A stretch of DNA of 63,991 bases, counting the filler, from Stramenopiles sp. TOSAG23-2 (Eukaryota): the NCBI GenBank assembly GCA_900128395.1. It is 3 parts of 3 records of this genome, joined end to end, with 100 filler letters (N's around TTAATTAATTAA, not from the genome) between each part and the next. Parts side by side here need not be neighbours in the genome. Positions count along the whole stretch, not along the records: positions 1 to 23,024 come from LT649497.1; 2 more parts are not named here. The stretch is one strand, 5' to 3'. Below are positions 1 through 63,991 of this stretch, piece after piece. Under the pieces are notes generated by a model. It saw nothing but the letters and a program-made list of their open reading frames with translations, made no database searches and was not told the origin of the DNA. Position 1 is the first letter of the stretch. Every line of letters starts with the position of its first letter. Position numbers and translations under genes: made by a program.

Positions 1-999
1 TAGCATTATTCTAATGCTGTATCAATAGTCTTCAACTACATAGACACAGCATCTCAAATGCATCAAAATTTTGATAGACTATTTTTATTTTATACTTAAA
101 GTATACAATTTAACGCGCCACCTAGATGGAAAATATGTGCCAAAATATTAAAATCCCATTATAATACGTTATAAATAAATCGTGAAAAAGATACCAAAAA
201 TATGACAAAAAAATAAAAACTCGATTAATCAGTTTAATATGAATACATCACCTTTAAACTAGTTACAGTTAGTTGAAGTGTGGATTATGATATTTAATGG
301 ATTTTGGTACATATTCATGAGCTTGTGATTCAAATTCTACTTGTCCAAATTATATGTTTGGTATATATATGAAACTTTTTTATGTGTAGAATCGATTTAT
401 GTGGTCAAATTGGTGTTTGGGCCCAAAAAATATACGAATTGGATTTTATGAAAATGAGATCCCTTAAACTGCACCTGGGAGCAGATTCTCCCAGAAGAGG
501 ATAGTACCGCGTAACTTCCCTCACAGGAGTTTTCCCCTCTTTTTTTTCCAAATTGTCAAAATTTAGAAATGATGATTCCTCGTTTTTAAAAATATCCACA
601 AAAGTTAGGGTGGTAGGTGGTGGGTCGGGTCATAATTGGCTATATTTTTTCCAAATAGAACCTTAATCTTTTATACAATTTTATCTATTTTACAAAAATC
701 CATATAGTCTAGTTTTAATATTTGTTTTTATTTTTATTATGGGCACGCATGGCACATTGCCAGATTATTATTAAATCTACTCTATAATTTCAATAATATA
801 TGATATATGATATGACTAAAATTTAAATTATTGAAGTAATTTAAAATACATAAATAACTCTAGAAAACTAAAGTATAAAAAGTATAGCACTATAGCAACG
901 AAGAGGGTTAATATTATCACAAACAGTTATAGTTATTTCAATTTTTATTTTCATCTAGCACATACTGACGCAGCTATTTGTACGAATTCATTAATAAGA

Positions 1000-2049
1000 A
1001 TGACTGAGAACCCCATTATTATTGAAATTACAAGTATTAGATCTTTCAGTGATAATAACAAAATTCGGAAAGAAAGATTTAAGCCTGGGAAGGAAAAGGA
1101 AAAATCATTTTTATATTTTTTTCAGCCAACGAAGTGCTATGCAAAAATTGGAAGTAATAATCTAGAAAAATCTCGTATTAAAGTTAGTGTTGTCGATAAT
1201 GGTAACAAATCTGAAGATGGGTCATGTTCACAACCAAAAGCGAAAAAGGCAAAAATAATGGAAGATAATGACGATTCGGTCACGGGGCTTCCCCCTGATT
1301 CAGTTGATTTAACAACTAGATCAGACGCAACTGGTTTAACCTATAAGTTTTATTATGAGGACAAACCTGCATATGTACGATATGAAAAGGGAGTCTATGA
1401 AGGAATCAAAACAAAAGGCAAACAAAAACCAAGAATAGGCAAGGAAATACTAAATATACAACTTCTTATTGAAGAAGGCGAAGAAGGATATGTCCAAAAA
1501 GTTAAGAACAAGGCTAGGAATCGCAAGTTAAAAGACAAAAAAAATTTAACTAGGGAGTTCGCCAAAAACTTGTTAGAAAAATATAACGGACATAAATTGA
1601 AAGGCCATACACTTGTACAAATTGCTGCGTACCACAATAGACACGAAATATTGCCTTTTTTAATTGAAGAAAAGGAGATTGATGTTAATCATCAAAGAGA
1701 AAATGGTTCCACAGCTTTACATGAAGCCATATTTCATGGACATTTTGAAAGTGTAGAGTATTTGCTGAAGCAAAAAAACATGCAATGTGACTTATACCGT
1801 GAAACAAACTCAGGATACATACCTTTGCATAACGCGTTTCGGAAACAACGGAATGTAGATATCTGTAAATTTGATGAGAAACTTGTTAATTTATTGATTG
1901 ATGAATACTATGAGCGGTGGAAGAAGAAGGGTCAAGGAGATCCAACAAAATTGTATGAAAAATTGAAGGTGGGGCCTAACTCAAGCCACTTCAAACCTTT
2001 TATGCAGAAGGAACTTGAGATGTTATTAAAAAAACGGTTGCTAGATTAG
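1000..2049 (+). CDS. Ankyrin-repeat protein (C-terminal ANK repeats, unknown N-terminal region); paralog of 15336-16490
   Basis: 349-aa ORF with ankyrin motifs GHTLVQIAAYHNRHEILPFLI, NGSTALHEAIFHGHFESVEYLL and GYIPLHNAF. Shares VNHQRENGSTALHEA exactly with the second copy. Confidence 0.85.
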   Translation: MTENPIIIEITSIRSFSDNNKIRKERFKPGKEKEKSFLYFFQPTKCYAKIGSNNLEKSRIKVSVVDNGNKSEDGSCSQPKAKKAKIMEDNDDSVTGLPPDSVDLTTRSDATGLTYKFYYEDKPAYVRYEKGVYEGIKTKGKQKPRIGKEILNIQLLIEEGEEGYVQKVKNKARNRKLKDKKNLTREFAKNLLEKYNGHKLKGHTLVQIAAYHNRHEILPFLIEEKEIDVNHQRENGSTALHEAIFHGHFESVEYLLKQKNMQCDLYRETNSGYIPLHNAFRKQRNVDICKFDEKLVNLLIDEYYERWKKKGQGDPTKLYEKLKVGPNSSHFKPFMQKELEMLLKKRLLD

Positions 2050-2363
2050 AATGTTTCCAAATCAGAAGAGCACGTTTTCATTTAAACCATACAATAAATA
2101 TGCTTATATTTTGGTATTTTTTTATTTTAAAAATATTTGATAACTGCCACAACCTTATCGTTAAACGTGCATTTTAATTCATTAATTATTGTATTTAATA
2201 GTCGTCTATTAATATGCCAGGGTCAAATATTTTAAATACGACGTAATTTTTTACATAAATTCCATCTCAACTTTATGCTATATCCATAACAAAATTAATG
2301 CCCCTGTCAAAAAAACATTGGCGGGAATTGTCTGGCTGGGTATCTCCTCATTATTTGATAAAT

Positions 2364-2750
2364 TTAACGGCGTGAACTGATATGAATTAATGCCCATTTG
2401 ATCCAATTTTTCTGTCCGCGTTTTGTTCGCATCCCTTTCACATCATTCAATTTTGCTCGAGACTCCGGATTCTTTTTTAAGGAACGACGGAGCGCTCCAG
2501 GATCATCTGCCATTTCCATAGTTTTGATATTTAAAGCAGTGGCTTTAAGAATAACTTTCATTTTTGTATTCGAAAGCCTGGGATTTGACGCATTACGGAA
2601 ACTGTCAATCACATCATTGGCCTCGCTTCGCAATAAGTTCAACAGTTTACATTCATCTGGTTCTTTCGAAGCATCTCGCTGTATTCCAATTCGCTCGCTT
2701 AACATTTCCCGTAAGCTCGCAGTTTCTTCTTCAAAGGATTTGACAGGCAT
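2364..2750 (-). CDS. Hypothetical small helical protein
   Basis: ATG-initiated 128-aa ORF, visibly more GC-rich than its flanks, with protein-like composition. No motif recognised. Confidence 0.45.
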   Translation of the reverse strand: MPVKSFEEETASLREMLSERIGIQRDASKEPDECKLLNLLRSEANDVIDSFRNASNPRLSNTKMKVILKATALNIKTMEMADDPGALRRSLKKNPESRAKLNDVKGMRTKRGQKNWIKWALIHISSRR

Positions 2751-3145
2751 ATTGATGTCAGAAATAGGTTTTAATGAAGATAGGAGATTCGTTTATTACG
2801 CGGTTTATTTATTCAAACTTTTTAAAAGGTTTTGCTCAGACATGCTTGTAGCTTGTAGCTAAATATATAACTCGTATGATATATAACTATCATAATTATT
2901 ATGAAGTAGGTATTGCAAGTACTCGCTAAGCCATTTACATAATATACACTTTTACTTCTTTTTTTCCTCATTTCCCGGCCGCGGCGGGATCTCCAAGGCT
3001 GTGATGATGCTAGATCTAGGCTATTAGGCATACACACAATACCTGTAAGATTTGACAAGTTGAATTTTGGAAAAATGCTTTCTCTAAAACCCTACATTTT
3101 TTCTCGAAATTTTTAACGCTTCGCTGACTGGCTGAGCTGGCTGAG

Positions 3146-3200
3146 CACCTTAACCTGGGAGCAGCCTTTCTTACTGTAACTGTGTCACATTAATATATCA
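3146..3200 (+). repeat. 55-bp exact inverted repeat, copy 1 (partner 22970-23024)
   Basis: CACCTTAACCTGGGAGCAGCCTTTCTTACTGTAACTGTGTCACATTAATATATCA is the exact reverse complement of the last 55 bp of the contig. Confidence 0.95.
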
Positions 3201-3248
3201 TATTGTTATGTCTTCATAAATGTAGTTGATGCATATGAAAATATATTA

Positions 3249-3989
3249 ATGCCAGATTATAATAAAAGTCCCTTTCACTTTAATTATACTATAATAAATA
3301 ATTTAGCAGGTAAAAATCGAAATGGTTATTTAGGTGTTTTTACCAATAGTGCAGCCAACTTTAAAATTGTACCTCCAGCTGGTGGAGATTGTAAAAATGG
3401 ACCGGGGCAACATGTACAGAAAACAGCAGTTGCTAACAAATGTATGTTTGCTACTAATGGTGGTCCTTTTAACTATCCTGGTCCATTTGGTACTTCCACA
3501 GGGTGTTCGGGAGTCTTAATATCCGATAGTAAAACATTAGCAAATGATTATAAAAATGGTGCTACACAATTTGGCGTAACAAAAGACAAACAATGGTTTA
3601 TTGGTAATTTAAAAAATAATTCTCAAGCACAAGAAATTGGAATAACTAATTTAATAACAGGTTTTAATTGGATTGTTTATAATGGCACATCTACTATTTC
3701 AACACCAGGTGGTGAAGGAGCACCACGAACGGTAGTTGGTATCGATGAAAAAAATCGTTTAATGATGTTAGAAGTAGATGGTTGTGAAAAGTGTAAAGAT
3801 GGCAAAGGTCCAACGATGCAAGACATTAGTCAGATGATGGTAAATTTAGGTGCATCGTATGCTGTAAATTTGGATGGAGGTGGTTCCTCTACATCTGTTG
3901 TAAATGGAACATTAGTTAATCATCCAACGTGTGTAGATGTTATTTTGAAATGTCAAAGAAAGGTTACTAGTGTAGTTTGTGTTGTGTGA
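3249..3989 (+). CDS. Phosphodiester glycosidase (NAGPA/DUF2233) family protein, probably 5'-truncated
   Basis: Motifs FATNGGPF, APRTVVGI, MLEVDG and AVNLDGGGSS. The frame stays open upstream to about 3201 (YCYVFINVVDA-YEN), which resembles the end of a signal peptide with no ATG. Confidence 0.85.
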   Translation: MPDYNKSPFHFNYTIINNLAGKNRNGYLGVFTNSAANFKIVPPAGGDCKNGPGQHVQKTAVANKCMFATNGGPFNYPGPFGTSTGCSGVLISDSKTLANDYKNGATQFGVTKDKQWFIGNLKNNSQAQEIGITNLITGFNWIVYNGTSTISTPGGEGAPRTVVGIDEKNRLMMLEVDGCEKCKDGKGPTMQDISQMMVNLGASYAVNLDGGGSSTSVVNGTLVNHPTCVDVILKCQRKVTSVVCVV

Positions 3990-4117
3990 ACCAAAATATT
4001 TGTAAAATGTACATTATTAATATAACGAAGACGTACCTTATATATATATACACATTAAACTCTCTCTGTCCACAAACTCTCCCTCTCTGGGGGTTCTTTT
4101 TTGTAGAGTTTCTTTTT

Positions 4118-7100
4118 TTAAAAACCATACTTCTTCAACCTTTCTTTTAATTTTTGAACATCAGCTCGAACATTTCCACGATGTTGTCTTACTTCATTTC
4201 GTATTTTCGATTGTGCAATTGCTACATCCAAATCAAAAGCAGCTTTTTTTGTTTTATTATTTGCACGTTTCCGAATTGCTTTTGTTGATGCCATAGAAAA
4301 ATGAGAATCTTTTGCTCTTTTCGATCTACCAGTACCATCATCATTGCCTTTTCCACCTTCCTTTTCATTTCCTTCATCTGGCATGCTACGTAAACTAGCA
4401 GCCCATTCTCGTTTAAATTCCTCAAATCCAATCCTATCGAAATCTAATTCTTCTTCGCTATCACTTGCAGATCGATAACCCATACTAGATGCTTTATTTA
4501 TATCAGAGGATGGACTTGAATCACCACCATTTTTACCATGTTGTAATTCAGTCAATCTATTCCCTGCAGTGCTAGTTTTTACACGATATGAAAATTCATC
4601 ATTTTTTTTCTTTCGTTCACGTTTACGTTCCATTGCATCTTCATCATATTTAGAAGCTTCATCTTCATTCATATTATCATCGAAATCTCCGCTATCCCTT
4701 TCTTTCCCTTCTCCATTATCAGTGAAATCTTGAACTTTTTGTTCATACATCATTTTCTTTTTATTTACTGAGGTATTTTGTTTAAACTCTTCATTGGTTT
4801 TGATTATGTCACGTGTTTTTTCATTTCTAAACTTTTCAATTTTTTCCACATCTATATTAAATAACCATTGTGGATGTTTTTGTTCTCCACGTAATTCTTG
4901 CAACAATGAGCCAATACGCTTGCCTTTTCTATCACCTTCTACACCCCATATACGCACGGTATGATCATGTGATGAAGATAATATCGATGCTGGCGATGGA
5001 ATGAATTGAATAGAAGAGACGGAATCAGTATGTGCTGCTACGGACCATTCAAATTTTACTATATCTTCATTTAATGACGGCAAATGATATTCTATATCTT
5101 TTGGACTAGCATTTTGCCCATTACTACTGTTTGAATGGCTCAATTTCGTTTTTTTTTTCGATTTTTTTTCCACCTCTTCCTTTGCATGCCCAGCTGGTGC
5201 AACATTTAATGTTTTAATGACTTCCGTGAAATCCCAACATGCTACTTGACCTCGATCTCCACCTGTATAAAGTCTCGATTCATTATCCCAATCTAAGCAA
5301 AGGACAGGTGTCAATGTCCTATGTTCCTCCAAAGAAAAACGTCGTTTTACTTTCGATGATACTGCCTGTTTCTTTTGCATAACTTTACTATTTTCACTAT
5401 CACTAGCCATATAATCATTTTCACCTTCATGTTTGTAAAAATGGCAAAAATGCAATGGACAATGATATTTAAAGATGGAGCCCCGTACACCGTAGACCCA
5501 AACTATACCAGCGCTATCCGCTATAACTATTAATGGATATGGATGTAAAAAGACTATTTCATTTATTTCATGTTCAAATTCTAATTTGGCTTCAATTTTA
5601 CCAGTCTCCGTATCCCATATCCTAACCGTCTTATCTGCAGCACCAGTTGCAAGTAATGTTAAGTTATAGGAAACAGCAGCGCAGGATATATCACCACGAT
5701 GTGTATGTGCAACATCCATTGTACGGACAACAACCCCATGATCAGGTGGATCTTCATCATGCACTACTATCGCCCCATCCCATGAAACGGAAACGACATA
5801 TTTCAATTCATCAATATATTTTAAACTAGTAATTTGAGATGCATGTGGGTCAAAAACTTTCATCAATGCACCACTTTGATAATTATGAATCTGAATGTCA
5901 CCTAAATGATCGCCTATTATAAATTTACGCTTTCGATTATCTAATACTATCGCCGTAATATCACTGCCATTTACTGTTAAATCAAAATATGCTTTTTCCA
6001 ATTTTCCAATCAATGCATTCCATATTTTCACTGAACATCCATGTGTTGTAATAATCGATGATAAGACATCATTATAAATAGCAGCTTGTATTGGTAAATC
6101 ATCCGCACCACCTGTATCCACATTAACAATTCCTTGTTCAAATACATGCAACCGCCGTGTCGTTCCAATTAAACGAGCAACTCGTTCTTCAATACGATTT
6201 TGACACAAGGTAAATGATGTTAATTGCGAATTATCACTATCATCCTCCAATCCTAAATTTGCCATTTCATCAACTTCAGCACTAAACGTTTGGACACATT
6301 GGAAATTTCGTAAATCCCAAATTTTATATGTACCATCCGTATCCGCAGTCACAACTTGATTTGTACCTTCAATGGAATCGATGCTTACTAATGAATTTTT
6401 ATGCCCTTTTAATTTAAAAATAACAGTAGGACTAAATGGACTCCATACATTTGCATCATGTTCAAAACCAGCACTTAATAAAAGTTTAAAATCATCATTG
6501 TAAGTCAATGATAATACGCCTTTTTGATGACCTTCCATTTTTTGCCTACGTGCTCCTGTATGTAAATCCCATACACAAATATTTCGATCCATTGAACATG
6601 AACTAATAGCTTCTAATTGCTTCATATCACATAAATTCATAACCATATCATTATGTCCATACATACATGTAATTTCTTTCTTCGTGTCTACATCCCATGC
6701 ATGTACTAAACCAGCGACACTTGCACTGTATAATAATTTATATCGTGGTTCCCATAATAATCCACATTGTGTATGTGGTGTTGGAAATCGCGCGCTTACT
6801 TGAAACGGATGTAATTTATTTTGATCTAAACCCCATAAAACAATACTACTATCCGTACAGCTAACAGCTAATTTACCTTGTACAGATGAACTGTGATGTG
6901 TTAAATGATCTCCAACATATGCATATGCTGTTGGAGCTCCACGTATATCTTTGTTTCTTAAACTTGCTACTTCAGTTAAATCTTCCACATTATATAATTT
7001 AATACATGGCCCACCCGCATTTGAACTAGATGCTGAAAATAATGATTCCGATGTAACTTCTTTTTCAATGTAAAATGCTACAACATCCAATGGTTGTACA

Positions 7101-7708
7101 AAAAAAGCATTTTCAATAGGTTGTGTCTGTATCGTTTTTGCACCAGGATCTTTTAATATTTCTTCAAAACGTGTTAACGCATTTAAACCTATATAACTAG
7201 TCAAAGAAGCTTTTTCAACTATAAATGCAGTAAATTCATCCCATTCGACCTTTTTATCCCCGTTAATATCAATTTCATCAAACAATTCTCTTAAATTTGA
7301 TACTAAATCGAATGTACTAATTTCCTCATCTTCTTCATCTTTCTTATCAACTGCATCATACATAGCATTACGTTTCTCTTGGAAGTTATCTAAATTTTTT
7401 AACATAATTCGTACAAATTGATTTATATCTACAGCGTGATCTTCATGTTTCATGAAATAACGGCGTATGCTTGCAACTTTTGTTTCGTCTAAACATCTCA
7501 TCACATCAATAATAATTTGTGCAGACAATGCATTATTTTTAGACAACCTTGTACGTGGTGATAAACCGCCCCATTTTAATTCTTCAAACGGTGACATTGT
7601 ATTTGCTCTACTTCTTGCTTTAATTTCTTCAGCTGAAGTGCTACGTGGTGATGCATTTGGTGATATATACGATGGATCTGTTTTACTACTTGCACGTGAT
7701 CTTGACAT
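4118..7708 (-). CDS. EF-hand plus WD40-repeat protein (WDR49/EFCAB8-like)
   Basis: EF-hand ELFDEIDINGDKKVEWDEF followed by many GH...WD repeats. Confidence 0.85.
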   Translation of the reverse strand: MSRSRASSKTDPSYISPNASPRSTSAEEIKARSRANTMSPFEELKWGGLSPRTRLSKNNALSAQIIIDVMRCLDETKVASIRRYFMKHEDHAVDINQFVRIMLKNLDNFQEKRNAMYDAVDKKDEEDEEISTFDLVSNLRELFDEIDINGDKKVEWDEFTAFIVEKASLTSYIGLNALTRFEEILKDPGAKTIQTQPIENAFFVQPLDVVAFYIEKEVTSESLFSASSSNAGGPCIKLYNVEDLTEVASLRNKDIRGAPTAYAYVGDHLTHHSSSVQGKLAVSCTDSSIVLWGLDQNKLHPFQVSARFPTPHTQCGLLWEPRYKLLYSASVAGLVHAWDVDTKKEITCMYGHNDMVMNLCDMKQLEAISSCSMDRNICVWDLHTGARRQKMEGHQKGVLSLTYNDDFKLLLSAGFEHDANVWSPFSPTVIFKLKGHKNSLVSIDSIEGTNQVVTADTDGTYKIWDLRNFQCVQTFSAEVDEMANLGLEDDSDNSQLTSFTLCQNRIEERVARLIGTTRRLHVFEQGIVNVDTGGADDLPIQAAIYNDVLSSIITTHGCSVKIWNALIGKLEKAYFDLTVNGSDITAIVLDNRKRKFIIGDHLGDIQIHNYQSGALMKVFDPHASQITSLKYIDELKYVVSVSWDGAIVVHDEDPPDHGVVVRTMDVAHTHRGDISCAAVSYNLTLLATGAADKTVRIWDTETGKIEAKLEFEHEINEIVFLHPYPLIVIADSAGIVWVYGVRGSIFKYHCPLHFCHFYKHEGENDYMASDSENSKVMQKKQAVSSKVKRRFSLEEHRTLTPVLCLDWDNESRLYTGGDRGQVACWDFTEVIKTLNVAPAGHAKEEVEKKSKKKTKLSHSNSSNGQNASPKDIEYHLPSLNEDIVKFEWSVAAHTDSVSSIQFIPSPASILSSSHDHTVRIWGVEGDRKGKRIGSLLQELRGEQKHPQWLFNIDVEKIEKFRNEKTRDIIKTNEEFKQNTSVNKKKMMYEQKVQDFTDNGEGKERDSGDFDDNMNEDEASKYDEDAMERKRERKKKNDEFSYRVKTSTAGNRLTELQHGKNGGDSSPSSDINKASSMGYRSASDSEEELDFDRIGFEEFKREWAASLRSMPDEGNEKEGGKGNDDGTGRSKRAKDSHFSMASTKAIRKRANNKTKKAAFDLDVAIAQSKIRNEVRQHRGNVRADVQKLKERLKKYGF

Positions 7709-8548
7709 ATTCTTATAATTATTATGTTCAATATTTGTAATGATTGGTGTACGTGCATAAAGGATATTTAAAATACAAAGGGAAAATGATGGTGATGGGT
7801 AAGTTGTCGTCTATGTATGTATGTATGTATGTACTTTATAAATATATATATTTTTTATTGTATATCTATATCAGTTGTAATTTGTAGAAGAAGAAATCTA
7901 TAACGGCATCATTTCTGGATGCGCATTCGCATAGGATCATAATAATAATGGCATATATTCTTAATTAAGGATTTTTGACTTTGATAATATTTAATGTTTC
8001 ACCAAATCTAAATCTTATTCTACTTATTCTACTTATTTTTGAATTATTGGACTTATAAAGGAAAAATCTAAATCCGTCATACTTTTTTAAAAATGTATTG
8101 AGTATATATATTTATATACTAAGGTTCCTATTTTATTGGTTAGGCACTATAAGTATACAAATATATATACTTAATATATATTTAAAAAAAGTATATCATG
8201 ACGCGGATTTCGGAAATTTTTCCATCTTGTACGAATTAAGGAGCCGCCCTTCAATGGTTTATTATTCAACCAACAAACACAACAACAAAACACAAAAACT
8301 CATGCATCAAAATTAATAAAATTTGTTCCACAAGATAAGAAAGATTTAAATCGGAAGAGAACATATAGACACAAGTTAAGTGGTATATATATATACATAT
8401 ATATACATATAGACAACTCAACCTTTTTTCTCGTTTTCGTTATTGTTGATAGTATTAATATTTCACACAAAAACAATACATATATAAATTTCGTAATCAG
8501 TATAGAATTTTTTGTATTATACGTATATATTGTAATTATTAAATAATA

Positions 8549-10264
8549 ATGAGTAGAGGAGTGACCGAAGAGGAAGCTTTAACTTCTAAATTAACACAAC
8601 GTATTAAACGAAAAACATTTCAATGGGGTATAACAAGTGAAAAGCGATTAGTACAAGCTGAAATACGTGAAAGTATATTTAAATATACAGAAAAAGATGG
8701 TGGAAAAGAAAAAAGAAAACGATGGGATGACTTTTGTAAGAAACATTCAGATTTTGCAAATGAAGTGAATAATCAACAAAATAATAATAATAATAATACC
8801 ACTTCAAGTAGTAATAATAATAATAATAATAAAAAAAAAATACGTAGATGCATGATGAAATGGAAATATCAATATAGTAATAAAACTGTTGTAGCATCTA
8901 CAAAAGAATACAACCCAAATGGAATTACAGTACGCACTAGTAAACATCAAGCAGCATATCGATCGTTACGAAACCTATTTAAGAAAAAAGATAATAATGA
9001 TGATAGTAATACAAATAATTTATCTTATCGTTCTAAAATTGATAAATTAATACGAGGTGGTATACCGCCATCGATGAGAGGTAAAATATGGGAATATTGT
9101 TCCGGTGCAGATTTAAAAAGAAAAGAATCGTACGAAACAAACGTTACTAACAACAACAACAAAAATGGAATGCAACAACATGGAAAAAAGAAAAGAAAAA
9201 TAGAAGCATATCATGACATATTACAAGGTTTAAAACTTGGTACATTGAATGTCTCACCACAGCATTTAATAGATATAGATAAAGATCTCAATCGTACTGT
9301 AATTGTTTTAGACAATGGACAGAAATTTCCAGAAGCATTAGAAAATAGTTTAGAACGAATATTAATAGCATATTGTTTTCGAAATCCTGATTTAGGTTAT
9401 TGCCAAGGCATGAGTACGTTAGGTGCCTTATTATTATTACATATGGAGGAGGAAAAAAGTTTTTGGGTATTATCATGTATTATTGAAGATATGTTGCCAC
9501 GTTTTTATGCTATTGATATGATCGGAATTAAAACAGAAGCGGCAACATTTGAATTTTTAGTAAAGACATATTTAAATAAAATATATGATTGTGTTGGTGC
9601 ATTTCAAACATTAAAACCATTTGCAATTAAATGGTTTTTATGTTTATATGTAAACAGTTTACCATTAGCAACTGTATTAAGAGTATGGGATGTTTTTTTT
9701 CATGAAGGTGTGAAAGTATTACATCGAGTTGGTTTAAGTGCATTATATTTACAACAAAATAATATTTTACAAACAGCGAAAGGAAAAGAAATGGGTCCAA
9801 TTTTTGATGGTTTAGACAATGCAACAAAAGAATGCAAAGATCCTGATAAATTATTTGATGCAATGTATGGAACTTTATTTTATGGGAAAAATTTTTCAAG
9901 TAAATTATTATTAAAAATTAGACGACATGTCATATCAAATGATGAATTTTTTTTCATTGCAGATGGTAGTTTTTATTTAAAAAATAAAGATGAAAGAATT
10001 GCATTGGAAACATTGAAAAATGTTACACCAGCAAGACGAAGTGGTACATCATGTCGTGTGATTGATAATGGGGAAAGAACAAGAGGTCAAAGTAGTTCTA
10101 ATGTTGTTGTATCAAATGAAAGTACGAGTAATGGGAATGGGGTTGTTGTTACGGATGGTGGTGGTGGTGATGGCGATGATGATAAAGTTGTGGAGAATAG
10201 GAAAAAATCAAAGTCGTTTTTACAAAGTAAAAATTCTTGGAGTGAGGTGAAGAAGTTGTCGTGA
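8549..10264 (+). CDS. TBC-domain Rab GTPase-activating protein
   Basis: GIPPSMRGKIW, IDKDLNRT (Arg finger), GYCQGM (Gln finger) and LRVWDVFF. Confidence 0.92.
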   Translation: MSRGVTEEEALTSKLTQRIKRKTFQWGITSEKRLVQAEIRESIFKYTEKDGGKEKRKRWDDFCKKHSDFANEVNNQQNNNNNNTTSSSNNNNNNKKKIRRCMMKWKYQYSNKTVVASTKEYNPNGITVRTSKHQAAYRSLRNLFKKKDNNDDSNTNNLSYRSKIDKLIRGGIPPSMRGKIWEYCSGADLKRKESYETNVTNNNNKNGMQQHGKKKRKIEAYHDILQGLKLGTLNVSPQHLIDIDKDLNRTVIVLDNGQKFPEALENSLERILIAYCFRNPDLGYCQGMSTLGALLLLHMEEEKSFWVLSCIIEDMLPRFYAIDMIGIKTEAATFEFLVKTYLNKIYDCVGAFQTLKPFAIKWFLCLYVNSLPLATVLRVWDVFFHEGVKVLHRVGLSALYLQQNNILQTAKGKEMGPIFDGLDNATKECKDPDKLFDAMYGTLFYGKNFSSKLLLKIRRHVISNDEFFFIADGSFYLKNKDERIALETLKNVTPARRSGTSCRVIDNGERTRGQSSSNVVVSNESTSNGNGVVVTDGGGGDGDDDKVVENRKKSKSFLQSKNSWSEVKKLS

Positions 10265-10623
10265 GAGGGTGTGTCAGATAGTTCGGTAATAAAATTGCCA
10301 CACAGCGCAGAAAAATACTGAAAATTATTAACAATACGAAGCGTACGAAACATCAAACCAGTGTGACGACGCACGATCGCGTTTTAATTTATATTTTTTA
10401 AATAATACTCGTATGATAATTTTTTTATATATACGAACTTCGTAAAATTAAATGGTTCGCACGTTCGGTACGAATTCATACAATTAATGATATGGAAAGG
10501 TTGATACCATTTTATTTATCTCATTCCCTCGGTATTTCCGTTTAATGGGAATATTGACATGTGAGATTGATGTTATAATGGCTCTCAGTGATTGTGAGCC
10601 TCGTTTTTCTTATATTGATGATA

Positions 10624-12639
10624 TTATGAATCCAGTCCAAGCAGAATCAGTGCTTCGCTTAAAAATTCTTCTCGGCCTTGACTATTAACCAATTTTGTAG
10701 CTTCACGGATAAGTTTCTTCCAATCATTTTCATTTAGTCTCTTTGCTACATCGTTATCCTCACAACATACATCTAGCACTTTCATTTTGCCTTGTGATAG
10801 TTTTTCGAAACAGCCATAGATATAATACCATGCAGATTTTGTCTGCAATATTTCCTTTTCAATATGCCAAAATTCATTTGTACCATCCCAAACTTTGTGC
10901 ACGAGACACTCAAATAGATACGATGGGGGTTTAACATCCTTTTCAACCAATTTTTGTGCTTTCCAAAATTTTAAAAATCTTATAGCACTTTTAGCTTCAT
11001 CAGGAAGTTGGTTTATTGCTTTTGTTTGCATGGGGGAAAATGCTTTTGTCAACCACGGAATTTTATCTTTAGCATTATCTTTTTTCAACTTGTCGAGTAA
11101 TTCGCCCTCAGTCAAAGAAGGAGAAATTAGGAGATCAAAGTGAACCCAGCTTGCTTCTTCATTTACCGTCTCTGATACTCGTAGTTTATGATTAAATTTA
11201 ATTGCATGTTTTGTAACTTCAATTTTATCAATCAACTTGGAATCGTAATAAGTGGAAAATAGTTTTTTCAATGCTTTAGCATGATTTTTCACCCATCCAA
11301 ATTTGTTTTTACTTGTGTTAGGAGTCGAATCTGTGTTGATCATAAGTACCAAATCAATATCAGATGACCATGAATCTTCAGATGACCATAAATCTGTACC
11401 CTTTGCAGATGATCCACCTCTAGGGGTTCTGTCGACACTTGAAAATTCATTGCCTTTGTCTTTAATTGTCACTTTTAAGAAGTTACAAACACTATGGACA
11501 ACTTCATTACACTTGTCGTGATGTACTTTGCTTGGTTTGATCTTGTCAACAATTTTATTAATATTTTTTTTATGGGCTGATGAAATTTCGAAATTTTGCT
11601 TGCGGTGCAAATCATCGATTTTAATTAATTGTGAATTAGCTTTAATATAGCTCTCATACATTCTTAATTCATTCTTTTTAGCATCATACATTGATTTTAG
11701 TAATGCAATCGTATACTTATCAACTAGTTTAAGTCTTTTATCTTCAAGTTTATCAATATCTGTAGTATTGTTATCAACCAAACCAAGAAAAGCGAAATTG
11801 TATGCATGCAATTTGAGACGAGTAGCATTTTTCAGTTCTTGTTCTTTTTCAGAAGTGATACTCCACCACGTGTCAAATTCTTTTCGGCCAACCCGCCTAC
11901 CCGTACAAAAACCGCGAAAAATACGTTTATCTTTTTCATTCATTAGCCAATAATCTGCTCTGTATAGAGTGCAAGGCATATCTTTGCCACCAAAATTTGG
12001 TATAATGTCCATTTTAAATTTTTCGTTTGATGTATCTCCTTTTTTCTTAAATTTTAGAGTTACTTTACCAAGGAAAGATTGTGTTTCAAACTGATGGTCA
12101 TTTGCAAATATATCCTTTAGACTTGTTGGATCTGAAGAAGGGGTTTTGATATTATAGCAGGGACTATTGATAATTTCAACTGATATTAATAGTGATTTAT
12201 CGTCTGCTACGTATTTTTTCACTTCTTGTTTTGATAGAAATTTTTGCCTTCCCTTGTTAGAGTTACTATCAATATTCTCAAAGGGAATAGTGTATGGGCT
12301 TTTAGTACAATCACCATGAACAACACCTAAACGGTATTTGATTTTTGCTTCTTGTTTTGATTCATTCTGGAGAAACAATGACAAATGAGTGTTTTCTCCT
12401 TTACCATTGCCGCTTGGATAAATACTTAAGCTCAATGGATTGCCATAATAATCCAAAAAGGGATAGGTAAGTATTTCTTCTTTCGAATTTTCATCATAAT
12501 TTTCAAGTCGAAACAATAGAACACACCGCGCTTTGTCTGTTTTGCAATCTTGATTAAGCGTGTAATAGTCTAATACGTCAGGAGAGCATTCCATATGTAA
12601 TGCTGGGATTTTCTTTGTTTCCGATACTATGGATACCAT
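10624..12639 (-). CDS. MATH(TRAF)-domain plus OAS/CD-NTase-like nucleotidyltransferase fusion
   Basis: N-terminal MATH signature (LSIYPSGNGKGENTHLSLFL...YVADDKSLLISVEI). C-terminal RGGSSAKGT...SDIDLV, a third Asp in FDLL, and OAS-type KSAIRFLKFWK...PPSYLFECLV. First ATG is at 12639; the open frame extends to 12687. Confidence 0.85.
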   Translation of the reverse strand: MVSIVSETKKIPALHMECSPDVLDYYTLNQDCKTDKARCVLLFRLENYDENSKEEILTYPFLDYYGNPLSLSIYPSGNGKGENTHLSLFLQNESKQEAKIKYRLGVVHGDCTKSPYTIPFENIDSNSNKGRQKFLSKQEVKKYVADDKSLLISVEIINSPCYNIKTPSSDPTSLKDIFANDHQFETQSFLGKVTLKFKKKGDTSNEKFKMDIIPNFGGKDMPCTLYRADYWLMNEKDKRIFRGFCTGRRVGRKEFDTWWSITSEKEQELKNATRLKLHAYNFAFLGLVDNNTTDIDKLEDKRLKLVDKYTIALLKSMYDAKKNELRMYESYIKANSQLIKIDDLHRKQNFEISSAHKKNINKIVDKIKPSKVHHDKCNEVVHSVCNFLKVTIKDKGNEFSSVDRTPRGGSSAKGTDLWSSEDSWSSDIDLVLMINTDSTPNTSKNKFGWVKNHAKALKKLFSTYYDSKLIDKIEVTKHAIKFNHKLRVSETVNEEASWVHFDLLISPSLTEGELLDKLKKDNAKDKIPWLTKAFSPMQTKAINQLPDEAKSAIRFLKFWKAQKLVEKDVKPPSYLFECLVHKVWDGTNEFWHIEKEILQTKSAWYYIYGCFEKLSQGKMKVLDVCCEDNDVAKRLNENDWKKLIREATKLVNSQGREEFLSEALILLGLDS
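11360..11395. repeat. 18-bp tandem duplication inside the NTase catalytic loop
   Basis: TCAGATGACCATGAATCT / TCAGATGACCATAAATCT (17/18 identical), encoding DLWSSE-DSWSSD on the minus strand. Confidence 0.85.
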
Positions 12640-13634
12640 TTTGATCAAATTATTTGTTGTGTCTGCAAATACAGATTTATCCTTCAATGTATGATATAAA
12701 TATTATAAATGTATAGTATTATATATATTCGATTATCAAATACAACAAAATGGTATACTATATATTTGATCACTAAAGATGATGTTGTAAAATATAATAT
12801 GACTTAATTATCAACACAAATGTGAGGGGTTATACAATCGCAGTGCGTATTAAAAATGAATAAAAATCACTCGTTTTACACCAACGTAACTGTTGCTATA
12901 AATGATTTATTCCTTTCACTGTTTTTGCTTCTATCCTTTCACTCTCTTTATTGTACAGCAGCTCTATGTTTTCTATCTAATACAGTATGTTTGTTGTTTT
13001 GTGTTTTGTGTATAATAATTTATGATATTCCTCTTGGCTTTTTTCATAAAAATTAGAGCAATAATTTCCATTCTTAAAATATTTTTTCATAACCGCCAGG
13101 ATCAATAATAGCTATAATGATGATACAGTTAAAGGATAATATCTATGAATTATAAAATACCCTATTTACATATTTATAATAATTATAATAAAATATCCGA
13201 AATAGTACTGATTCAAATGTATCCTTCGAGAGTGATGTTCATCCTCAAGCAGTCCGCATTTTTTCCAGATGCAAATAGCATGTAATATCATTATTTTCAT
13301 AATTGATTTTTGTAAATCACCCCGAAAAGCAACATGAGGAAAAAATGCGTGATTAATAGCATTGACATAGCATCGATCATTTAGCCTTATTTTTTACCGT
13401 GCACACCTTCATAACCAACAAAATCAACCCAATAATACATACTATATACAATGTACAAACGTACTATAAAATATTTTTCTCGAACAAAATATATAACAGA
13501 AATATATTCAATTGTATTACGATTTATAATTAGGTCTAACTACAATTAATATTTATCAACACGACAAATAAAATAATATTTTAACACGACTATTTTTTCA
13601 ATTGCCAGAAAGAGTATTACAATAACAAAAAGGA

Positions 13635-15059
13635 ATGGCTTTGTCAACATTACAAAAAAACATTGTCAACATTTCAAACAAATGCGAAAGCTTGTTTCTG
13701 CTTTCATTAGATTGGGGAAGACCAAAAGATCCACCTATGTCATTAGGTCATTCCAGCATTTTAACGCATATTCAAAAGCGTGGTGTATCGGTGATTTCGT
13801 CAACCTGGTCTACCAACAGTCCTAATTTCTCCATTAATCCTATTTTGGATGATATTTTTATGGCGTCTAGTGAGAATGAGAACATGGACATAGGATTGGG
13901 TATGTTTGTATGGAATGATTCTCCAATGAAAAAGATTATGAAAGAACTTAAAATGAGTAATATGTTTTCTGGTAGAATTATATTAGGTGGTTCACAAATT
14001 AGCTATACAAAAAGTGAAATAGAAAATTTTTATCCACACGCAGATGTTTTCATCAGGGGTTATGCAGAAGAAGCTTTGGCACGCATCATGTTAGCAGAGG
14101 AAAAAAACCCTGTAATAAGAGGTGTGCATTATGCGGGCGAACCCGATCTTGGAATGTCAGCCATTGCAGATTTACGTGAATTACCATCACCTTACCTGCA
14201 TGGAACAATCAAGCCTCAACCGTTCTTACGATGGGAAACCCAGCGTGGGTGTCCATTTAGTTGTGGATTTTGTCAACACAGAGAGTCAGACATATCAAAA
14301 ACACGCCGTCCATTGGATACCTCTCGCATTGAGAAAGAAATAACATTTTTTGCTGAAAATCCAATTATTCAAGATATTGCAGTGCTAGATCCTGTTTTTA
14401 ATTCTGGGCCAAACTATATGGATGTAATGCAAAAATTTGTAGATGTTGGATATACAGGAAAACTCTCTCTACAGTGCCGCATGGAAATGGTAAACGACGA
14501 TTTTCTAGACGTCGTAGACGCATTGAACGAAACTGGAGGCGTTGTTTTAGAATTTGGATTACAAACTATTCATCGCAACGAAGAAATTCACATCCAACGC
14601 CCCAATAATAAAAAGAGAATAAAACGTGTGCTTGCTGAAATGAATCGTAGAAACATTGCTTCTGAGATATCACTAATATTTGGTTTACCTGAACAAACTG
14701 TTGAATCTTTTCAACAAACCATTGAATTTTGTAAATCGTACAACGTATCAGCTATATTTGCGTATCCGTTACGACTACACAGGGGTACACCGCTTCATGC
14801 AAATAAATCGAAGCTACAGCTTGTTGAGTCCACCGATGAGGATGCCAAAAATATGAATCTTGGAGAGGATCATATTGGCCATGTTGTCGCGAGCCCTACA
14901 TTTACGAGAGATGATTGGATGAAAATGGCGCACCAAGCAAAATTATTGGACGAGTATAATGCGCAACGTGTTGAACCAATTCAACATAATGCTATGGGGA
15001 AAATGGCAAAAACATTACAGCAAACATTGTGGACAAACTCCGAGAACAATGATGTGTAA
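13635..15059 (+). CDS. B12-binding-domain radical SAM protein
   Basis: CxxxCxxC in ETQRGCPFSCGFC. N-terminal cobalamin-binding-like segment (IILGGSQIS, FIRGYAEE), plus EFGLQT and LIFGLPEQT. Intronless. Confidence 0.88.
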   Translation: MALSTLQKNIVNISNKCESLFLLSLDWGRPKDPPMSLGHSSILTHIQKRGVSVISSTWSTNSPNFSINPILDDIFMASSENENMDIGLGMFVWNDSPMKKIMKELKMSNMFSGRIILGGSQISYTKSEIENFYPHADVFIRGYAEEALARIMLAEEKNPVIRGVHYAGEPDLGMSAIADLRELPSPYLHGTIKPQPFLRWETQRGCPFSCGFCQHRESDISKTRRPLDTSRIEKEITFFAENPIIQDIAVLDPVFNSGPNYMDVMQKFVDVGYTGKLSLQCRMEMVNDDFLDVVDALNETGGVVLEFGLQTIHRNEEIHIQRPNNKKRIKRVLAEMNRRNIASEISLIFGLPEQTVESFQQTIEFCKSYNVSAIFAYPLRLHRGTPLHANKSKLQLVESTDEDAKNMNLGEDHIGHVVASPTFTRDDWMKMAHQAKLLDEYNAQRVEPIQHNAMGKMAKTLQQTLWTNSENNDV

Positions 15060-15335
15060 AAATAAAACGCCGCGTGTGCATGTAAAACAAATATTTTTAT
15101 ACATTGAGTATGCAGCTTCACATGGTATAATATATATTAACAAATTAAAATTAGTATTATATAACACAAATAGTCTAACATAATTTTGCTGGTCGTTTCA
15201 ATATGCTACTACTACTTGGTATATTATTAAATACTATATATGTATTATACATTTTTCAATCATATGTTATCCAAAAAAATGACATTGTCTCAATAATAAA
15301 AACATAATATAATATTATACGAGTTCGTATGATAT

Positions 15336-16490
15336 TTATTTTGATTGTGGCTTAAATTTTTGTTTTAAAACATCATGATATCTTTCTTTCATCTCTGGTG
15401 TGAAATGTTTAGAATTTGGTAAACAATGTCTTAATCTATCGTACAACTCCTTATCCCAACGTTGATGATCTTCCTCCTTCTTACCTTTTTTCCAGTCATT
15501 GCGATATGCATCAATCAATAAATGGGCAATAGAATCTTGATCTGCACCTTTTACTTTTTGACTTGAAAAAACATTATGCAAAGGCAAGTAATGGCTTCGT
15601 GTCTCCAGCCATAAATTACACTCAAATTTATTAATTAAATTTTCAACAACTATTTTATGATTATGGAATACTGCCTCATGCAAAGCCGTAGAACCATTTT
15701 CACGCTGGTGGTTAACATTTATTTTCATCTTCTTTATAAAATATTCAAGTATTTCGTTTCTTCCATAATATGCAGCAATGTGAACAAGTGAATTATTTTC
15801 TAGTGTGTGTTCATGTTTGATATCATAAGGCTCAAATTCTTCTCGAGCAACAAAATTTCGAGATAAATCGACATCTGCTAATTTTAATGATTTTTTTACT
15901 ATTTTTTTTATCTTGGTAACATAGTCTTCTGGACCCAATTCAAGTAGCTTTTTTATTTTTTGTAATTTTTCTTCTCTGTTAGGGCTTTTCGAACGAGCCG
16001 TTTTAATTCCAATATATTCTTTCGACTTATATTTTATACGTACAGGTTGCTCCTTGTAATAGCATTTATATGTTTTATAATCACCAGTTTTTGTTGCCAA
16101 TTTTACCAACGAAGGTGGAATGTCTCTTTTTCTTTTTCTAGTTATATTTTGCTCTTGTTGATGTGATGGCTTTTCCTGATAATTATTATTGTTATTGTTG
16201 CTGCTGTTATTATTATCGTTACTTTTTGGGTCTCGTACAGCGTTACTGTTGTCAATATTCGTGCTATTGTTGCTTACCTCCTCCCGAAACTCAATATCTG
16301 TAATTTCAATATCCTTTGCCTCTGTATCTGTCATGTCAACCTCTGCATAACAAAAAACAGGATCCTGGAAATTTAAATATTTAATCACATCATCACTACC
16401 TTTTTTTCCCTGTGTTTTATGTTGCTTAAACTTATCCTCGATCTTTTTTTCTTGTGATTCCCCCCAAAAGCATTTGATAGGTATGATCAT
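15336..16490 (-). CDS. Ankyrin-repeat protein; paralog of 1000-2049
   Basis: NSLVHIAAYYGRNEILEYFI, NGSTALHEAVFHNH and YLPLHNVF, collinear with the first paralog. First ATG is at 16490; a small upstream exon is possible. Confidence 0.85.
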   Translation of the reverse strand: MIIPIKCFWGESQEKKIEDKFKQHKTQGKKGSDDVIKYLNFQDPVFCYAEVDMTDTEAKDIEITDIEFREEVSNNSTNIDNSNAVRDPKSNDNNNSSNNNNNNYQEKPSHQQEQNITRKRKRDIPPSLVKLATKTGDYKTYKCYYKEQPVRIKYKSKEYIGIKTARSKSPNREEKLQKIKKLLELGPEDYVTKIKKIVKKSLKLADVDLSRNFVAREEFEPYDIKHEHTLENNSLVHIAAYYGRNEILEYFIKKMKINVNHQRENGSTALHEAVFHNHKIVVENLINKFECNLWLETRSHYLPLHNVFSSQKVKGADQDSIAHLLIDAYRNDWKKGKKEEDHQRWDKELYDRLRHCLPNSKHFTPEMKERYHDVLKQKFKPQSK

Positions 16491-17316
16491 ATTTAATATT
16501 ATATATCTGCAACAAAAATACACTATTACAACTACGAGGATTAATAAATAATAATATTAACTTTCAAATGTAAACGAAACAACACGGGACAATATTACCA
16601 TTAGCATACACTGAGGACACAAACATATATATATATATATATATGAGATCAGTTGCTGATGCTGATACCTATAACTTTAAAGGCTTTAACTATTGTAATT
16701 ATTATACAATGAATCAATATTTACTCTTAGTAATAATTATAGCAGTATACTATGTGTGCCTGCCGGGCCTGGTAAAATATTTGGCACTATATATACTAAC
16801 TTCAATAACTACTTTGCATACATATTTGAACTTCTTCTTCTTATTAGATTGAATAATTTTTTTGTACGTCGTATATATATTATTTATGGCATCCGCACTC
16901 TGGCACTCTCTTCCTTAATATTATACAGTATTAATACCCTGAAAGGCCCGATGAGGCTGGAACCCCTGTCCTGAGTGAAATCAATTTAAGGACAGAAACA
17001 GAGAATTTTCACAAAATATTCTGAAGTATGCAATTGGTAGAGTTAAATAAAAGTACCTATCAATATGGCTATATCGAATATCGACATATAGCCTGGATAG
17101 CTGGATAGCCAGATATATAGAATCTGCTTCACACGAGAAATCGTAATACACATTAGCATGTGTGCTGAATATTTTGAAACACCTCTTAAATTTTATACAA
17201 AGTGTATTCGTACAAAAAAGCATTTTTTACTTAATGAAATTGTTTTTTTGAAACTTCTACGCGTACGTAAATTTTTTTATAAAATATTTCGTAAAAAATT
17301 ACGACGTCGTATTTAA

Positions 17317-18429
17317 CTACTGCCCCTCTTTAAATTCCTCACTTTCATTTAACAATCTATTTACTACCGTTCGAGATACTTCCAATAATTCCTCAACTCT
17401 TCGTTTATTAGGTTCTAAATTTTCAGCATTGTCCAAATCTAAATTCATCAATGCAATTAAATTTTCTAAATATGATGTGCAAACTGTAATCAATTCATTC
17501 ATTGCAAGACGCATGTTTGTTAAAACCTGTGGTGGATATAAGACTACAGCTAATTCATTTGTCATATCAAACATTTTTGTACCATTAATTGCAATATTAT
17601 CTAATAATGGATTTTGATTATTATTACATTTTAAATTATTCAATGTTTTCACAGTAGATTTATACGTATCTACGATCAATTTAAATATTGGTATACATGA
17701 TTTACAGCGTTGATATTCTAAAGTTGACATAGTCGTATTATAAAAAAAATCATCATCCTCAAATTCATTGCCACCTAACATTGCCATATTATTCTCATCG
17801 TTACCACCACCTTGATTATTATTTTCTTCATGCTCTTGTATGATCTCCTTTACTTCTTTACATACATCGTTAATATTTTTATAATTTATTAAAACAACTC
17901 TTTTAATACAAGCTTTATTTGACGCTGGTAATTTTCTCAATGCTTTACATGCTTCCCATACTTGACCGGTAACCATTGGTAATTTATCATTTTCACCATT
18001 TGAAGCTGTATTCACTAATAATAACATTGCATTTAATGCAGTTGTTATTTTATCATATATATCCTTTCGTAAAGTTTTGGAACAATTACAACGAGCAGCA
18101 ACAACACAAGAAGTTGTTAATTGTTCAGCTGGTTTTGCAGTTGAATTACATAATGACATAATCATTTCATTTGTCATCCCACAATCCATGGAAACACTAA
18201 ATTTTGTAGAAGTGTTTTCCATCGTATCTGCAACACTTAAAACAATACTTCGCACAAGTTTATATTCGTCATTATTATTATTATCAACCTCATACCCAAC
18301 ATTATTATTTTTTGCTTCGTTTACAATTTGTATTGAATTGTTTAAACTGGATAATAATGCAGCAAATGGGTTATTTGATGTATTTTCTGTTGTGTTATTG
18401 TTGTTGTCGTTTGATAGTATTGACGTCAT
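17317..18429 (-). CDS. Cyclin-D1-binding protein 1 (GCIP/CCNDBP1) family
   Basis: TGQVWEACKAL, DVCKEVKE, an acidic linker and ELAVVLYPPQ fit the GCIP family pattern. Confidence 0.75.
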   Translation of the reverse strand: MTSILSNDNNNNTTENTSNNPFAALLSSLNNSIQIVNEAKNNNVGYEVDNNNNDEYKLVRSIVLSVADTMENTSTKFSVSMDCGMTNEMIMSLCNSTAKPAEQLTTSCVVAARCNCSKTLRKDIYDKITTALNAMLLLVNTASNGENDKLPMVTGQVWEACKALRKLPASNKACIKRVVLINYKNINDVCKEVKEIIQEHEENNNQGGGNDENNMAMLGGNEFEDDDFFYNTTMSTLEYQRCKSCIPIFKLIVDTYKSTVKTLNNLKCNNNQNPLLDNIAINGTKMFDMTNELAVVLYPPQVLTNMRLAMNELITVCTSYLENLIALMNLDLDNAENLEPNKRRVEELLEVSRTVVNRLLNESEEFKEGQ

Positions 18430-18955
18430 GGTGTTTCGTTTTTTAGATGTATGTTTTCTCTTAATTGTCTGTCTTTCTTTGGATATACTTTCAGTTCTTC
18501 TTTCTATTGTATTCTCTCTGTTCTTCTCTTCTGAATATTATTAATTTTAAATTAATAGAATAGGCAACATAGCACAATATATATGGTGCAGTTCATTTTT
18601 GGATGGTTCACCTTTACTCTTAGCTTCCACCGCACTCATCATTAATAGGCAATTTAATTGTACTTATATAATACAGTGTTATAAGTAGATTAAGATAAAA
18701 AAAAAATTCGAAGGGAAAAGAATATAATGTTGCAAATCTAATCGAAGTGAAAAAATATCAAAGTGCCAAAAAAATACAGAGGCAGTATTGAGTACATACG
18801 AACGTACGAAGTTCGTACGAATTTGTATCACATATGATGACATTTAACACACTACCTACAAAATCAAATCTCATGCGACTCACATGTGTGTTCCTTTTTA
18901 CTGAATACCCCTCCTCCCCCTTGCACACGATCATACCATCGATTTTAAACGTTGA

Positions 18956-21900
18956 TTATCTTTTTTTTGCACTTCCCGAAGTTTTATGGTATTTTTTTCT
19001 ATGTTTTACTTTGTCTAGTTTGAGGCATCTTTTGTCACAATAATAAACATCTTTGCATTTTGGGCAAGATTCTTTAAGCTGAACACCATTTCCTTCCACA
19101 ACGCAAAATTGTAGCTTCTGTGTAATTTTTGCTTTCTCCGTCTTCATTTCATCATACTCTGCATCCTTCATGATAGGTTGTTTAAGCTGCCAATAGCAAT
19201 GATATGCTTTTTTAATTTGCTTGCATAGCTTTTCTAATTTCATTCTTTCTTTTTCACCTTGTTTTTTTTCCATTGACACTTTGTGACACTTGAAATATCT
19301 ACAAGCTGGACTTAGTATCTCAAACTCTTTTGGATCATCTACACGAATTGTCAATTCCCCATCTGCTGAGCGTTTCAAAAACGGTTCCAAAATACGTATT
19401 TCAGTTCCTTTTGGGAAGCATTCATTCCAATGCTTCAATTCAGACTGGGGAGTATTGTAAAGTCCCAGTTGAACCCCATATCCATCTTTGTCTGTGATCA
19501 ATGTGTACAAACCTTTGCGTTTCATCGGTTCGACGCATAGGAAACCTTGTAGATATTTCCCTGTAGCAGGTCTCATAAATGTTGATATAAGATCTACAAT
19601 CGAGCATGGTTTTAAGTCCATATTATTGCAAACTTTCTGATTTGATTTTTTAGTGATTCCTTTATCCGAATATTGCACCTCTTTGTTATCGCCAACATTG
19701 CTTTTTTTGCCGTAACATGTTAGGAAATTAGAAACAACAGTACTCAAATCAAAATCAAGAGCTGTGATTTCAATATCTATAGCCTTTTGAAAGTAGTGTG
19801 CACTATTAATACGATTTTTGTTCTCGTCTTTCATTCTTTTAGAATAGTTTTTTTCAGAAGTGTATTTACCAGTTATGGCGTTGACACAGCCATCCAATTT
19901 AATTTTTGGGAGCTTAGAACACTGAAGTGAATCAAGTGTATATTTACCTACTAGATGCGAGACCTCGTAAAACACTGTTCCATGATTATTCTTGATATTT
20001 GGAAATTTCATTGGTATCTTATGCTGTTTACCAGAATATGATAAGCAGACTTGTGCCATATTTTTATTGCCTTTGTACATCTGACTATTGCCAATAACTT
20101 TATTATCTTTGAATGTCAAATTTTTACGAATTTTGACTGGCGACGTATCTTTCTTGTTTGCCAACATATACGAAATTCCTGCCAAGTGGTTGCCAAGAAG
20201 TGTACAACGAGTTATTTCGCATTTTCCCCCATAACATGAAATTCCATTATTGCCATTGTTATTTACCAAAGTGTTTCTGCAAATTAGATGCGCATTTTGC
20301 TCATCTGGTGGTTGAAGAACAATGCCGTCATGTTTGTTGTGAATAACTTTACATTCATTTATAAATAAACTTCCAGAGCAACCCATAATGCCCGCTTTTT
20401 GTGTACTGCCACAGTTTTCAAAGATAGAGGATTCAACAACTGCTTTGTCTCCTTCTTCGTATAGCGTTAAGCCTTGTCCTGTACACCCTTTTATGATTGA
20501 CGTTGTTATTTTTGCTGAGCTGCCTTTATATCTAATTTCAATTGCTGGATGTTGCTGACATCCTGATATACTACAATCGATTATATTTGCGAATCCATCC
20601 CCATGTACTAAGACGGCTGAAGCAGGTCCAGAAATTCTGCACTTTTCTAGGCTTATTCTTCCACCATTTTGGGTTGCACAGCTTGCACCGCTACCAAGTT
20701 TTGATATTATAACACAATTTTTGATATTGCAGATTCCATTGTGGCAAAAAATACTGTGTGAGCGATAAGGATTACTCTGGTTTACATTCCTATTTCCTTG
20801 ATTTTCAAGTTTTAGATTTTCCAGAATAATTTCTATATGCTGTCCAGGCTGTACCAACAAATGAAAAATATGACGTTTGTGATTTTTTTTTTTTAAAATA
20901 ACTCGCCCTGTTTTGCTTTCTGATATCTCGCCAATTATTTGTATTTTTTTTATAAATTTAGTAGGAAAATGAGATTCAAAAATTTCTATTGCCTCTTCAT
21001 ACGTTCCGGGCATCATAACAATAGATACTCCTTCGTGTGGCAATTTATTTTGGTATTTCATTGCATTAATTGCATCTTTCAACGATTTATAGTAACCGTC
21101 GTTTTTATCAACTAAAATAACAAAATGTTTAAAAAGTATATCGGAACAACAATGTAATTTTGATATGTCATATTCATTATATTTTATTTCTGGTATATGG
21201 CAACTCGCAGGACTTACAGCTTTACCTATTAAAGCACACGATATCCGTTGGAAATCCAATTGTAAATTACTGGATATAGGGTTTTTATTTAAGAAATGCT
21301 TCTCAATATACATTTTAATAGTTTCACGCCATTGTAAGATAAATCGGATATCTTCATCTTGAGCATTCAGCGAAATTATAATTCTTCCAAGCCTCAAAAA
21401 CGTTTTATAACAAAACCATAATAGTGGCTCCGAAAACACACTTAAATTATTGTGTACTATTAGGCTAACGACGTGTTCTAAGTCAATCTTTGCATCGTTG
21501 AATTTCTTTAATTTAGTACGAGTTAACGAACGGTTTATATAAAGCAGACATAGATATTTCGAATGGCTATAATTTTCATTCTCTTCAATTAACTTAATTT
21601 CTTCACTGTAACTTGCTTCTGCATCCTCGAATTTATTGCTTCTATATAATTTATTCATGTTTTTAATAGTTCTTGCATCGTTGTCTCTATTATTTTTTCT
21701 TGCGAGCAAAAACCTGCCATTATAAGTATATTTTCCAAACTTGCTCTTTAAATACATATGCGCCTGATGTTTTGAATTAATTACTTGTAAGCGGCACTGT
21801 TCGATAGAAATGGGAGAATTTTTGCAATCATCGCAGACACAGTCTCCGTCATAAAAGTGGTAAGCGTATAACATCTTTGGCACGTACCCTAATATAAACC

Positions 21901-22807
21901 ATGATATTTTGCCAAGTGGCGTTTCAAAAAATGGCGATCCTTTATCATTTTTAAATCCGTCCATCCTTCGTACCCAATGTTCAATTCTACAGGGCTTATT
22001 GAAATATTTATTATATATTCGAGATGCAGAAAATGTATGAATTAACTGAAAAGCCATGTCGTATACAGCCTTTTCCTTTTTAAAATCAAAATTTCGACCG
22101 CGAATGCCATCTAATTTATCTTTTGTCACATTAAACCATTTTTCTTGCACTGCATTTAACGCTCTTCCATTTTGGTCAACTATATATTGTAACACAGAAA
22201 TAAACAATTGCATGGATCCGTCAGAATAATAATTACTTCCAGGTTTCTCCATTCGCTGAACTTCAATAACAAGAATCTCAAAGGCAAAAGAAAGAACTTT
22301 CTGCGTTTTTGCGGAACTAATTGCTTGTTTTGCAGTAAATTTAAGCATACGAGCCGCATTTTGAGCAGCTTGGTTATTTTCAAAAGCATTTATAAGTTTC
22401 TCTCCTGGCAATTTGCCATGCTCTAACGTATTTTTAAATACCAAATCAATTTGACCTATAAAAGGTAACTTACACTCAATTGCAAATTTTTTGAGATGTA
22501 CATTATTATACCTCTCTTCAAGTTTTCTCGTTATTTCTTCAACCTGTTCCCGACTTATAGCAACATTTGGGGTATCAATAACCAAGTCCATATCACTTGA
22601 TAACATATAAGTTCCTTTCCTGTAGCTACCACCTATTTTAATCTGCAATTCTTCATCAATGTGAAATTCACGAAGAGTATTCTCCAGTTTTTTTACCTGT
22701 GCTTTGATTTCTTCATCATTCAAAGCATTGACGAAAAAAGTTTTATACACCTTTGATACCTTAAGAAATTCTTCAGCCTCTTCTTTTTTCACTTTCGTAT
22801 TTAGCAT
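18956..22807 (-). CDS. OAS/CD-NTase-like nucleotidyltransferase + TPR + right-handed beta-helix + MYND-like Zn finger
   Basis: IGGSYRKGTYMLSSDMDLVI, IDLV and AARMLKF...SFAFEILV. TPR: NKFEDAEASYSEEI...LYINRSLTRTKLKKFNDAKID. Beta-helix: SLKDAI...MPGTYEE and repeated I..C.I...G units. Zn finger: CPKCKDVYYCDKRCLKLDKVKH. Confidence 0.85.
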   Translation of the reverse strand: MLNTKVKKEEAEEFLKVSKVYKTFFVNALNDEEIKAQVKKLENTLREFHIDEELQIKIGGSYRKGTYMLSSDMDLVIDTPNVAISREQVEEITRKLEERYNNVHLKKFAIECKLPFIGQIDLVFKNTLEHGKLPGEKLINAFENNQAAQNAARMLKFTAKQAISSAKTQKVLSFAFEILVIEVQRMEKPGSNYYSDGSMQLFISVLQYIVDQNGRALNAVQEKWFNVTKDKLDGIRGRNFDFKKEKAVYDMAFQLIHTFSASRIYNKYFNKPCRIEHWVRRMDGFKNDKGSPFFETPLGKISWFILGYVPKMLYAYHFYDGDCVCDDCKNSPISIEQCRLQVINSKHQAHMYLKSKFGKYTYNGRFLLARKNNRDNDARTIKNMNKLYRSNKFEDAEASYSEEIKLIEENENYSHSKYLCLLYINRSLTRTKLKKFNDAKIDLEHVVSLIVHNNLSVFSEPLLWFCYKTFLRLGRIIISLNAQDEDIRFILQWRETIKMYIEKHFLNKNPISSNLQLDFQRISCALIGKAVSPASCHIPEIKYNEYDISKLHCCSDILFKHFVILVDKNDGYYKSLKDAINAMKYQNKLPHEGVSIVMMPGTYEEAIEIFESHFPTKFIKKIQIIGEISESKTGRVILKKKNHKRHIFHLLVQPGQHIEIILENLKLENQGNRNVNQSNPYRSHSIFCHNGICNIKNCVIISKLGSGASCATQNGGRISLEKCRISGPASAVLVHGDGFANIIDCSISGCQQHPAIEIRYKGSSAKITTSIIKGCTGQGLTLYEEGDKAVVESSIFENCGSTQKAGIMGCSGSLFINECKVIHNKHDGIVLQPPDEQNAHLICRNTLVNNNGNNGISCYGGKCEITRCTLLGNHLAGISYMLANKKDTSPVKIRKNLTFKDNKVIGNSQMYKGNKNMAQVCLSYSGKQHKIPMKFPNIKNNHGTVFYEVSHLVGKYTLDSLQCSKLPKIKLDGCVNAITGKYTSEKNYSKRMKDENKNRINSAHYFQKAIDIEITALDFDLSTVVSNFLTCYGKKSNVGDNKEVQYSDKGITKKSNQKVCNNMDLKPCSIVDLISTFMRPATGKYLQGFLCVEPMKRKGLYTLITDKDGYGVQLGLYNTPQSELKHWNECFPKGTEIRILEPFLKRSADGELTIRVDDPKEFEILSPACRYFKCHKVSMEKKQGEKERMKLEKLCKQIKKAYHCYWQLKQPIMKDAEYDEMKTEKAKITQKLQFCVVEGNGVQLKESCPKCKDVYYCDKRCLKLDKVKHRKKYHKTSGSAKKR

Positions 22808-22969
22808 TATGAATCTTAATTACTACGTATTCACAACTGCGAAAAAGTAAATATGCCACAAGCTATACTGCGAATTCTTTAATGGTTGCATAACTGTTCT
22901 TTTATTATTATATTATTTTTTTTGATTTTTAGTTTTATTTAGGTGCATGCCGATCCGTATTTTTAATAC

Positions 22970-23024
22970 TGATATATTAATGTGACACAGTTACAGTAAG
23001 AAAGGCTGCTCCCAGGTTAAGGTG
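22970..23024 (-). repeat. 55-bp exact inverted repeat, copy 2, at the contig end
   Basis: Reverse complement of 3146-3200; it abuts the N linker. Confidence 0.95.
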
Positions 23025-23124
23025 NNNNNNNNNNNNNNNNNNNNNNNNNNNNNNNNNNNNNNNNNNNNTTAATTAATTAANNNNNNNNNNNNNNNNNNNN
23101 NNNNNNNNNNNNNNNNNNNNNNNN
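23025..23124. other. Artificial contig linker (N44-TTAATTAATTAA-N44)
   Basis: 100-bp spacer with stops in all six frames; an identical linker lies at 46075-46174. Confidence 0.97.
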
Positions 23125-23670
23125 GTGCATTCACCCCATTGTTCGGATCAACCAATGTTAAAGTCGTTTTAGCAGTATTACTTGCGCTTCCTTCGAAAAG
23201 CAAAGGACCTTTAATCCTACCAGTTATTGTCAAACGATCGCTAGTTGCATCACCAATAGCTACATTTCCTTTCAAAGTGGAAGCACCAGAAACAGTTAAT
23301 GCACTCCCTGAAGCAATTGTACCAAAGGACGCTATTGATGCTAAATTACCATTTGTTATAATTGTTCCAGTCGTCGCAGGCCACACTACTTTGCATGCTG
23401 ATGACGCGGATTCAAACGTTAATGATGTTTTTTTTGTATCACTACTTGCTCTTTTAAATTTAAGTGGAGTCGCTAATAGAATCCTAGATTTTATTACCGT
23501 CGTATCAGCTTCTGCATTCCCAAGATTTAAATCCCCGGTAACGTCAACAGTACCTGATACAGTCAATGTTGTCAAACTTGGCAAATCAGTAAGATCGTTT
23601 GTATTACCATCAGTAATAATGGTTCCACCGGTATTTGGTAATGTAATAGTTTTATCAGTTGATGTGGCGT
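23125..23670 (-). CDS. Fragment of a Thr/Gly/Ser-rich repetitive beta-structured protein (phage tail-fibre-like repeats)
   Basis: Repeated units TDKTITLPNTGGTIITDGN / KVVWPATTGTIITNGN / LLFEGSASNTAKTTLTLVDP. Runs off the contig end and has no clear start. Confidence 0.6.
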
Positions 23671-24065
23671 TTAAAGTATTTGATGAAGATAATGGTGGTA
23701 GTATTGATGATGAAGAGTTTGAAAACTTAATGAAAATGCTTGGTTACAATATGTCTGATGAAGAGTTAAGTGCAATATTTAATGCAGTTGATGAAGAAGG
23801 TGAAGGTGAAATTTTGTTTCATGATTTTTTAACATTAATGGTTGTATTGATGGAAAACGATACGGAAGAATTAAATTTAATTAATGCTTTTGAAACAATA
23901 GATGAAAAAAATAGTGGATTAATATCTGTAGAGCATGTCCGTAATATATTAACCACAATAGGTGAGCAAATGACTACGAAAGAAATAGAAAAATTTATTG
24001 AAAACACAGATTTAGATAATGATGGCATGGTTAGTATCAATGATATTCAACGAATGTTAGCTTAG
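23664..24065 (+). CDS. Calmodulin/centrin-like four-EF-hand protein, 5'-truncated
   Basis: AFKVFDEDNGGSID, DEEGEGEILFHDF, AFETIDEKNSGLIS and DLDNDGMVSIND. The upstream part of the listed ORF is the antisense of the neighbouring fragment. Confidence 0.8.
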   Translation: MAFKVFDEDNGGSIDDEEFENLMKMLGYNMSDEELSAIFNAVDEEGEGEILFHDFLTLMVVLMENDTEELNLINAFETIDEKNSGLISVEHVRNILTTIGEQMTTKEIEKFIENTDLDNDGMVSINDIQRMLA

Positions 24066-24539
24066 GTAAAAAAAATATATATTTTTTTTTAATTTTTAGG
24101 ACGAGAGGAAAATAAAATAGTCTTTATATAATTATATTTTGTGTGATTTAATTTATACTCGTACTTCGTACGAAGTACGCATAAATATGATTAATAACAT
24201 GGATGCATTAAAACTTATTTTTTAATTTACTCATATTGATAATTCCTGACACTTGTGTTTTAATTTTTATACTCGTACACACATTTTATAAAATTGTTTA
24301 ATACGTAGTAATTGTTTATATTAATTAAATACAATGATATACTTCGTATAATTTTAATATTTAGTAAAAATCTCGCATATCAAATGATGCTTAAAAATAT
24401 AATATAATGAAATATAATGCATATTTTATTAATTACATATTTAAATAAAACACAACATTCACAACAACAACTTTCCTTACAAGGACTATATCGCATATCT
24501 TTATTTTACAAAGTTCGTAATACTGACCGTATATTTTCT

Positions 24540-25925
24540 CTACTTTAAACAATACAAACCATTTTCTGTGTAATATTTACCTGCTTCTGGAATAAAATAA
24601 ATTTCATCATCATCATCATTACCACCATTTTTTGCATTACCATCTTTAGTTTCATCATTTGTTTCAGAATATTTTTTAAAACCAAATGGTATTGTTGGTG
24701 CATCTTTTCTATCTGTATCATGCATTTGTATATGCAAATGTGGCCTAGGACAAAAACCAACATCGCCACTATTGCATATATGTTGGCCACGTTTCACCTT
24801 CTCCCCTAATTTTACTAAAACACTATTAGCTTGAATATGAACATATTCAACATATTGTCCATCATCTAATTTTAACATGATAGAATTCCATTTATATAAA
24901 TTCGATGCATGAATTCCACCAACTATATTATCTTGTTTTATATCAACTACAATGCCATCCGAGACAGCATAAATAGGAGTATCTACAGGGCATTCTAAAT
25001 CTATTGCATGTAATGTAGCTTTGAAAAAATGTGTAAAACATCCGCAAAATCCTTGTGAACATAAAATAGGTTTTGCATTCATTGCACTGATAGCAGTCGT
25101 ATTATTATTATTATTATTATTATTCATGACCATTTTTGTTGATGATACCGTATTGTTATCATTAGTATCATTCATATCAGTTAATAAATTTAATTTAAAT
25201 GGAAATATATAATTACAATATTTTTCTTTTTCTTTAATAGTGTTCAAAACTTGCTTTCCATTACTATATAAATTTGTAATTAATGGCGAAGTGTATTGAA
25301 ATAAAGATATATCTTGTATATCTGAATACAAATTATATTGATTATTATTATTGTTGTTGTTTACATTATTATTATTATCATCCTTATCATTAGTATTATT
25401 TGTGATGGACATAGTTAACGGTTCAAGATAACATACATCAATTAATTTTCTTGGTTCTAACACAATAACAAATGTTGAACATTCAAAAAGGTTTCCTTTT
25501 GTATCTCTTGCTTCTCCTTTATCCATCGCTTCCATATTTACATTATACAAATTACAGGAAACGGAAATGTAAAATGTTCGTATATTATTATTATGTTTGT
25601 TTATACATGTCAATAAACCACTTTCTGGATCAATTGATATATCTGGCATTTGATCTTCATTATCAACAGTCAAGCCAAAATCTTCTGGAGCAAACGTGTC
25701 AATGCCTACAATCCAATTTGGTGGTTTATTATCATGTATAATATGACAACCTGGAGCAGCTTGTAAGACGAAATTACCTTTTACTTTATGTCGTTGATTA
25801 TTATTATTACCTTTCTTTTTCTTTGATGATTTCTTTTTTTTCTTTTTCTTTTTATTGTTATTAATATTGTTGTTCTTATTGTTACTTGTTGCATCTAATT
25901 TTGCAAAATCTTCTACGACTTGCAT
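24540..25925 (-). CDS. Peptidase M23 (LytM-like) domain protein
   Basis: HAIDLECPVDTPIYAVSDGIV, YVHI, VKLGEKVKRGQHI and GFCPRPHLH (HxH zinc motif). Confidence 0.88.
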   Translation of the reverse strand: MQVVEDFAKLDATSNNKNNNINNNKKKKKKKKSSKKKKGNNNNQRHKVKGNFVLQAAPGCHIIHDNKPPNWIVGIDTFAPEDFGLTVDNEDQMPDISIDPESGLLTCINKHNNNIRTFYISVSCNLYNVNMEAMDKGEARDTKGNLFECSTFVIVLEPRKLIDVCYLEPLTMSITNNTNDKDDNNNNVNNNNNNNQYNLYSDIQDISLFQYTSPLITNLYSNGKQVLNTIKEKEKYCNYIFPFKLNLLTDMNDTNDNNTVSSTKMVMNNNNNNNNTTAISAMNAKPILCSQGFCGCFTHFFKATLHAIDLECPVDTPIYAVSDGIVVDIKQDNIVGGIHASNLYKWNSIMLKLDDGQYVEYVHIQANSVLVKLGEKVKRGQHICNSGDVGFCPRPHLHIQMHDTDRKDAPTIPFGFKKYSETNDETKDGNAKNGGNDDDDEIYFIPEAGKYYTENGLYCLK

Positions 25926-26304
25926 TTTATTTATCTATTATTGAATCAATAGATTTAATTTCTTTATGATCTACGTTTACGTAATGTTATAAACTAGTAT
26001 GTATGTCTATATTGATGTTTTAAGTTAAGAATTATTTGATTATATATAAATATAGCTAAAGTGTTGGCTGTAGTTTTATGTAATAAAGGAGAGCTACTAG
26101 TAGTTTAAGTCGTTGGTTGTTATTTGTTTAAGGGATTTATAATATAGTAATATATAAATAATATACGAGATGAGATAGCTACAATTTATCGATATGGTAG
26201 AGATGAAGATATTTTATCATAGTCTCTATTATTAATATTAGTATATTATAATTATTACATACACAGAATAGAAATATATATATGTATATGCACCACACAC
26301 CCTT

Positions 26305-26715
26305 TTACATAATTTTCATATGACCATCTTGTGCACCATCGCTGGAATAATTTGCAAGTGATTCATTGACAGTCTCTCCAATTTTATATGTATCAAATAA
26401 ATAATTAACAATATCACCACTTTCGGCCATTTCAATTCCAGTATTTGGATCAATTAAAAATGGTAATTTGACAATTTGCTTTTTTAATAATTTACCAATA
26501 AGCTTTCTACTTGATGATAAATGAGACATATATTTATTACGAAATTCAATAAGATTCCGCAATGTTCCATGAGCACAATTTTTCAATATATAAGGTAGCT
26601 CCAACGATGATAAAGCTTCACGAACTAATTTACAAAATGGTGATGATTCCATAGAGTACAAAATTAATTTTTTCTTTGGATTCTTAGAAGGTGTTCTTAA
26701 CAATCCATAATATGC
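26305..26715 (-). CDS. GST-N/glutaredoxin-like thioredoxin-fold protein, 3' part only
   Basis: LYSMESSPFCKLVREALSSLELPY and LPFLIDPNTGIEMAESGDIVNYL. No ATG before the in-frame TAA at 26716-26718. Confidence 0.75.
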   Translation of the reverse strand, partial: AYYGLLRTPSKNPKKKLILYSMESSPFCKLVREALSSLELPYILKNCAHGTLRNLIEFRNKYMSHLSSSRKLIGKLLKKQIVKLPFLIDPNTGIEMAESGDIVNYLFDTYKIGETVNESLANYSSDGAQDGHMKIM

Positions 26716-27322
26716 TTAAAGCCGGATATGTTTTTATCAGAATGTGCCAAGGATTTACTGAGTATGAATGTAACAAGAAGGCCGCCAGCTCTATATTATG
26801 CCTGTCCCAATGGGAAATCTTTGGATGAATTAGTGGAAGGCCTACAACATATTGGTCAACTAGGAGCATGGCATTTTGTTGCATTACATTGAAATTTATT
26901 TTATAAAGATGTGTCCACAAAAACAACATAAAATATGTATTTCAATGCTCTGTACCTGCTACTGTATAATCCAAACCTCTTCATTCATGTTCCTATCAGG
27001 GTCTACAGCCATCTGCCGTAAAAATTCTCATCACCGCCGCCCCGCCGTTGACACCAGAGGCATTTCCTGGTCCAAATCTACGTTTTCCCCGCCGTTGAAC
27101 TTTCAAAATATATATAGACTTTACAAGAGGTGAATATATTCCTGCAAACTGCTCTGCCTTGCATATTCTATACAAATGATATAATATAGAAACATATATT
27201 ATATCACATTCAACAACAACATTAAACAATATTCAATTCGTATACATCCCCCGTTTTTCTATCTTTAAGCAACATCCACCTTTTATATTTAAAACAAAAA
27301 GTTTTATATATTAATTTAAAAA

Positions 27323-29317
27323 ATGAATAATAGAAACAAACGTGGACCAATGAGTATTGTTGTTATTAATTATGAAAATCAAAATGTATATATAACTATC
27401 ATAATAACAATATTATTAATTGGATATTATCCATTGTTTTCAAATTTCATAAATAGCGATGGTTTAGAAATGCTACAATCAGAACCAATCCAAACCGATG
27501 ATATTTTGGCGTTACCGCACCAGTGGACCTTTCTTTCAACATGGGATGACGATGGTAATTTCCTTGAAAATGAAATGATACATAAATTGGATTTTAAACA
27601 TTTACAACAAATGTTTATGGCTGTACGTATTAATGTTTGGGAACCGCTTGGATGGATTATGAAAGCTTTTGTATATAATTTTTGTGGCTTATCCTCAATT
27701 GCAAATCGGATTGCTGCATTTCTATTGCACACTGTAAATACATTGTTGTTGAGGGAATTAATTGATTGGGTTTTGAAGAAACGATTCAATGCACGTTGTG
27801 GCAACAGCTCATTAGTTGGTGCTCTTTTTTTTGGCATTCATCCTTTAAATGTGGAAGTTATTGGATGGCCAAGTGCAAATCCATATACATTATCATGCAC
27901 ATTTTCGATTATATCATTGTTATATTATACAAAACATGTAGATTATAATTATTATAGTAGTATTAATACTAATAATACGAAAGATAATAATAATTCAACA
28001 TCATATTTTTATCTTTACATATCAACCATTTTTTATTTTTTTGCTGTAATGTCAAAAGGTGTTGCATTGACAATACCAATTGCTATATTGGCAATTGATT
28101 GTGCATTGTTAAATCGTCAATATTTACAAAACAATGCAATTGGAGATTTGTTTAAAGATTTAGTTATTCATTGTTTAAAACGTGTTATATATGCAATCGC
28201 GGTAATTATTGCATTTTTTGCAACTGTTATGGCAAATATGGATGGGACAAACCCAATGTTGGATACCATTAAGTTAACAACTGCACAACGTATTATGAAA
28301 GCGTTTTCATGCTTTACATTTTTTATTGGTAAAATTATATACCCAGCATCATTACATGCACATTATCAAGTACATGAGTGGAAATTAGATGTTAACAATG
28401 TTAGTAATGATGTTTTAATTAGTATAATTTTCATTTGCATTATTACATGTATTTGCATAGTGAAATTAAAATCTAATCCGGAACTATTTGGATTTTGGTT
28501 ATATTTCATTGTCATGATGTTGCCTGTTACTGGAATTATACAACATGGTATGATAGCTATGGGTGGGGATCGTTACATGTATTTGCCAATGTTAGGTGTG
28601 AGCGTTATGATAAGTTTTATTTATCATAGTAATCTAGTGCATAATAATGACATGGATGATTTGATTGAAAATGAAGAAAAAGATGAAGATATTAATATTA
28701 TGGAAAATCAGGAAGTCGAAGAGGATGATAGTGATGACAATGAACGTATATATTCTAATGTTAGATCGATGCCTAAGAGTATTGATACAATCTGTTTCAG
28801 TGTGTTGATATTGTATATTGTATTAACGAAAAGACAAATAGGTACATGGCATAATGATATAACGTTATGGACCCACAACACCAAGCAGGATCCAACAGAT
28901 TGGAGAAGTATGGATCAATTGGTAGAATTTTATGTGAAAAAAAATTATGTTGATCATGCAATACCTTTCTTTGATCGTATTGAATGGTATTCTCCACAAG
29001 ATGGTTTAAAAGCGGCGTTACATATGGCAAAGTTTAGCATCTTGAAAGGCAAGACAATGGAAGCATGCCAACGATATCAGGAAGCAGCAGAAAAATTTAG
29101 TAACAATGCTGCATTGTACAATAATTTAGGTGTATGTGCATTGCAAAAAGATAATAGGAAAGTTGGAATGGAAATGTTTACAAAGGCATTGGAGTATGCA
29201 GTAATTGATCGTGAAAAAAGGACTATTACGCATAATATCAACACGTTGAAAGATGATATGGAAAACAATCCGGATGGTAGCAAAAGATATCGAGGTAGTC
29301 ATTCATTGATTTTTTGA
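27323..29317 (+). CDS. TMTC-like membrane glycosyltransferase (O-mannosyltransferase-like) with C-terminal TPRs
   Basis: WDD luminal loop, LFFGIHPLNVEVIGW, SKG and DRYMYLP, multiple TM helices, TPR ALYNNLGVCAL. Confidence 0.82.
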   Translation: MNNRNKRGPMSIVVINYENQNVYITIIITILLIGYYPLFSNFINSDGLEMLQSEPIQTDDILALPHQWTFLSTWDDDGNFLENEMIHKLDFKHLQQMFMAVRINVWEPLGWIMKAFVYNFCGLSSIANRIAAFLLHTVNTLLLRELIDWVLKKRFNARCGNSSLVGALFFGIHPLNVEVIGWPSANPYTLSCTFSIISLLYYTKHVDYNYYSSINTNNTKDNNNSTSYFYLYISTIFYFFAVMSKGVALTIPIAILAIDCALLNRQYLQNNAIGDLFKDLVIHCLKRVIYAIAVIIAFFATVMANMDGTNPMLDTIKLTTAQRIMKAFSCFTFFIGKIIYPASLHAHYQVHEWKLDVNNVSNDVLISIIFICIITCICIVKLKSNPELFGFWLYFIVMMLPVTGIIQHGMIAMGGDRYMYLPMLGVSVMISFIYHSNLVHNNDMDDLIENEEKDEDINIMENQEVEEDDSDDNERIYSNVRSMPKSIDTICFSVLILYIVLTKRQIGTWHNDITLWTHNTKQDPTDWRSMDQLVEFYVKKNYVDHAIPFFDRIEWYSPQDGLKAALHMAKFSILKGKTMEACQRYQEAAEKFSNNAALYNNLGVCALQKDNRKVGMEMFTKALEYAVIDREKRTITHNINTLKDDMENNPDGSKRYRGSHSLIF

Positions 29318-29949
29318 ACAAACAAAAATGATTTATAAGAGGGAGAAAAATGTTTTTTCTTTTTTTAACAAGTACACATGGATAATATTACAGTATATAC
29401 TTCGTAAAAAATATGATTATATACGTGTCGTATATACTCGTATGATATGTTTTTGTTGTGTGATTTTTTATACGAAGTATATAGTACCAGTAGCTCTATT
29501 TTCTATTATGATAACATGAAAATATTAATCTAGATGATCTATTTTTGTTATTAATTATCATCAAGATATATAAAAACTATGATGTAATGATGTATCATAT
29601 TTTATAAAAAAAAAAATAAAAAAATAAATTATCATTAAATATAGTGTACGTACGTGTAATATTTTAATTTAAACCACTCTCATGCCTGTGTAACATATAT
29701 ATATACTTCGTATATATATATATATATATATATACACATACAAACCTACACCATTCTCTTTGCGCATGTGTGTGTTAGTGTAATTTTTACGTACAAAAAA
29801 ATCGTTGCACGTCCCCATGTTCATATCTACTGCCTCACGCTAAAAAATCAGATCATGACGTGCATACGTATATATTTTCATATTTAATATATATATAAAA
29901 ATTGATATTTTCATCATCCTAATTTTTTTTATTATTGATACGAATATCA

Positions 29950-30567
29950 CTACATCTTATTATTATCTAGATCATTTTGAAATTCTTTGTAAGGTGATTG
30001 ATCTAGCAATGATTTGCTTAGATCAATATCATCATGGATAGCTTTCTTTAAATTTTCCATTGTGGTAAAATCTAACTCTGGTCTTAAATATCCACATAAT
30101 AAAATCTGTAAATAATAACCATAAAAATCTTCAGCAAACTCGTGCATTATATATGGTTCTATTGTCTTCTCTTTGTTTTTAAAATATGGATTCCAACCAA
30201 TACTAACTACGGTTTTATATGTTACATTGATAAAATCATCATCATGCTCATCATCATTTTTAGAATTATTTACTAATGCCTCTTTATTTTTGAACAATTT
30301 CGCCCAACCAAAATATATACCAGTACCAAGCTCTTCAACATCTTCCTTTTGTTGTTTATTATCTGGATTATCAATTGGAATATTTGCTGTTGGTATACCT
30401 AATAATTTACTTCCACGTTGAAATCCTTTCGTAACAACACCAGAAAATTTCAATGGTTTCGCTAGTAATGACATTTTTTCGTAACCAGGTGGTGGTATAA
30501 ATGCCTTTGAAACTGTATTACTATCGTCTGTATTTGTATTAATATCAGTTGTTTCTACGTTGGACAT
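29950..30567 (-). CDS. RFK: Riboflavin kinase
   Basis: GFQRGSKLLGIPTANI, SIGWNPYFKN, EDFYG and YLRPELDF. First ATG is at 30567. Confidence 0.93.
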   Translation of the reverse strand: MSNVETTDINTNTDDSNTVSKAFIPPPGYEKMSLLAKPLKFSGVVTKGFQRGSKLLGIPTANIPIDNPDNKQQKEDVEELGTGIYFGWAKLFKNKEALVNNSKNDDEHDDDFINVTYKTVVSIGWNPYFKNKEKTIEPYIMHEFAEDFYGYYLQILLCGYLRPELDFTTMENLKKAIHDDIDLSKSLLDQSPYKEFQNDLDNNKM

Positions 30568-31857
30568 ACCTACAATAAAATATAATAATAGAGTGAATAA
30601 ATCTTGACGTAAATACAATTATTATTTATTTTTATTAGGTTATATATATATATATATAACGATTACAATAGGATTGTTCCTGGACAATATAATAATTATA
30701 CAGTAAATGAAGAAGAAGAAGTATTAATATACATTCGTCAAATTATGTATTCAATTTGTTTTGTTTTTTATATCTACTTATAAATATATTTACTTGTATT
30801 AGATTTAGTAGATTTATTTCCTGATTCGCACATTCGATCGATCATCAAATTGCAACAACAATTCTCTTCTGCTTATGCTGTGGTAGAGCTAATTGTTCTA
30901 TCATACTTGTAGCAGGTCGTATGCTGTCTAATGGTATGTGCCTGCTACATCAAACGGGACTGAAGAAGCTATAAAAATCGTTATAAAGCGTTGAAACACA
31001 CATCACACATCGTAAAAAATACATACATATGCCGGGCATGTGCAGAATGTATAGTACAATCATTACAAATGACATCTCTCCCCTCCCTCTGGCAACGCCA
31101 ACAAAAAGCATAAATAGTGCCCATATATATATCAAATAAACATGTCATTTTATCAAAATGTTACAGCATCTACTTTATTAGATGGAAATTCATCGTTAGA
31201 TGTAGGAAATGTGCTAGTGATTTGTCTGTTTTGAGGGCCCAAGCAGCTGCTTTTGCAGCAGCTAGAGATCGTAGCAAACGAATACCATGTGAAGACGTAA
31301 TTGATGCACTGAACTACTTTTATATGCATGAGTGGAAGTGGTGGTGTTGAGAGAGTATATTTTAATATATACGTATCAATTTATTTACACTCTCTAAAAT
31401 ATATATATATAAAACATGATTAAATATATTTAATGATATATTGTTTTTGTTTTAAAAAACAAAAAGAGAAAAGGATTTATATAAATGGGTCGATGTAAAA
31501 ACAAAAATATATTAAATTTAATTATAAATCAACAAGTGTATAATAAATGTACGCGTATTTTAATTTTTATTCCCTACCCAATACAACAATTCCTACTCTC
31601 AAAAGAATACAGTGACTGAGCCAATATTAATATCTATCTCACAAAATGCGTCAATAATTCCTGTAACAAAAACTCCTGTTAACAGAAGATTACCGATGAG
31701 GTAAATAGATGTTAATCAACCTTCTGTTGATGAAAAATATGAAGAGGGCGGGGAATAAATTGTACCATTCATTGTAATCCTCGTGTATACGTATATATAT
31801 TTTTTCACAAAAAAAAATACATCTAGACTCCTCCGAAGTATTTTATATATTTCCCCC

Positions 31858-33771
31858 TCATCGCTTTCCTTCTACTAAATCTTTTAATATCTTTGCTTCT
31901 CTTTCATCAATTTCGTAATACTTTGTAGTTTCCTTTTGCAATTTACTTATATAGCGTTTACTCGTCTTTAACGCTGTTAAATATGCTATTCGTTCTGGGA
32001 CTCCAGATATTTTTAAAGATTCATAAATTTCAGCGGAATCATCTGCTTTTCCATACTTGGAAACAGTCTTCATGATCAAGTCATAAGTGCCTGAAGAAGG
32101 TTTTATGTTATCTTTCATCATAATTTTAAATACTTGCCCAGTACGTCTATGGTCACCAGCCATTGCACATGCAGAAAATGCAATGTGATATAAATTTCTA
32201 TTACCATGAACACCAATACGCATCATTTCTTCTAACATTAATAAACATCGCTTTGATTGCGGCGGCAATGAATTTTTACAAGCCATGAAAATATATTTAA
32301 AGGTTTTACATTCTGGTGGAACATGACAACCAACCATTGCAGCGTATATATAAAAAGCCTCTTGCCAAGCACCAGCATTTGCACATTGTAAAAGCATATC
32401 GTAAAAATACATGCGCAATTTTCCACGGTCATTACCTTCTCGAGACATTCTATTTGCAACCATTAAATCGTATTGCATTAAAGATTTTCTTTGATTCAAA
32501 CCACGCCAACCATTTGCTTGAAATGTACCTTCAAACTTGTCAATAATACCATGTTTTTGTAAATGTTTTCGAGCTTTTGCAATACTTTTCGTTATTTTAT
32601 TATGATTTGACATGAAATCATTTGATTTATCTCTTAAATTTTTATGTGCAGTTGTATTTTCTGCATGAATTCGATTTGCTTCTTTGACTAAATTTGACCG
32701 GACAGCTTCATACTTTTCATCGAATTTTGAACATATACGTATAGCTCGTGCAGTAAAATTATCTAATTTTTGGATACACTTTGTTTTCGATATTAAATTT
32801 ATATTTTTGCAAGTCTCACCTATATCTATTGACAATTTTGTTCCAAAATTATTTGGCAACGTATTTAAATGTGCTTTTAATACCATCAAAACTTTAACTG
32901 CTTTGCTACGCCATTGCAGTCTATCGTAATATCCATTTTGACGTATATGTTCCCTAACAGTCTCTAATTGAAATAACCATGTTGGCCGACCTTCCTTATA
33001 TATTTGCTCTGCAGCTCTTAAATCGATATTATTTTTATATTTAACAGAATTATAATTCGATTTTAATGTTTGTATATCGCGTTTATATTCAGTCGTTATA
33101 TGTTTGTGAAGTTTTGGTAGTTCAAATATGTCAAATTTTGATTGTTCAATTTCCTTGTTTGTTTGTATAGTTTTTTTACTTGTTTCTTCCAACGCTTTTA
33201 AATATTTATCCAATTCTTTCTCTGCATTTTTAACATTGTTAATTGTATCTTTTTTATCATTTTCCATTTTTTCCAATGAATATTGTTGTTTTATGTTTTC
33301 ATCAACTGATTTTGAAAGTTCGTTAGATCTTAAAAGAATTGCTTCGACAGCTTTCTTTCGTGCATGAGTATACAATGGCTCTGGTTTAGCTGGCGTATGC
33401 GATTCAATGGAACGTAAATGATGACTATCGCCTGCATCCATTAATTGTTGATTTTGATCTGCAAAGACCACTGATGATGAATTTAATACACCTAGATAAT
33501 CTTCATATTGCTCTTGTATACGCTTTTCAACAGCTCTACCAAAAATACCAGATTTACGAGAATGCTCATCTTCGTATGTCATTTTTTCACGTTGCTTTTT
33601 TATATACACTTCAAAATTTTGTGCTAATATCTTGTTTTTAGCACGTAGCTCCGTTTCTTCCTCCCATTGTTTTCTTTCTTTAATTGTCATATTGTCTGGA
33701 TCTTCCATTCTTTGTAGCCATATTGGCTTATTCATCATAGGATGAGTCGGTGTTGGTCTTCGTTTACTCAT
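31858..33771 (-). CDS. Coiled-coil protein with C-terminal PPR repeats
   Basis: About 35-aa PPR-like units (YDMLLQCANAGAWQEAFYIYAAMV; YHIAFSACAMAGDHRRTGQVFKIMM). Confidence 0.75.
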   Translation of the reverse strand: MSKRRPTPTHPMMNKPIWLQRMEDPDNMTIKERKQWEEETELRAKNKILAQNFEVYIKKQREKMTYEDEHSRKSGIFGRAVEKRIQEQYEDYLGVLNSSSVVFADQNQQLMDAGDSHHLRSIESHTPAKPEPLYTHARKKAVEAILLRSNELSKSVDENIKQQYSLEKMENDKKDTINNVKNAEKELDKYLKALEETSKKTIQTNKEIEQSKFDIFELPKLHKHITTEYKRDIQTLKSNYNSVKYKNNIDLRAAEQIYKEGRPTWLFQLETVREHIRQNGYYDRLQWRSKAVKVLMVLKAHLNTLPNNFGTKLSIDIGETCKNINLISKTKCIQKLDNFTARAIRICSKFDEKYEAVRSNLVKEANRIHAENTTAHKNLRDKSNDFMSNHNKITKSIAKARKHLQKHGIIDKFEGTFQANGWRGLNQRKSLMQYDLMVANRMSREGNDRGKLRMYFYDMLLQCANAGAWQEAFYIYAAMVGCHVPPECKTFKYIFMACKNSLPPQSKRCLLMLEEMMRIGVHGNRNLYHIAFSACAMAGDHRRTGQVFKIMMKDNIKPSSGTYDLIMKTVSKYGKADDSAEIYESLKISGVPERIAYLTALKTSKRYISKLQKETTKYYEIDEREAKILKDLVEGKR

Positions 33772-34417
33772 GTTACTTATTATATGTAAAGGAATGGAAG
33801 AATAAATGAAAGAAATTAAGTGGAACGAATTGAACTAGTATATACAAGTATTTATGACTGCATCGGCAGAGTAATGTAATTGTCGATGATTTTATATTAT
33901 TAATATTATATAACGGTTGTTGCAATATACTGTAAAGTTTTACACATCATGATGTACCAGGTGGTAAAGTGCTAAAGTAAAAAAAAGTAGTATTAATATT
34001 GCACTATTAATTAAAAAAAAATACGCTGTGTTGCACTGTTGCTGTGTTGCTGTGTTGCTGTTATATACTCGCCAAAAAAAGTGGATTGTTCTATTTAAGT
34101 ACATAATTAGTATTCTAAGTGAAATTACATTTTTTTTTAAAGATTTTTTCAAAATAAAGTTCAATAGTTAGAATAATGGTGCGATGTGTCAATCCTATAC
34201 TACTGTATTATAATACATACTTAGAAGATGATAGCCTGGATAGCCAGATAGCTCTAGCTGATATAGCAGCCTGGATCCTGGATAATAAATTCAAAATAGT
34301 AATCATTTATATCTATGTTACAGTTATAAAAACATAGTCGTGTGAGATAATAATAATAATAATACATTTAGCCACACAAACATTTATTCTCACAGATTAA
34401 AATCATCGTTGAATTAA

Positions 34418-35068
<651 letters not shown>

Positions 35069-35493
35069 AAAAGAAAAAGAAGAGCGAGATGATAAAAAAT
35101 ATTATATAAAAAATACGAGCAATTAATATCTAGTACATGTATATATATTTATTTATATATTCGTACGAGCTAGTTTCGCCGCGTATATACAAGAAAAGTA
35201 CGAATATTATACTTACCGAAGTCTAGTTGATATTATGATATGATATGATATCATACCATCTATTTACCTTCATTGGTATCATATTCTCTATTATGGGAAT
35301 ATCAACACACTAGTGTGAGATAGATTTATTTCAGGTTTTATTTAGTATTCTTTTGAAGAGTAGGAATTATCATGAGTATCATAAATTAAAAAATAAATTA
35401 TGCGTAAACTTAATTATAAAAAAGAATTACTTCTTTCGTATATTTTACACATGTGGGCATGTTCGTATTTTATACATCATACACACAATATTT

Positions 35494-38400
35494 TTATCGG
35501 TCCTTGAAAAATATACGACTTCCATTCAATGTCCATAGCAGCAATTTATAATCTAACAATGCACGCGAGACTCTCATTTCCTTTAACTGAAATTCACTAC
35601 GTCGCTCTTCATCTTTTCTAGAATTTGATACTTTTGCTAATTCCTGTTTCAACTCTCTTTCATCACGTCTATATTTTAAATCAACAGTATCAAACCAATG
35701 CAATGTATCAAAAGCAGCATCTTGCTGTAATATTGCTAATATATATGCCAATCCAACCATAAATCCATCATCACTAAAATATGCTACTTGCCTTGAACCT
35801 TCACGTAATGTTTTATCCATTTTATCTTTGGATATACGTAATGTTTCGATGAAGTTAATAGTTAAGGCAGGAATAATCATGTAAAAATTTTTCAAATATG
35901 CGTGTTCTTGCTTTAATAAGACATCTTGAAATGCACGTACTAACATTTGATTAAAATTTGTCCCTTCAGTGAAGTTTTTTAATAATTCAGAGATGACAAT
36001 ATCTAAATTTTTACCTGCTTCCACTGCTTGCTCCGACATATTTGCGCCTTCAACACTTATCTTTTCCTCCATTGTATTCTCATTATTGGTATTATCTTCT
36101 TCATTACCATTACCTTTCGTCTCTGCTGTGTCACCACCATTATCAGCAGTACCACCTTTTCCCGCATGTTTTGCAAATGAGATGATGTGATCGACATCAG
36201 GGACAAATGTAATTGCATCAGAGCAGAATTGCATACCAGCAGAACGGACCATACGAACATACCCCAACGCATTTCCAATTTCTGTAATTAACTTTCTAAA
36301 TTGATCTAAAAAGCTCAAGCCACCATCAGTCACACCTAATTCTCTAATTTCCTTTGTAAAACTCATTGCACGTTCGTATGGGTATTGATAATTTAAATCG
36401 TTTTTATTTTTTTTATACCAACGCCTTTCTCTTGCTAAATATCCTTTAATATATTCATCAAATAGAAATTGTGTGAATATTTCAAATTTCTTCACTAGAA
36501 ATTGATACGTAAAATTTACCGTCGTATTTAACATACCAAGTCCATGCGTACGTATCGAGTTGGATATACTTTGGGTATTAATCGTATTTAAATGTTTTGC
36601 ACCACGTGTAGGTTTTCTTTCAAGGAAAAATTGACCATTCATATTGTAATTATATTTTTTCACAAAAATATGTATGTTACGCATAATTTGCAATACATCT
36701 AAACCTTGGTCTAATGTACCCATCGGTAGAAAACTGTCTCCGATATCCAATCCAAAATTTGATAACGCTAAATTTCGCATTTCCGCATATGTTTTGTAAT
36801 CATGCAACGCAATTACAGTCAATTCATAAAATTCTTTTTCTAAATATGCACAAACTTCTTCTTTCACATTGACTGTACTTGAAAACAATCTGATAGGTTT
36901 TGCTTGCAAATATTTGCACATAGCACGTAACTCTTCTTTAATTGGATTTGGCGCTTGCATATGATCCCAATTAGCTGCATGTACATGTAAACGTAAACTT
37001 TTTTCAATATTTCTACACAGTGGTAAAAGTACATTTTCATGAAATGAATTTTTTACAAAGTTTTTATATGCAATTAAATGTTGTGTCTCTTTACTATTTG
37101 TGGGCAATTCTTCATGTAGCAATATACGCAACAGTGGTATCGGATCACTAAATGCAGAGATGACGTATTGCAACCTACCGGCTTCCTCCCCGCCACTTTG
37201 TATAATTTTAGTTAAAAACGGACCAAGCAATTCCTTATTCCAATATAATGCTTGACAATTGCAAATTTTACTTATTTGTGATTGGAAATCGGATAGCAAT
37301 TCGATTTGCCTCAATGCATTCTCAACGTTTTGTACCATTTGCCCTTGTACACCTGCATTGTTCATCAAGACTACACGAACAGCATTGCTTATCACGATAA
37401 ACCGAGTATATGTCAATGATTCTGTACCTTTGAAAACATCTTCAATAATAGTAATTGCAGCTAATATATCCAAAACAGTAGCATCCATTTGTCTTTTCAC
37501 AGTTAATCGTTGTTTGATTGGTCTAAGAATTTTAACTAATGCACCAGCTAGTTGTCGCAACATGTGTGTCTTTGTCTGCGCAAAAACAATAGTTTTACGT
37601 AAAAATAAACCTTCAATAGCTTTCAAAAGCTCTGCACAACGGGATAAAGATCCTAAATAAGATCGATCCAATGGCAAATCCAATGCTAGATGTAAAGTTA
37701 AAAACTCTTCAAAATGATTTTTAACCCTGTAAGCTAACAACAAACCTTCAACAATAACCCATGCTTGCTTTGATAATGATAAAGGCAATGGTAAACCATC
37801 TTCTAAATCACCAATTTGTCTTGCATCATTTTCCATGTTTATTGCCCATACAGAAAATTCCGTATGGAGACGATCTGTTGTAGTATTAAAGCGTCTACGA
37901 CCTTTACGATCAGCATCTTTTAAATGATTTAAAAACTCTCGTCTATATGCTATAGGATCGCTTGGTTTTAACTTTTTATCATTAGTCGGTGCATGTTCCC
38001 GTAGGAAATCTGATGGAAACCACGCAACTTTGCCTGCTAATGTCACAACAGGCATTTTTAATTGAACTTTCCATAATTGCGCATAAAAATTCGGATCGGG
38101 CTGTACATTTTGTGGTACTAAACGTCTATATAAAACGTACATACCAAATATACCTACTAAACATTTACGATTATCTGTTTCATATTTATGGCCAACCGAA
38201 ACGCTATGATGTTGCAATCGTTGTGCAATTCCTTTGAAAAAATGTGATAAAAATATTTTATTATCACATACATTTACACGTGTGCTACCTTCACCATCTA
38301 ATGGAGGTTGTTCAAAATCTTGTTCGACGCAAAATTGAAACATAGCACCAGCTAATACGGTCTGATCTAAACTAACTAATAAACGTTCGAATTGCTTTAC

Positions 38401-39114
38401 TTTCTCTTCATCCATGCTATAACGTGATGGATCCGCACGAACATATTGCATCATTTTCTTATATGCCATCCATGAATTTGTAATTTCATCATTATTTAAA
38501 ACAAGCGCATCTAATGTGATTAAAATGCCTAATACTGTACCTAAACTCTCATACACTGGTAATAGTTGCACATTGCGAAATGTTGATAAATATATTGTTC
38601 GCCCATTCTGTTGCAAAGACGCAAGTTGATGTATAATATTCACAGTAACACTGTTCAAACGATCTACAAAATTTCCTAAATCTTGAAAAAAATGCAACGT
38701 ACGTCCCATTTGTAACTCTTCCTCTCCATCATAATAATCTCGCTCGTCATCAATTGCAGCTTCGCCAAACATCAATAATGGCCCGTAAAAAGAATCCTCT
38801 GCAGTTTGCTTTAGCTCTGCAACTTCATCGCATAAAAATGCAAATACAGTCATAACTTTATTAAAAATGTCATTGTCAGTTTGGATCAAATCTGGCACGT
38901 CTACACGTTCAGTTGGCTCTAATTGCAACATTGCCGGATCCATAGCTTGTTCCCATGGGACGTTACCAATATCCAATCGTATTGTTTCTTCAATTTCATC
39001 TAAACGTTGTTGATGTTCATGAATAAACTCCAATGATTTTGCTATTTGTTGCTCAACTGGTACTGCATTAAGTTGTTGGTCTTGACCAGCAAATGGTCCA
39101 AATTTATCCTCCAT
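35494..39114 (-). CDS. WASHC4: WASH complex subunit 4 (SWIP)
   Basis: TLDQGLDVLQIMRNIHIFV, NSIRTHGLGMLNTTVNFTYQFL, IGNALGYVRMVRSAG and FSDDGF. Confidence 0.93.
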   Translation of the reverse strand: MEDKFGPFAGQDQQLNAVPVEQQIAKSLEFIHEHQQRLDEIEETIRLDIGNVPWEQAMDPAMLQLEPTERVDVPDLIQTDNDIFNKVMTVFAFLCDEVAELKQTAEDSFYGPLLMFGEAAIDDERDYYDGEEELQMGRTLHFFQDLGNFVDRLNSVTVNIIHQLASLQQNGRTIYLSTFRNVQLLPVYESLGTVLGILITLDALVLNNDEITNSWMAYKKMMQYVRADPSRYSMDEEKVKQFERLLVSLDQTVLAGAMFQFCVEQDFEQPPLDGEGSTRVNVCDNKIFLSHFFKGIAQRLQHHSVSVGHKYETDNRKCLVGIFGMYVLYRRLVPQNVQPDPNFYAQLWKVQLKMPVVTLAGKVAWFPSDFLREHAPTNDKKLKPSDPIAYRREFLNHLKDADRKGRRRFNTTTDRLHTEFSVWAINMENDARQIGDLEDGLPLPLSLSKQAWVIVEGLLLAYRVKNHFEEFLTLHLALDLPLDRSYLGSLSRCAELLKAIEGLFLRKTIVFAQTKTHMLRQLAGALVKILRPIKQRLTVKRQMDATVLDILAAITIIEDVFKGTESLTYTRFIVISNAVRVVLMNNAGVQGQMVQNVENALRQIELLSDFQSQISKICNCQALYWNKELLGPFLTKIIQSGGEEAGRLQYVISAFSDPIPLLRILLHEELPTNSKETQHLIAYKNFVKNSFHENVLLPLCRNIEKSLRLHVHAANWDHMQAPNPIKEELRAMCKYLQAKPIRLFSSTVNVKEEVCAYLEKEFYELTVIALHDYKTYAEMRNLALSNFGLDIGDSFLPMGTLDQGLDVLQIMRNIHIFVKKYNYNMNGQFFLERKPTRGAKHLNTINTQSISNSIRTHGLGMLNTTVNFTYQFLVKKFEIFTQFLFDEYIKGYLARERRWYKKNKNDLNYQYPYERAMSFTKEIRELGVTDGGLSFLDQFRKLITEIGNALGYVRMVRSAGMQFCSDAITFVPDVDHIISFAKHAGKGGTADNGGDTAETKGNGNEEDNTNNENTMEEKISVEGANMSEQAVEAGKNLDIVISELLKNFTEGTNFNQMLVRAFQDVLLKQEHAYLKNFYMIIPALTINFIETLRISKDKMDKTLREGSRQVAYFSDDGFMVGLAYILAILQQDAAFDTLHWFDTVDLKYRRDERELKQELAKVSNSRKDEERRSEFQLKEMRVSRALLDYKLLLWTLNGSRIFFKDR

Positions 39115-39939
39115 TATGGTTTATTTAATTTGTTTCGTATAATTATATATAAATCTATAAATAATAATATAATATAATAACAATATATATATGTAATTAT
39201 TCTTAACACGAAAATGATTTATATATATAAATTACACAGTGTATATCAAATACTTTGTTATTTATTATAATTGTATATGTATATGGATATACATATGTAT
39301 CTTTGTATTTATTATTATTTTGGGATATATAAGTTGTAGTTTATTTTCCCCATTGTTATTAGTTTTATTATTCCATATATTATTGTTCATAAACCTTCAG
39401 CTTTATTCAATATTTTGATGAGATCACATTTTTCTTTTGAGGAGTAGTAGTCGTGTAGTCGTCAACCACAGTATATGATGGTAGACGACTATGCACGTAT
39501 GATGGTATTCTATCAACTACAAAATACGATTTTATTCAATATTGTTGTGCCCAATGCTCCATAATTATGTGACGGAAGCCGCCTGGAACCTGGAATTGGA
39601 ATGCTGGAATGCTGTGGTATAATGCACTACCTGGTAATTGAAGTAATATCACAATATCATGAAAATAAATTGAATAAATCCCTAAGCCGCCAGTTTAAGT
39701 TTGAGGTGCAATTTGGTAATGAAATTTACTCCTCAATACTATTCCCATAGTAATAATAATATATATATCTTTTTATTAAACATGGTATATGTTTTTTTGT
39801 ATATGGAGGTACAAAAGGAGATAGAAAGATATACATATACATATATATATAATATATATATGATTATAGAGTAAATATATAACATATTTTCTTCTCTCTC
39901 TCTCTCTCTCCTTCTCTCTCTCTGTATTATTTGCAGACC

Positions 39940-42900
39940 ATGTCAGGTAAAGCACCAACTAGTACGAAACATGTCTTGTTGACATCCAGTAGCAGATCAA
40001 ATAGTGATATAGAGTCTGGAACAACAAACAAAGCACAAGAAGAAGAACAGCAAGCAAGTTTACAGTCGAGTGGTTCAAACAAAAAGCCACCTCGCAAAAA
40101 ATCAATATTTGCAAGTGAACGCGAAAAATGCATACCACTACAAATTATTGGACAAGAATCATCGCCACCAAAAACGTTTGCACCAAATGTTATCGTCACT
40201 TCTAAATTCACTATCTTCAATTTGATCCCATTATTTCTACTAGAACAATTTAGTAGAGTTGCCAATGTTTACTTTCTTGTTGTTTCTATCCTTGAAATGA
40301 ATTGTTTTAACACCGATACTGAATTATTTGATATATCATTAACAAACGGTTCATCTAGCAATTTGCCCATTTTATGCATGGTTTTATTCATCGAGCTAAT
40401 CACCCAAGTGTTGGAAGATAGAAAGAAGCATATCGCAGATGCAACAGCAAACGCAAAGCCATCGCGATGGTTTAACCCAGCAACAAACAAGTTGGAAGAT
40501 GTTAAATGGAGGGATTTAAAAGTTGGTGATCTTATACAAGTGAAGCAAGGGGAAGAATTTCCATGCGATTTATTGTTACTATGTGGCAAAACAAAAAAAG
40601 GTGGTGGATGCCAACAAGCCTATGTTGAAACGAAAAGTTTAGATGGAGAGACAAATTTAAAATTGCGTTTATCACCTACTGAATTATATAATATATTTCA
40701 ACAAGATGGGAAGAAAATTGAAGAAGCTGGTGAAGAAGCACAATTTGAGCCAAGGACTGAAACATTGGAGAAAATCAAAGGGAGCTTTTTATCATGCGAT
40801 GATCCAAGGGATGACAACACATCTAAAAGTATACATACTTTTTTAGGCAATATGGATATTTCTAAGACTGGATTATCATCTGGTTTGGGTACTTTCCCTG
40901 TCAATGAGAAAAATGTTTTATTACGAGAATGTAGATTGAAAAATACGGAATACGTCTTTGGTTTAGTAATAAATACGGGACCTGATACGAAAGTAATGAA
41001 AAGTACTACCGAAAGCAAAGGTAAAGTAAGTGATTTAGATAGAACCTTGAATACTGTCTTAAAATTATTTCTTGGAATTATGGGAGTTTTATGTTTTATC
41101 GGTGCAATTATTGCAGTTGCACAAAATGACAGCCGAAATAAATTTTTAGCATATGTTGAAAAAAATAACGAATCCGAACAATCTGGAACAAAAGCTTTTT
41201 TCGAATCATTCTTTTTATATTTTATTGGTATTGCGCAAATGATCCCAATTGCACTTTATGTGCAATTGCGTTTGGCACGTATGATTCAAAGTGTTTTGAT
41301 CGAATGGGATGAAAATATGGTACATATTATCCCACCACAATTCAGTTTAAGTGGAAACGAAGAGAAAATTTTAACCAAAGTGCGGACGGCAGATTTAAAT
41401 GATGAATTAGGTCAAGTTGGTTTTATCTTCTCAGACAAGACTGGTACGCTTACGCAAAATATTATGGATTTTCGTAAAATGTCCGTAGCAGGCGTAAGAT
41501 ACGGAAAAGGTACTACGATGATAGGTATTGCTGCATTAGAAAAAGATGGAAAAATGGAAGAGGCAAAAGCGTTGAAAGCAGAGTTGATTGAGCAGGAAAA
41601 TCGCCCTGATAAAATTCCATATTGTTCATATTTCGATTCTTCTGAACGAAGTGCATATAAGGATATCGGGCCAAAAGCAACAAACAAAGTTCAAAAAGAA
41701 AAGATTGAAGAATTTTTCAGGGTCTTAGCATTATGCCACAATGTGGAAGTGGAACATCGTGGAACTGGTTTGTTTTATTCATCATCATCTCCAGATGAAC
41801 AAGCATTAGTTGCTGGGGCAAAACATTTTGGATTTTTATATGAAGATCAAAAACAAATGGTGGATCCAAATACTGGACGGAAAGGTGCGTTCAGACTTAT
41901 TCGACGCGCCCCACCAGTTGCATTTGATAAAATGCCTTTGGCAGAGGCATTAGGCAAAAAAACCCCTGTTGAAAGGTGGCAAATATTGGAAATCATGGAG
42001 TTTACCAGTAAACGTAAACGAATGAGCGTTGTTGTTGAATCGAAGGGTAAAATTAAAGTGTTAATCAAAGGTGCTGATAGTGTTGTTTTTAAACGTTTGA
42101 AAGCATCGGAAAGACAAACAAAATTGTTTACACAAACGAAACAAGATTTATTAGCCTTTGCCAACGATGGATTGCGTACATTAGCTGTTGCATATCGTGT
42201 TGTGCCACGAGCAGAGTTTATAAAATGGAAGAAGGAATTTGATAAGGTATTGAATGACGATGAACAGCAAGCATTAAAAAAGAAACAATTGCCAAATAAA
42301 ATCGACGATAAAATGGGTGAATTGGAAAGAGATTTAATTTTATTGGGCGCCACTGCAATTGAGGATAAGTTACAAGTTGGTGTTCCAGATACAATTGCTG
42401 ATATGGCAAAAGCAGGCATTAATTTATGGGTATTGACAGGTGATAAGGAGGAGACGGCAATTAATATAGGATTTGCATGCCAGCTTTTAAATACCGATAT
42501 GCCACGATGTATAATACGTGGTATGAAAGTAGATAGTAATGGAAGTAGGGTGAAGACGACTGAAGAAATTTTAATCGAATTGGAGCAGGCACTGGTAAAT
42601 TTGCAGACACGAACCCATAGAGGTGATCTAAGACAACAAGCATTAGTTATTGATGGTCAAGCACTGGAGATTGCGTTGGACGATTCGAATCCAGGAGAGC
42701 CAATTTATGAGGCATTGCTCAATTATTCTACCAAGTGCAAGGCCGTAATTGGATGCCGTGTTAGCCCAATGCAAAAATCGTTAATGGTAAAATTAGTCAA
42801 AGATAATTCACCAGGTGTAAAAACTTTATCGATTGGCGATGGTGCAAATGACGTCCCTATGATACAACAAGCACATATAGGTATAGGTATAGCGGGGCAG

Positions 42901-44112
42901 GAAGGTATGCAAGCCGTATTAGCTAGTGATTATGCTGTAGGGCAATTTCGCTTTTTAAAACGTTTAACATTAGTACATGGAAGAGAAAATTACCGTCGTG
43001 CATCAACGTTAGTGAACTATATGTTTTACAAAAACGTATTGTTGTGCATTGTACCATTTTTGTATAAAATTATTAATGGTACTACAGAAGATGGCGTGAA
43101 TCGTTGGGTTGGTGTTAGTTTCTTCAATGTTTTTCAAACTGGAATGCCAGTATTCTATTTAGCGTGTTATGATCGTATGTGCAATGATGATAGTGCAATA
43201 TTGTTTCCAAGGTTATATAAACCTGGTCCAGCAAAAGAGCATTTTAATAGTATGGTATTTTTACGATGGATTACTGAATCAATGGTGCACGGTATGGTTT
43301 GTTTCGTGATAGCCCTTCATTGCTTTCCACTTTCCGATGTGCTTACTAACGTCAATGGTATGTTGATGGCGTGGTTCTTAGCAACTGTGTGCAATGTACG
43401 GGTTGGATTTGAATACGTCCGTGTTTACACGAAATCATTTCTTTATCCGCCAAATACACTTATTATAGTGACATTGAGTTTACTGGCGTTCCCAGTTTTG
43501 TTCCTGCTATATACGCTCCAACTTGTCTTTGAATTTGGTGTGCCAGACGATGCAGCAAGATTTTATGGAACCGCAGTAAATACATATAATGGCCATCTAC
43601 CTTTGAGTTCATGGGGAGTATGGCTTGGACTTTTGTTTGTAGGATTATTGACAGCACTGCCATCAATTCTTGTTGGTGGATTCAAACGAAGATTTAAACC
43701 AACATTTTTACATCTCGTGAACGAGTATGAAAAAGTATTAGAAAGTGGAAAAGATCCAGAAGATGCTGAGAAGAAGAAACAATTTTTAATTGATCTTGAT
43801 GCTAAGTTATGGAAAGAAGAATGTGGTGGTGATGAAGTTGAAACTTTGATCCGTAAAGCATCAACAATGGATAGGCGTACATCTATGGACCTAGCAATGA
43901 AAAGGGATGGGAATGGACATAGTCACAGTGAGTGGGAACTACAGCATACTGGAGAAAACTTTGGACATGATGATGAAACGGCTGCTCTTGAGGCAAAATT
44001 AGCAAGGAAACATATCAGAGTGGCGACATTAACGGATTTGTCGAAATTTGCGAATAAAATCAAACAGAGCTTATCAGTGCATCATGGAAGGCCAAAATCT
44101 GGGTCTTCATAA
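39940..44112 (+). CDS. P4-type ATPase (phospholipid flippase)
   Basis: LDGETNLK, FSDKTGTLTQN, SSPDEQALV, IEDKLQ, WVLTGDK and IGDGANDV. First ATG is at 39940. Confidence 0.95.
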   Translation: MSGKAPTSTKHVLLTSSSRSNSDIESGTTNKAQEEEQQASLQSSGSNKKPPRKKSIFASEREKCIPLQIIGQESSPPKTFAPNVIVTSKFTIFNLIPLFLLEQFSRVANVYFLVVSILEMNCFNTDTELFDISLTNGSSSNLPILCMVLFIELITQVLEDRKKHIADATANAKPSRWFNPATNKLEDVKWRDLKVGDLIQVKQGEEFPCDLLLLCGKTKKGGGCQQAYVETKSLDGETNLKLRLSPTELYNIFQQDGKKIEEAGEEAQFEPRTETLEKIKGSFLSCDDPRDDNTSKSIHTFLGNMDISKTGLSSGLGTFPVNEKNVLLRECRLKNTEYVFGLVINTGPDTKVMKSTTESKGKVSDLDRTLNTVLKLFLGIMGVLCFIGAIIAVAQNDSRNKFLAYVEKNNESEQSGTKAFFESFFLYFIGIAQMIPIALYVQLRLARMIQSVLIEWDENMVHIIPPQFSLSGNEEKILTKVRTADLNDELGQVGFIFSDKTGTLTQNIMDFRKMSVAGVRYGKGTTMIGIAALEKDGKMEEAKALKAELIEQENRPDKIPYCSYFDSSERSAYKDIGPKATNKVQKEKIEEFFRVLALCHNVEVEHRGTGLFYSSSSPDEQALVAGAKHFGFLYEDQKQMVDPNTGRKGAFRLIRRAPPVAFDKMPLAEALGKKTPVERWQILEIMEFTSKRKRMSVVVESKGKIKVLIKGADSVVFKRLKASERQTKLFTQTKQDLLAFANDGLRTLAVAYRVVPRAEFIKWKKEFDKVLNDDEQQALKKKQLPNKIDDKMGELERDLILLGATAIEDKLQVGVPDTIADMAKAGINLWVLTGDKEETAINIGFACQLLNTDMPRCIIRGMKVDSNGSRVKTTEEILIELEQALVNLQTRTHRGDLRQQALVIDGQALEIALDDSNPGEPIYEALLNYSTKCKAVIGCRVSPMQKSLMVKLVKDNSPGVKTLSIGDGANDVPMIQQAHIGIGIAGQEGMQAVLASDYAVGQFRFLKRLTLVHGRENYRRASTLVNYMFYKNVLLCIVPFLYKIINGTTEDGVNRWVGVSFFNVFQTGMPVFYLACYDRMCNDDSAILFPRLYKPGPAKEHFNSMVFLRWITESMVHGMVCFVIALHCFPLSDVLTNVNGMLMAWFLATVCNVRVGFEYVRVYTKSFLYPPNTLIIVTLSLLAFPVLFLLYTLQLVFEFGVPDDAARFYGTAVNTYNGHLPLSSWGVWLGLLFVGLLTALPSILVGGFKRRFKPTFLHLVNEYEKVLESGKDPEDAEKKKQFLIDLDAKLWKEECGGDEVETLIRKASTMDRRTSMDLAMKRDGNGHSHSEWELQHTGENFGHDDETAALEAKLARKHIRVATLTDLSKFANKIKQSLSVHHGRPKSGSS

Positions 44113-44405
44113 ATTTTCCACGGCGGTACGTATACGGTTTGTAGAGTACTCACGAAATACGTACGAAGCGTATGATATCTGTGTACAATCAGATACGAAG
44201 CGTACATTATTAAAAAAAATATTTTAAAAATTTTGAAAAATTATATGACTACGATGTGGTACGAATTAATTATTTATTACGTGTGTGTATGATGCATATT
44301 AAATATTGAATATGGTTAAAATCTAAGAGTTTAAATAATAATTTTTACTTCCCGTGCTACGTAATATGCTCAATACATTATTAATATATATTTAATATAT
44401 ATATA

Positions 44406-44440
<35 letters not shown>

Positions 44441-44586
44441 TTATAATCTCATTGAATTATATATGTATATATAATACGAAGCGTATGAATAAGTACATCA
44501 TATACTCTCTCTTGACATTAGTAAATTATGATATGTAAAGATAAATGTAAAAAAAATAAAAAAGCCCTTTCTTTTCTTTTCTTTTT

Positions 44587-45635
44587 TTACAATTTCGATT
44601 TCTTTTTACCATAATCTGCAGGTGGCATCAATTCACCACCTGGTAAAGCATGAATTTCTTCTCCAAGATGCTTTAAAAAATATGGATATTTCTTTTTAAA
44701 TGATTCTGATGCACCAGCAACTTTTTTCATTACTGGTGGCATCTCACCATTAGGAAAATTGTAGTTCATCACCAATTTGTTCACATGTCCTTTCACTTGA
44801 TTTTTAATTGACATGTATACTAATCGTCCACGTGGACCTTTTGCAAGCCTGCTTTCCTTAACAGCAAATTTATATGCTTCATCAACAATATTTTCTAACG
44901 AGGTTGTTTCAATTACGAAGCCTTCTTTTTTCGCCTCCTCCCCACTCCATCTGTGAGCGCCCATGACTGTTTTATGCCAAGCTCTGTGGAGCGTAGCGTA
45001 TGAGTGAGTGATGTGTTAGAAAGGATATCCTTTTTAGGTTTAGGGGAATAGAATTTTACTTACGGCTTTGACATTATGTGTCCAAACATTGCCATTTCAG
45101 GCTCAGGAATACCGACACCAATTTCAACTTCCACGGCACATTGGTAGCCACGATCTTCACGTTGAAAACGGTAATCATGGCAAGAGGTGTACATCATACC
45201 TGCACCAAATGCATGGCCATTGATTGCAGCAACAGTTGGAATAGGTAGTTGCAATGGACGAGCAAAGGCAGGCATACCCAAACCAGCTTGTTCTGCCATT
45301 TCAATTTTTGACATCCTTGGCAAAGTAAGTTTTTTGGAATAAGCACCGGTAGGATCAATACCATTAGAAAAGAATTTCTCCGATTCACTTATTGACAAAA
45401 GAGCAGCTGGCGTATCACCTGCTTCTTCCTCAAGGTGCTTCTCAACCCCGTCAAATGCTTTCATCATAGCGGCATTGAAAGCTGGTATCCATCTGTTCTC
45501 CGGGTTAGCTTCAGCTTTCATACGTAAAATATAAACACCATGTTCAGTTCTTGATAATGATACCCAACCTGGTGTGCAACCATATGGAATTAATTTCTCA
45601 CCTGGTAATAATTTTTTCAATGTAGTAGACGACAT
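44587..45635 (-). CDS. Peroxisomal enoyl-CoA hydratase/isomerase (crotonase fold), two exons
   Basis: KFFSNGID and PTVAAINGHAFGAG. An 80-bp intron 44984-45063 (GTAAGT...CTAAC...CAG) joins the two ORFs in frame. C-terminal SKL is a PTS1 signal. Confidence 0.88.
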
Positions 45636-46074
45636 ATTGTAAATTATATATTTATTCAATGAATTGTTTAATGAATTTTATTTGGTTGATATATGTATAT
45701 TTAAAATGGCCACAGTTGTCTATATATCATATGTAATATTTAATGATGTATCATTTAACAAAAAAATAGAGTATACTGTAAAATGTAAAATGATGATTAG
45801 ACACACACAAATTCCGGCATATTATTTATGTTGTTACCAGTACAGTACAGTACGCCTCGTATTACACACGTGCACATACGTGTAGACTATTAGATGATCT
45901 ACTCTTGTACCGGTGTACATCAGTATTTTGTTTGCCAAGCGTATATAAATACTGTGTACTAGTACAGAATCCAGAACAGAGTGTGGTAGCTACCTGGTAG
46001 CATCTCCTCGTAGAGAGGATAGTTGCTACTTGATAGAAATATAATTAAATACACTACACGTATAACAAAATTCA

Positions 46075-46174
46075 NNNNNNNNNNNNNNNNNNNNNNNNNN
46101 NNNNNNNNNNNNNNNNNNTTAATTAATTAANNNNNNNNNNNNNNNNNNNNNNNNNNNNNNNNNNNNNNNNNNNN
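46075..46174. other. Artificial contig linker (N44-TTAATTAATTAA-N44)
   Basis: Same structure as 23025-23124. Confidence 0.97.
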
Positions 46175-46940
46175 GATCATCTCGATCAATCCCTTGATAT
46201 ATTTCCCGAAAAACGAAAAGCTTCTCATTAATTGATGATGGATCCAACGTCCTTGAATTGTTAACAGGCCTCCTCATTTGTCTTTTTGAATCACCTCTAG
46301 CAGAAGTATTTGGACTTCTTACGGATGATTCCTGGATTTCACTTAAAAGTCGTTTTAATGATTTATCCAATTCGTCCCTATTTGTAAGTAATCCAGGTGT
46401 CCAATAACGACTGTATGATAATTGTCGAAACGGTCTCTTCGTCTTTGGATTCATCAGCAATTGAAGCAGGCTGTAATACCTTGGATTTTGACAAACAAAT
46501 AAGGCCCGCCCACCATCTTTAATGAAACTTTTAAAGAATTTTGTAAAAGTAAATAAACTATTTGTCGTTTCTTCCAAGTCAATAATTAATTGATTATTAT
46601 TAATGATCCGGTTTGAAAAATGATTTAAAACTTTTTCATTTATATGTTTAGTTGATACTTTTTGCGTATTTAAAAACACATATGTACGAATAAGCTTTTC
46701 ATTCGCTGCTGTGCTATTATTTGTGGAGAAAAACTTCGCGCTTGAGCAGTTGCTATTACTCTTACTATTATTTATACTATTATCATATTTATATTGACAC
46801 CTCCATGAAAGTGCTGAAGATGACGATATTATATGTTTACCATAATAATTATGTGGTTGATGAAACAACTTACGGAATCCATTTTTCCCCGTCTTCCCTG
46901 CCACCACAGGCCTCAACGTTGACGTAATCATTCGCTTCAT
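46175..46940 (-). CDS. Mitochondrial ribosomal protein uS2m-like with N-terminal presequence, 3'-truncated by the contig end
   Basis: IIDLEET, ALFV and YWTPGLLTN match uS2 motifs. The N-terminus is Arg/Ser-rich and poor in acidic residues. Confidence 0.65.
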
Positions 46941-47302
46941 TGGTACTACTGTATATCAATATATTTTATTAATTGCAACCACTATGTTAATGTATATGCA
47001 TACATTCACACATATCTTGTTTAATTCATTGTATATATATAAAAGATGTTAAATTCATTATTATATTTGTTCGATTTTATATTTCTTCTTCGTAACTTTT
47101 AGGACGTAATAGGACGTAGTAGTGTTAAGTATAAAATATAAAATATATATAGGCTGTTAGCCTGCCCAGCCAGTGGGCCAGCTGGCCAGGATCAGAATTG
47201 AATGGGCGTACGCAGCGTCACCGTAATTCTATAGTAATAGCATATTACCTGGTTATAGCGTTCTAGCTGCTTAGAGGCTGTGGTTAGCCAGTTATCACCT
47301 TA

Positions 47303-47435
47303 AAATATTAAGTATGAATTGTGGTATACTAACATTCCTATCAATGTGATTTTTGGTTTTTGTCACCTCCTTTTTTTTTGAAATATTAAGTATGAATTGT
47401 GGTATACTAACATTCCTATCAATGTGATTTTTGGT
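47303..47435. repeat. 55-bp exact direct repeat x2 with a 23-bp spacer
   Basis: 47303-47357 is identical to 47381-47435. Confidence 0.9.
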
Positions 47436-47772
47436 CAAATAGGAATACTACATTAGTATACAAAATTCATACTTATAATATTTTAAAAAAAGTATGACAC
47501 CTTTTGATTTTTTTTTCTCCTTGCGTAAGAATACATCATGTAATTCTTCATACATAATATAAATATGTGTGGTGGGATAGAAATCTATGAAAAGAAATAT
47601 TATAGATAAATACATATTCATATTGAGAAATTTATCGGTGTGATAGATTGTATTTCTATTATTATTATTATTATTATTATTAGAGACGACGTGAATATAT
47701 ATATATATATATATACATATAAAGAGTTGTTGTTGTTGTTGTTGTGTTGTTATTATTTTAATTATTGTAAAA

Positions 47773-48009
47773 ATGAGTAAACATACAGGACCAGATTTAA
47801 AAAAATATATGGAAAAAAATGTAGCTGTCAAAATTAATGGAAATAGGAAAATAAAAGGAACGTTAAGAGGTTATGACCAATTTATGAATTTAGTTTTAGA
47901 TAATGCTAGTGAAGATGCTGAGAATGCGAAAAATATAGGTATGATTGTTATACGTGGTAATAGTGTTGTACAAGTGGAAGTAATACCTTGGGTTGACCAA
48001 GGTTCTTGA
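47773..48009 (+). CDS. SNRPG: Small nuclear ribonucleoprotein G (SmG)
   Basis: PDLKKYMEK, GTLRGYDQFMNLVLD and IGMIVIRGNSV. Confidence 0.92.
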   Translation: MSKHTGPDLKKYMEKNVAVKINGNRKIKGTLRGYDQFMNLVLDNASEDAENAKNIGMIVIRGNSVVQVEVIPWVDQGS

Positions 48010-48301
48010 ATGTAGCATATAATATATACAGATACTAATTAATACGTTCGTAATGATACATGTACGAGTATATATAATACTTCGTCGTATCATATATTGT
48101 GTGTGACAAAAAATATTTATTTTTGAGAGATAATTTATATATAGATATATACGTAAAATATGAAAATTACTAAAATTACTAATATATATTTTAATATTCG
48201 TATGTGTTTGTAAAAATATAATCCCCCCCCCCCCCCCTGCTATTATTATTTTTTATAAATTGTACATACAATATCATATTTTTTGATACTGTATTTAATA
48301 T

Positions 48302-50869
48302 TTACCTGGAGTATTTTTTTAAAACATCTTTCTTTTCCTTTTCACTTTTTGCATCACTCCATGCTTCATACATTTCTCTCAATTCCAACATTAAAAACGG
48401 AAATACTGAAATCAAAGGTCCTAGTACAATGCCTCCTAAGCCAAATTGTAAGCCACCAAATATTGACCAAGGTACAATAGTTAAAATAGTATTTCGATTA
48501 TCTTGTTGATATAATAAATGCTTTTCCAATGCATGAACGCTTATTGGATAGATAAATCTAAATACGAACACAAGTGACAATACAAGAAATTTCCAAAAAT
48601 CAGATTCTTTATTACCTGGATGTAAAAATATTTCGATAATTGGAAACAACATCATTAATGAACCAAAAATATCACCAAAAATACTTAATATACCGGCAAT
48701 TATAGATATAGTGAACGAAAAACTTGCCCCAGTTAAATACATAGGAAGCCATGTCAACAAAGCATTTTCTAATACAATTCGTAATAATGTTTGAAAAACG
48801 CCATTAATATAAGATCTTGAAATTGCTGATATGCAATCGATTAATGGTTTACTTTCTTCCTTTGTCATGAAAGATTTTAAAACCCATTTCACAGGATCTC
48901 TATGTTTATCATCGGATGTATTTGAAATTAATAATATTAACACATTTGAAAATATTATGCTGTCCAAAGTCCACATAAAGAAGAAATAGACTGTATCGAA
49001 AATAACCGAAACAAACGTCAATGCTTTGCCAAAACTAGCTTCAAGAATCTTCTTCCCTTGATCATATAAAACATCCGGATCAATATCCATTGTTGACTCT
49101 GTTATATTTCGTAAATATTTAAATCCGCTTTTTGTGCAATTTTTCACTTGCCCATAACACATATTGATTGAAGAGAAAGAAAAATTGGTAAATGATAAAA
49201 CATTTTGCGTTACATTTGCACAACCTTCATTTAATATTGGCATACAGTCACGTCTCATTTCATATACTGGTGTTATAATGCAATTATTTGGACTATTATA
49301 TACTATCGTTTTTTCTCTTTCCATTCCTTGATGTAATGTACAAATATTATTTGATAAAGTACCATCATTATTTCTTGTATCTCGTTGCTGGTCTATTATT
49401 AAATTTTTCACTTCTCGAAGTCTTACTACTATTGGGTTATCCTTCGTAGCTTTCTCAACATACTTCAATAAATCCATTTTTCCATGAATAAGGACTTTAT
49501 TGATACATATGTCTTTTAATAACAATGTTTTATTAATATCGCTAATATTACTCGACTCTTCTTTTTCTTCATAAATATGTATTCTAATTCCAAAATATGT
49601 ACTTGCAGCTGCATCGTTGTTCACTTTGACCCACTTTCCATGATCTTCCTCATCGTCTCGCACTAATCCTTCACTTTCCCATATCCATTTACGAGATGAA
49701 ACACCATCATTCAAACATGCATTTACACGGATATTATCAATAACATATGCATCTTCAAATTCCCAGGCTATAGTAAGTTTTTTTGCATCAATATCTTTCA
49801 ATATCATATTGCCAGCATCTTTTTTCCGCCTTAAAAATTTACGGAAATTTACTAATTGATAATTATCTTCTGGATATACCATCATATTTCCATGAATTCC
49901 TCCTGATGACAATAAAATCGGATGTGCCAATACCTCAGAATCAATTTCCGGAACATACTGGATTAATTTTCGTTGAACATTTTGTAGTAATCCATACATT
50001 TCTAATGGTATTGCAAAAACGCATACAAATGCCCCGATACAAAACGTAATCATCAAAATACAAATTAACAATATTGATGCCATTCTACTCTTAATAAATT
50101 TGCTATATAAAATTGTTCTAAAACAGCATTTAAATGGGTAAAACAAAGATGAAAAAATGATCAATGAAAAAATAATAGGATCGCTTGGTAAATATTCTAG
50201 GAATGTACGAGTTGATGGTGATAACTTTCGAAGGAACCACGAGGTTATACTTAATATCGTCCATATGACAAAAAATATACCAATGATGGCAACAAAAATG
50301 AAAGAAACAATTATCATGTTTTGCTTACCAACAATCGTATAAATGAAAATACCAAAAGTAGCAAGTAAACAATATCGAAGACGTGAAAATTTGAAGATTC
50401 TAATACCACCAAAAGCATCACTATCATCTGCATCTTCATAATCTTCCACTTCGTCATCTAATAAAGACTTTTTCAACTGGTCCTTTAAAGCATTTATTGG
50501 TACGGAGCATAAAAACGCCCACATCACAGGTTCTTTGTATGCACTGAAAATAGCAAGGTGTACATACATGGCATGATAAAAAAAGTAAAACAAAGCACCA
50601 GCTAGTAAAAGTGCATACACCTGTGTTTTCAATTCTCCTTTGTTCTCTTCAATACCACGCATAATTGCTCCTGTAAAAGATAATCTACGAGGTCTAGAAG
50701 CACTATCAGGAGGAGCTAAATGGTCGATGTTATTGTACTTTTCAGGTTGTTTATCAGCATCATGAAAAGATTCTAATCTTCTAATTAGAATATCTTTTTT
50801 ACCAGTAGTTTTTAAACCGTGCTTTTTTAATTCAGCCTTTAATTCTGAAACCTTTAATTTTGCAAACAT
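48302..50869 (-). CDS. SAP domain plus TMEM245/AI-2E-like multi-pass membrane protein
   Basis: N-terminal LKVSELKAELKKHGLKTTGKKDILIRRL, then PVMWAFLCS, and C-terminal GGLQFGLGGIVLGPLI. Confidence 0.7.
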   Translation of the reverse strand: MFAKLKVSELKAELKKHGLKTTGKKDILIRRLESFHDADKQPEKYNNIDHLAPPDSASRPRRLSFTGAIMRGIEENKGELKTQVYALLLAGALFYFFYHAMYVHLAIFSAYKEPVMWAFLCSVPINALKDQLKKSLLDDEVEDYEDADDSDAFGGIRIFKFSRLRYCLLATFGIFIYTIVGKQNMIIVSFIFVAIIGIFFVIWTILSITSWFLRKLSPSTRTFLEYLPSDPIIFSLIIFSSLFYPFKCCFRTILYSKFIKSRMASILLICILMITFCIGAFVCVFAIPLEMYGLLQNVQRKLIQYVPEIDSEVLAHPILLSSGGIHGNMMVYPEDNYQLVNFRKFLRRKKDAGNMILKDIDAKKLTIAWEFEDAYVIDNIRVNACLNDGVSSRKWIWESEGLVRDDEEDHGKWVKVNNDAAASTYFGIRIHIYEEKEESSNISDINKTLLLKDICINKVLIHGKMDLLKYVEKATKDNPIVVRLREVKNLIIDQQRDTRNNDGTLSNNICTLHQGMEREKTIVYNSPNNCIITPVYEMRRDCMPILNEGCANVTQNVLSFTNFSFSSINMCYGQVKNCTKSGFKYLRNITESTMDIDPDVLYDQGKKILEASFGKALTFVSVIFDTVYFFFMWTLDSIIFSNVLILLISNTSDDKHRDPVKWVLKSFMTKEESKPLIDCISAISRSYINGVFQTLLRIVLENALLTWLPMYLTGASFSFTISIIAGILSIFGDIFGSLMMLFPIIEIFLHPGNKESDFWKFLVLSLVFVFRFIYPISVHALEKHLLYQQDNRNTILTIVPWSIFGGLQFGLGGIVLGPLISVFPFLMLELREMYEAWSDAKSEKEKKDVLKKYSR

Positions 50870-51582
50870 TTATTTTTTTGTAGTTTTGTAAGTTTTTTTT
50901 GATTTGTTTTTCTTTTAGATTATAGATTTGATAAGATTTTTAACATGAGCATGAGTTACCATGAGTCATTCTCCATGTTGATTCATCTGATACACTTCGC
51001 TTATTAACATCATATTTAGTTGCTTTCCGTACTACTACTGGTATAGTAATGTGCTAATAAAATAATTGAAAATTTTTCTTCTCGAGGATTAAAAAAACGT
51101 ACCTGGTATAGACTAGTAAATACTATTATAATAAAATAGCCACCATAATAATACAAATTATTTTACAAAATGGCACCCAATGACAACAGCATACCTGGCA
51201 TAATAACAGCATTTTCGAACTTTTTTATACTACAAGTATTATAATACTATTAGTTGAAGATGATATTACCATGCTGCCATCATTATTGATTATTGATGTT
51301 AACGTAAACACTTAGTATACCGTACCGCTATTTTGTATATTACTATTCTATCATTAGTACTATTAATGCTATAATAATAATTATAACATAATATAAACAG
51401 CTTCATTTAGTTGTTGTTAGTTTTATTTAAATATTATTATACATAAACTTCCTATTGACATTTATATCGACCTTTAACATGTATGTATGTGTACATTTGT
51501 ATTAATACCTCACAATTTTTATCAAGTGATCTTATTCATATCATATTGACAAAAATAATTGTAAAATAAAGTCTACACAAGT

Positions 51583-52889
51583 ATGGGTATAGTATACTCA
51601 ATGTGTTGTCTGTCTGAAGTAGAACGTAAATATGACGCTATGGTAACTAAAAATTGGAAGAAATATAAACCACTATTTCAATGTTTAGGATTTGACCAAC
51701 ATTCTGGTATGGAATTAATTAAAACTTTTTATAGATTGGATAACGACGGGAGCAGAAGTGTTGATTTTGATGAATTTGCGAAGTTTTTTGATGTTGATAA
51801 TACACACTTCTCTAGAAAATGTTTTATGTTAATGGATACCACGGGTAGTGGTGAAATTAATTTTGCCCAGTTTGTTGTGGCTTGTTGGAACTATTGTACA
51901 TATGATAAAAACGGTTTAACTGGATTTGCATTCAAGTTATATGATACTTCTGGTATAGGACAAATACCAATGGATGATATTTTTAAATTAGTTGATGACG
52001 TTTACGATTTAGATAAAGGTATGCAAACGTGGGATTATTCAGGAACTATAAATGTTGTTAAAAATTCCCCAGAGTATATTATTGGGCAAGCTAAACGCCA
52101 AATAGCAAGAGCTTGCGGTTCTGATAAACAAATGAATATATTAGAATTTTTAATGTTTGCTAAAACACATCCATCCATACTTAAATCAGCTTTTGAGATT
52201 CAAATTAGGTTACAAAAAAAAATATTAGGGGAAAAGTATTGGAATAACATGACTACTAAAAGGCGAAGATTAGAAAAAGTAAATGGTGTCAAAGGTGTTA
52301 ATTTTCTAGAATTTGAAGAAGTAATGAGTTGGTTAGGTGAATCTGTACCTAATTTATTACCTTCTTTTAAGACAAAGAAAGATCCACATGAAAAAGAAAG
52401 GAAAAAAGTCCAGCATAGTTTTAGCACTGGAAAAGGCAAGAAGGGCAAAAGTGGTGGTAGATATACTGTAAAAGATGGAAAAGCGAAAGGTGGTAAAAGC
52501 AAATTGACTAGAAAATCTAGTGTAGAGAAAATTCAAGCATGGGCAAGAAACATAAAAAAAAAACGAAAAGTAAGTAAATGTCACATTACCCTTATACAAC
52601 TATAGTGGTAAATATCTTCTCTAACAAATCGCTAATTTATGTGCTACACTACTCCATATAGCATCGGGAACATCGACATGGTAGCAGCAAAGATGATCCT
52701 AAAAAATATAATAGCAAAAAAGATAAGAAAAGCAAACGTAGTAGTAAACACCCCACATTAGAATCAGAACCCGAGCAAAATGCACTTGTTAGAAAAAATA
52801 GCGCAACCAAAATTCAATCAGCAATGAGGGGATATAAGGAAAGAAAAAAACGCGAGAGAGATAGAAAGAAAAGATCTATTGGTCGCTAA
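51583..52889 (+). CDS. Calcineurin-B-like EF-hand protein with basic tail and IQ motif, two exons
   Basis: EF-hands DNDGSRSVDFDEF, DTTGSGEINFAQF and DTSGIGQI. Phase-0 intron 52570-52661 (GTAAGT...CTAAC...TAG); exon 2 encodes KIQSAMRGYKERK. MGxxxSMCC is an acylation-like N-terminus. Confidence 0.8.
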
Positions 52890-53112
52890 GTGAATTTTAA
52901 AACCACACACAAAATACGAAATTATTACAAGAAAAAATATCAGTAGAGCAGCAGTAAATATACGTATAATGTGATGTGCATCTTACAAAAAATATTATAT
53001 TTTACAACGACACACACTACTAATACCGTTTACATTAAAATGTACAGGGTGTACGAATATAGACGCACACTCGCTCTCTCTCCTTTTGCAATTTTACGGT
53101 TTTACAATTTTT

Positions 53113-56100
53113 TCAATACCAATTTTCCATTATTATTCTATCACTTGAACTACGTATTCTAACAACTTCATTGGATATAGCGCCACTAAACCATAAATTT
53201 TTCAATTTATTTACACGCGTTGTGTTAAGATGTAATGGCGCACCACGCCGCATGTTGCGATCAGTTTCACCATACTTGTCAACATAAAGGGAAGGGTAAT
53301 AAGCAGCCCATTTACCTCGAATTAAAATAATTTGTGTGCTTTTTAAGTCCAACATGATTCCAATTCCACGAATATGATAGTCACTATTACACCCGCCAGC
53401 CTCGTTTATATGGCGATGACATGCACCAACATTATTTGCATCTTTCTCTCCACCAGATATAACTGTACCACATGCAAGACAAAGACAGGGTTGGATCCTT
53501 TCATTATTTAAACGTGTTAATTGTACTTTGAAGCGTGCAAGTAAACGATCGTATTGTGGTTCTAACTCGTCCAATATAGTATCTAAACCCAAAGTTCTAT
53601 AGCACTTATCCTTACTATCAAGCGCTGGCTTTAAATAATTTCTAATTTCTTCCTTAGGAAACCAACACTTCATCCACGATGCCCAGCGTGTATTATACAG
53701 TATGTCATCAACGTTAGCTAAATTCAAATATTGTTCCATATCTTCTAGACTTTCATATTTTTGCAATTCATGTTTCAATGATTGATAATTACTTCGTTTC
53801 CCCAAATCCATTGCATTTAAACAAAACAAATAAAGTGCAATAAATTTTTTACGCCTTTTATGTAAATATGATAGTTCAACGTGTTTCCTTTCAACAACTA
53901 CATTTTTATGTAATTGCATATATTCCTTCATAATTTTGCTAAGTAGTGAAGCCGATGATTTATCCTCTTCGTCACAATCGTATAGAAATATGTCGGTTAA
54001 AATATAGGCAACATATAATACTTGGAAAAGGCTGCGGAAAAACTCTTTGTCTCCATCAGAATATTGACAAGCATTTATTAATGATTGCTCCAGCCGAAGG
54101 CTTGTCTGAAATATATGTGTTAACAGACATATTCTATCCCTTGCATCACCGCACAATGGAAACACCCCATTTAACCTACTGTCAAATTTGCTCCTTCCAT
54201 CAATAACACTATTCGAAGCAATCATACAATTTCCGAGAGCATTAAACGCTCCCTCTTCTTTTCGAAGTGCGTTTTCATCAACGCTATTATCCCCAATCGC
54301 TCCATTTACAAATTTATTCAATGAGTATATACCGGATTGCCACAACAACTTCACCATATCCTCAGGTCGGTGTAGCCGATCAGGCTCTTTTATTCTATAT
54401 TTATTGTTGGATATCGTTGTCAGAAATCGCAATAATTCAGCATTTGCCCCTTTTTGAATGAAAGATATTTTTTTGCATGGAACTTCATTAAGTTTTTTTA
54501 ATAAATCACTAGGAGAAAATTCAGGAGTAAATTCTGAGGAGACTTTTTTTCCCGAGTCACTGCCATCTTCAACTTTTGAAATAGATTCATAAGTGTGTGG
54601 AATTACAGGAACCAATGTATTACTTAAACGCTTGCATAATGGGCATAAAAATTCTGCATTATCAGTTGTATCAATAGTATGATCACGGCGCCCGTTTTGC
54701 ATTGCTAAGAAAACGTCTAGACATTCAATGTGAGATACATGGGAACAACACTTTACAGCATATGAAAATTGACCTTCTTCAATAGGCACGTAACTAAAAC
54801 CAATATAGCCATAAAGTTTGGTAGTAATATCTTCATGGCAGAAAATGCAAGTGCTTTTATCGTTACTAGAATTTGAGCTACCTTCGCTTTTTCCACTGTT
54901 TTTTTTCCCTTCCTCGATATCATAATCATCGTCATCGTCGTCGTCACTACTTGATTCATCATCATTGCTATCACTGTCGCTGTCAGAGTCTGATCCTTCA
55001 TCCATCATAGCTAAAAAAGCTTGTTGCTGCTTTTGCATTGCTTCCATAGCAGCATTTTGCGTGGCTTTTCCATCTTCTTTATCAGATTTTCCTTTGTTAC
55101 TTCCACTCCCACTATTATTATCATTTTGATCGTTCTTCTTATTATTATCATCTAACATACTCTTTGTAGCATCCTTTAATGCTTCTGCCATAGTAATTGA
55201 TTCCTTAATTTGACCACACATTGTATAATCACGATCATGTGATTTTAAACAAGTAAATATATAATCATACGCCTCACGTTCAACTTTTTCTTCATTATCG
55301 TACGTTTCCTCTGCTTGATTTTCATATAAAGATATTAAAGATTGAAGAACACTCCCATCCTCAATTTCAGGGTCAACAACTAATGTTTCATTTATTCCAC
55401 ATGGATGTCGCAAACCAATTGCACGCAGGAAGCGAACACAAACTCCATCTTGCCCATCAGCTCTTTTCTCATTTAAATACATCATTGATAACCCAAGAAG
55501 ATGCAAACAAGAAGATCGTACATCAGACGATAACTTTCCATTTTCCGCCCGTGCTAATAAGGGTCGTAACATTTCTAACAATGCTGGACTTAATAACATC
55601 TCACGTACGGCTTGAAAATTTTCAATACAAGGCCCAAGCTTATGAACAGGTGGATGGGGTATGTGGCCTTTTAAATATATCTCACTTCGATTTGTAAGGT
55701 ATTTCTCTCTAACTTTGTTATGTTCTTCACGCGTTAAATGTTTAAAGTATGGATCATATTCTGACATAAACTGTTTTTTAAGAAGATACGTCCCTGGCTC
55801 GCCTTCTTCCCCGTCCCTAAAGGTAGCAACTTGTTCCAAATGACTTTCAACCTTGTTCCAAATAATTTCAGGGTCCGTTGCAAGATCGAATAACGTCTGG
55901 CCGGTCACCTGTCGTAAACGTTTCATCATTTCACTGCGTCTTTTTGGCCCACTAGCTAATATGTGAATAGCCTCCTTTCTTAAATTGAAATCAGAATCAT
56001 CGTCATCAGATGTTAAGTTCGATACGAGATTTATTAGCAAGCGTAAGCATTCCGATGTGATTTCCATCGCCTTGTCCCTACCAAATCTACCAACACCTTC

Positions 56101-59100
56101 CTTGGTTTTATACTCCTTCTTTTGATTAATGCCTCTAATTTCATACTCATCATACAACCAGGTTGTTAAACCGAAACGATCGATTAAACAAGTTAAAAAA
56201 TGATCTACACCAACACCAATAATACCTATTTGTAACATCTTTATTACCATATCATTGAAGAGAACGCAAAACGGAGGTTCTGTAAAGTGTATGGACTGAG
56301 CGTATAGCCCACGGCCATTTCTAACCCATAAGCCACGCAACACTTGCGAAGTATATACTGCAGTTCGTAATGGTATTTCCATCAAAAGTAAACGTCCAAG
56401 CCACGTTGCACCTCCTACATTACTTATGCCTTCCTCAATACAGGATACTTGGTATATGTCTCGAGGTTTTATTTGTGATAGAAGCCCTTTCGTGAAAACC
56501 CGTTGAGATTTGAATGCCTCTTTCGCTGAAATAGGGAACAATCCATTTAAAGTACTATTTTTCCGTCTTTTGCGAGGATTTGTATCCAATTTGCTTTCAT
56601 GGCGATAAATCAACATGGCAATGAAAGTATTTAATGGATAGTAAATCGATGTACTCTCCTTCGCTACATCAAACATAAAAACAGGATAGGTGCCTATTGG
56701 GGTATCCAAAATTCGAACCAAAGGTATGTAATTTGAACGAATAGCCCAAGAGGAAAACGTCACCATAGCCTGTGAAATGGCAGTTCTGGCATACAAAACA
56801 CTTGGATTGTCCTTATTATCCGGTGAGCACACATCTTTGTACAAATCACTTGATATGTAATTGTTACTTGATAACATTGGAAGTTTTTGTAATTTATTTG
56901 GTGAAACATACACAGAAAAATTTAAAAGAGATGCTTTTGCACTCTTCTTGCGTTCTTTTAAAGTGGTTTGACTATCGTTACCGGTAAATGAAACATCCTC
57001 ATTGACTATTACAGCCGTCAACACCCCATAGAACCTAGAACCAAGTCGAATCATTTGATTTAAAGCATTTTGCCATTGATCATTTTCATACAAAACGTGT
57101 GTATTCTCTTTTCGTTGAAATGATGTCATTTCTTGAAAATACGATACAAAAAGTAAAAACAAACCGATGCTCGTTGAATCTTTCCAAACAAAAATTCTCG
57201 CTGCGACCGGAATCCGTAACATGTAATATAAATGATCGTAAGCCAGTCGTGTTCGCTCATTGGCTATACCCCAAGATGATAAAGCTAATCGTTTACTTTT
57301 TTCATCAAACTGGTCTACAAATGATAAGTGTAAACCTGCCAATATAGAGGAGATACAATCAAATTTTAGCGACAACATTTCAACTATAGATGGAGTTGTA
57401 AAGACCTGCACACAAAAAAGTCGTTCTAATAAATCATCATCTGTTCCAATACCTTGAACGTATTTGTAGCATCGACTTGGCAAATTTTTCACATAGTAAA
57501 TGGAAAAAGTAGATTTAAAGCTTGCATCGGATGTCCATAAGACGGCGTACAAATCATGTAACGCCAATACAATGGGTTTTGGCAATAAATCGTCATATTT
57601 TATCAGCAACTCAATACTGACATGCTCATCTTCATTATCTACATCCATCGTTGAATTATTATTGTCATTCTCAGCTTTATATTGGGTTAGCACAGTATTG
57701 TAAGATACTTTTTGTCGTTTCGAACTTCTCTCTTGCCACGCATCTTCTCGTATAGTGAAATTCAAATAATTTCTTCCTAAATCTGGATTCTCATGTAAAA
57801 ATGTAACAATATTTTTGTTAATAGTAGCAAGCTGTGCAGAACTATATCTACCAGAACTTACTGTTATTCTGCTGACGGAGAAAAATTTTGACAAATCTGA
57901 TAATTCTTTTGGTTTATAAGGACTCCATGACCACTCTGCCTTATCTTCATTGTACGCATAATACACAGGCGTCACATTTGTAAAACCTGGAACCCAAAAA
58001 ACAGCAATATTTTTGAATTTTCTATATAGCTTTACATCTTTTAATTCTTCAACAATATATGCATTATTATTATTATTGTTGTTGTTGTTGTTATTATTGT
58101 TGTTGTAACTACTACTACTACTACTTTTCCATCTGTTCCCATTGCTGCCACTACTATTGTTGTTATTATTGTTACTACTACCACTACTATCATGTTTATG
58201 CCCGCCATGATCTTTAATGCAATAAGCGTCATCCATTTTACCTTCATATAAAGCATTTTTGATATCAGTTTTATTGATGTCTACGTATGGATTATTTGCT
58301 ATGTCTAAATTACATATAATTTTAGAAACATAGCTAGCAATTGATGCAGATGAATCTGATATAAAACGTAACCATGATGTAAAAAATACAGAAATAGCAG
58401 TTTCTATTTCCCATGTCCCGGATTTAATGCTTACAATCAACCCATGATCTTTTATTTTTTTAGCAACTTGCTTACAGATATCAGGGGCTCCACGATATAC
58501 AACACCATATCCTTTCTTATCTACAGCTTCTGTCAGTATTTCCGCTTTTCCTTTTTTATCTGGTGATAAAAATTTTAATTCTGTTAAATGTTCAATTAAA
58601 GCAAACGTTCCGGTAGTTGCATCGATTACATTTTGATATGTGTGTTTATCATCATTATGAAGGCATACCATCCATTCCTCGTTATCACCATCGCTTTTTG
58701 GTAATGTTGAAAATGACCCATAATCTTGCATTGAATAGATTGTTAAATATTTCACTACATTATTGATGACAATTTCACATGATTTTTTGAATGGTTCAGG
58801 TAAGGTATCCCCAGGATTGCCACCTAAACCACAATGTTGATCGCAAAACCCAGCTGGATCCCATGCTTCATGATCACCACAATCGCAAATACCACCAGCT
58901 CCTGTACGGTGGTAACGAACGCGATGACCAACGTGGTTTGAATTAATAAAACATTCTTCACAAAATACGCAGGTCCCATCAGTCCTACAGTCAAGGCACG
59001 TATAAGCTAAATCTCCATCACGAAAAACTTTACCACAAACAGGTTTCTTCTCTTTCAAAGATCCTAAAAATGTTTCTAACTTTTGATTTGGTGCAAGCAA

Positions 59101-59505
59101 ACAATTTAACAAATCAAAAAGTTCCGACAGATACAATTTATTATCTATCTCTCCGTTTTCTTTTTTAAATTGATTTTTTTGCATATTGCCAAATGCCAAA
59201 ATTGTTGAATATGCCGCTTTATCTTTGTAAGATATACTTTGCAACATGTTGACAAGATCAAAAATTATGGTAGATATCACTTCTGGAGGCAAATATTTTC
59301 CCTTTGATCCATTTATGATGCCTTGAACAGCCCTTCGATAGTGCGTTGATATGCCTTGTAAGATGGGTACCTCTCCACCATCTTTAAAAGCAAGTTCACT
59401 CACTTGATAGATATACTTTTTCAGCTTCTCAACACATCCATTTGTAGATGAAGATTGTTCATCGTCCATTTTCTTACCTTCATTTGTTGTTAATAATGAT
59501 GACAT
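53113..59505 (-). CDS. UBR1/PRT6-type N-recognin E3 ubiquitin ligase
   Basis: UBR box (CGKVF...CLDC...CEEC...GGICDCGD), ClpS-like LHNDDKHTY, RING (CIFCHE...CPLCK) and C-terminal YVDKYGETD...RGAPLHL. Confidence 0.93.
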   Translation of the reverse strand: MSSLLTTNEGKKMDDEQSSSTNGCVEKLKKYIYQVSELAFKDGGEVPILQGISTHYRRAVQGIINGSKGKYLPPEVISTIIFDLVNMLQSISYKDKAAYSTILAFGNMQKNQFKKENGEIDNKLYLSELFDLLNCLLAPNQKLETFLGSLKEKKPVCGKVFRDGDLAYTCLDCRTDGTCVFCEECFINSNHVGHRVRYHRTGAGGICDCGDHEAWDPAGFCDQHCGLGGNPGDTLPEPFKKSCEIVINNVVKYLTIYSMQDYGSFSTLPKSDGDNEEWMVCLHNDDKHTYQNVIDATTGTFALIEHLTELKFLSPDKKGKAEILTEAVDKKGYGVVYRGAPDICKQVAKKIKDHGLIVSIKSGTWEIETAISVFFTSWLRFISDSSASIASYVSKIICNLDIANNPYVDINKTDIKNALYEGKMDDAYCIKDHGGHKHDSSGSSNNNNNNSSGSNGNRWKSSSSSSYNNNNNNNNNNNNNNAYIVEELKDVKLYRKFKNIAVFWVPGFTNVTPVYYAYNEDKAEWSWSPYKPKELSDLSKFFSVSRITVSSGRYSSAQLATINKNIVTFLHENPDLGRNYLNFTIREDAWQERSSKRQKVSYNTVLTQYKAENDNNNSTMDVDNEDEHVSIELLIKYDDLLPKPIVLALHDLYAVLWTSDASFKSTFSIYYVKNLPSRCYKYVQGIGTDDDLLERLFCVQVFTTPSIVEMLSLKFDCISSILAGLHLSFVDQFDEKSKRLALSSWGIANERTRLAYDHLYYMLRIPVAARIFVWKDSTSIGLFLLFVSYFQEMTSFQRKENTHVLYENDQWQNALNQMIRLGSRFYGVLTAVIVNEDVSFTGNDSQTTLKERKKSAKASLLNFSVYVSPNKLQKLPMLSSNNYISSDLYKDVCSPDNKDNPSVLYARTAISQAMVTFSSWAIRSNYIPLVRILDTPIGTYPVFMFDVAKESTSIYYPLNTFIAMLIYRHESKLDTNPRKRRKNSTLNGLFPISAKEAFKSQRVFTKGLLSQIKPRDIYQVSCIEEGISNVGGATWLGRLLLMEIPLRTAVYTSQVLRGLWVRNGRGLYAQSIHFTEPPFCVLFNDMVIKMLQIGIIGVGVDHFLTCLIDRFGLTTWLYDEYEIRGINQKKEYKTKEGVGRFGRDKAMEITSECLRLLINLVSNLTSDDDDSDFNLRKEAIHILASGPKRRSEMMKRLRQVTGQTLFDLATDPEIIWNKVESHLEQVATFRDGEEGEPGTYLLKKQFMSEYDPYFKHLTREEHNKVREKYLTNRSEIYLKGHIPHPPVHKLGPCIENFQAVREMLLSPALLEMLRPLLARAENGKLSSDVRSSCLHLLGLSMMYLNEKRADGQDGVCVRFLRAIGLRHPCGINETLVVDPEIEDGSVLQSLISLYENQAEETYDNEEKVEREAYDYIFTCLKSHDRDYTMCGQIKESITMAEALKDATKSMLDDNNKKNDQNDNNSGSGSNKGKSDKEDGKATQNAAMEAMQKQQQAFLAMMDEGSDSDSDSDSNDDESSSDDDDDDDYDIEEGKKNSGKSEGSSNSSNDKSTCIFCHEDITTKLYGYIGFSYVPIEEGQFSYAVKCCSHVSHIECLDVFLAMQNGRRDHTIDTTDNAEFLCPLCKRLSNTLVPVIPHTYESISKVEDGSDSGKKVSSEFTPEFSPSDLLKKLNEVPCKKISFIQKGANAELLRFLTTISNNKYRIKEPDRLHRPEDMVKLLWQSGIYSLNKFVNGAIGDNSVDENALRKEEGAFNALGNCMIASNSVIDGRSKFDSRLNGVFPLCGDARDRICLLTHIFQTSLRLEQSLINACQYSDGDKEFFRSLFQVLYVAYILTDIFLYDCDEEDKSSASLLSKIMKEYMQLHKNVVVERKHVELSYLHKRRKKFIALYLFCLNAMDLGKRSNYQSLKHELQKYESLEDMEQYLNLANVDDILYNTRWASWMKCWFPKEEIRNYLKPALDSKDKCYRTLGLDTILDELEPQYDRLLARFKVQLTRLNNERIQPCLCLACGTVISGGEKDANNVGACHRHINEAGGCNSDYHIRGIGIMLDLKSTQIILIRGKWAAYYPSLYVDKYGETDRNMRRGAPLHLNTTRVNKLKNLWFSGAISNEVVRIRSSSDRIIMENWY

Positions 59506-60017
59506 AATCTATCTTGTATACCCACACATACGGAGAATGACCGGTTGAAGAAGAAGAAGAAGAAGAAGAAAGGAAGATAAACGTACATATATGTGTATAT
59601 ATATGTACATATGCATATATTAATGAATGATGATTTTTATTTCTTTATTATTTAGAATTATTTAAATAATTCTAATTATTATTATTAGAGGTAGTTTTTG
59701 TATGTGTGTTTGTGTGTGTTGTGTTGTAAAAAGATGATAATGTCATACTAGCTGCTGTCTGCCTGCTGGGCCTGTATATTTTAGTCTTTTATTGGTGTTT
59801 TATTAGTGTGTGCATATTATATTTTTAGTCTCCATTCTCCATCATCACAATCAATTTTTTCTTCTTACTGTGTGTGGTGTGTGGTGTAATTTCGGTCCCT
59901 ATCACTGCTGTGTATTTATTTGGTATACAAGTAACAGCTGAAATCGGGTTATTTTTTTCATCTGTGCTGCTTCTTCATCTTCTTCTTTTTTTTTTTTTTT
60001 TGTGCCCTTTTTTTTTA

Positions 60018-60072
60018 NNNNNNNNNNNNNNNNNNNNNNNNNNNNNNNNNNNNNNNNNNNNNNNNNNNNNNN
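60018..60072. other. Scaffold gap (55 N)
   Basis: Run of Ns in a low-complexity intergenic region. Confidence 0.95.
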
Positions 60073-60227
60073 TTTGAGTCTAATATAATAATTTATACTT
60101 TTTATTCTATATTTATTATTATTTTTTCATTATTTATCAATATCTGCAAAAAAGTAGAAAAAGAAATAGAATCAGGCGGAAGAATTGTCCAGCAAGGAGA
60201 AAAAACAAAGATTTGATTACATTGTCG

Positions 60228-60264
60228 TGTGTGTGTGTGTGTGTGTGTGTGTTTGTTTGTGTGT
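60228..60264. repeat. (GT)n microsatellite
   Basis: Visible GT dinucleotide run. Confidence 0.85.
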
Positions 60265-60377
60265 GACTTTCTTGCTATCACTACCTCTCTCTCTGTGTGT
60301 GATTTGTAACTATCACGCCCACATTTTTTTTTTCTTTCTTTGTATATATCAATAAATATATAATCAATAAATAAAAA

Positions 60378-62339
60378 ATGGCTGCAATAATCAACCCAAA
60401 AAACGTCAATATAAATAATAAGAAACCTCCACGTGAGGCAACGCGTATAACTTTTATAGCCGAAGAGACATTACCGCCACCAAATACACGCAGGATATTG
60501 TCAAAGCGAAAGTTTGCACCACGAATGTCACGTAGGGAATATATGGAAATACAACAACGAAGAAGAAATATGGAAAATATTCAATTATTAGAAGAAACTC
60601 CTGCAAGAGTATTGGATGGTTTTTTACTTCTTGAGGCATGTGGTGTGGAATTTCCAGATGAAGCTTCTCGCGCAGAATTGCAAGAGATGGGATTAACAGG
60701 AGCAACTGCTGAGGATTTGACATTTTTTTCCAACTTAGTATATATTGACGTAGGTGATAATATGTTGCCATTTGAATGTTTTGGACCTTTACCAGCTTTG
60801 GAAGAGTTACATATACATTGTAATATGATCAAAAAAATTAGTACGTTTAAAGGCTTTCCACGGTTAGAGATTTTAGATTTATCCTATAATAAAATTACTA
60901 AAGATGGCATTGCAAAGTTAATGAAGTTGCCATTGTTGCGTGTATTAGATCTTACGTGCAATTCGTTAAATTCATTGCCACCACTGTTAACAGATTTTAA
61001 AACTTTAGAAGTATTATCGTTAGAACGAAATAGGCTTGAACGCGAAGAAACATTATTAGCGTTGTCTTCATGTCCAAATTTGAGGGAATTAAATCTTAGT
61101 CATAATTTTTTCCGTGGAATACCAGCATCAGTAATAGGATCCGCAACTCGTTCTGGCGCTGGTGGTTTCCGTTTGTTAGAATGGCTAAATTTAGCACATA
61201 ATTACATCAGCAGGGAGGAGGATATTATTAGTTTGACTGAATGTCCTAGATTAACACAAGTCATCTTATATGGGAATCCATTGACTATCCCAGGAAGTAG
61301 AAATAGTTTTGCACCAAATGTGCCAGGAAGCAAGAAATCTAGCCGTGGCGGGCCAAGTGCGTCTGTTCGCAGTGCAATAAATAGTGCAGCACAACAAAGT
61401 CGTGCAAGTTCATCTCGTATTTCCACACCATTGCCATTACCGCTATTAGAAAAAGCAGCGCAGGATGGACGTGTATTAAATTTTGTTACCGAGCCACCAA
61501 ATTTAAGAAAAAGAACACCAGCTAGTGGAGCGTATACATCTTTTAAAATCACAACGATTAAAGAGCCTGTGTTGCCAACAAATGCACAATGGAAAGAAGC
61601 GGGTAATAAAACATTATTTGATAAAGATACTAACTTTAGTAAGGAAATATTTGGAGGAGAACAAGAAGAAAAACCAGAAGAGGAGCTACAAAAAGTCGAA
61701 GAGAAAGATGATGATAATAACAATGCTGGAATTTTAAAAGCACCAACTGGTTTATTTATGACAGAAGCCGATATGGGTGAAGGTGATGAAGAGGAACAAA
61801 ATGATGAATATGAGTTGAACGATTTAATTGATGAAGGTATGGATGAATTAGTAATGCCAGGTGGATTGTTGCAAAATTCAATCGTTGTAAACGACGGAGG
61901 TGGCAATGGCGATCCCGCTAAGTTACGTACAGCACTTAGCAACTTGCGGTATGCATTGAAGCATCCATTAGTTGCGGATGATAATTTTGATAAACCTGCA
62001 CATTATATGCAACATACAACTGCTACGCAAGCACAAGTTAAGCCTAGAATACCATATCGTGGACATTCAAAAGCACGTAGTAGAAAAGCTGATAAATATT
62101 CACCAAAGACTGGTACGCAGGGTAGGGGTAAGCAAGCTGTATATGGAGTTACTGCTACAAATCCAGCATTGGCTAATATTGAATATGTTTTAGATAGAAT
62201 GAATGCACGCGTCTCTGAAGTTGAAAATGATCTAGGTCTTGCAGAGGAAGGTGATAAAACGATGGCTTCACTCATTAATATGGTTAATGGTGTTATGCAA
62301 AGTTATGAACAAAATGCAACTGGTAAAGATGAAGAGTAA
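60378..62339 (+). CDS. Leucine-rich-repeat protein (XRRA1-like)
   Basis: LDGFLLL followed by LxxLxLxxN repeats and a LYGNPL cap. Confidence 0.78.
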   Translation: MAAIINPKNVNINNKKPPREATRITFIAEETLPPPNTRRILSKRKFAPRMSRREYMEIQQRRRNMENIQLLEETPARVLDGFLLLEACGVEFPDEASRAELQEMGLTGATAEDLTFFSNLVYIDVGDNMLPFECFGPLPALEELHIHCNMIKKISTFKGFPRLEILDLSYNKITKDGIAKLMKLPLLRVLDLTCNSLNSLPPLLTDFKTLEVLSLERNRLEREETLLALSSCPNLRELNLSHNFFRGIPASVIGSATRSGAGGFRLLEWLNLAHNYISREEDIISLTECPRLTQVILYGNPLTIPGSRNSFAPNVPGSKKSSRGGPSASVRSAINSAAQQSRASSSRISTPLPLPLLEKAAQDGRVLNFVTEPPNLRKRTPASGAYTSFKITTIKEPVLPTNAQWKEAGNKTLFDKDTNFSKEIFGGEQEEKPEEELQKVEEKDDDNNNAGILKAPTGLFMTEADMGEGDEEEQNDEYELNDLIDEGMDELVMPGGLLQNSIVVNDGGGNGDPAKLRTALSNLRYALKHPLVADDNFDKPAHYMQHTTATQAQVKPRIPYRGHSKARSRKADKYSPKTGTQGRGKQAVYGVTATNPALANIEYVLDRMNARVSEVENDLGLAEEGDKTMASLINMVNGVMQSYEQNATGKDEE

Positions 62340-62860
62340 AAAAAAAAACAATGTCTACCGCGTGTGGGTTGGATTTTGTTTGTGTTAATTGTCTCTCTGG
62401 GTGCGTGTTTTGTAATACGTACACAAAATGGTGTAAAATACTTCGTATCATGTATTATAATATATATATAATTTATAAGAAAAGTTTTTCTCTGTACGAA
62501 CGTTCGTACTTTGTACAACGTTTTATGTGATATATACGATATCTTATTTTTATATTAAATTTTTTTTTTATTTTTTTTTTTTTACATTCATCAAAAACAA
62601 ATGATAACATACTCACAATATTTTGTTGTACATGAGATACACATTTATTTATTTTTTCATGGGACTTATTTACAAAAACCGTTTTTATTTTTAACATTTA
62701 TTTACTTTTTATTCTTTTAAAGCATTATAAAACATAATTCAACGGGAGTGATTTTCTTTTTTTTTAACTTTTTTTTCTTACTAGAAGTGAAGGATACATC
62801 ATAATAGTGCTACAAAAATGCGTTGTTTGGAAGTAAAATTTATATTTAATATTTATCAAT

Positions 62861-63376
62861 TTATTCCAAGTCACTTAATAACTGTTTATATGCTTGATTA
62901 TCAGGTTCAATTTTGATAGCAGCTTTATATGCTTCTTTGGCTTCGTCTTTCTTTTCCAAAGCTATTTGCGCAACAGCAATTCTGTGAAACCCCTTGGCAA
63001 AGCTCGGAGATAACTCAACGGATTTCTTTGCGTCTTGTAAAGCAAATTCATACATTTTTGCTTTATAATATGCGTTACTCCTATTAGAATATAAAATATG
63101 AATACCTTTTCCATCATCTTCGCCAGTTTCTAAAGCTAAGCTATAAAGTTCAATAGCTTTTTTAAACTTTAAACTTCGAAACGCATCGTTACCTTTTGCT
63201 TTCAATGATTTTCTTGGTATCTTCTTATACTTTCCTTTCGCAAATGGCGAGCCTGGTGGTACTTTTCTATTATTTGTATTATAATCATTTGAATCTTTGA
63301 CAGACTGTTTTGTTTCTTCTTCTTCAACGTCTATCATTAGCCATTCATCTTCGACATCTTTTTCATTAACTTGCAT
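62861..63376 (-). CDS. Small TPR protein (STI1/SGT-type co-chaperone TPR)
   Basis: LKAKGNDAF, LYSNRSNAY and KGFHRIAVA carboxylate-clamp pattern. Confidence 0.85.
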   Translation of the reverse strand: MQVNEKDVEDEWLMIDVEEEETKQSVKDSNDYNTNNRKVPPGSPFAKGKYKKIPRKSLKAKGNDAFRSLKFKKAIELYSLALETGEDDGKGIHILYSNRSNAYYKAKMYEFALQDAKKSVELSPSFAKGFHRIAVAQIALEKKDEAKEAYKAAIKIEPDNQAYKQLLSDLE

Positions 63377-63991
63377 AATTTTTTTATTTTCGTTTGGTGT
63401 AGATTTGTTTGTTGTAGATTTATTGTGTAGATATATATATTATTGATATTTATTATGTCCTCTCTTATTTTTTTTGGTAATTTATTGTCTCTCTTGTTGT
63501 TGGTTATTGTACACATTACATCTATTACCTGTATGTAGATATATATTTTTGTCGTTAAACGATGTAAGTCTAATGGTATGTACCTGTTAATTTCATTACC
63601 AAAAAAACTGTGCATAACAATAATAAGAATTTAACAGTAAGTCGAAATAAACTGTTGATGCTGTGCTTATGCTATGAATACTGTAAATATTATAATATTG
63701 TAAACCCAATCACTATGCTGATTTTTGTGCTGTGTGGGATGCCTCTGAATACAGATTGCTGAATTCTTTAGTTGTTACTAATGTAGTCTATGCAGCCTTC
63801 AAGTACCACCACCTGGTGGTATATTAATATAGCACTCTTTTTCTATCAAATTAATAAACCTATCCTCTAAGCGTGAAATCCAGAGATTTCTCTGGATTAA
63901 GGTGCCAAAATTTTAAAAAAATAAATGAAGTGCCTATTTTCACTCAAATTGCAAAAACGACCCCTCCACACACATCTACACATACACAGCT

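Follow-up and report, generated by a model that had tools for sequence, protein, structure and literature searches.

A protist gene that combines a TRAF-type MATH domain with an OAS-like NTase

RESULTS AND DISCUSSION

One gene for a MATH domain, a predicted helix and an OAS-like NTase. A gene of Stramenopiles sp. TOSAG23-2 (GenBank assembly GCA_900128395.1) encodes, on one chain, a MATH domain with a TRAF-type sequence, a middle region, a predicted long helix and an NTase domain of the OAS superfamily. It is located in a stretch of 63,991 nucleotides, named "the window" below, which consists of three parts of three records joined by filler. The best overall explanation of the data, for which the chances are judged to be about even, is that the MATH domain docks or regulates an OAS-like synthase of a nucleotide signal. 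The gene and its main parts are as follows.

10624..12639, minus strand: MATH-OAS-like CDS, 671 codons plus the stop codon (10624-10626), intron not required
12175..12516, minus strand: TRAF-type MATH domain, residues 42-155 (Pfam MATH_2 and PDB sequence matches)
11770..12159, minus strand: middle region without an assigned family, residues 161-290 (Pfam, PDB, BLASTP, hhalign, AlphaFold)
11605..11757, minus strand: predicted long helix and candidate coiled coil, residues 295-345 (DSSP on the model, heptad script)
10627..11574, minus strand: OAS-superfamily NTase of the CD-NTase fold, residues 356-671 (phmmer, hhalign, NCBIfam, AlphaFold, Foldseek, VIA)

The gene is real, intact, intron-less, and eukaryotic. 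The open reading frame runs without interruption from the ATG at 12639-12637 to the stop codon at 10626-10624 on the minus strand, an in-frame stop is present 21 codons upstream of the ATG with no earlier ATG, and the EukProt gene model of a 95%-identical copy, P0002, uses the same start methionine. In DNA with a G+C content of about 34%, as here, a stop codon would be expected by simple arithmetic about every 14 codons, compared to the 671 stop-free codons of this frame. The adjoining genes encode a TBC RabGAP and a B12-type radical SAM protein, and the surroundings of the gene are ordinary for a eukaryote. No further copy of the gene was found within the window.

Active-site residues of the NTase domain. 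The initial annotation had listed the NTase motifs from GGSSAKGT to the C-lobe helices, and all of them were recovered at their places.

11395..11418, minus strand: GGSSAKGT, residues 408-415, G-S loop and lysine, corresponding to G61-T68 of human OAS1
11353..11361, minus strand: D427-I-D429, metal-binding DxD, corresponding to D75/D77 of human OAS1
11134..11136, minus strand: D502 in HFDLL, third catalytic aspartate, equivalent to D148 of human OAS1 by hhalign
10909..10983, minus strand: IRFLKFW (553-559) and PPSYLFE (571-577), C-lobe helices, corresponding to I209-W215 and P227-E233 of human OAS1

The full set of NTase residues was kept, G408-G409-S410, K413, D427/D429, D502, K557, Y574, and E577, with S63/K66, D75/D77, K213, and Y230/E233 as the aligned counterparts in human OAS1. 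D502 was paired by hhalign with the invariant third aspartate of nine OAS proteins; the role of the aspartate triad in OAS has been described (PMC6019448). The alignments by phmmer and MAFFT placed the third aspartate six residues away from the hhalign position.

The best phmmer matches were human and pig OAS1 (E 1.6e-5), and a comparison by hhalign with the nine OAS proteins gave a probability of 99.65% and an E value of 4.6e-25 over 245 columns, which included the C-lobe and had the aspartate triad in register. Curated family models gave scores below their cut-offs. NCBIfam NF041116 matched residues 359-649 with 50.4 bits against a curated cut-off of 200; true OAS proteins, eight of eight, matched this model with 49.8 to 86 bits. 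Pfam OAS1_C (PF10421) reached 18.6 bits with the whole protein and 17.2 bits with the piece against a gathering threshold of 19.9 (19.5 bits for P0024, another near-identical copy), and Pfam SMODS reached 18.1 to 19.4 bits against 26.5. As judged from its motifs, the NTase domain is catalytically complete; it is assigned to the OAS branch of the cGAS/DncV-like (CD-NTase) fold.

Predicted fold of the NTase domain. An AlphaFold model of the domain reached a pLDDT of 75.6 and a pTM of 0.79. In a Foldseek search, ranks 1 to 7 were occupied by OAS1, OASL, OAS2, and OAS3 with OAS1 at the top; the TM values were 0.60 to 0.64 for the OAS1, OASL, and OAS3 entries and 0.33 for the two-unit OAS2 chain. 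Comparison with OAS1 by VIA yielded Z 18.9 at an rmsd of 3.4 to 3.5 with 270 to 273 residues aligned, and the values for CdnB (19.0), NF90 (18.8), CdnC (18.1), and cGAS (17.7) were tied with it, so that the fold cannot separate the CD-NTase families. The structure prediction that had been proposed as a check thus returned an OAS1-like fold for residues 356-671; the MATH half of the model was of low confidence and adds no support for a fold.

The fold is common to CCA-adding enzymes, GLD-2/TENT2, and NF90. The window protein might, accordingly, act on a macromolecule instead of producing a diffusible signal, either by RNA-end tailing or 2'-adenylation or by nucleotidylation of a protein recruited by the MATH domain, comparable to the recruitment of substrates by the MATH domain of SPOP. 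In SPOP and USP7, MATH domains serve as adaptors for substrates. By sequence, however, the nearest relatives are all OAS proteins and tailing enzymes appeared at Foldseek rank 29 and below, which makes this possibility very improbable.

The MATH domain. Residues 42-155 matched Pfam MATH_2 with 37.1 bits in the whole protein and 40.3 bits in the piece, in both cases above the cut-off of 32, and the match spanned profile positions 3 to 135 of 136. When residues 1-160 were compared with the sequences of the PDB, all 21 matches with an E value of up to 1 were TRAF1-4 (best E 1.3e-4), and the stretch YG..L.....NG.G.G.THLSL was conserved and aligned to TRAF4. The N-terminal MATH domain of the initial annotation is, therefore, well supported at the level of sequence. 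AlphaFold placed eight strands in residues 22-160 at a pLDDT of about 45 to 54. Since the N-terminal half of the model was of low confidence, with a pLDDT mostly below 55, the assignment of a MATH fold comes from the sequence profiles.

The middle region and the predicted helix. Residues 161-290 matched zero Pfam families and gave a single PDB match, which was nonsignificant (E 1.6). AlphaFold proposed four strands at a pLDDT of 25 to 40, and no relatives were detectable outside the near-identical copies. A possible second, degenerate beta-rich domain had been suggested for this part of the protein and is not established by these data. A second MATH domain is likewise not supported: BLASTP against the first MATH domain gave an E value of 0.21, and hhalign gave a probability of 0.17%, at a low power because the family consists of three near-identical sequences only.

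11875..11925, minus strand: hypervariable patch at residues 239-255, which is basic in the copy of the window and acidic in P0002 and P0024

This patch contained 13 of the 18 differences in the middle region between P0002 and the window copy. A compensated frameshift within it was ruled out, as the other two frames are rich in stop codons.

The helical linker suggested previously appeared as a predicted helix at residues 295-335, assigned by DSSP in the AlphaFold model at low confidence, and a crude script indicated a heptad-like spacing of a/d positions at about residues 303-345. A similar segment precedes the NTase of the related protein P0003. A homo-oligomer prediction with three copies of residues 30-355 scored 0.00, a value without controls that speaks neither for nor against an oligomer.

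Variation among the copies. The near-identical copies differed by 2 to 5% in the enzyme half, 0 to 9% in the MATH domain, and 14 to 17% in the middle region. As far as sequences can tell, such a pattern fits a recognition half that varies and an enzyme half that stays constant. A comparison of the CDS with contigs of sequencing run X4, which have a depth of 3 to 5 and may carry errors, yielded 32 listed differences, 28 of them nonsynonymous and 4 synonymous, besides 12 further differences. Compared to a neutral nonsynonymous share of 0.80, the value was indistinguishable from an absence of constraint (p 0.20). Because the copies differ mostly at nonsynonymous sites, fast evolution and decay are both possible.

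The gene may be a decaying or dispensable, lineage-specific product of recent domain shuffling that drifts and whose function is not maintained. The near-neutral ratio would fit such a case, as would the fate of the other copies. P0002 and P0024 depart from the OAS frame after residue 587, their last 53 residues form a separate reading frame, P0005, and P0004 and P0015 are short fragments. The C-terminal extension of P0002 had no match in the window, and the same extension in P0024 contained no Pfam family. Moreover, the fused form occurred as one cluster among 5.8 billion. Decay is, nevertheless, quite unlikely: the window copy is stop-free over its 671 codons with every catalytic residue retained, the differences lie mainly outside the enzyme half and low-depth contigs may contribute errors, and P0003 keeps the catalytic residues as well. 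This latter protein, a helix-NTase protein without a MATH domain, is 43% identical and has retained GGS, DID, and the third aspartate, which indicates that the enzyme core is conserved over a long distance.

Distribution of the fusion. A search of 1.84 billion representatives yielded 21 relatives of the NTase, and the nearest by sequence were OAS proteins. OAS1_C was present in 17 of the 18 relatives scanned, with P0003, the sister of the window protein, being the 18th, and 6 of the 18 carried a ubiquitin domain. None of the 18 contained a MATH domain, in agreement with the earlier statement that animal OAS proteins lack it; the arrangement MATH-helix-NTase, which had been described as unfamiliar among characterized proteins, was seen in none of the other OAS relatives scanned. 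P0003 is known as a protein alone, and a MATH exon upstream of it is thus possible. In a tree without an outgroup and without bacterial sequences, the window protein and P0003 formed a long branch of their own. The language-model neighbors of P0003, which are to be taken as a lead only, were mostly bacterial CBASS cyclases (0.94 to 0.91) together with a mollusc OAS cluster (0.91).

The only other fused copies were variants with 85 to 95% identity, P0002 and P0024. The word index was searched with the full-length protein, with residues 1-300 at E values up to 10, and with a family profile on longer proteins, and each search returned P0002 only. Pattern scans of JGI metagenome contigs, IMG/VR, and 185,579 prokaryote genomes gave no confirmed member; the sensitivity of both kinds of searches is limited. 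A MATH-OAS fusion was found neither in other lineages nor in the literature. The main texts of PMC10732462 and PMC10400998 do not mention a MATH fusion, and their supplementary tables may list P0002. In our reading, the combination of MATH and OAS-like NTase is a rare variant of the OAS-like CD-NTases of protists and is restricted to one lineage.

Possible activation by dsRNA or by a protein partner. The dsRNA groove of human OAS1 has been described as R195-K199-K205 (PMC6019448). In the phmmer alignment, R195, K199, and K204 of human OAS1 correspond to T539, N543, and E548, and K206 is kept as K550. The nonbasic residues at three groove positions may speak weakly against a classical activation by dsRNA, weakly because the same positions also vary among OAS proteins of the invertebrate type in the alignment.

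Alternatively, the enzyme may be a classical OAS activated by nucleic acids, and the MATH domain may be an output or localization module that couples it to TRAF-type partners, comparable to the ubiquitin-like domains of OASL. The N-lobe basic residues K42, K60, and K66 of human OAS1 are kept as K389, R407, and K413, the net charge of the enzyme half is +7, and accessory end domains occur in other OAS proteins, such as the ubiquitin domain mentioned above. For every characterized structural neighbor, the entry titles indicate activation by either a nucleic acid or a partner protein. Against this alternative stand the altered groove positions, with the reservation given. As a complete explanation it is unlikely, and a MATH domain for output or localization fits the data as well as a MATH domain that acts as an activator.

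A MATH domain that docks or regulates the synthase would involve the following events. The enzyme half, by analogy with its relatives, may convert NTPs into a short nucleotide signal, which would be 2'-5' oligoadenylate or a related oligonucleotide of linear or cyclic form. The MATH domain would recognize a short peptide motif of a second protein and so bring the synthase to a partner or site or switch it on; the latter would be the activation by peptide or protein binding through MATH, and not by dsRNA, that the initial annotation had proposed. The long helix may hold copies of the protein together, and the whole protein would act in a defense- or stress-type pathway. In a more specific version, which is improbable as it stands, the MATH domain would be a sensor, and a peptide motif of a pathogen or of damaged self would release or assemble the synthase and lead to a nucleotide alarm signal.

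Comparison with known systems. The protein shares with animal OAS1-3 and OASL the two-lobed NTase fold, GGSxxKGT, DxD, the third aspartate, and the helices (L/I)IR(L/F)(V/L)K.W and PP.Y..E. It differs from them by an identity of about 16 to 22%, an OAS1_C score just below the Pfam cut-off, and the nonbasic residues at the R195/K199/K204 positions. Where animal OAS proteins have ubiquitin-like domains at the C terminus or repeats of the OAS unit, the window protein has an N-terminal MATH domain, the middle region, and the helix. The coupling of OAS to RNase L is reported to have arisen only in jawed vertebrates (PMC10400998). OAS-like enzymes are described as the most common CD-NTases of nonanimal eukaryotes (Culbertson and Levin 2023, PMC10732462), a group to which the "OASb/OASc" proteins of PMC10400998 also belong; the window protein resembles this group as an OAS-like NTase in a protist. 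The OAS superfamily is said to nest in the bacterial clade C (PMC10732462), which agrees with the NF041116 matches of the window protein and of the eight true OAS proteins.

CdnC of type III CBASS (PDB 6u7b, 6p8v, and 6p80) has a fold of the clade C type (VIA Z 17.7 to 18.1, 17 to 20% identity). According to entry titles and bioRxiv 10.1101/694695, a peptide-binding HORMA protein controls CdnC, and the MATH domain might have an analogous control function. HORMA is, however, a separate protein whose operon also contains Trip13 and an effector, whereas MATH is fused in cis and the neighboring genes are unrelated. The window protein also differs from the bacterial CBASS CD-NTases in remaining under the NF041116 and SMODS cut-offs.

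A TRADD-N-OAS fusion of animals (Kaur et al. 2021, PMC8195603) likewise ties OAS to the TRAF/TRADD adaptors by fusion, and TRADD-N is described there as binding the MATH domain of TRAF2. In that case, the adaptor is TRADD-N instead of MATH and the proteins are of animal origin; the parts of PMC8195603 considered here report no MATH-OAS fusion and state that MATH is absent from bacteria. TRAF proteins themselves share the TRAF-C-type MATH by sequence. The window protein is without Pfam matches to RING or TRAF zinc fingers. The coiled coil of TRAF proteins directly precedes MATH, whereas MATH starts at residue 42 here and the helix is predicted behind it, at 295-335; the effector is an NTase instead of a ubiquitin ligase.

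To our knowledge, nothing is known about the activators and product readers of nonanimal OAS-like enzymes. A natural fusion to a TRAF-type MATH domain yields a concrete, testable hypothesis for the input or partner of these enzymes, and the protein with and without MATH is a simple pair of constructs for biochemistry. TRAF-C and OAS, both of them modules of the innate immunity of animals, are linked in one protist protein. Should the MATH domain be a sensor, the protein would correspond, as a single eukaryotic chain, to CdnC with its HORMA activator, and it would be the first enzyme of the OAS type that is controlled by a protein ligand and not by dsRNA. The surprise is moderate, because the fusion occurs in a single lineage only and may evolve without constraint, and because immune modules are often rearranged by domain shuffling.

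Surroundings of the gene. The gene does not lie in an operon with effector and Cap genes. The adjoining radical SAM protein is not viperin, as it matched B12-binding radical SAM models instead, and no RNase L-like receptor was recognized nearby: both ankyrin proteins encoded in the window possess neither a kinase nor a nuclease domain. The intergenic stretch 13125-13592 was covered by none of the sequencing runs compared. Pieces of the gene were present in contigs from two RNA libraries, which indicates presence only.

The MATH-OAS gene

The fusion of a TRAF-type MATH domain with an OAS-like nucleotidyltransferase (NTase; OAS, 2'-5'-oligoadenylate synthetase) is a real feature and was correctly read by the initial annotation. 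Judged by sequence, it is a domain combination apparently new within protist OAS-like CD-NTases (cGAS/DncV-like nucleotidyltransferases), lineage-restricted and of putative function. The gene is as follows:

10624-12639, minus strand, MATH-OAS open reading frame of 671 codons, ATG at 12639, stop at 10626-10624

An in-frame stop codon is located 21 codons upstream, with no earlier ATG, and the coding sequence needs no intron. The window, with a G+C content of about 26-38%, is eukaryotic nuclear DNA with long single-exon genes; domain scans of 17 open reading frames and 10 proteins identified WASH complex subunit 7, a UBR1-type ligase, a P4-ATPase, a TBC RabGAP, PPR, ankyrin, and EF-hand proteins, riboflavin kinase, and PDE-delta. 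Neither tRNA genes nor Rfam families were found in the window. Near-identical pieces were present in contigs from three studies whose runs are labelled seawater or marine metagenome.

The N-terminal half

Residues 42-155 matched Pfam MATH_2 over 133 of the 136 profile positions, with 37.1 bits for the whole protein and 40.3 bits for the piece alone (cut-off 32); the older Pfam MATH model reached 19.7 bits versus a cut-off of 21.2. All 21 PDB sequences retrieved with residues 1-160 at E ≤ 1 were TRAF1-4 (best E, 1.3e-4), and the core aligned to them was the conserved strand-loop-strand of TRAF-C. Because of the MATH_2 match and these PDB matches, residues 42-155 are by sequence a TRAF-type MATH domain, as had been claimed. 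In the AlphaFold model of the whole protein, built on a 15-row alignment and with a mean pLDDT of 57.3, eight strands were drawn in the stretch from residue 22 to residue 160, at a pLDDT of only about 45-54.

A possible second beta-rich domain, also proposed initially, was not established: residues 161-290 matched no Pfam family, their sole PDB match was non-significant, no likeness to the MATH domain was detected, and the model gave four strands and some helices at a pLDDT of 25-40. As to the helical linker proposed next, a helix was indeed predicted at residues 295-335, with low confidence only (pLDDT about 45), and a crude script indicated heptad-like spacing over residues 303-345.

The nucleotidyltransferase domain

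In agreement with the OAS-like enzyme noticed initially, residues 356-671 form a complete nucleotidyltransferase with two lobes. In a phmmer search of the PDB, human and pig OAS1 accounted for the top four sequences, with E values from 1.6e-5 to 1.2e-4 over residues 356-587. This alignment paired G408-G409-S410 and K413 with G61-S63 and K66 of human OAS1, D427/D429 with D75/D77, R554 and K557 with R210 and K213, and Y574 and E577 with Y230 and E233. The third Asp was six residues off in the phmmer and MAFFT alignments. In a profile-profile alignment of the small family of the MATH-OAS protein with nine OAS proteins (99.65%; E, 4.6e-25; 245 columns), D502 paired with the invariant Asp of the latter. 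D75, D77, and D148 of human OAS1 are metal ligands needed for 2-5A synthesis, according to PMC6019448.

Modeled alone, the NTase domain reached a mean pLDDT of 75.6 and a pTM of 0.79. A Foldseek search with the full-length model returned OAS1, OASL, OAS2, and OAS3 in rows 1 to 7 (E, 6e-11 to 2.5e-9), with NF90/NF45, CdnC, cGAS, and CdnD in the rows below. VIA-align superimposed 270-273 residues on OAS1 with a Z score of 18.9 (rmsd, 3.4-3.5), next to CdnB (19.0), ILF3/NF90 (18.8), CdnG (18.3), CdnC (18.1), and cGAS (17.7). Since these scores are effectively tied, the fold identifies the CD-NTase/OAS/cGAS group but not which of its members.

Family placement

Among 1.84 billion representatives, only 21 proteins matched the NTase query (residues 350-671) at E ≤ 0.001. 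Eighteen were scanned with Pfam, the other three being fragments of 53-110 residues. None of the 18 carried MATH, in line with the initial statement that animal OAS proteins lack it; OAS1_C was present in 17, six of them with ubiquitin-like domains, and the 18th was P0003, the sister of the MATH-OAS protein. The MATH-OAS protein itself scored 18.6 bits with OAS1_C (cut-off 19.9) and 18.1 bits with SMODS (cut-off 26.5). The NCBIfam model NF041116 for CBASS cyclases (bacterial CD-NTases) matched residues 359-649 with 50.4 bits, versus a cut-off of 200, and also matched all eight true OAS proteins tested (49.8-86 bits). This is in agreement with the nesting of the OAS superfamily within the bacterial clade C CD-NTases, as described in PMC10732462.

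When 18 domains were placed in an unrooted tree with no bacterial outgroup, the MATH-OAS protein and P0003 formed their own long branch (SH-aLRT, 100). As a lead only, bacterial CBASS cyclases made up most of the clusters nearest to P0003 in the language model (0.94-0.91), and a mollusc cluster of OAS proteins scored 0.91. The enzyme half is filed as a probable OAS-superfamily CD-NTase, its exact placement being provisional.

Possible mode of activation

The order of the domains, an active site that is intact, a fold of OAS type, and the rarity of the fusion are shown. The enzyme half would make a short oligonucleotide signal; MATH would dock the enzyme to a short-motif protein or allow such a protein to switch it, and the helix may hold copies together. 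Activation through MATH rather than by dsRNA, as suggested initially, receives only indirect support from the aligned residues: R195, K199, and K204 of the human OAS1 dsRNA groove correspond to T539, N543, and E548. Other basic positions, however, are kept (K389, R407, K413, and K550), and the groove positions vary also among the other OAS proteins aligned. An instructive parallel is type III CBASS, in which CdnC, a clade C enzyme, is activated by a HORMA protein that binds peptides and is encoded separately; CdnC structures of this system were among the close fold matches of the NTase (VIA-align). RNase L reads the OAS product in jawed vertebrates, and PMC10400998 reports that this pairing did not arise before them.

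Rarity of the fusion

The whole protein, its residues 1-300 (E values up to 10 allowed), and the family profile, restricted to proteins 651-2000 residues long, were each used in a word-index search of 5.8 billion clusters; every search returned only P0002 from EukProt (95% identity over 593 aligned residues). Its cluster has one further member, P0024, with MATH_2 at 45 bits. The variant copies are 85-95% identical to the window copy. Beyond residue 587 both depart from the OAS frame, with an extension of about 180 residues that had no match in the window and, for the P0024 stretch, no Pfam family. The genuine C-terminal 53 residues are found in a separate open reading frame, P0005, on a contig of 3705 nt, equal in length to that of P0024. 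An insertion or rearrangement seems to have taken place in that copy.

P0003, a 371-residue metagenome protein 43% identical to the MATH-OAS protein, has GGSWKKDT as its G-S loop. It consists of the NTase and a short helix-like stretch before it, without MATH, which suggests that helix and NTase are the older unit and that MATH was added later. The conservation of all catalytic residues in P0003 speaks for long-term maintenance of the enzyme core.

In the library searched, no paper was found that mentions a MATH domain together with an OAS nucleotidyltransferase or a CD-NTase, nor, among the papers listed, with SMODS. Neither PMC10732462 nor PMC10400998 mentions a MATH fusion in its main text, and P0002 may appear in their supplements. 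Of the published fusions found, the nearest joins TRADD-N to an oligoadenylate synthase in animals; TRADD-N is a partner of the TRAF2 MATH domain (both according to PMC8195603).

Sequence variation and RNA libraries

Contigs of the oligo-dT RNA-Seq run X2 overlapped the gene at 10983-11267 and those of the cDNA metatranscriptome X3 at 12441-12592, which shows the presence of the gene in RNA libraries, short of transcription. One X2 contig had a 6-base deletion at 11176, corresponding to two residues absent from P0002 and P0024.

Protein-level divergence of the fused variants from the window copy
NTase up to residue 587: P0002, 2.2%; P0024, 4.7%
MATH: P0002, 0%; P0024, 9.2%
Middle region: P0002, 13.8%; P0024, 16.9%

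Most middle-region differences are located in one patch:

11875-11925, minus strand, variable patch at residues 239-255

This patch is strongly basic in the window copy but strongly acidic in the variants, with identical flanks; a frameshift was ruled out as the cause of the switch. Contigs of run X4, with no library kind on record, extended over the greater part of the gene, with 90-99% likeness. The table of differences had 40 rows, from which position 10623 (outside the coding sequence), five rows upstream of the coding sequence, and two found only in run X1 were dropped. Of the 32 listed differences that remained, 28 changed a residue and four were silent, versus an expected residue-changing share of 0.80 for random single-base changes in the coding sequence (binomial p, 0.20); twelve further differences lay beyond those listed, at a contig depth of 3-5. 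A fast-evolving recognition half fits this pattern, and so does a drifting gene.

Other genes of the window

The following genes were observed elsewhere in the window:

1000-2049, plus strand, ankyrin-repeat protein
13635-15059, plus strand, B12-binding-type radical SAM protein of 474 residues, separated by about 1 kb from the MATH-OAS gene, in head-to-head orientation
15336-16523, minus strand, ankyrin-repeat protein
18956-22807, minus strand, protein of 1283 residues with a right-handed beta-helix region
24540-25925, minus strand, protein of 461 residues with a Peptidase_M23 domain
27323-29317, plus strand, open reading frame of 664 residues, no Pfam family at E ≤ 0.001

The two ankyrin proteins are encoded near the MATH-OAS gene; neither contained a kinase-like or KEN nuclease domain, and they therefore do not resemble RNase L. 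The 13635-15059 product matched Pfam Radical_SAM, and its nearest NCBIfam models were KedN5, ladderane-lipid, and PhpK-type, all far under their cut-offs; viperin was rejected as its identity in view of the B12-binding-type matches. Its enzyme class is bacterial-looking, though the window is eukaryotic. Peptidase_M23 and right-handed beta-helix proteins are commoner in bacteria, and the genes at 24540-25925 and 18956-22807 may have been acquired.

Follow-up and report, generated by a model that had tools for sequence, protein, structure and literature searches.

A marine protist protein family that joins a Pol-beta-superfamily nucleotidyltransferase to a TPR-like region, a parallel beta-helix, a predicted OB fold and a MYND-type finger

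Nucleotide-signal synthases such as cGAS, OAS and the bacterial CD-NTases are central in antiviral immunity, and work on tracing their past in unicellular eukaryotes has only begun. We know of no CBASS CD-NTase (CdnD, CdnE, CdnC, CdnG), animal OAS1 or cGAS that carries a fused TPR, beta-helix, OB and MYND. RNA-tailing enzymes of the TENT kind (Cid1, URT1, TUT7, GLD-2, Trf4) are often fused to RNA-binding modules, and TTC5 (Strap) joins TPR to a C-terminal OB fold. The eSMODS, eukaryotic CD-NTases of the OAS superfamily, are described as having affinity to bacterial clade C/D CD-NTases and a patchy distribution among protists, and are defined by SMODS (PF18144) as the top Pfam match (Culbertson & Levin 2023, PMC10732462); TPR, MYND and beta-helix each occur zero times in the main text of that work. 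Here, we describe a 1283-aa protein, P0001, whose NTase differs from eSMODS so defined in giving no Pfam match to SMODS at E ≤ 10.

The window, meaning the whole stretch of 63,991 nucleotides analysed, filler included, is eukaryotic in character, AT-rich (G+C ~31-33%) and has few introns; it is composed of at least three contigs. The features considered here are as follows.

18956..22807, minus strand: whole coding sequence of P0001, single exon, 1283 aa plus stop; open frame
22406..22807, minus strand: NTase N-lobe (aa 1-134), two N-terminal helices and Pol-beta palm with G60, S61, D72, D74 and D121; from Pfam, PADLOC, NCBIfam, residue conservation and AF2
21878..22405, minus strand: helical C-lobe of the NTase (aa 135-310), motifs AAQNAARMLK and K..LSFAFEILV; from AF2, VIA/Foldseek, the CdnD profile alignment and hhalign to P0003
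21683..21877, minus strand: Cys-rich, poorly conserved linker (aa 311-375); pLDDT <50 at aa 312-340, not kept in alignment A4
21173..21682, minus strand: degenerate TPR-like helical region (aa 376-545); faint TPR_2 and alignment to P0002
20003..21139, minus strand: right-handed parallel beta-helix (aa 557-935); Pfam Beta_helix, phmmer, homology to P0002 and P0005
19628..20002, minus strand: non-conserved linker (aa 936-1060); no phmmer match, pLDDT <50 at its C-terminal end
19307..19627, minus strand: 'ILEPFLKRSADGELTIRVDDP' or EPFLKR domain (aa 1061-1167); predicted OB barrel, conserved in 8 relatives
18989..19306, minus strand: split MYND-type zinc finger (aa 1168-1273); zf-MYND and alignment to P0005
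19100-19279, minus strand: K/E-rich two-helix insert of ~60 aa within the MYND finger; helices in the predicted model
23025..23124, no strand: assembly join (N44-TTAATTAATTAA-N44), 217 nt upstream of the start codon of the 1283-aa ORF
10624..12687, minus strand: second NTase gene (P0003), MATH plus CBASS-cyclase/OAS-like NTase; MATH_2 and CBASS_cyclase_a

The reading frame of P0001 is uninterrupted over 1283 codons; at the G+C of the window a random codon is estimated to be a stop at a frequency of ~0.078, which excludes a chance origin of so long a frame. A TAA lies in frame 15 nt 5' of the ATG, and the gene sits close to a contig end. The gene is genuine and intact and belongs to a unicellular marine eukaryote; every element named in the preliminary description is present in its open frame, the TPR faintly. 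We considered whether the fusion could be an amplification or assembly chimera of unrelated genes, given that the window is joined from contigs, that the runs from which it probably derives are very small, at 17-21 million letters, and that the NTase-TPR junction is not crossed by any one RNA contig. None of the four sequencing runs examined has a joint inside the ORF. Against a chimera, contigs of the independent run X3 extend across the boundary of NTase and linker at 21712-21944, and one contig from an RNA library, a type of library that may contain DNA, spans 18957-21184 unbroken. RNA-library run X6 yielded no contig over 21184-21373, 21682-21903 or 22586-22684, so its contigs do not carry the single transcript called for earlier across the NTase-TPR junction. 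A single-base insertion at 22733 in one depth-3 contig is likely an assembly error.

Relatives also speak against a chimera. P0005 (1227 aa) aligns end to end with P0001, from aa 2 to aa 1283, at 27% identity; L004, an unrelated metagenome contig, has the same domain order and is colinear; and among 43 scanned relatives, Beta_helix accompanies the NTase in 16, with a clear TPR in 15 and MYND in 5. A chimera is effectively refuted and retains only the slightest probability: the fusion is genuine and conserved. In P0027, MYND lies N-terminal to the same NTase, so the two are paired in another order as well. Both the family and the architecture are new, within a known superfamily.

That superfamily is Pol-beta (NTP_transf_2 clan), as established by the motif GGSYRKGT (aa 59-66), the Asp pair of SDMD (aa 71-74), the third carboxylate D121 and the palm. 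Pfam NTP_transf_2 scores 24.6 bits in the protein and 26.3 bits in the isolated domain (cut-off 21), the AF2 model of the NTase has a pLDDT of 87.3 with strands and helices in the expected order, and the VIA and Foldseek alignments cover aa 4-293. Across 63 aligned family sequences, counting rows with a residue at the position, G60 is kept in 54/56, S61 in 52/56, D72 in 55/57, D74 in 56/57 and D121 in 58/61. The NTase had been called intact, and the GS motif and catalytic Asp triad, kept across the family, agree with this; judged by its residues the enzyme appears catalytically intact.

Sequence profiles lean towards the CD-NTases; by ESM features and the Pfam palm model, the NTase leans instead towards poly(A) polymerases. 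When family profiles were run against all PDB sequences, CdnD (9ntn) was the best match (E 1.2e-4, aligned through both lobes), with CdnE (6e0m) at E 1.6e-4 and CdnC at E 0.45. The PADLOC CBASS cyclase model is matched by 25/34 family members; in P0001, Cyclase PDLC00803 (31.1 bits, E 4.5e-8) and NCBIfam CBASS_cyclase_b (29.2 bits against a cut-off of 200 bits, E 6.8e-7) both cover the palm only. Foldseek against the PDB places CdnC as the top match of the NTase model (E 2e-7); in the fold search, CD-NTases and RNA-tailing TUTases come out level in Z (17.6-16.2). No cGAS, OAS or CD-NTase family model scores above its curated cut-off. The NTase further differs from CBASS CD-NTases, OAS1 and cGAS in that SMODS, OAS1_C and Mab-21 have no match in 34 members at E ≤ 1 among the families listed, and in that its family has been seen so far in eukaryotes only.

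The latter point would also suit an OB-targeted RNA 3'-tailing enzyme, that is, a TENT-like non-canonical poly(A)/poly(U) polymerase. MTPAP-like_central, the TENT-type palm of Pfam, scores 27.3 bits for the NTase against a cut-off of 27 and matches 30/34 members, and the named ESM-Atlas clusters closest to it are eukaryotic MTPAP-like/PAP_assoc families (0.95; OAS at rank 15, 0.92), which carry MTPAP-like_central, NTP_transf_2 and, in 14-27% of their members, PAP_assoc. However, PAP_assoc (PF03828), the second element of a TENT beside the palm, is found in none of 34 members at E ≤ 1 among the matches listed; accessory domains differ from those of TENTs; and the sole RNA-tailing enzyme among the PDB profile matches listed is Trf4, at E 0.25-0.48 and over the palm only, against 1e-4 for CdnD and CdnE. 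Housekeeping TENTs are also widespread, whereas this family comprises 62 cluster representatives among 1.84 billion proteins. We regard RNA tailing as the chief competing reading, possible but somewhat doubtful.

The second NTase gene lies 6.3 kb away on the same contig piece. P0003 matches MATH_2 at E 4.6e-9 and NCBIfam CBASS_cyclase_a at E 2.1e-13 (aa 375-665 against profile positions 3-288 of 317), with OAS1_C (1.6e-3) and SMODS (3.3e-3) each below cut-off. BLASTP of the 1283-aa protein against the MATH-NTase gave nothing significant, and hhalign of the family against P0003 gave a probability of 89% (E 2.3e-6, 126 columns). By these comparisons the two NTases appear to be distant homologues at profile level only, much as the preliminary description had held in seeing no recent duplicate; a recent tandem duplication of the MATH-NTase was rejected for want of a significant BLASTP match. 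The 24 window ORFs scanned gave no match to a nucleotide-signal receptor or effector (STING, SAVED, TIR or similar).

Among the fused modules, the TPR region is the weakest element. TPR_2 matches faintly (E 0.054, aa 387-408), and the segment aligns with a TPR_2-bearing segment of the relative P0002; together with the clear TPRs of other members this upholds a TPR-like region, though a degenerate one in P0001. The beta-helix is far clearer: Pfam Beta_helix matches at E 4.6e-16 over aa 730-884 and at E 1.4e-18 for the region alone (59.3-67.5 bits, cut-off 25.9), homology to P0002 and P0005 sets its bounds at about aa 557-935, close to the 350 aa first estimated, and phmmer detects it in 17 relatives. 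Its N-terminal cap is of the type 'VDxxGxG...G.Y.E', and it is in this cap region only that the family profile resembles pectinesterases, matching their N-terminal parts at E 1e-3. The linker at aa 936-1060 has no phmmer match among the 63 proteins searched.

The 'ILEPFLKRSADGELTIRVDDP' domain, noted earlier as unknown but conserved-looking, is a real, conserved domain for which modelling predicts an OB fold like those that bind nucleic acids. Its likenesses include ssDNA/RNA binders, HIN domains, aaRS anticodon-binding domains, RPA/SSB and TTC5, and the OB folds of Teb1, SSB and RPA score at least as high against it as that of TTC5. TTC5_OB (PF16669) has no match listed at E ≤ 10 for the C-terminus or P0067-P0069 and is absent among the top 25 families of 9 members of alignment A2. 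P0001 differs from TTC5 in the ~380-aa beta-helix between TPR and OB fold and in the added NTase and MYND. Were the protein an RNA-tailing enzyme, the OB fold would hold a single-stranded RNA or tRNA-like substrate, in keeping with its likeness to aaRS anticodon-binding domains, RPA/SSB and TTC5, and the TPR, beta-helix and MYND would anchor the enzyme to a protein complex, such as one associated with the ribosome or with decay, as TPR plus OB do in TTC5.

The C-terminal Cys/His finger is MYND-like, as first proposed, but split by the helical insert. zf-MYND scores 22.2 bits in the full protein and 23.9-24.6 bits for the C-terminus alone (cut-off 22.7), covering only profile positions 11-37 of 39. 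The residues are C1169/C1174, then the insert, then C1248, C1251, C1257, C1261, H1269 and H1274; the first Cys pair, ~70 residues upstream of the rest, is placed before the insert by alignment to the canonical MYND of P0005, and model confidence is 50-68. The second half (CxxC...YCxxxC...H) is shared with the fingers of SMYD, DEAF1 and ZMYND, whereas here the first pair is CxxxxC, the insert intervenes and the last ligand is His, not Cys. The insert is common to the relative P0018, an ESM-Atlas search with the C-terminus returned MYND clusters only (0.80-0.82, a lead-level score), and the family profile matches SMYD1 at E 0.015. Protein-binding modules such as TPR and MYND predominate in the chain, and some members have weak matches to MntA antitoxins and aminoglycoside NTases, as might be expected if nucleotides were transferred to a protein or small-molecule acceptor in the MNT/HEPN or aminoglycoside NTase manner, or if the protein were a scaffold that binds without polymerising nucleotides. 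These matches are limited to ~20-80 palm residues, however, and the two-lobed cGAS/OAS/TENT fold with a full helical C-lobe, rather than a minimal NTase, and the conserved full catalytic set make this improbable.

The family is sparsely distributed. Word-indexed homologue searches returned 1, 5 and 5 proteins; searches with one or two short patterns found no relative in bacterial or other genome contigs (0/54 matches, alignment A4), in viral contigs (0/48 pattern matches, alignment A4) or, with P0001 alone as query, in metagenome contigs (0/247 pattern matches); and a BFVD fold search gave no match at E ≤ 1e-3. With no bacterial relative among these results, there is no support for a recent transfer of a CD-NTase. 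Two of the relatives carry database labels, P0011 as Rhodomonas salina (EukProt) and P0056 as a 'TPR repeat protein' (JGI). The contig of a near-identical strain differs in frame by indels of +3 and -18 nt, and 34 of the 40 listed differences (of 65, on one contig) are non-synonymous, with omega ~1.5-2.2, an excess not significantly above neutral on these 40/65 differences (P 0.05-0.24). Mostly amino-acid-changing divergence is the pattern expected of conflict genes, and the variant shows no sign of strong purifying selection, which counts against RNA tailing.

Taken together, we tentatively favour, at a little short of an even chance, a ligand-gated OAS/CD-NTase-like signal synthase that combines sensor and enzyme in one chain. 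In this model, a two-lobed Pol-beta NTase of the cGAS/OAS/CD-NTase and TENT structural class is permanently fused to what would be a recognition module, made of the degenerate TPR, parallel beta-helix, OB fold and MYND finger. A trigger would be bound by this C-terminal module, with the OB fold probably taking single-stranded or structured nucleic acid and the TPR, beta-helix and MYND probably binding protein; once the trigger was bound, the NTase would be free to build a short oligonucleotide signal from NTPs, in the manner of OAS and bacterial CD-NTases. The sensor had been assigned to the TPR or beta-helix; because its fold is of the nucleic-acid-binding kind, the OB domain is a candidate at least equal to either, while the messenger output proposed earlier stays putative, with profiles leaning to CD-NTases, the fold search tied with TUTases, and ESM features and the Pfam palm favouring poly(A) polymerases. 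We count for a signal synthase the catalytic conservation, the CD-NTase profile matches, hhalign to the MATH-NTase, the conserved architecture, the sparse distribution, the ssDNA/RNA- and HIN-like OB fold and the strain-variant pattern. Against it count the lack of SMODS, OAS1_C and Mab-21 matches, CBASS scores far below cut-off, the lack of an effector in the window ORFs, the TENT-type palm at cut-off, the ESM-Atlas neighbours, a single-stranded-nucleic-acid type of OB that suits RNA tailing too, the non-significant amino-acid-change excess and the bacterial relatives not found. Activity, ligand, product and any immune role are inferred. More ambitiously, P0001 might be the founding member of an unrecognised protist-wide class of single-chain innate-immune sensors, in which the OB fold, with the TPR and beta-helix, would detect nucleic acid of foreign origin, or else a protein or glycan from a pathogen, and the CD-NTase-like enzyme would pass a nucleotide signal to an effector; we consider this unlikely, if conceivable.

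The family adds an NTase with intact catalytic residues that no curated model names, set in an architecture of five parts found repeatedly in distantly related protists. It poses the question of whether this is a further eukaryotic lineage of messenger synthases or a set of RNA-tailing enzymes recruited to a TTC5-like TPR plus OB platform. Were the immune-sensor reading true, eukaryotes would have arrived at nucleotide second-messenger immunity by a third path, assembled independently, in addition to cGAS/cGLR and OAS. Either outcome would be new biology for marine protists, extending known enzyme classes rather than introducing a new principle.

The reading frame at 18956..22807 on the minus strand is open for 1283 codons in a window of about 31-33% G+C, a length that, at the ~0.078 stops per random codon estimated from this composition, is not due to chance. 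A TAA lies in frame 15 nt 5' of the ATG, and the start is credible because the alignment of the closest full-length relative, P0005, begins at residue 2 of the encoded protein, P0001. The 1283-aa open reading frame put forward in the preliminary description is thereby borne out. As the four sequencing runs compared contain no read or contig joints inside the ORF, the gene appears to be a single exon. The protein is divided as follows.

Domains of P0001
aa 1-310, NTase, with GGSYRKGT at 59-66, SDMD at 71-74 and D121
aa 311-375, Cys-rich stretch of low model confidence, with no conservation
aa 376-545, TPR region, with a faint TPR_2 match (E 0.054)
aa 557-935, right-handed beta-helix (Beta_helix, E 1.4e-18)
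aa 936-1060, non-conserved linker
aa 1061-1167, OB fold
aa 1168-1273, MYND-type finger, 24.6 bits against a cut-off of 22.7 with the C-terminus scanned alone

The NTase was matched by NTP_transf_2 at 24.6-26.3 bits (Pfam cut-off 21) and by MTPAP-like_central at 27.3 bits (cut-off 27), and its AlphaFold2 model, built from a 34-sequence alignment (pLDDT 87.3, pTM 0.86), combines a four-stranded palm with two helices at the N-terminus and a second lobe that is helical. The TPRs proposed for aa 376-545 were upheld in part: the segment aligns with the TPR_2 segment of the relative P0002, and strong TPR matches occur in 15 of the 43 relatives compared with Pfam (Beta_helix in 16, MYND in 5), but the match in P0001 itself is faint. 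The family profile also matched pectinesterases, in their N-terminal cap region (E 1e-3). Aligned with P0005, whose MYND is canonical, the finger has its ligands at C1169 and C1174, then C1248, C1251, C1257, C1261, H1269 and H1274; unlike in P0005, a two-helix, K/E-rich insert of ~60 residues, also present in the relative P0018, splits the first Cys pair from the remaining ligands.

Relatives were collected with aa 1-340 as the HMMER query against 1.84 billion representative proteins; the search returned 62 proteins at E<=1e-3, 32 of them at <=1e-10. Two of the 62, P0047 and P0062, were treated as spurious: both are Calx-beta repeat proteins, matched at many short stretches. With the individual domains of P0001 as queries, the beta-helix was found in 17 collected proteins and the OB domain in 8. 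P0005 (1227 aa) aligns with P0001 over its full length at 27% identity, the P0002 alignment extends from the helical lobe to the OB domain, and in L004, a metagenome contig, the NTase, TPR, beta-helix and OB+MYND parts follow one another on one strand in the same order. It had been considered that the fusion might be an assembly chimera of unrelated genes; the full-length match and the identical order in L004 effectively exclude this highly improbable reading, and the fusion is conserved. Many shorter matches resemble pieces of G+C-rich, intron-bearing eukaryotic genes, one of them carrying the EukProt label Rhodomonas salina. Pattern scans of limited sensitivity revealed no bacterial or viral relatives, nor did a similarly limited scan of BFVD for viral ones. 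Other arrangements were also observed: in P0027 the MYND is placed N-terminal to the NTase, and P0021 carries Peptidase_S74 (endosialidase chaperone), ankyrin, NTase and beta-helix. The family members P0040 and P0065 (530 and 535 aa) are without the C-terminal beta-helix, and the longest contig for both measures 419,336 nt, suggesting two paralogues on one eukaryotic contig.

Across a 63-row alignment, the catalytic residues are conserved among rows with a residue at the position (G60 in 54/56, S61 in 52/56, D72 in 55/57, D74 in 56/57, D121 in 58/61), which argues that the family is under selection for catalysis. The modelled two-lobed fold, being common to cGAS/OAS/CD-NTases and to the RNA-tailing nucleotidyltransferases (TENTs), does not separate these classes, as the fold-comparison scores illustrate.

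Fold comparison of the NTase model (Z)
CdnG, CD-NTase, 17.6
URT1, TENT, 17.6
Cid1, TENT, 17.3
TUT7, TENT, 17.2
CdnD, CD-NTase, 17.1
cGAS, CD-NTase class, 15.6

Foldseek placed CdnC at the top (2e-7), with TUTases after it. At the sequence level the lean is towards CD-NTases. When compared with all PDB sequences, the family profiles matched CdnD at 1.2e-4 with both lobes aligned, CdnE at 1.6e-4, other CdnE-type chains and CdnC, whilst the sole TENT among the PDB matches listed was Trf4 (0.25-0.48, palm only). The PADLOC CBASS cyclase model scored 31.1 bits and matched 25 of 34 members, and NCBIfam CBASS_cyclase_b reached E 6.8e-7, although these CBASS-model scores are confined to the palm and fall far under the curated cut-offs. 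Also against this lean, the Pfam TENT-type palm model attains its cut-off, and the nearest ESM-Atlas entries are eukaryotic MTPAP-like/PAP_assoc clusters (0.95), with OAS at rank 15 (0.92). Among the Pfam families listed for the 34 members at E<=1, SMODS, OAS1_C and Mab-21 were absent, a further point against the lean; PAP_assoc, however, was likewise found in 0/34.

A Glu within 'Y/F.LE.L' is typical of OAS/CD-NTases; TENTs have 'SSY..L'. The corresponding Glu of P0001, E177 in the helical-lobe motif 'K.P.F.LE.L', is conserved in 54/58 rows of the 63-row alignment, and the motif was aligned with 'SSFFIECL' of CdnE and with 'PSYLFECL' of the neighbouring MATH-NTase, P0003.

10624..12687, minus strand, P0003, 687 aa, MATH/TRAF-like domain and NTase, 6.3 kb from the P0001 gene on the same contig piece

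The NTase of P0003 matched NCBIfam CBASS_cyclase_a at E 2.1e-13 over almost the entire model, with OAS1_C and SMODS matches below threshold, and by these matches it resembles a CD-NTase/OAS-like enzyme of eukaryotes that carries a MATH adaptor. The relationship between P0001 and P0003 is only a distant one: they gave no significant BLASTP match, and hhalign related the P0001 family to P0003 at 89% probability over 126 columns, in agreement with the earlier view that the two are not recent duplicates.

In the main rival reading, quite possible if distinctly short of an even chance, P0001 would be an RNA 3'-tailing enzyme that the OB fold targets and the TPR and MYND dock; its TPR+OB layout resembles that of TTC5, a ribosome-binding factor in tubulin autoregulation (PMC10403363). 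P0001 is unlikely to nucleotidylylate some other acceptor or to serve as a scaffold.

A 2564-nt contig from the RNA library X6 (record 12), ~97% identical, spans 18957-21184 unbroken, taking in the coding sequence from the beta-helix through to the stop codon together with some of the 3' flank. The TPR and NTase regions are covered in part by shorter contigs. Most of the gene, with the NTase-linker junction at 21712-21944, is also represented in contigs from X3, an independent run. As DNA may be present in an RNA library, transcription is likely, not proven.

The variant represented by the 2564-nt X6 contig has in-frame indels (+3 nt at 20085, -18 nt at 21466). It differs at 65 sites, and of the 40 listed 34 are non-synonymous and 6 synonymous, giving omega ~1.5-2.2 with P 0.05-0.24 against neutrality; all 10 listed within 19005-19572, the OB-MYND region, are non-synonymous. 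Two database fragments covering the C-terminus, P0068 (95% identical) and P0069 (76%), confirm that diverged alleles or close paralogues of it exist. Together these differences and fragments point to a C-terminal module under weak constraint or diversification, positive selection not being demonstrated.

The window is eukaryotic: the 24 ORFs scanned, mostly long and without interruption, include WASH complex subunits, a UBR1-type N-recognin, a P4-ATPase, a RabGAP, a PPR protein and PDE-delta. Matching sequencing runs mostly carry marine or seawater metagenome labels, and pieces of X6 and X7, both labelled 'marine metagenome', match at 95-99% identity. Linkers and a gap indicate several contigs, not a single molecule.

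23025-23124, linker N44-TTAATTAATTAA-N44, six-frame-stop, joining contigs
46075-46174, linker N44-TTAATTAATTAA-N44, six-frame-stop, joining contigs
60018-60072, N run (gap)

The P0001 gene belongs to the first piece, positions 1-23024, whose end is 217 nt away. ORFs 23069..23584 (minus) and 46119..46940 (minus) begin inside linkers and are partly artefacts, and gene neighbourhood across the joins is meaningless. Other genes observed were the following.

3249-3989, plus strand, NAGPA phosphodiester glycosidase (E 6.6e-31)
4118-7708, minus strand, 1196-aa protein with several WD40 propellers, including TEP1-like models; N-terminal ~220 aa without a Pfam match
13635-15059, plus strand, B12-binding-domain radical SAM protein (Radical_SAM E 2.1e-14, B12-binding E 8.5e-5) on a eukaryotic contig
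24540-25925, minus strand, Peptidase_M23 protein, 461 aa (E 4e-15)
27323-29317, plus strand, 664-aa ORF with zero Pfam families at E<=1e-3, on another contig piece than P0001

The NAGPA and Peptidase_M23 families are bacterial-looking, set amid typical eukaryotic genes. The B12-binding-domain radical SAM class is mostly bacterial, so the protein at 13635-15059 may be a transfer.

Our literature searches found no paper on a nucleotidyltransferase with MYND, beta-helix and TPR, on a CD-NTase with MYND, or on zf-MYND with Beta_helix. In a survey of eukaryotic CD-NTases, eSMODS were defined by a top SMODS match (PMC10732462), which P0001 lacks; TPR, MYND and beta-helix go unmentioned in the text of that survey, whose supplementary lists could hold members. 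We rate P0001 as a new family and a new architecture inside a known enzyme superfamily.

The gene is intact, with a conserved five-part architecture and active site. Its C-terminal module would recognise a trigger and control or target the NTase. The favoured reading, held tentatively and at close to an even chance, is that P0001 is an OAS/CD-NTase-like sensor-synthase; it draws on the sequence lean, the link to a paralogue resembling CBASS cyclases, a sparse distribution, rapid change at the C-terminus and an OB fold like the type found in nucleic-acid sensors.
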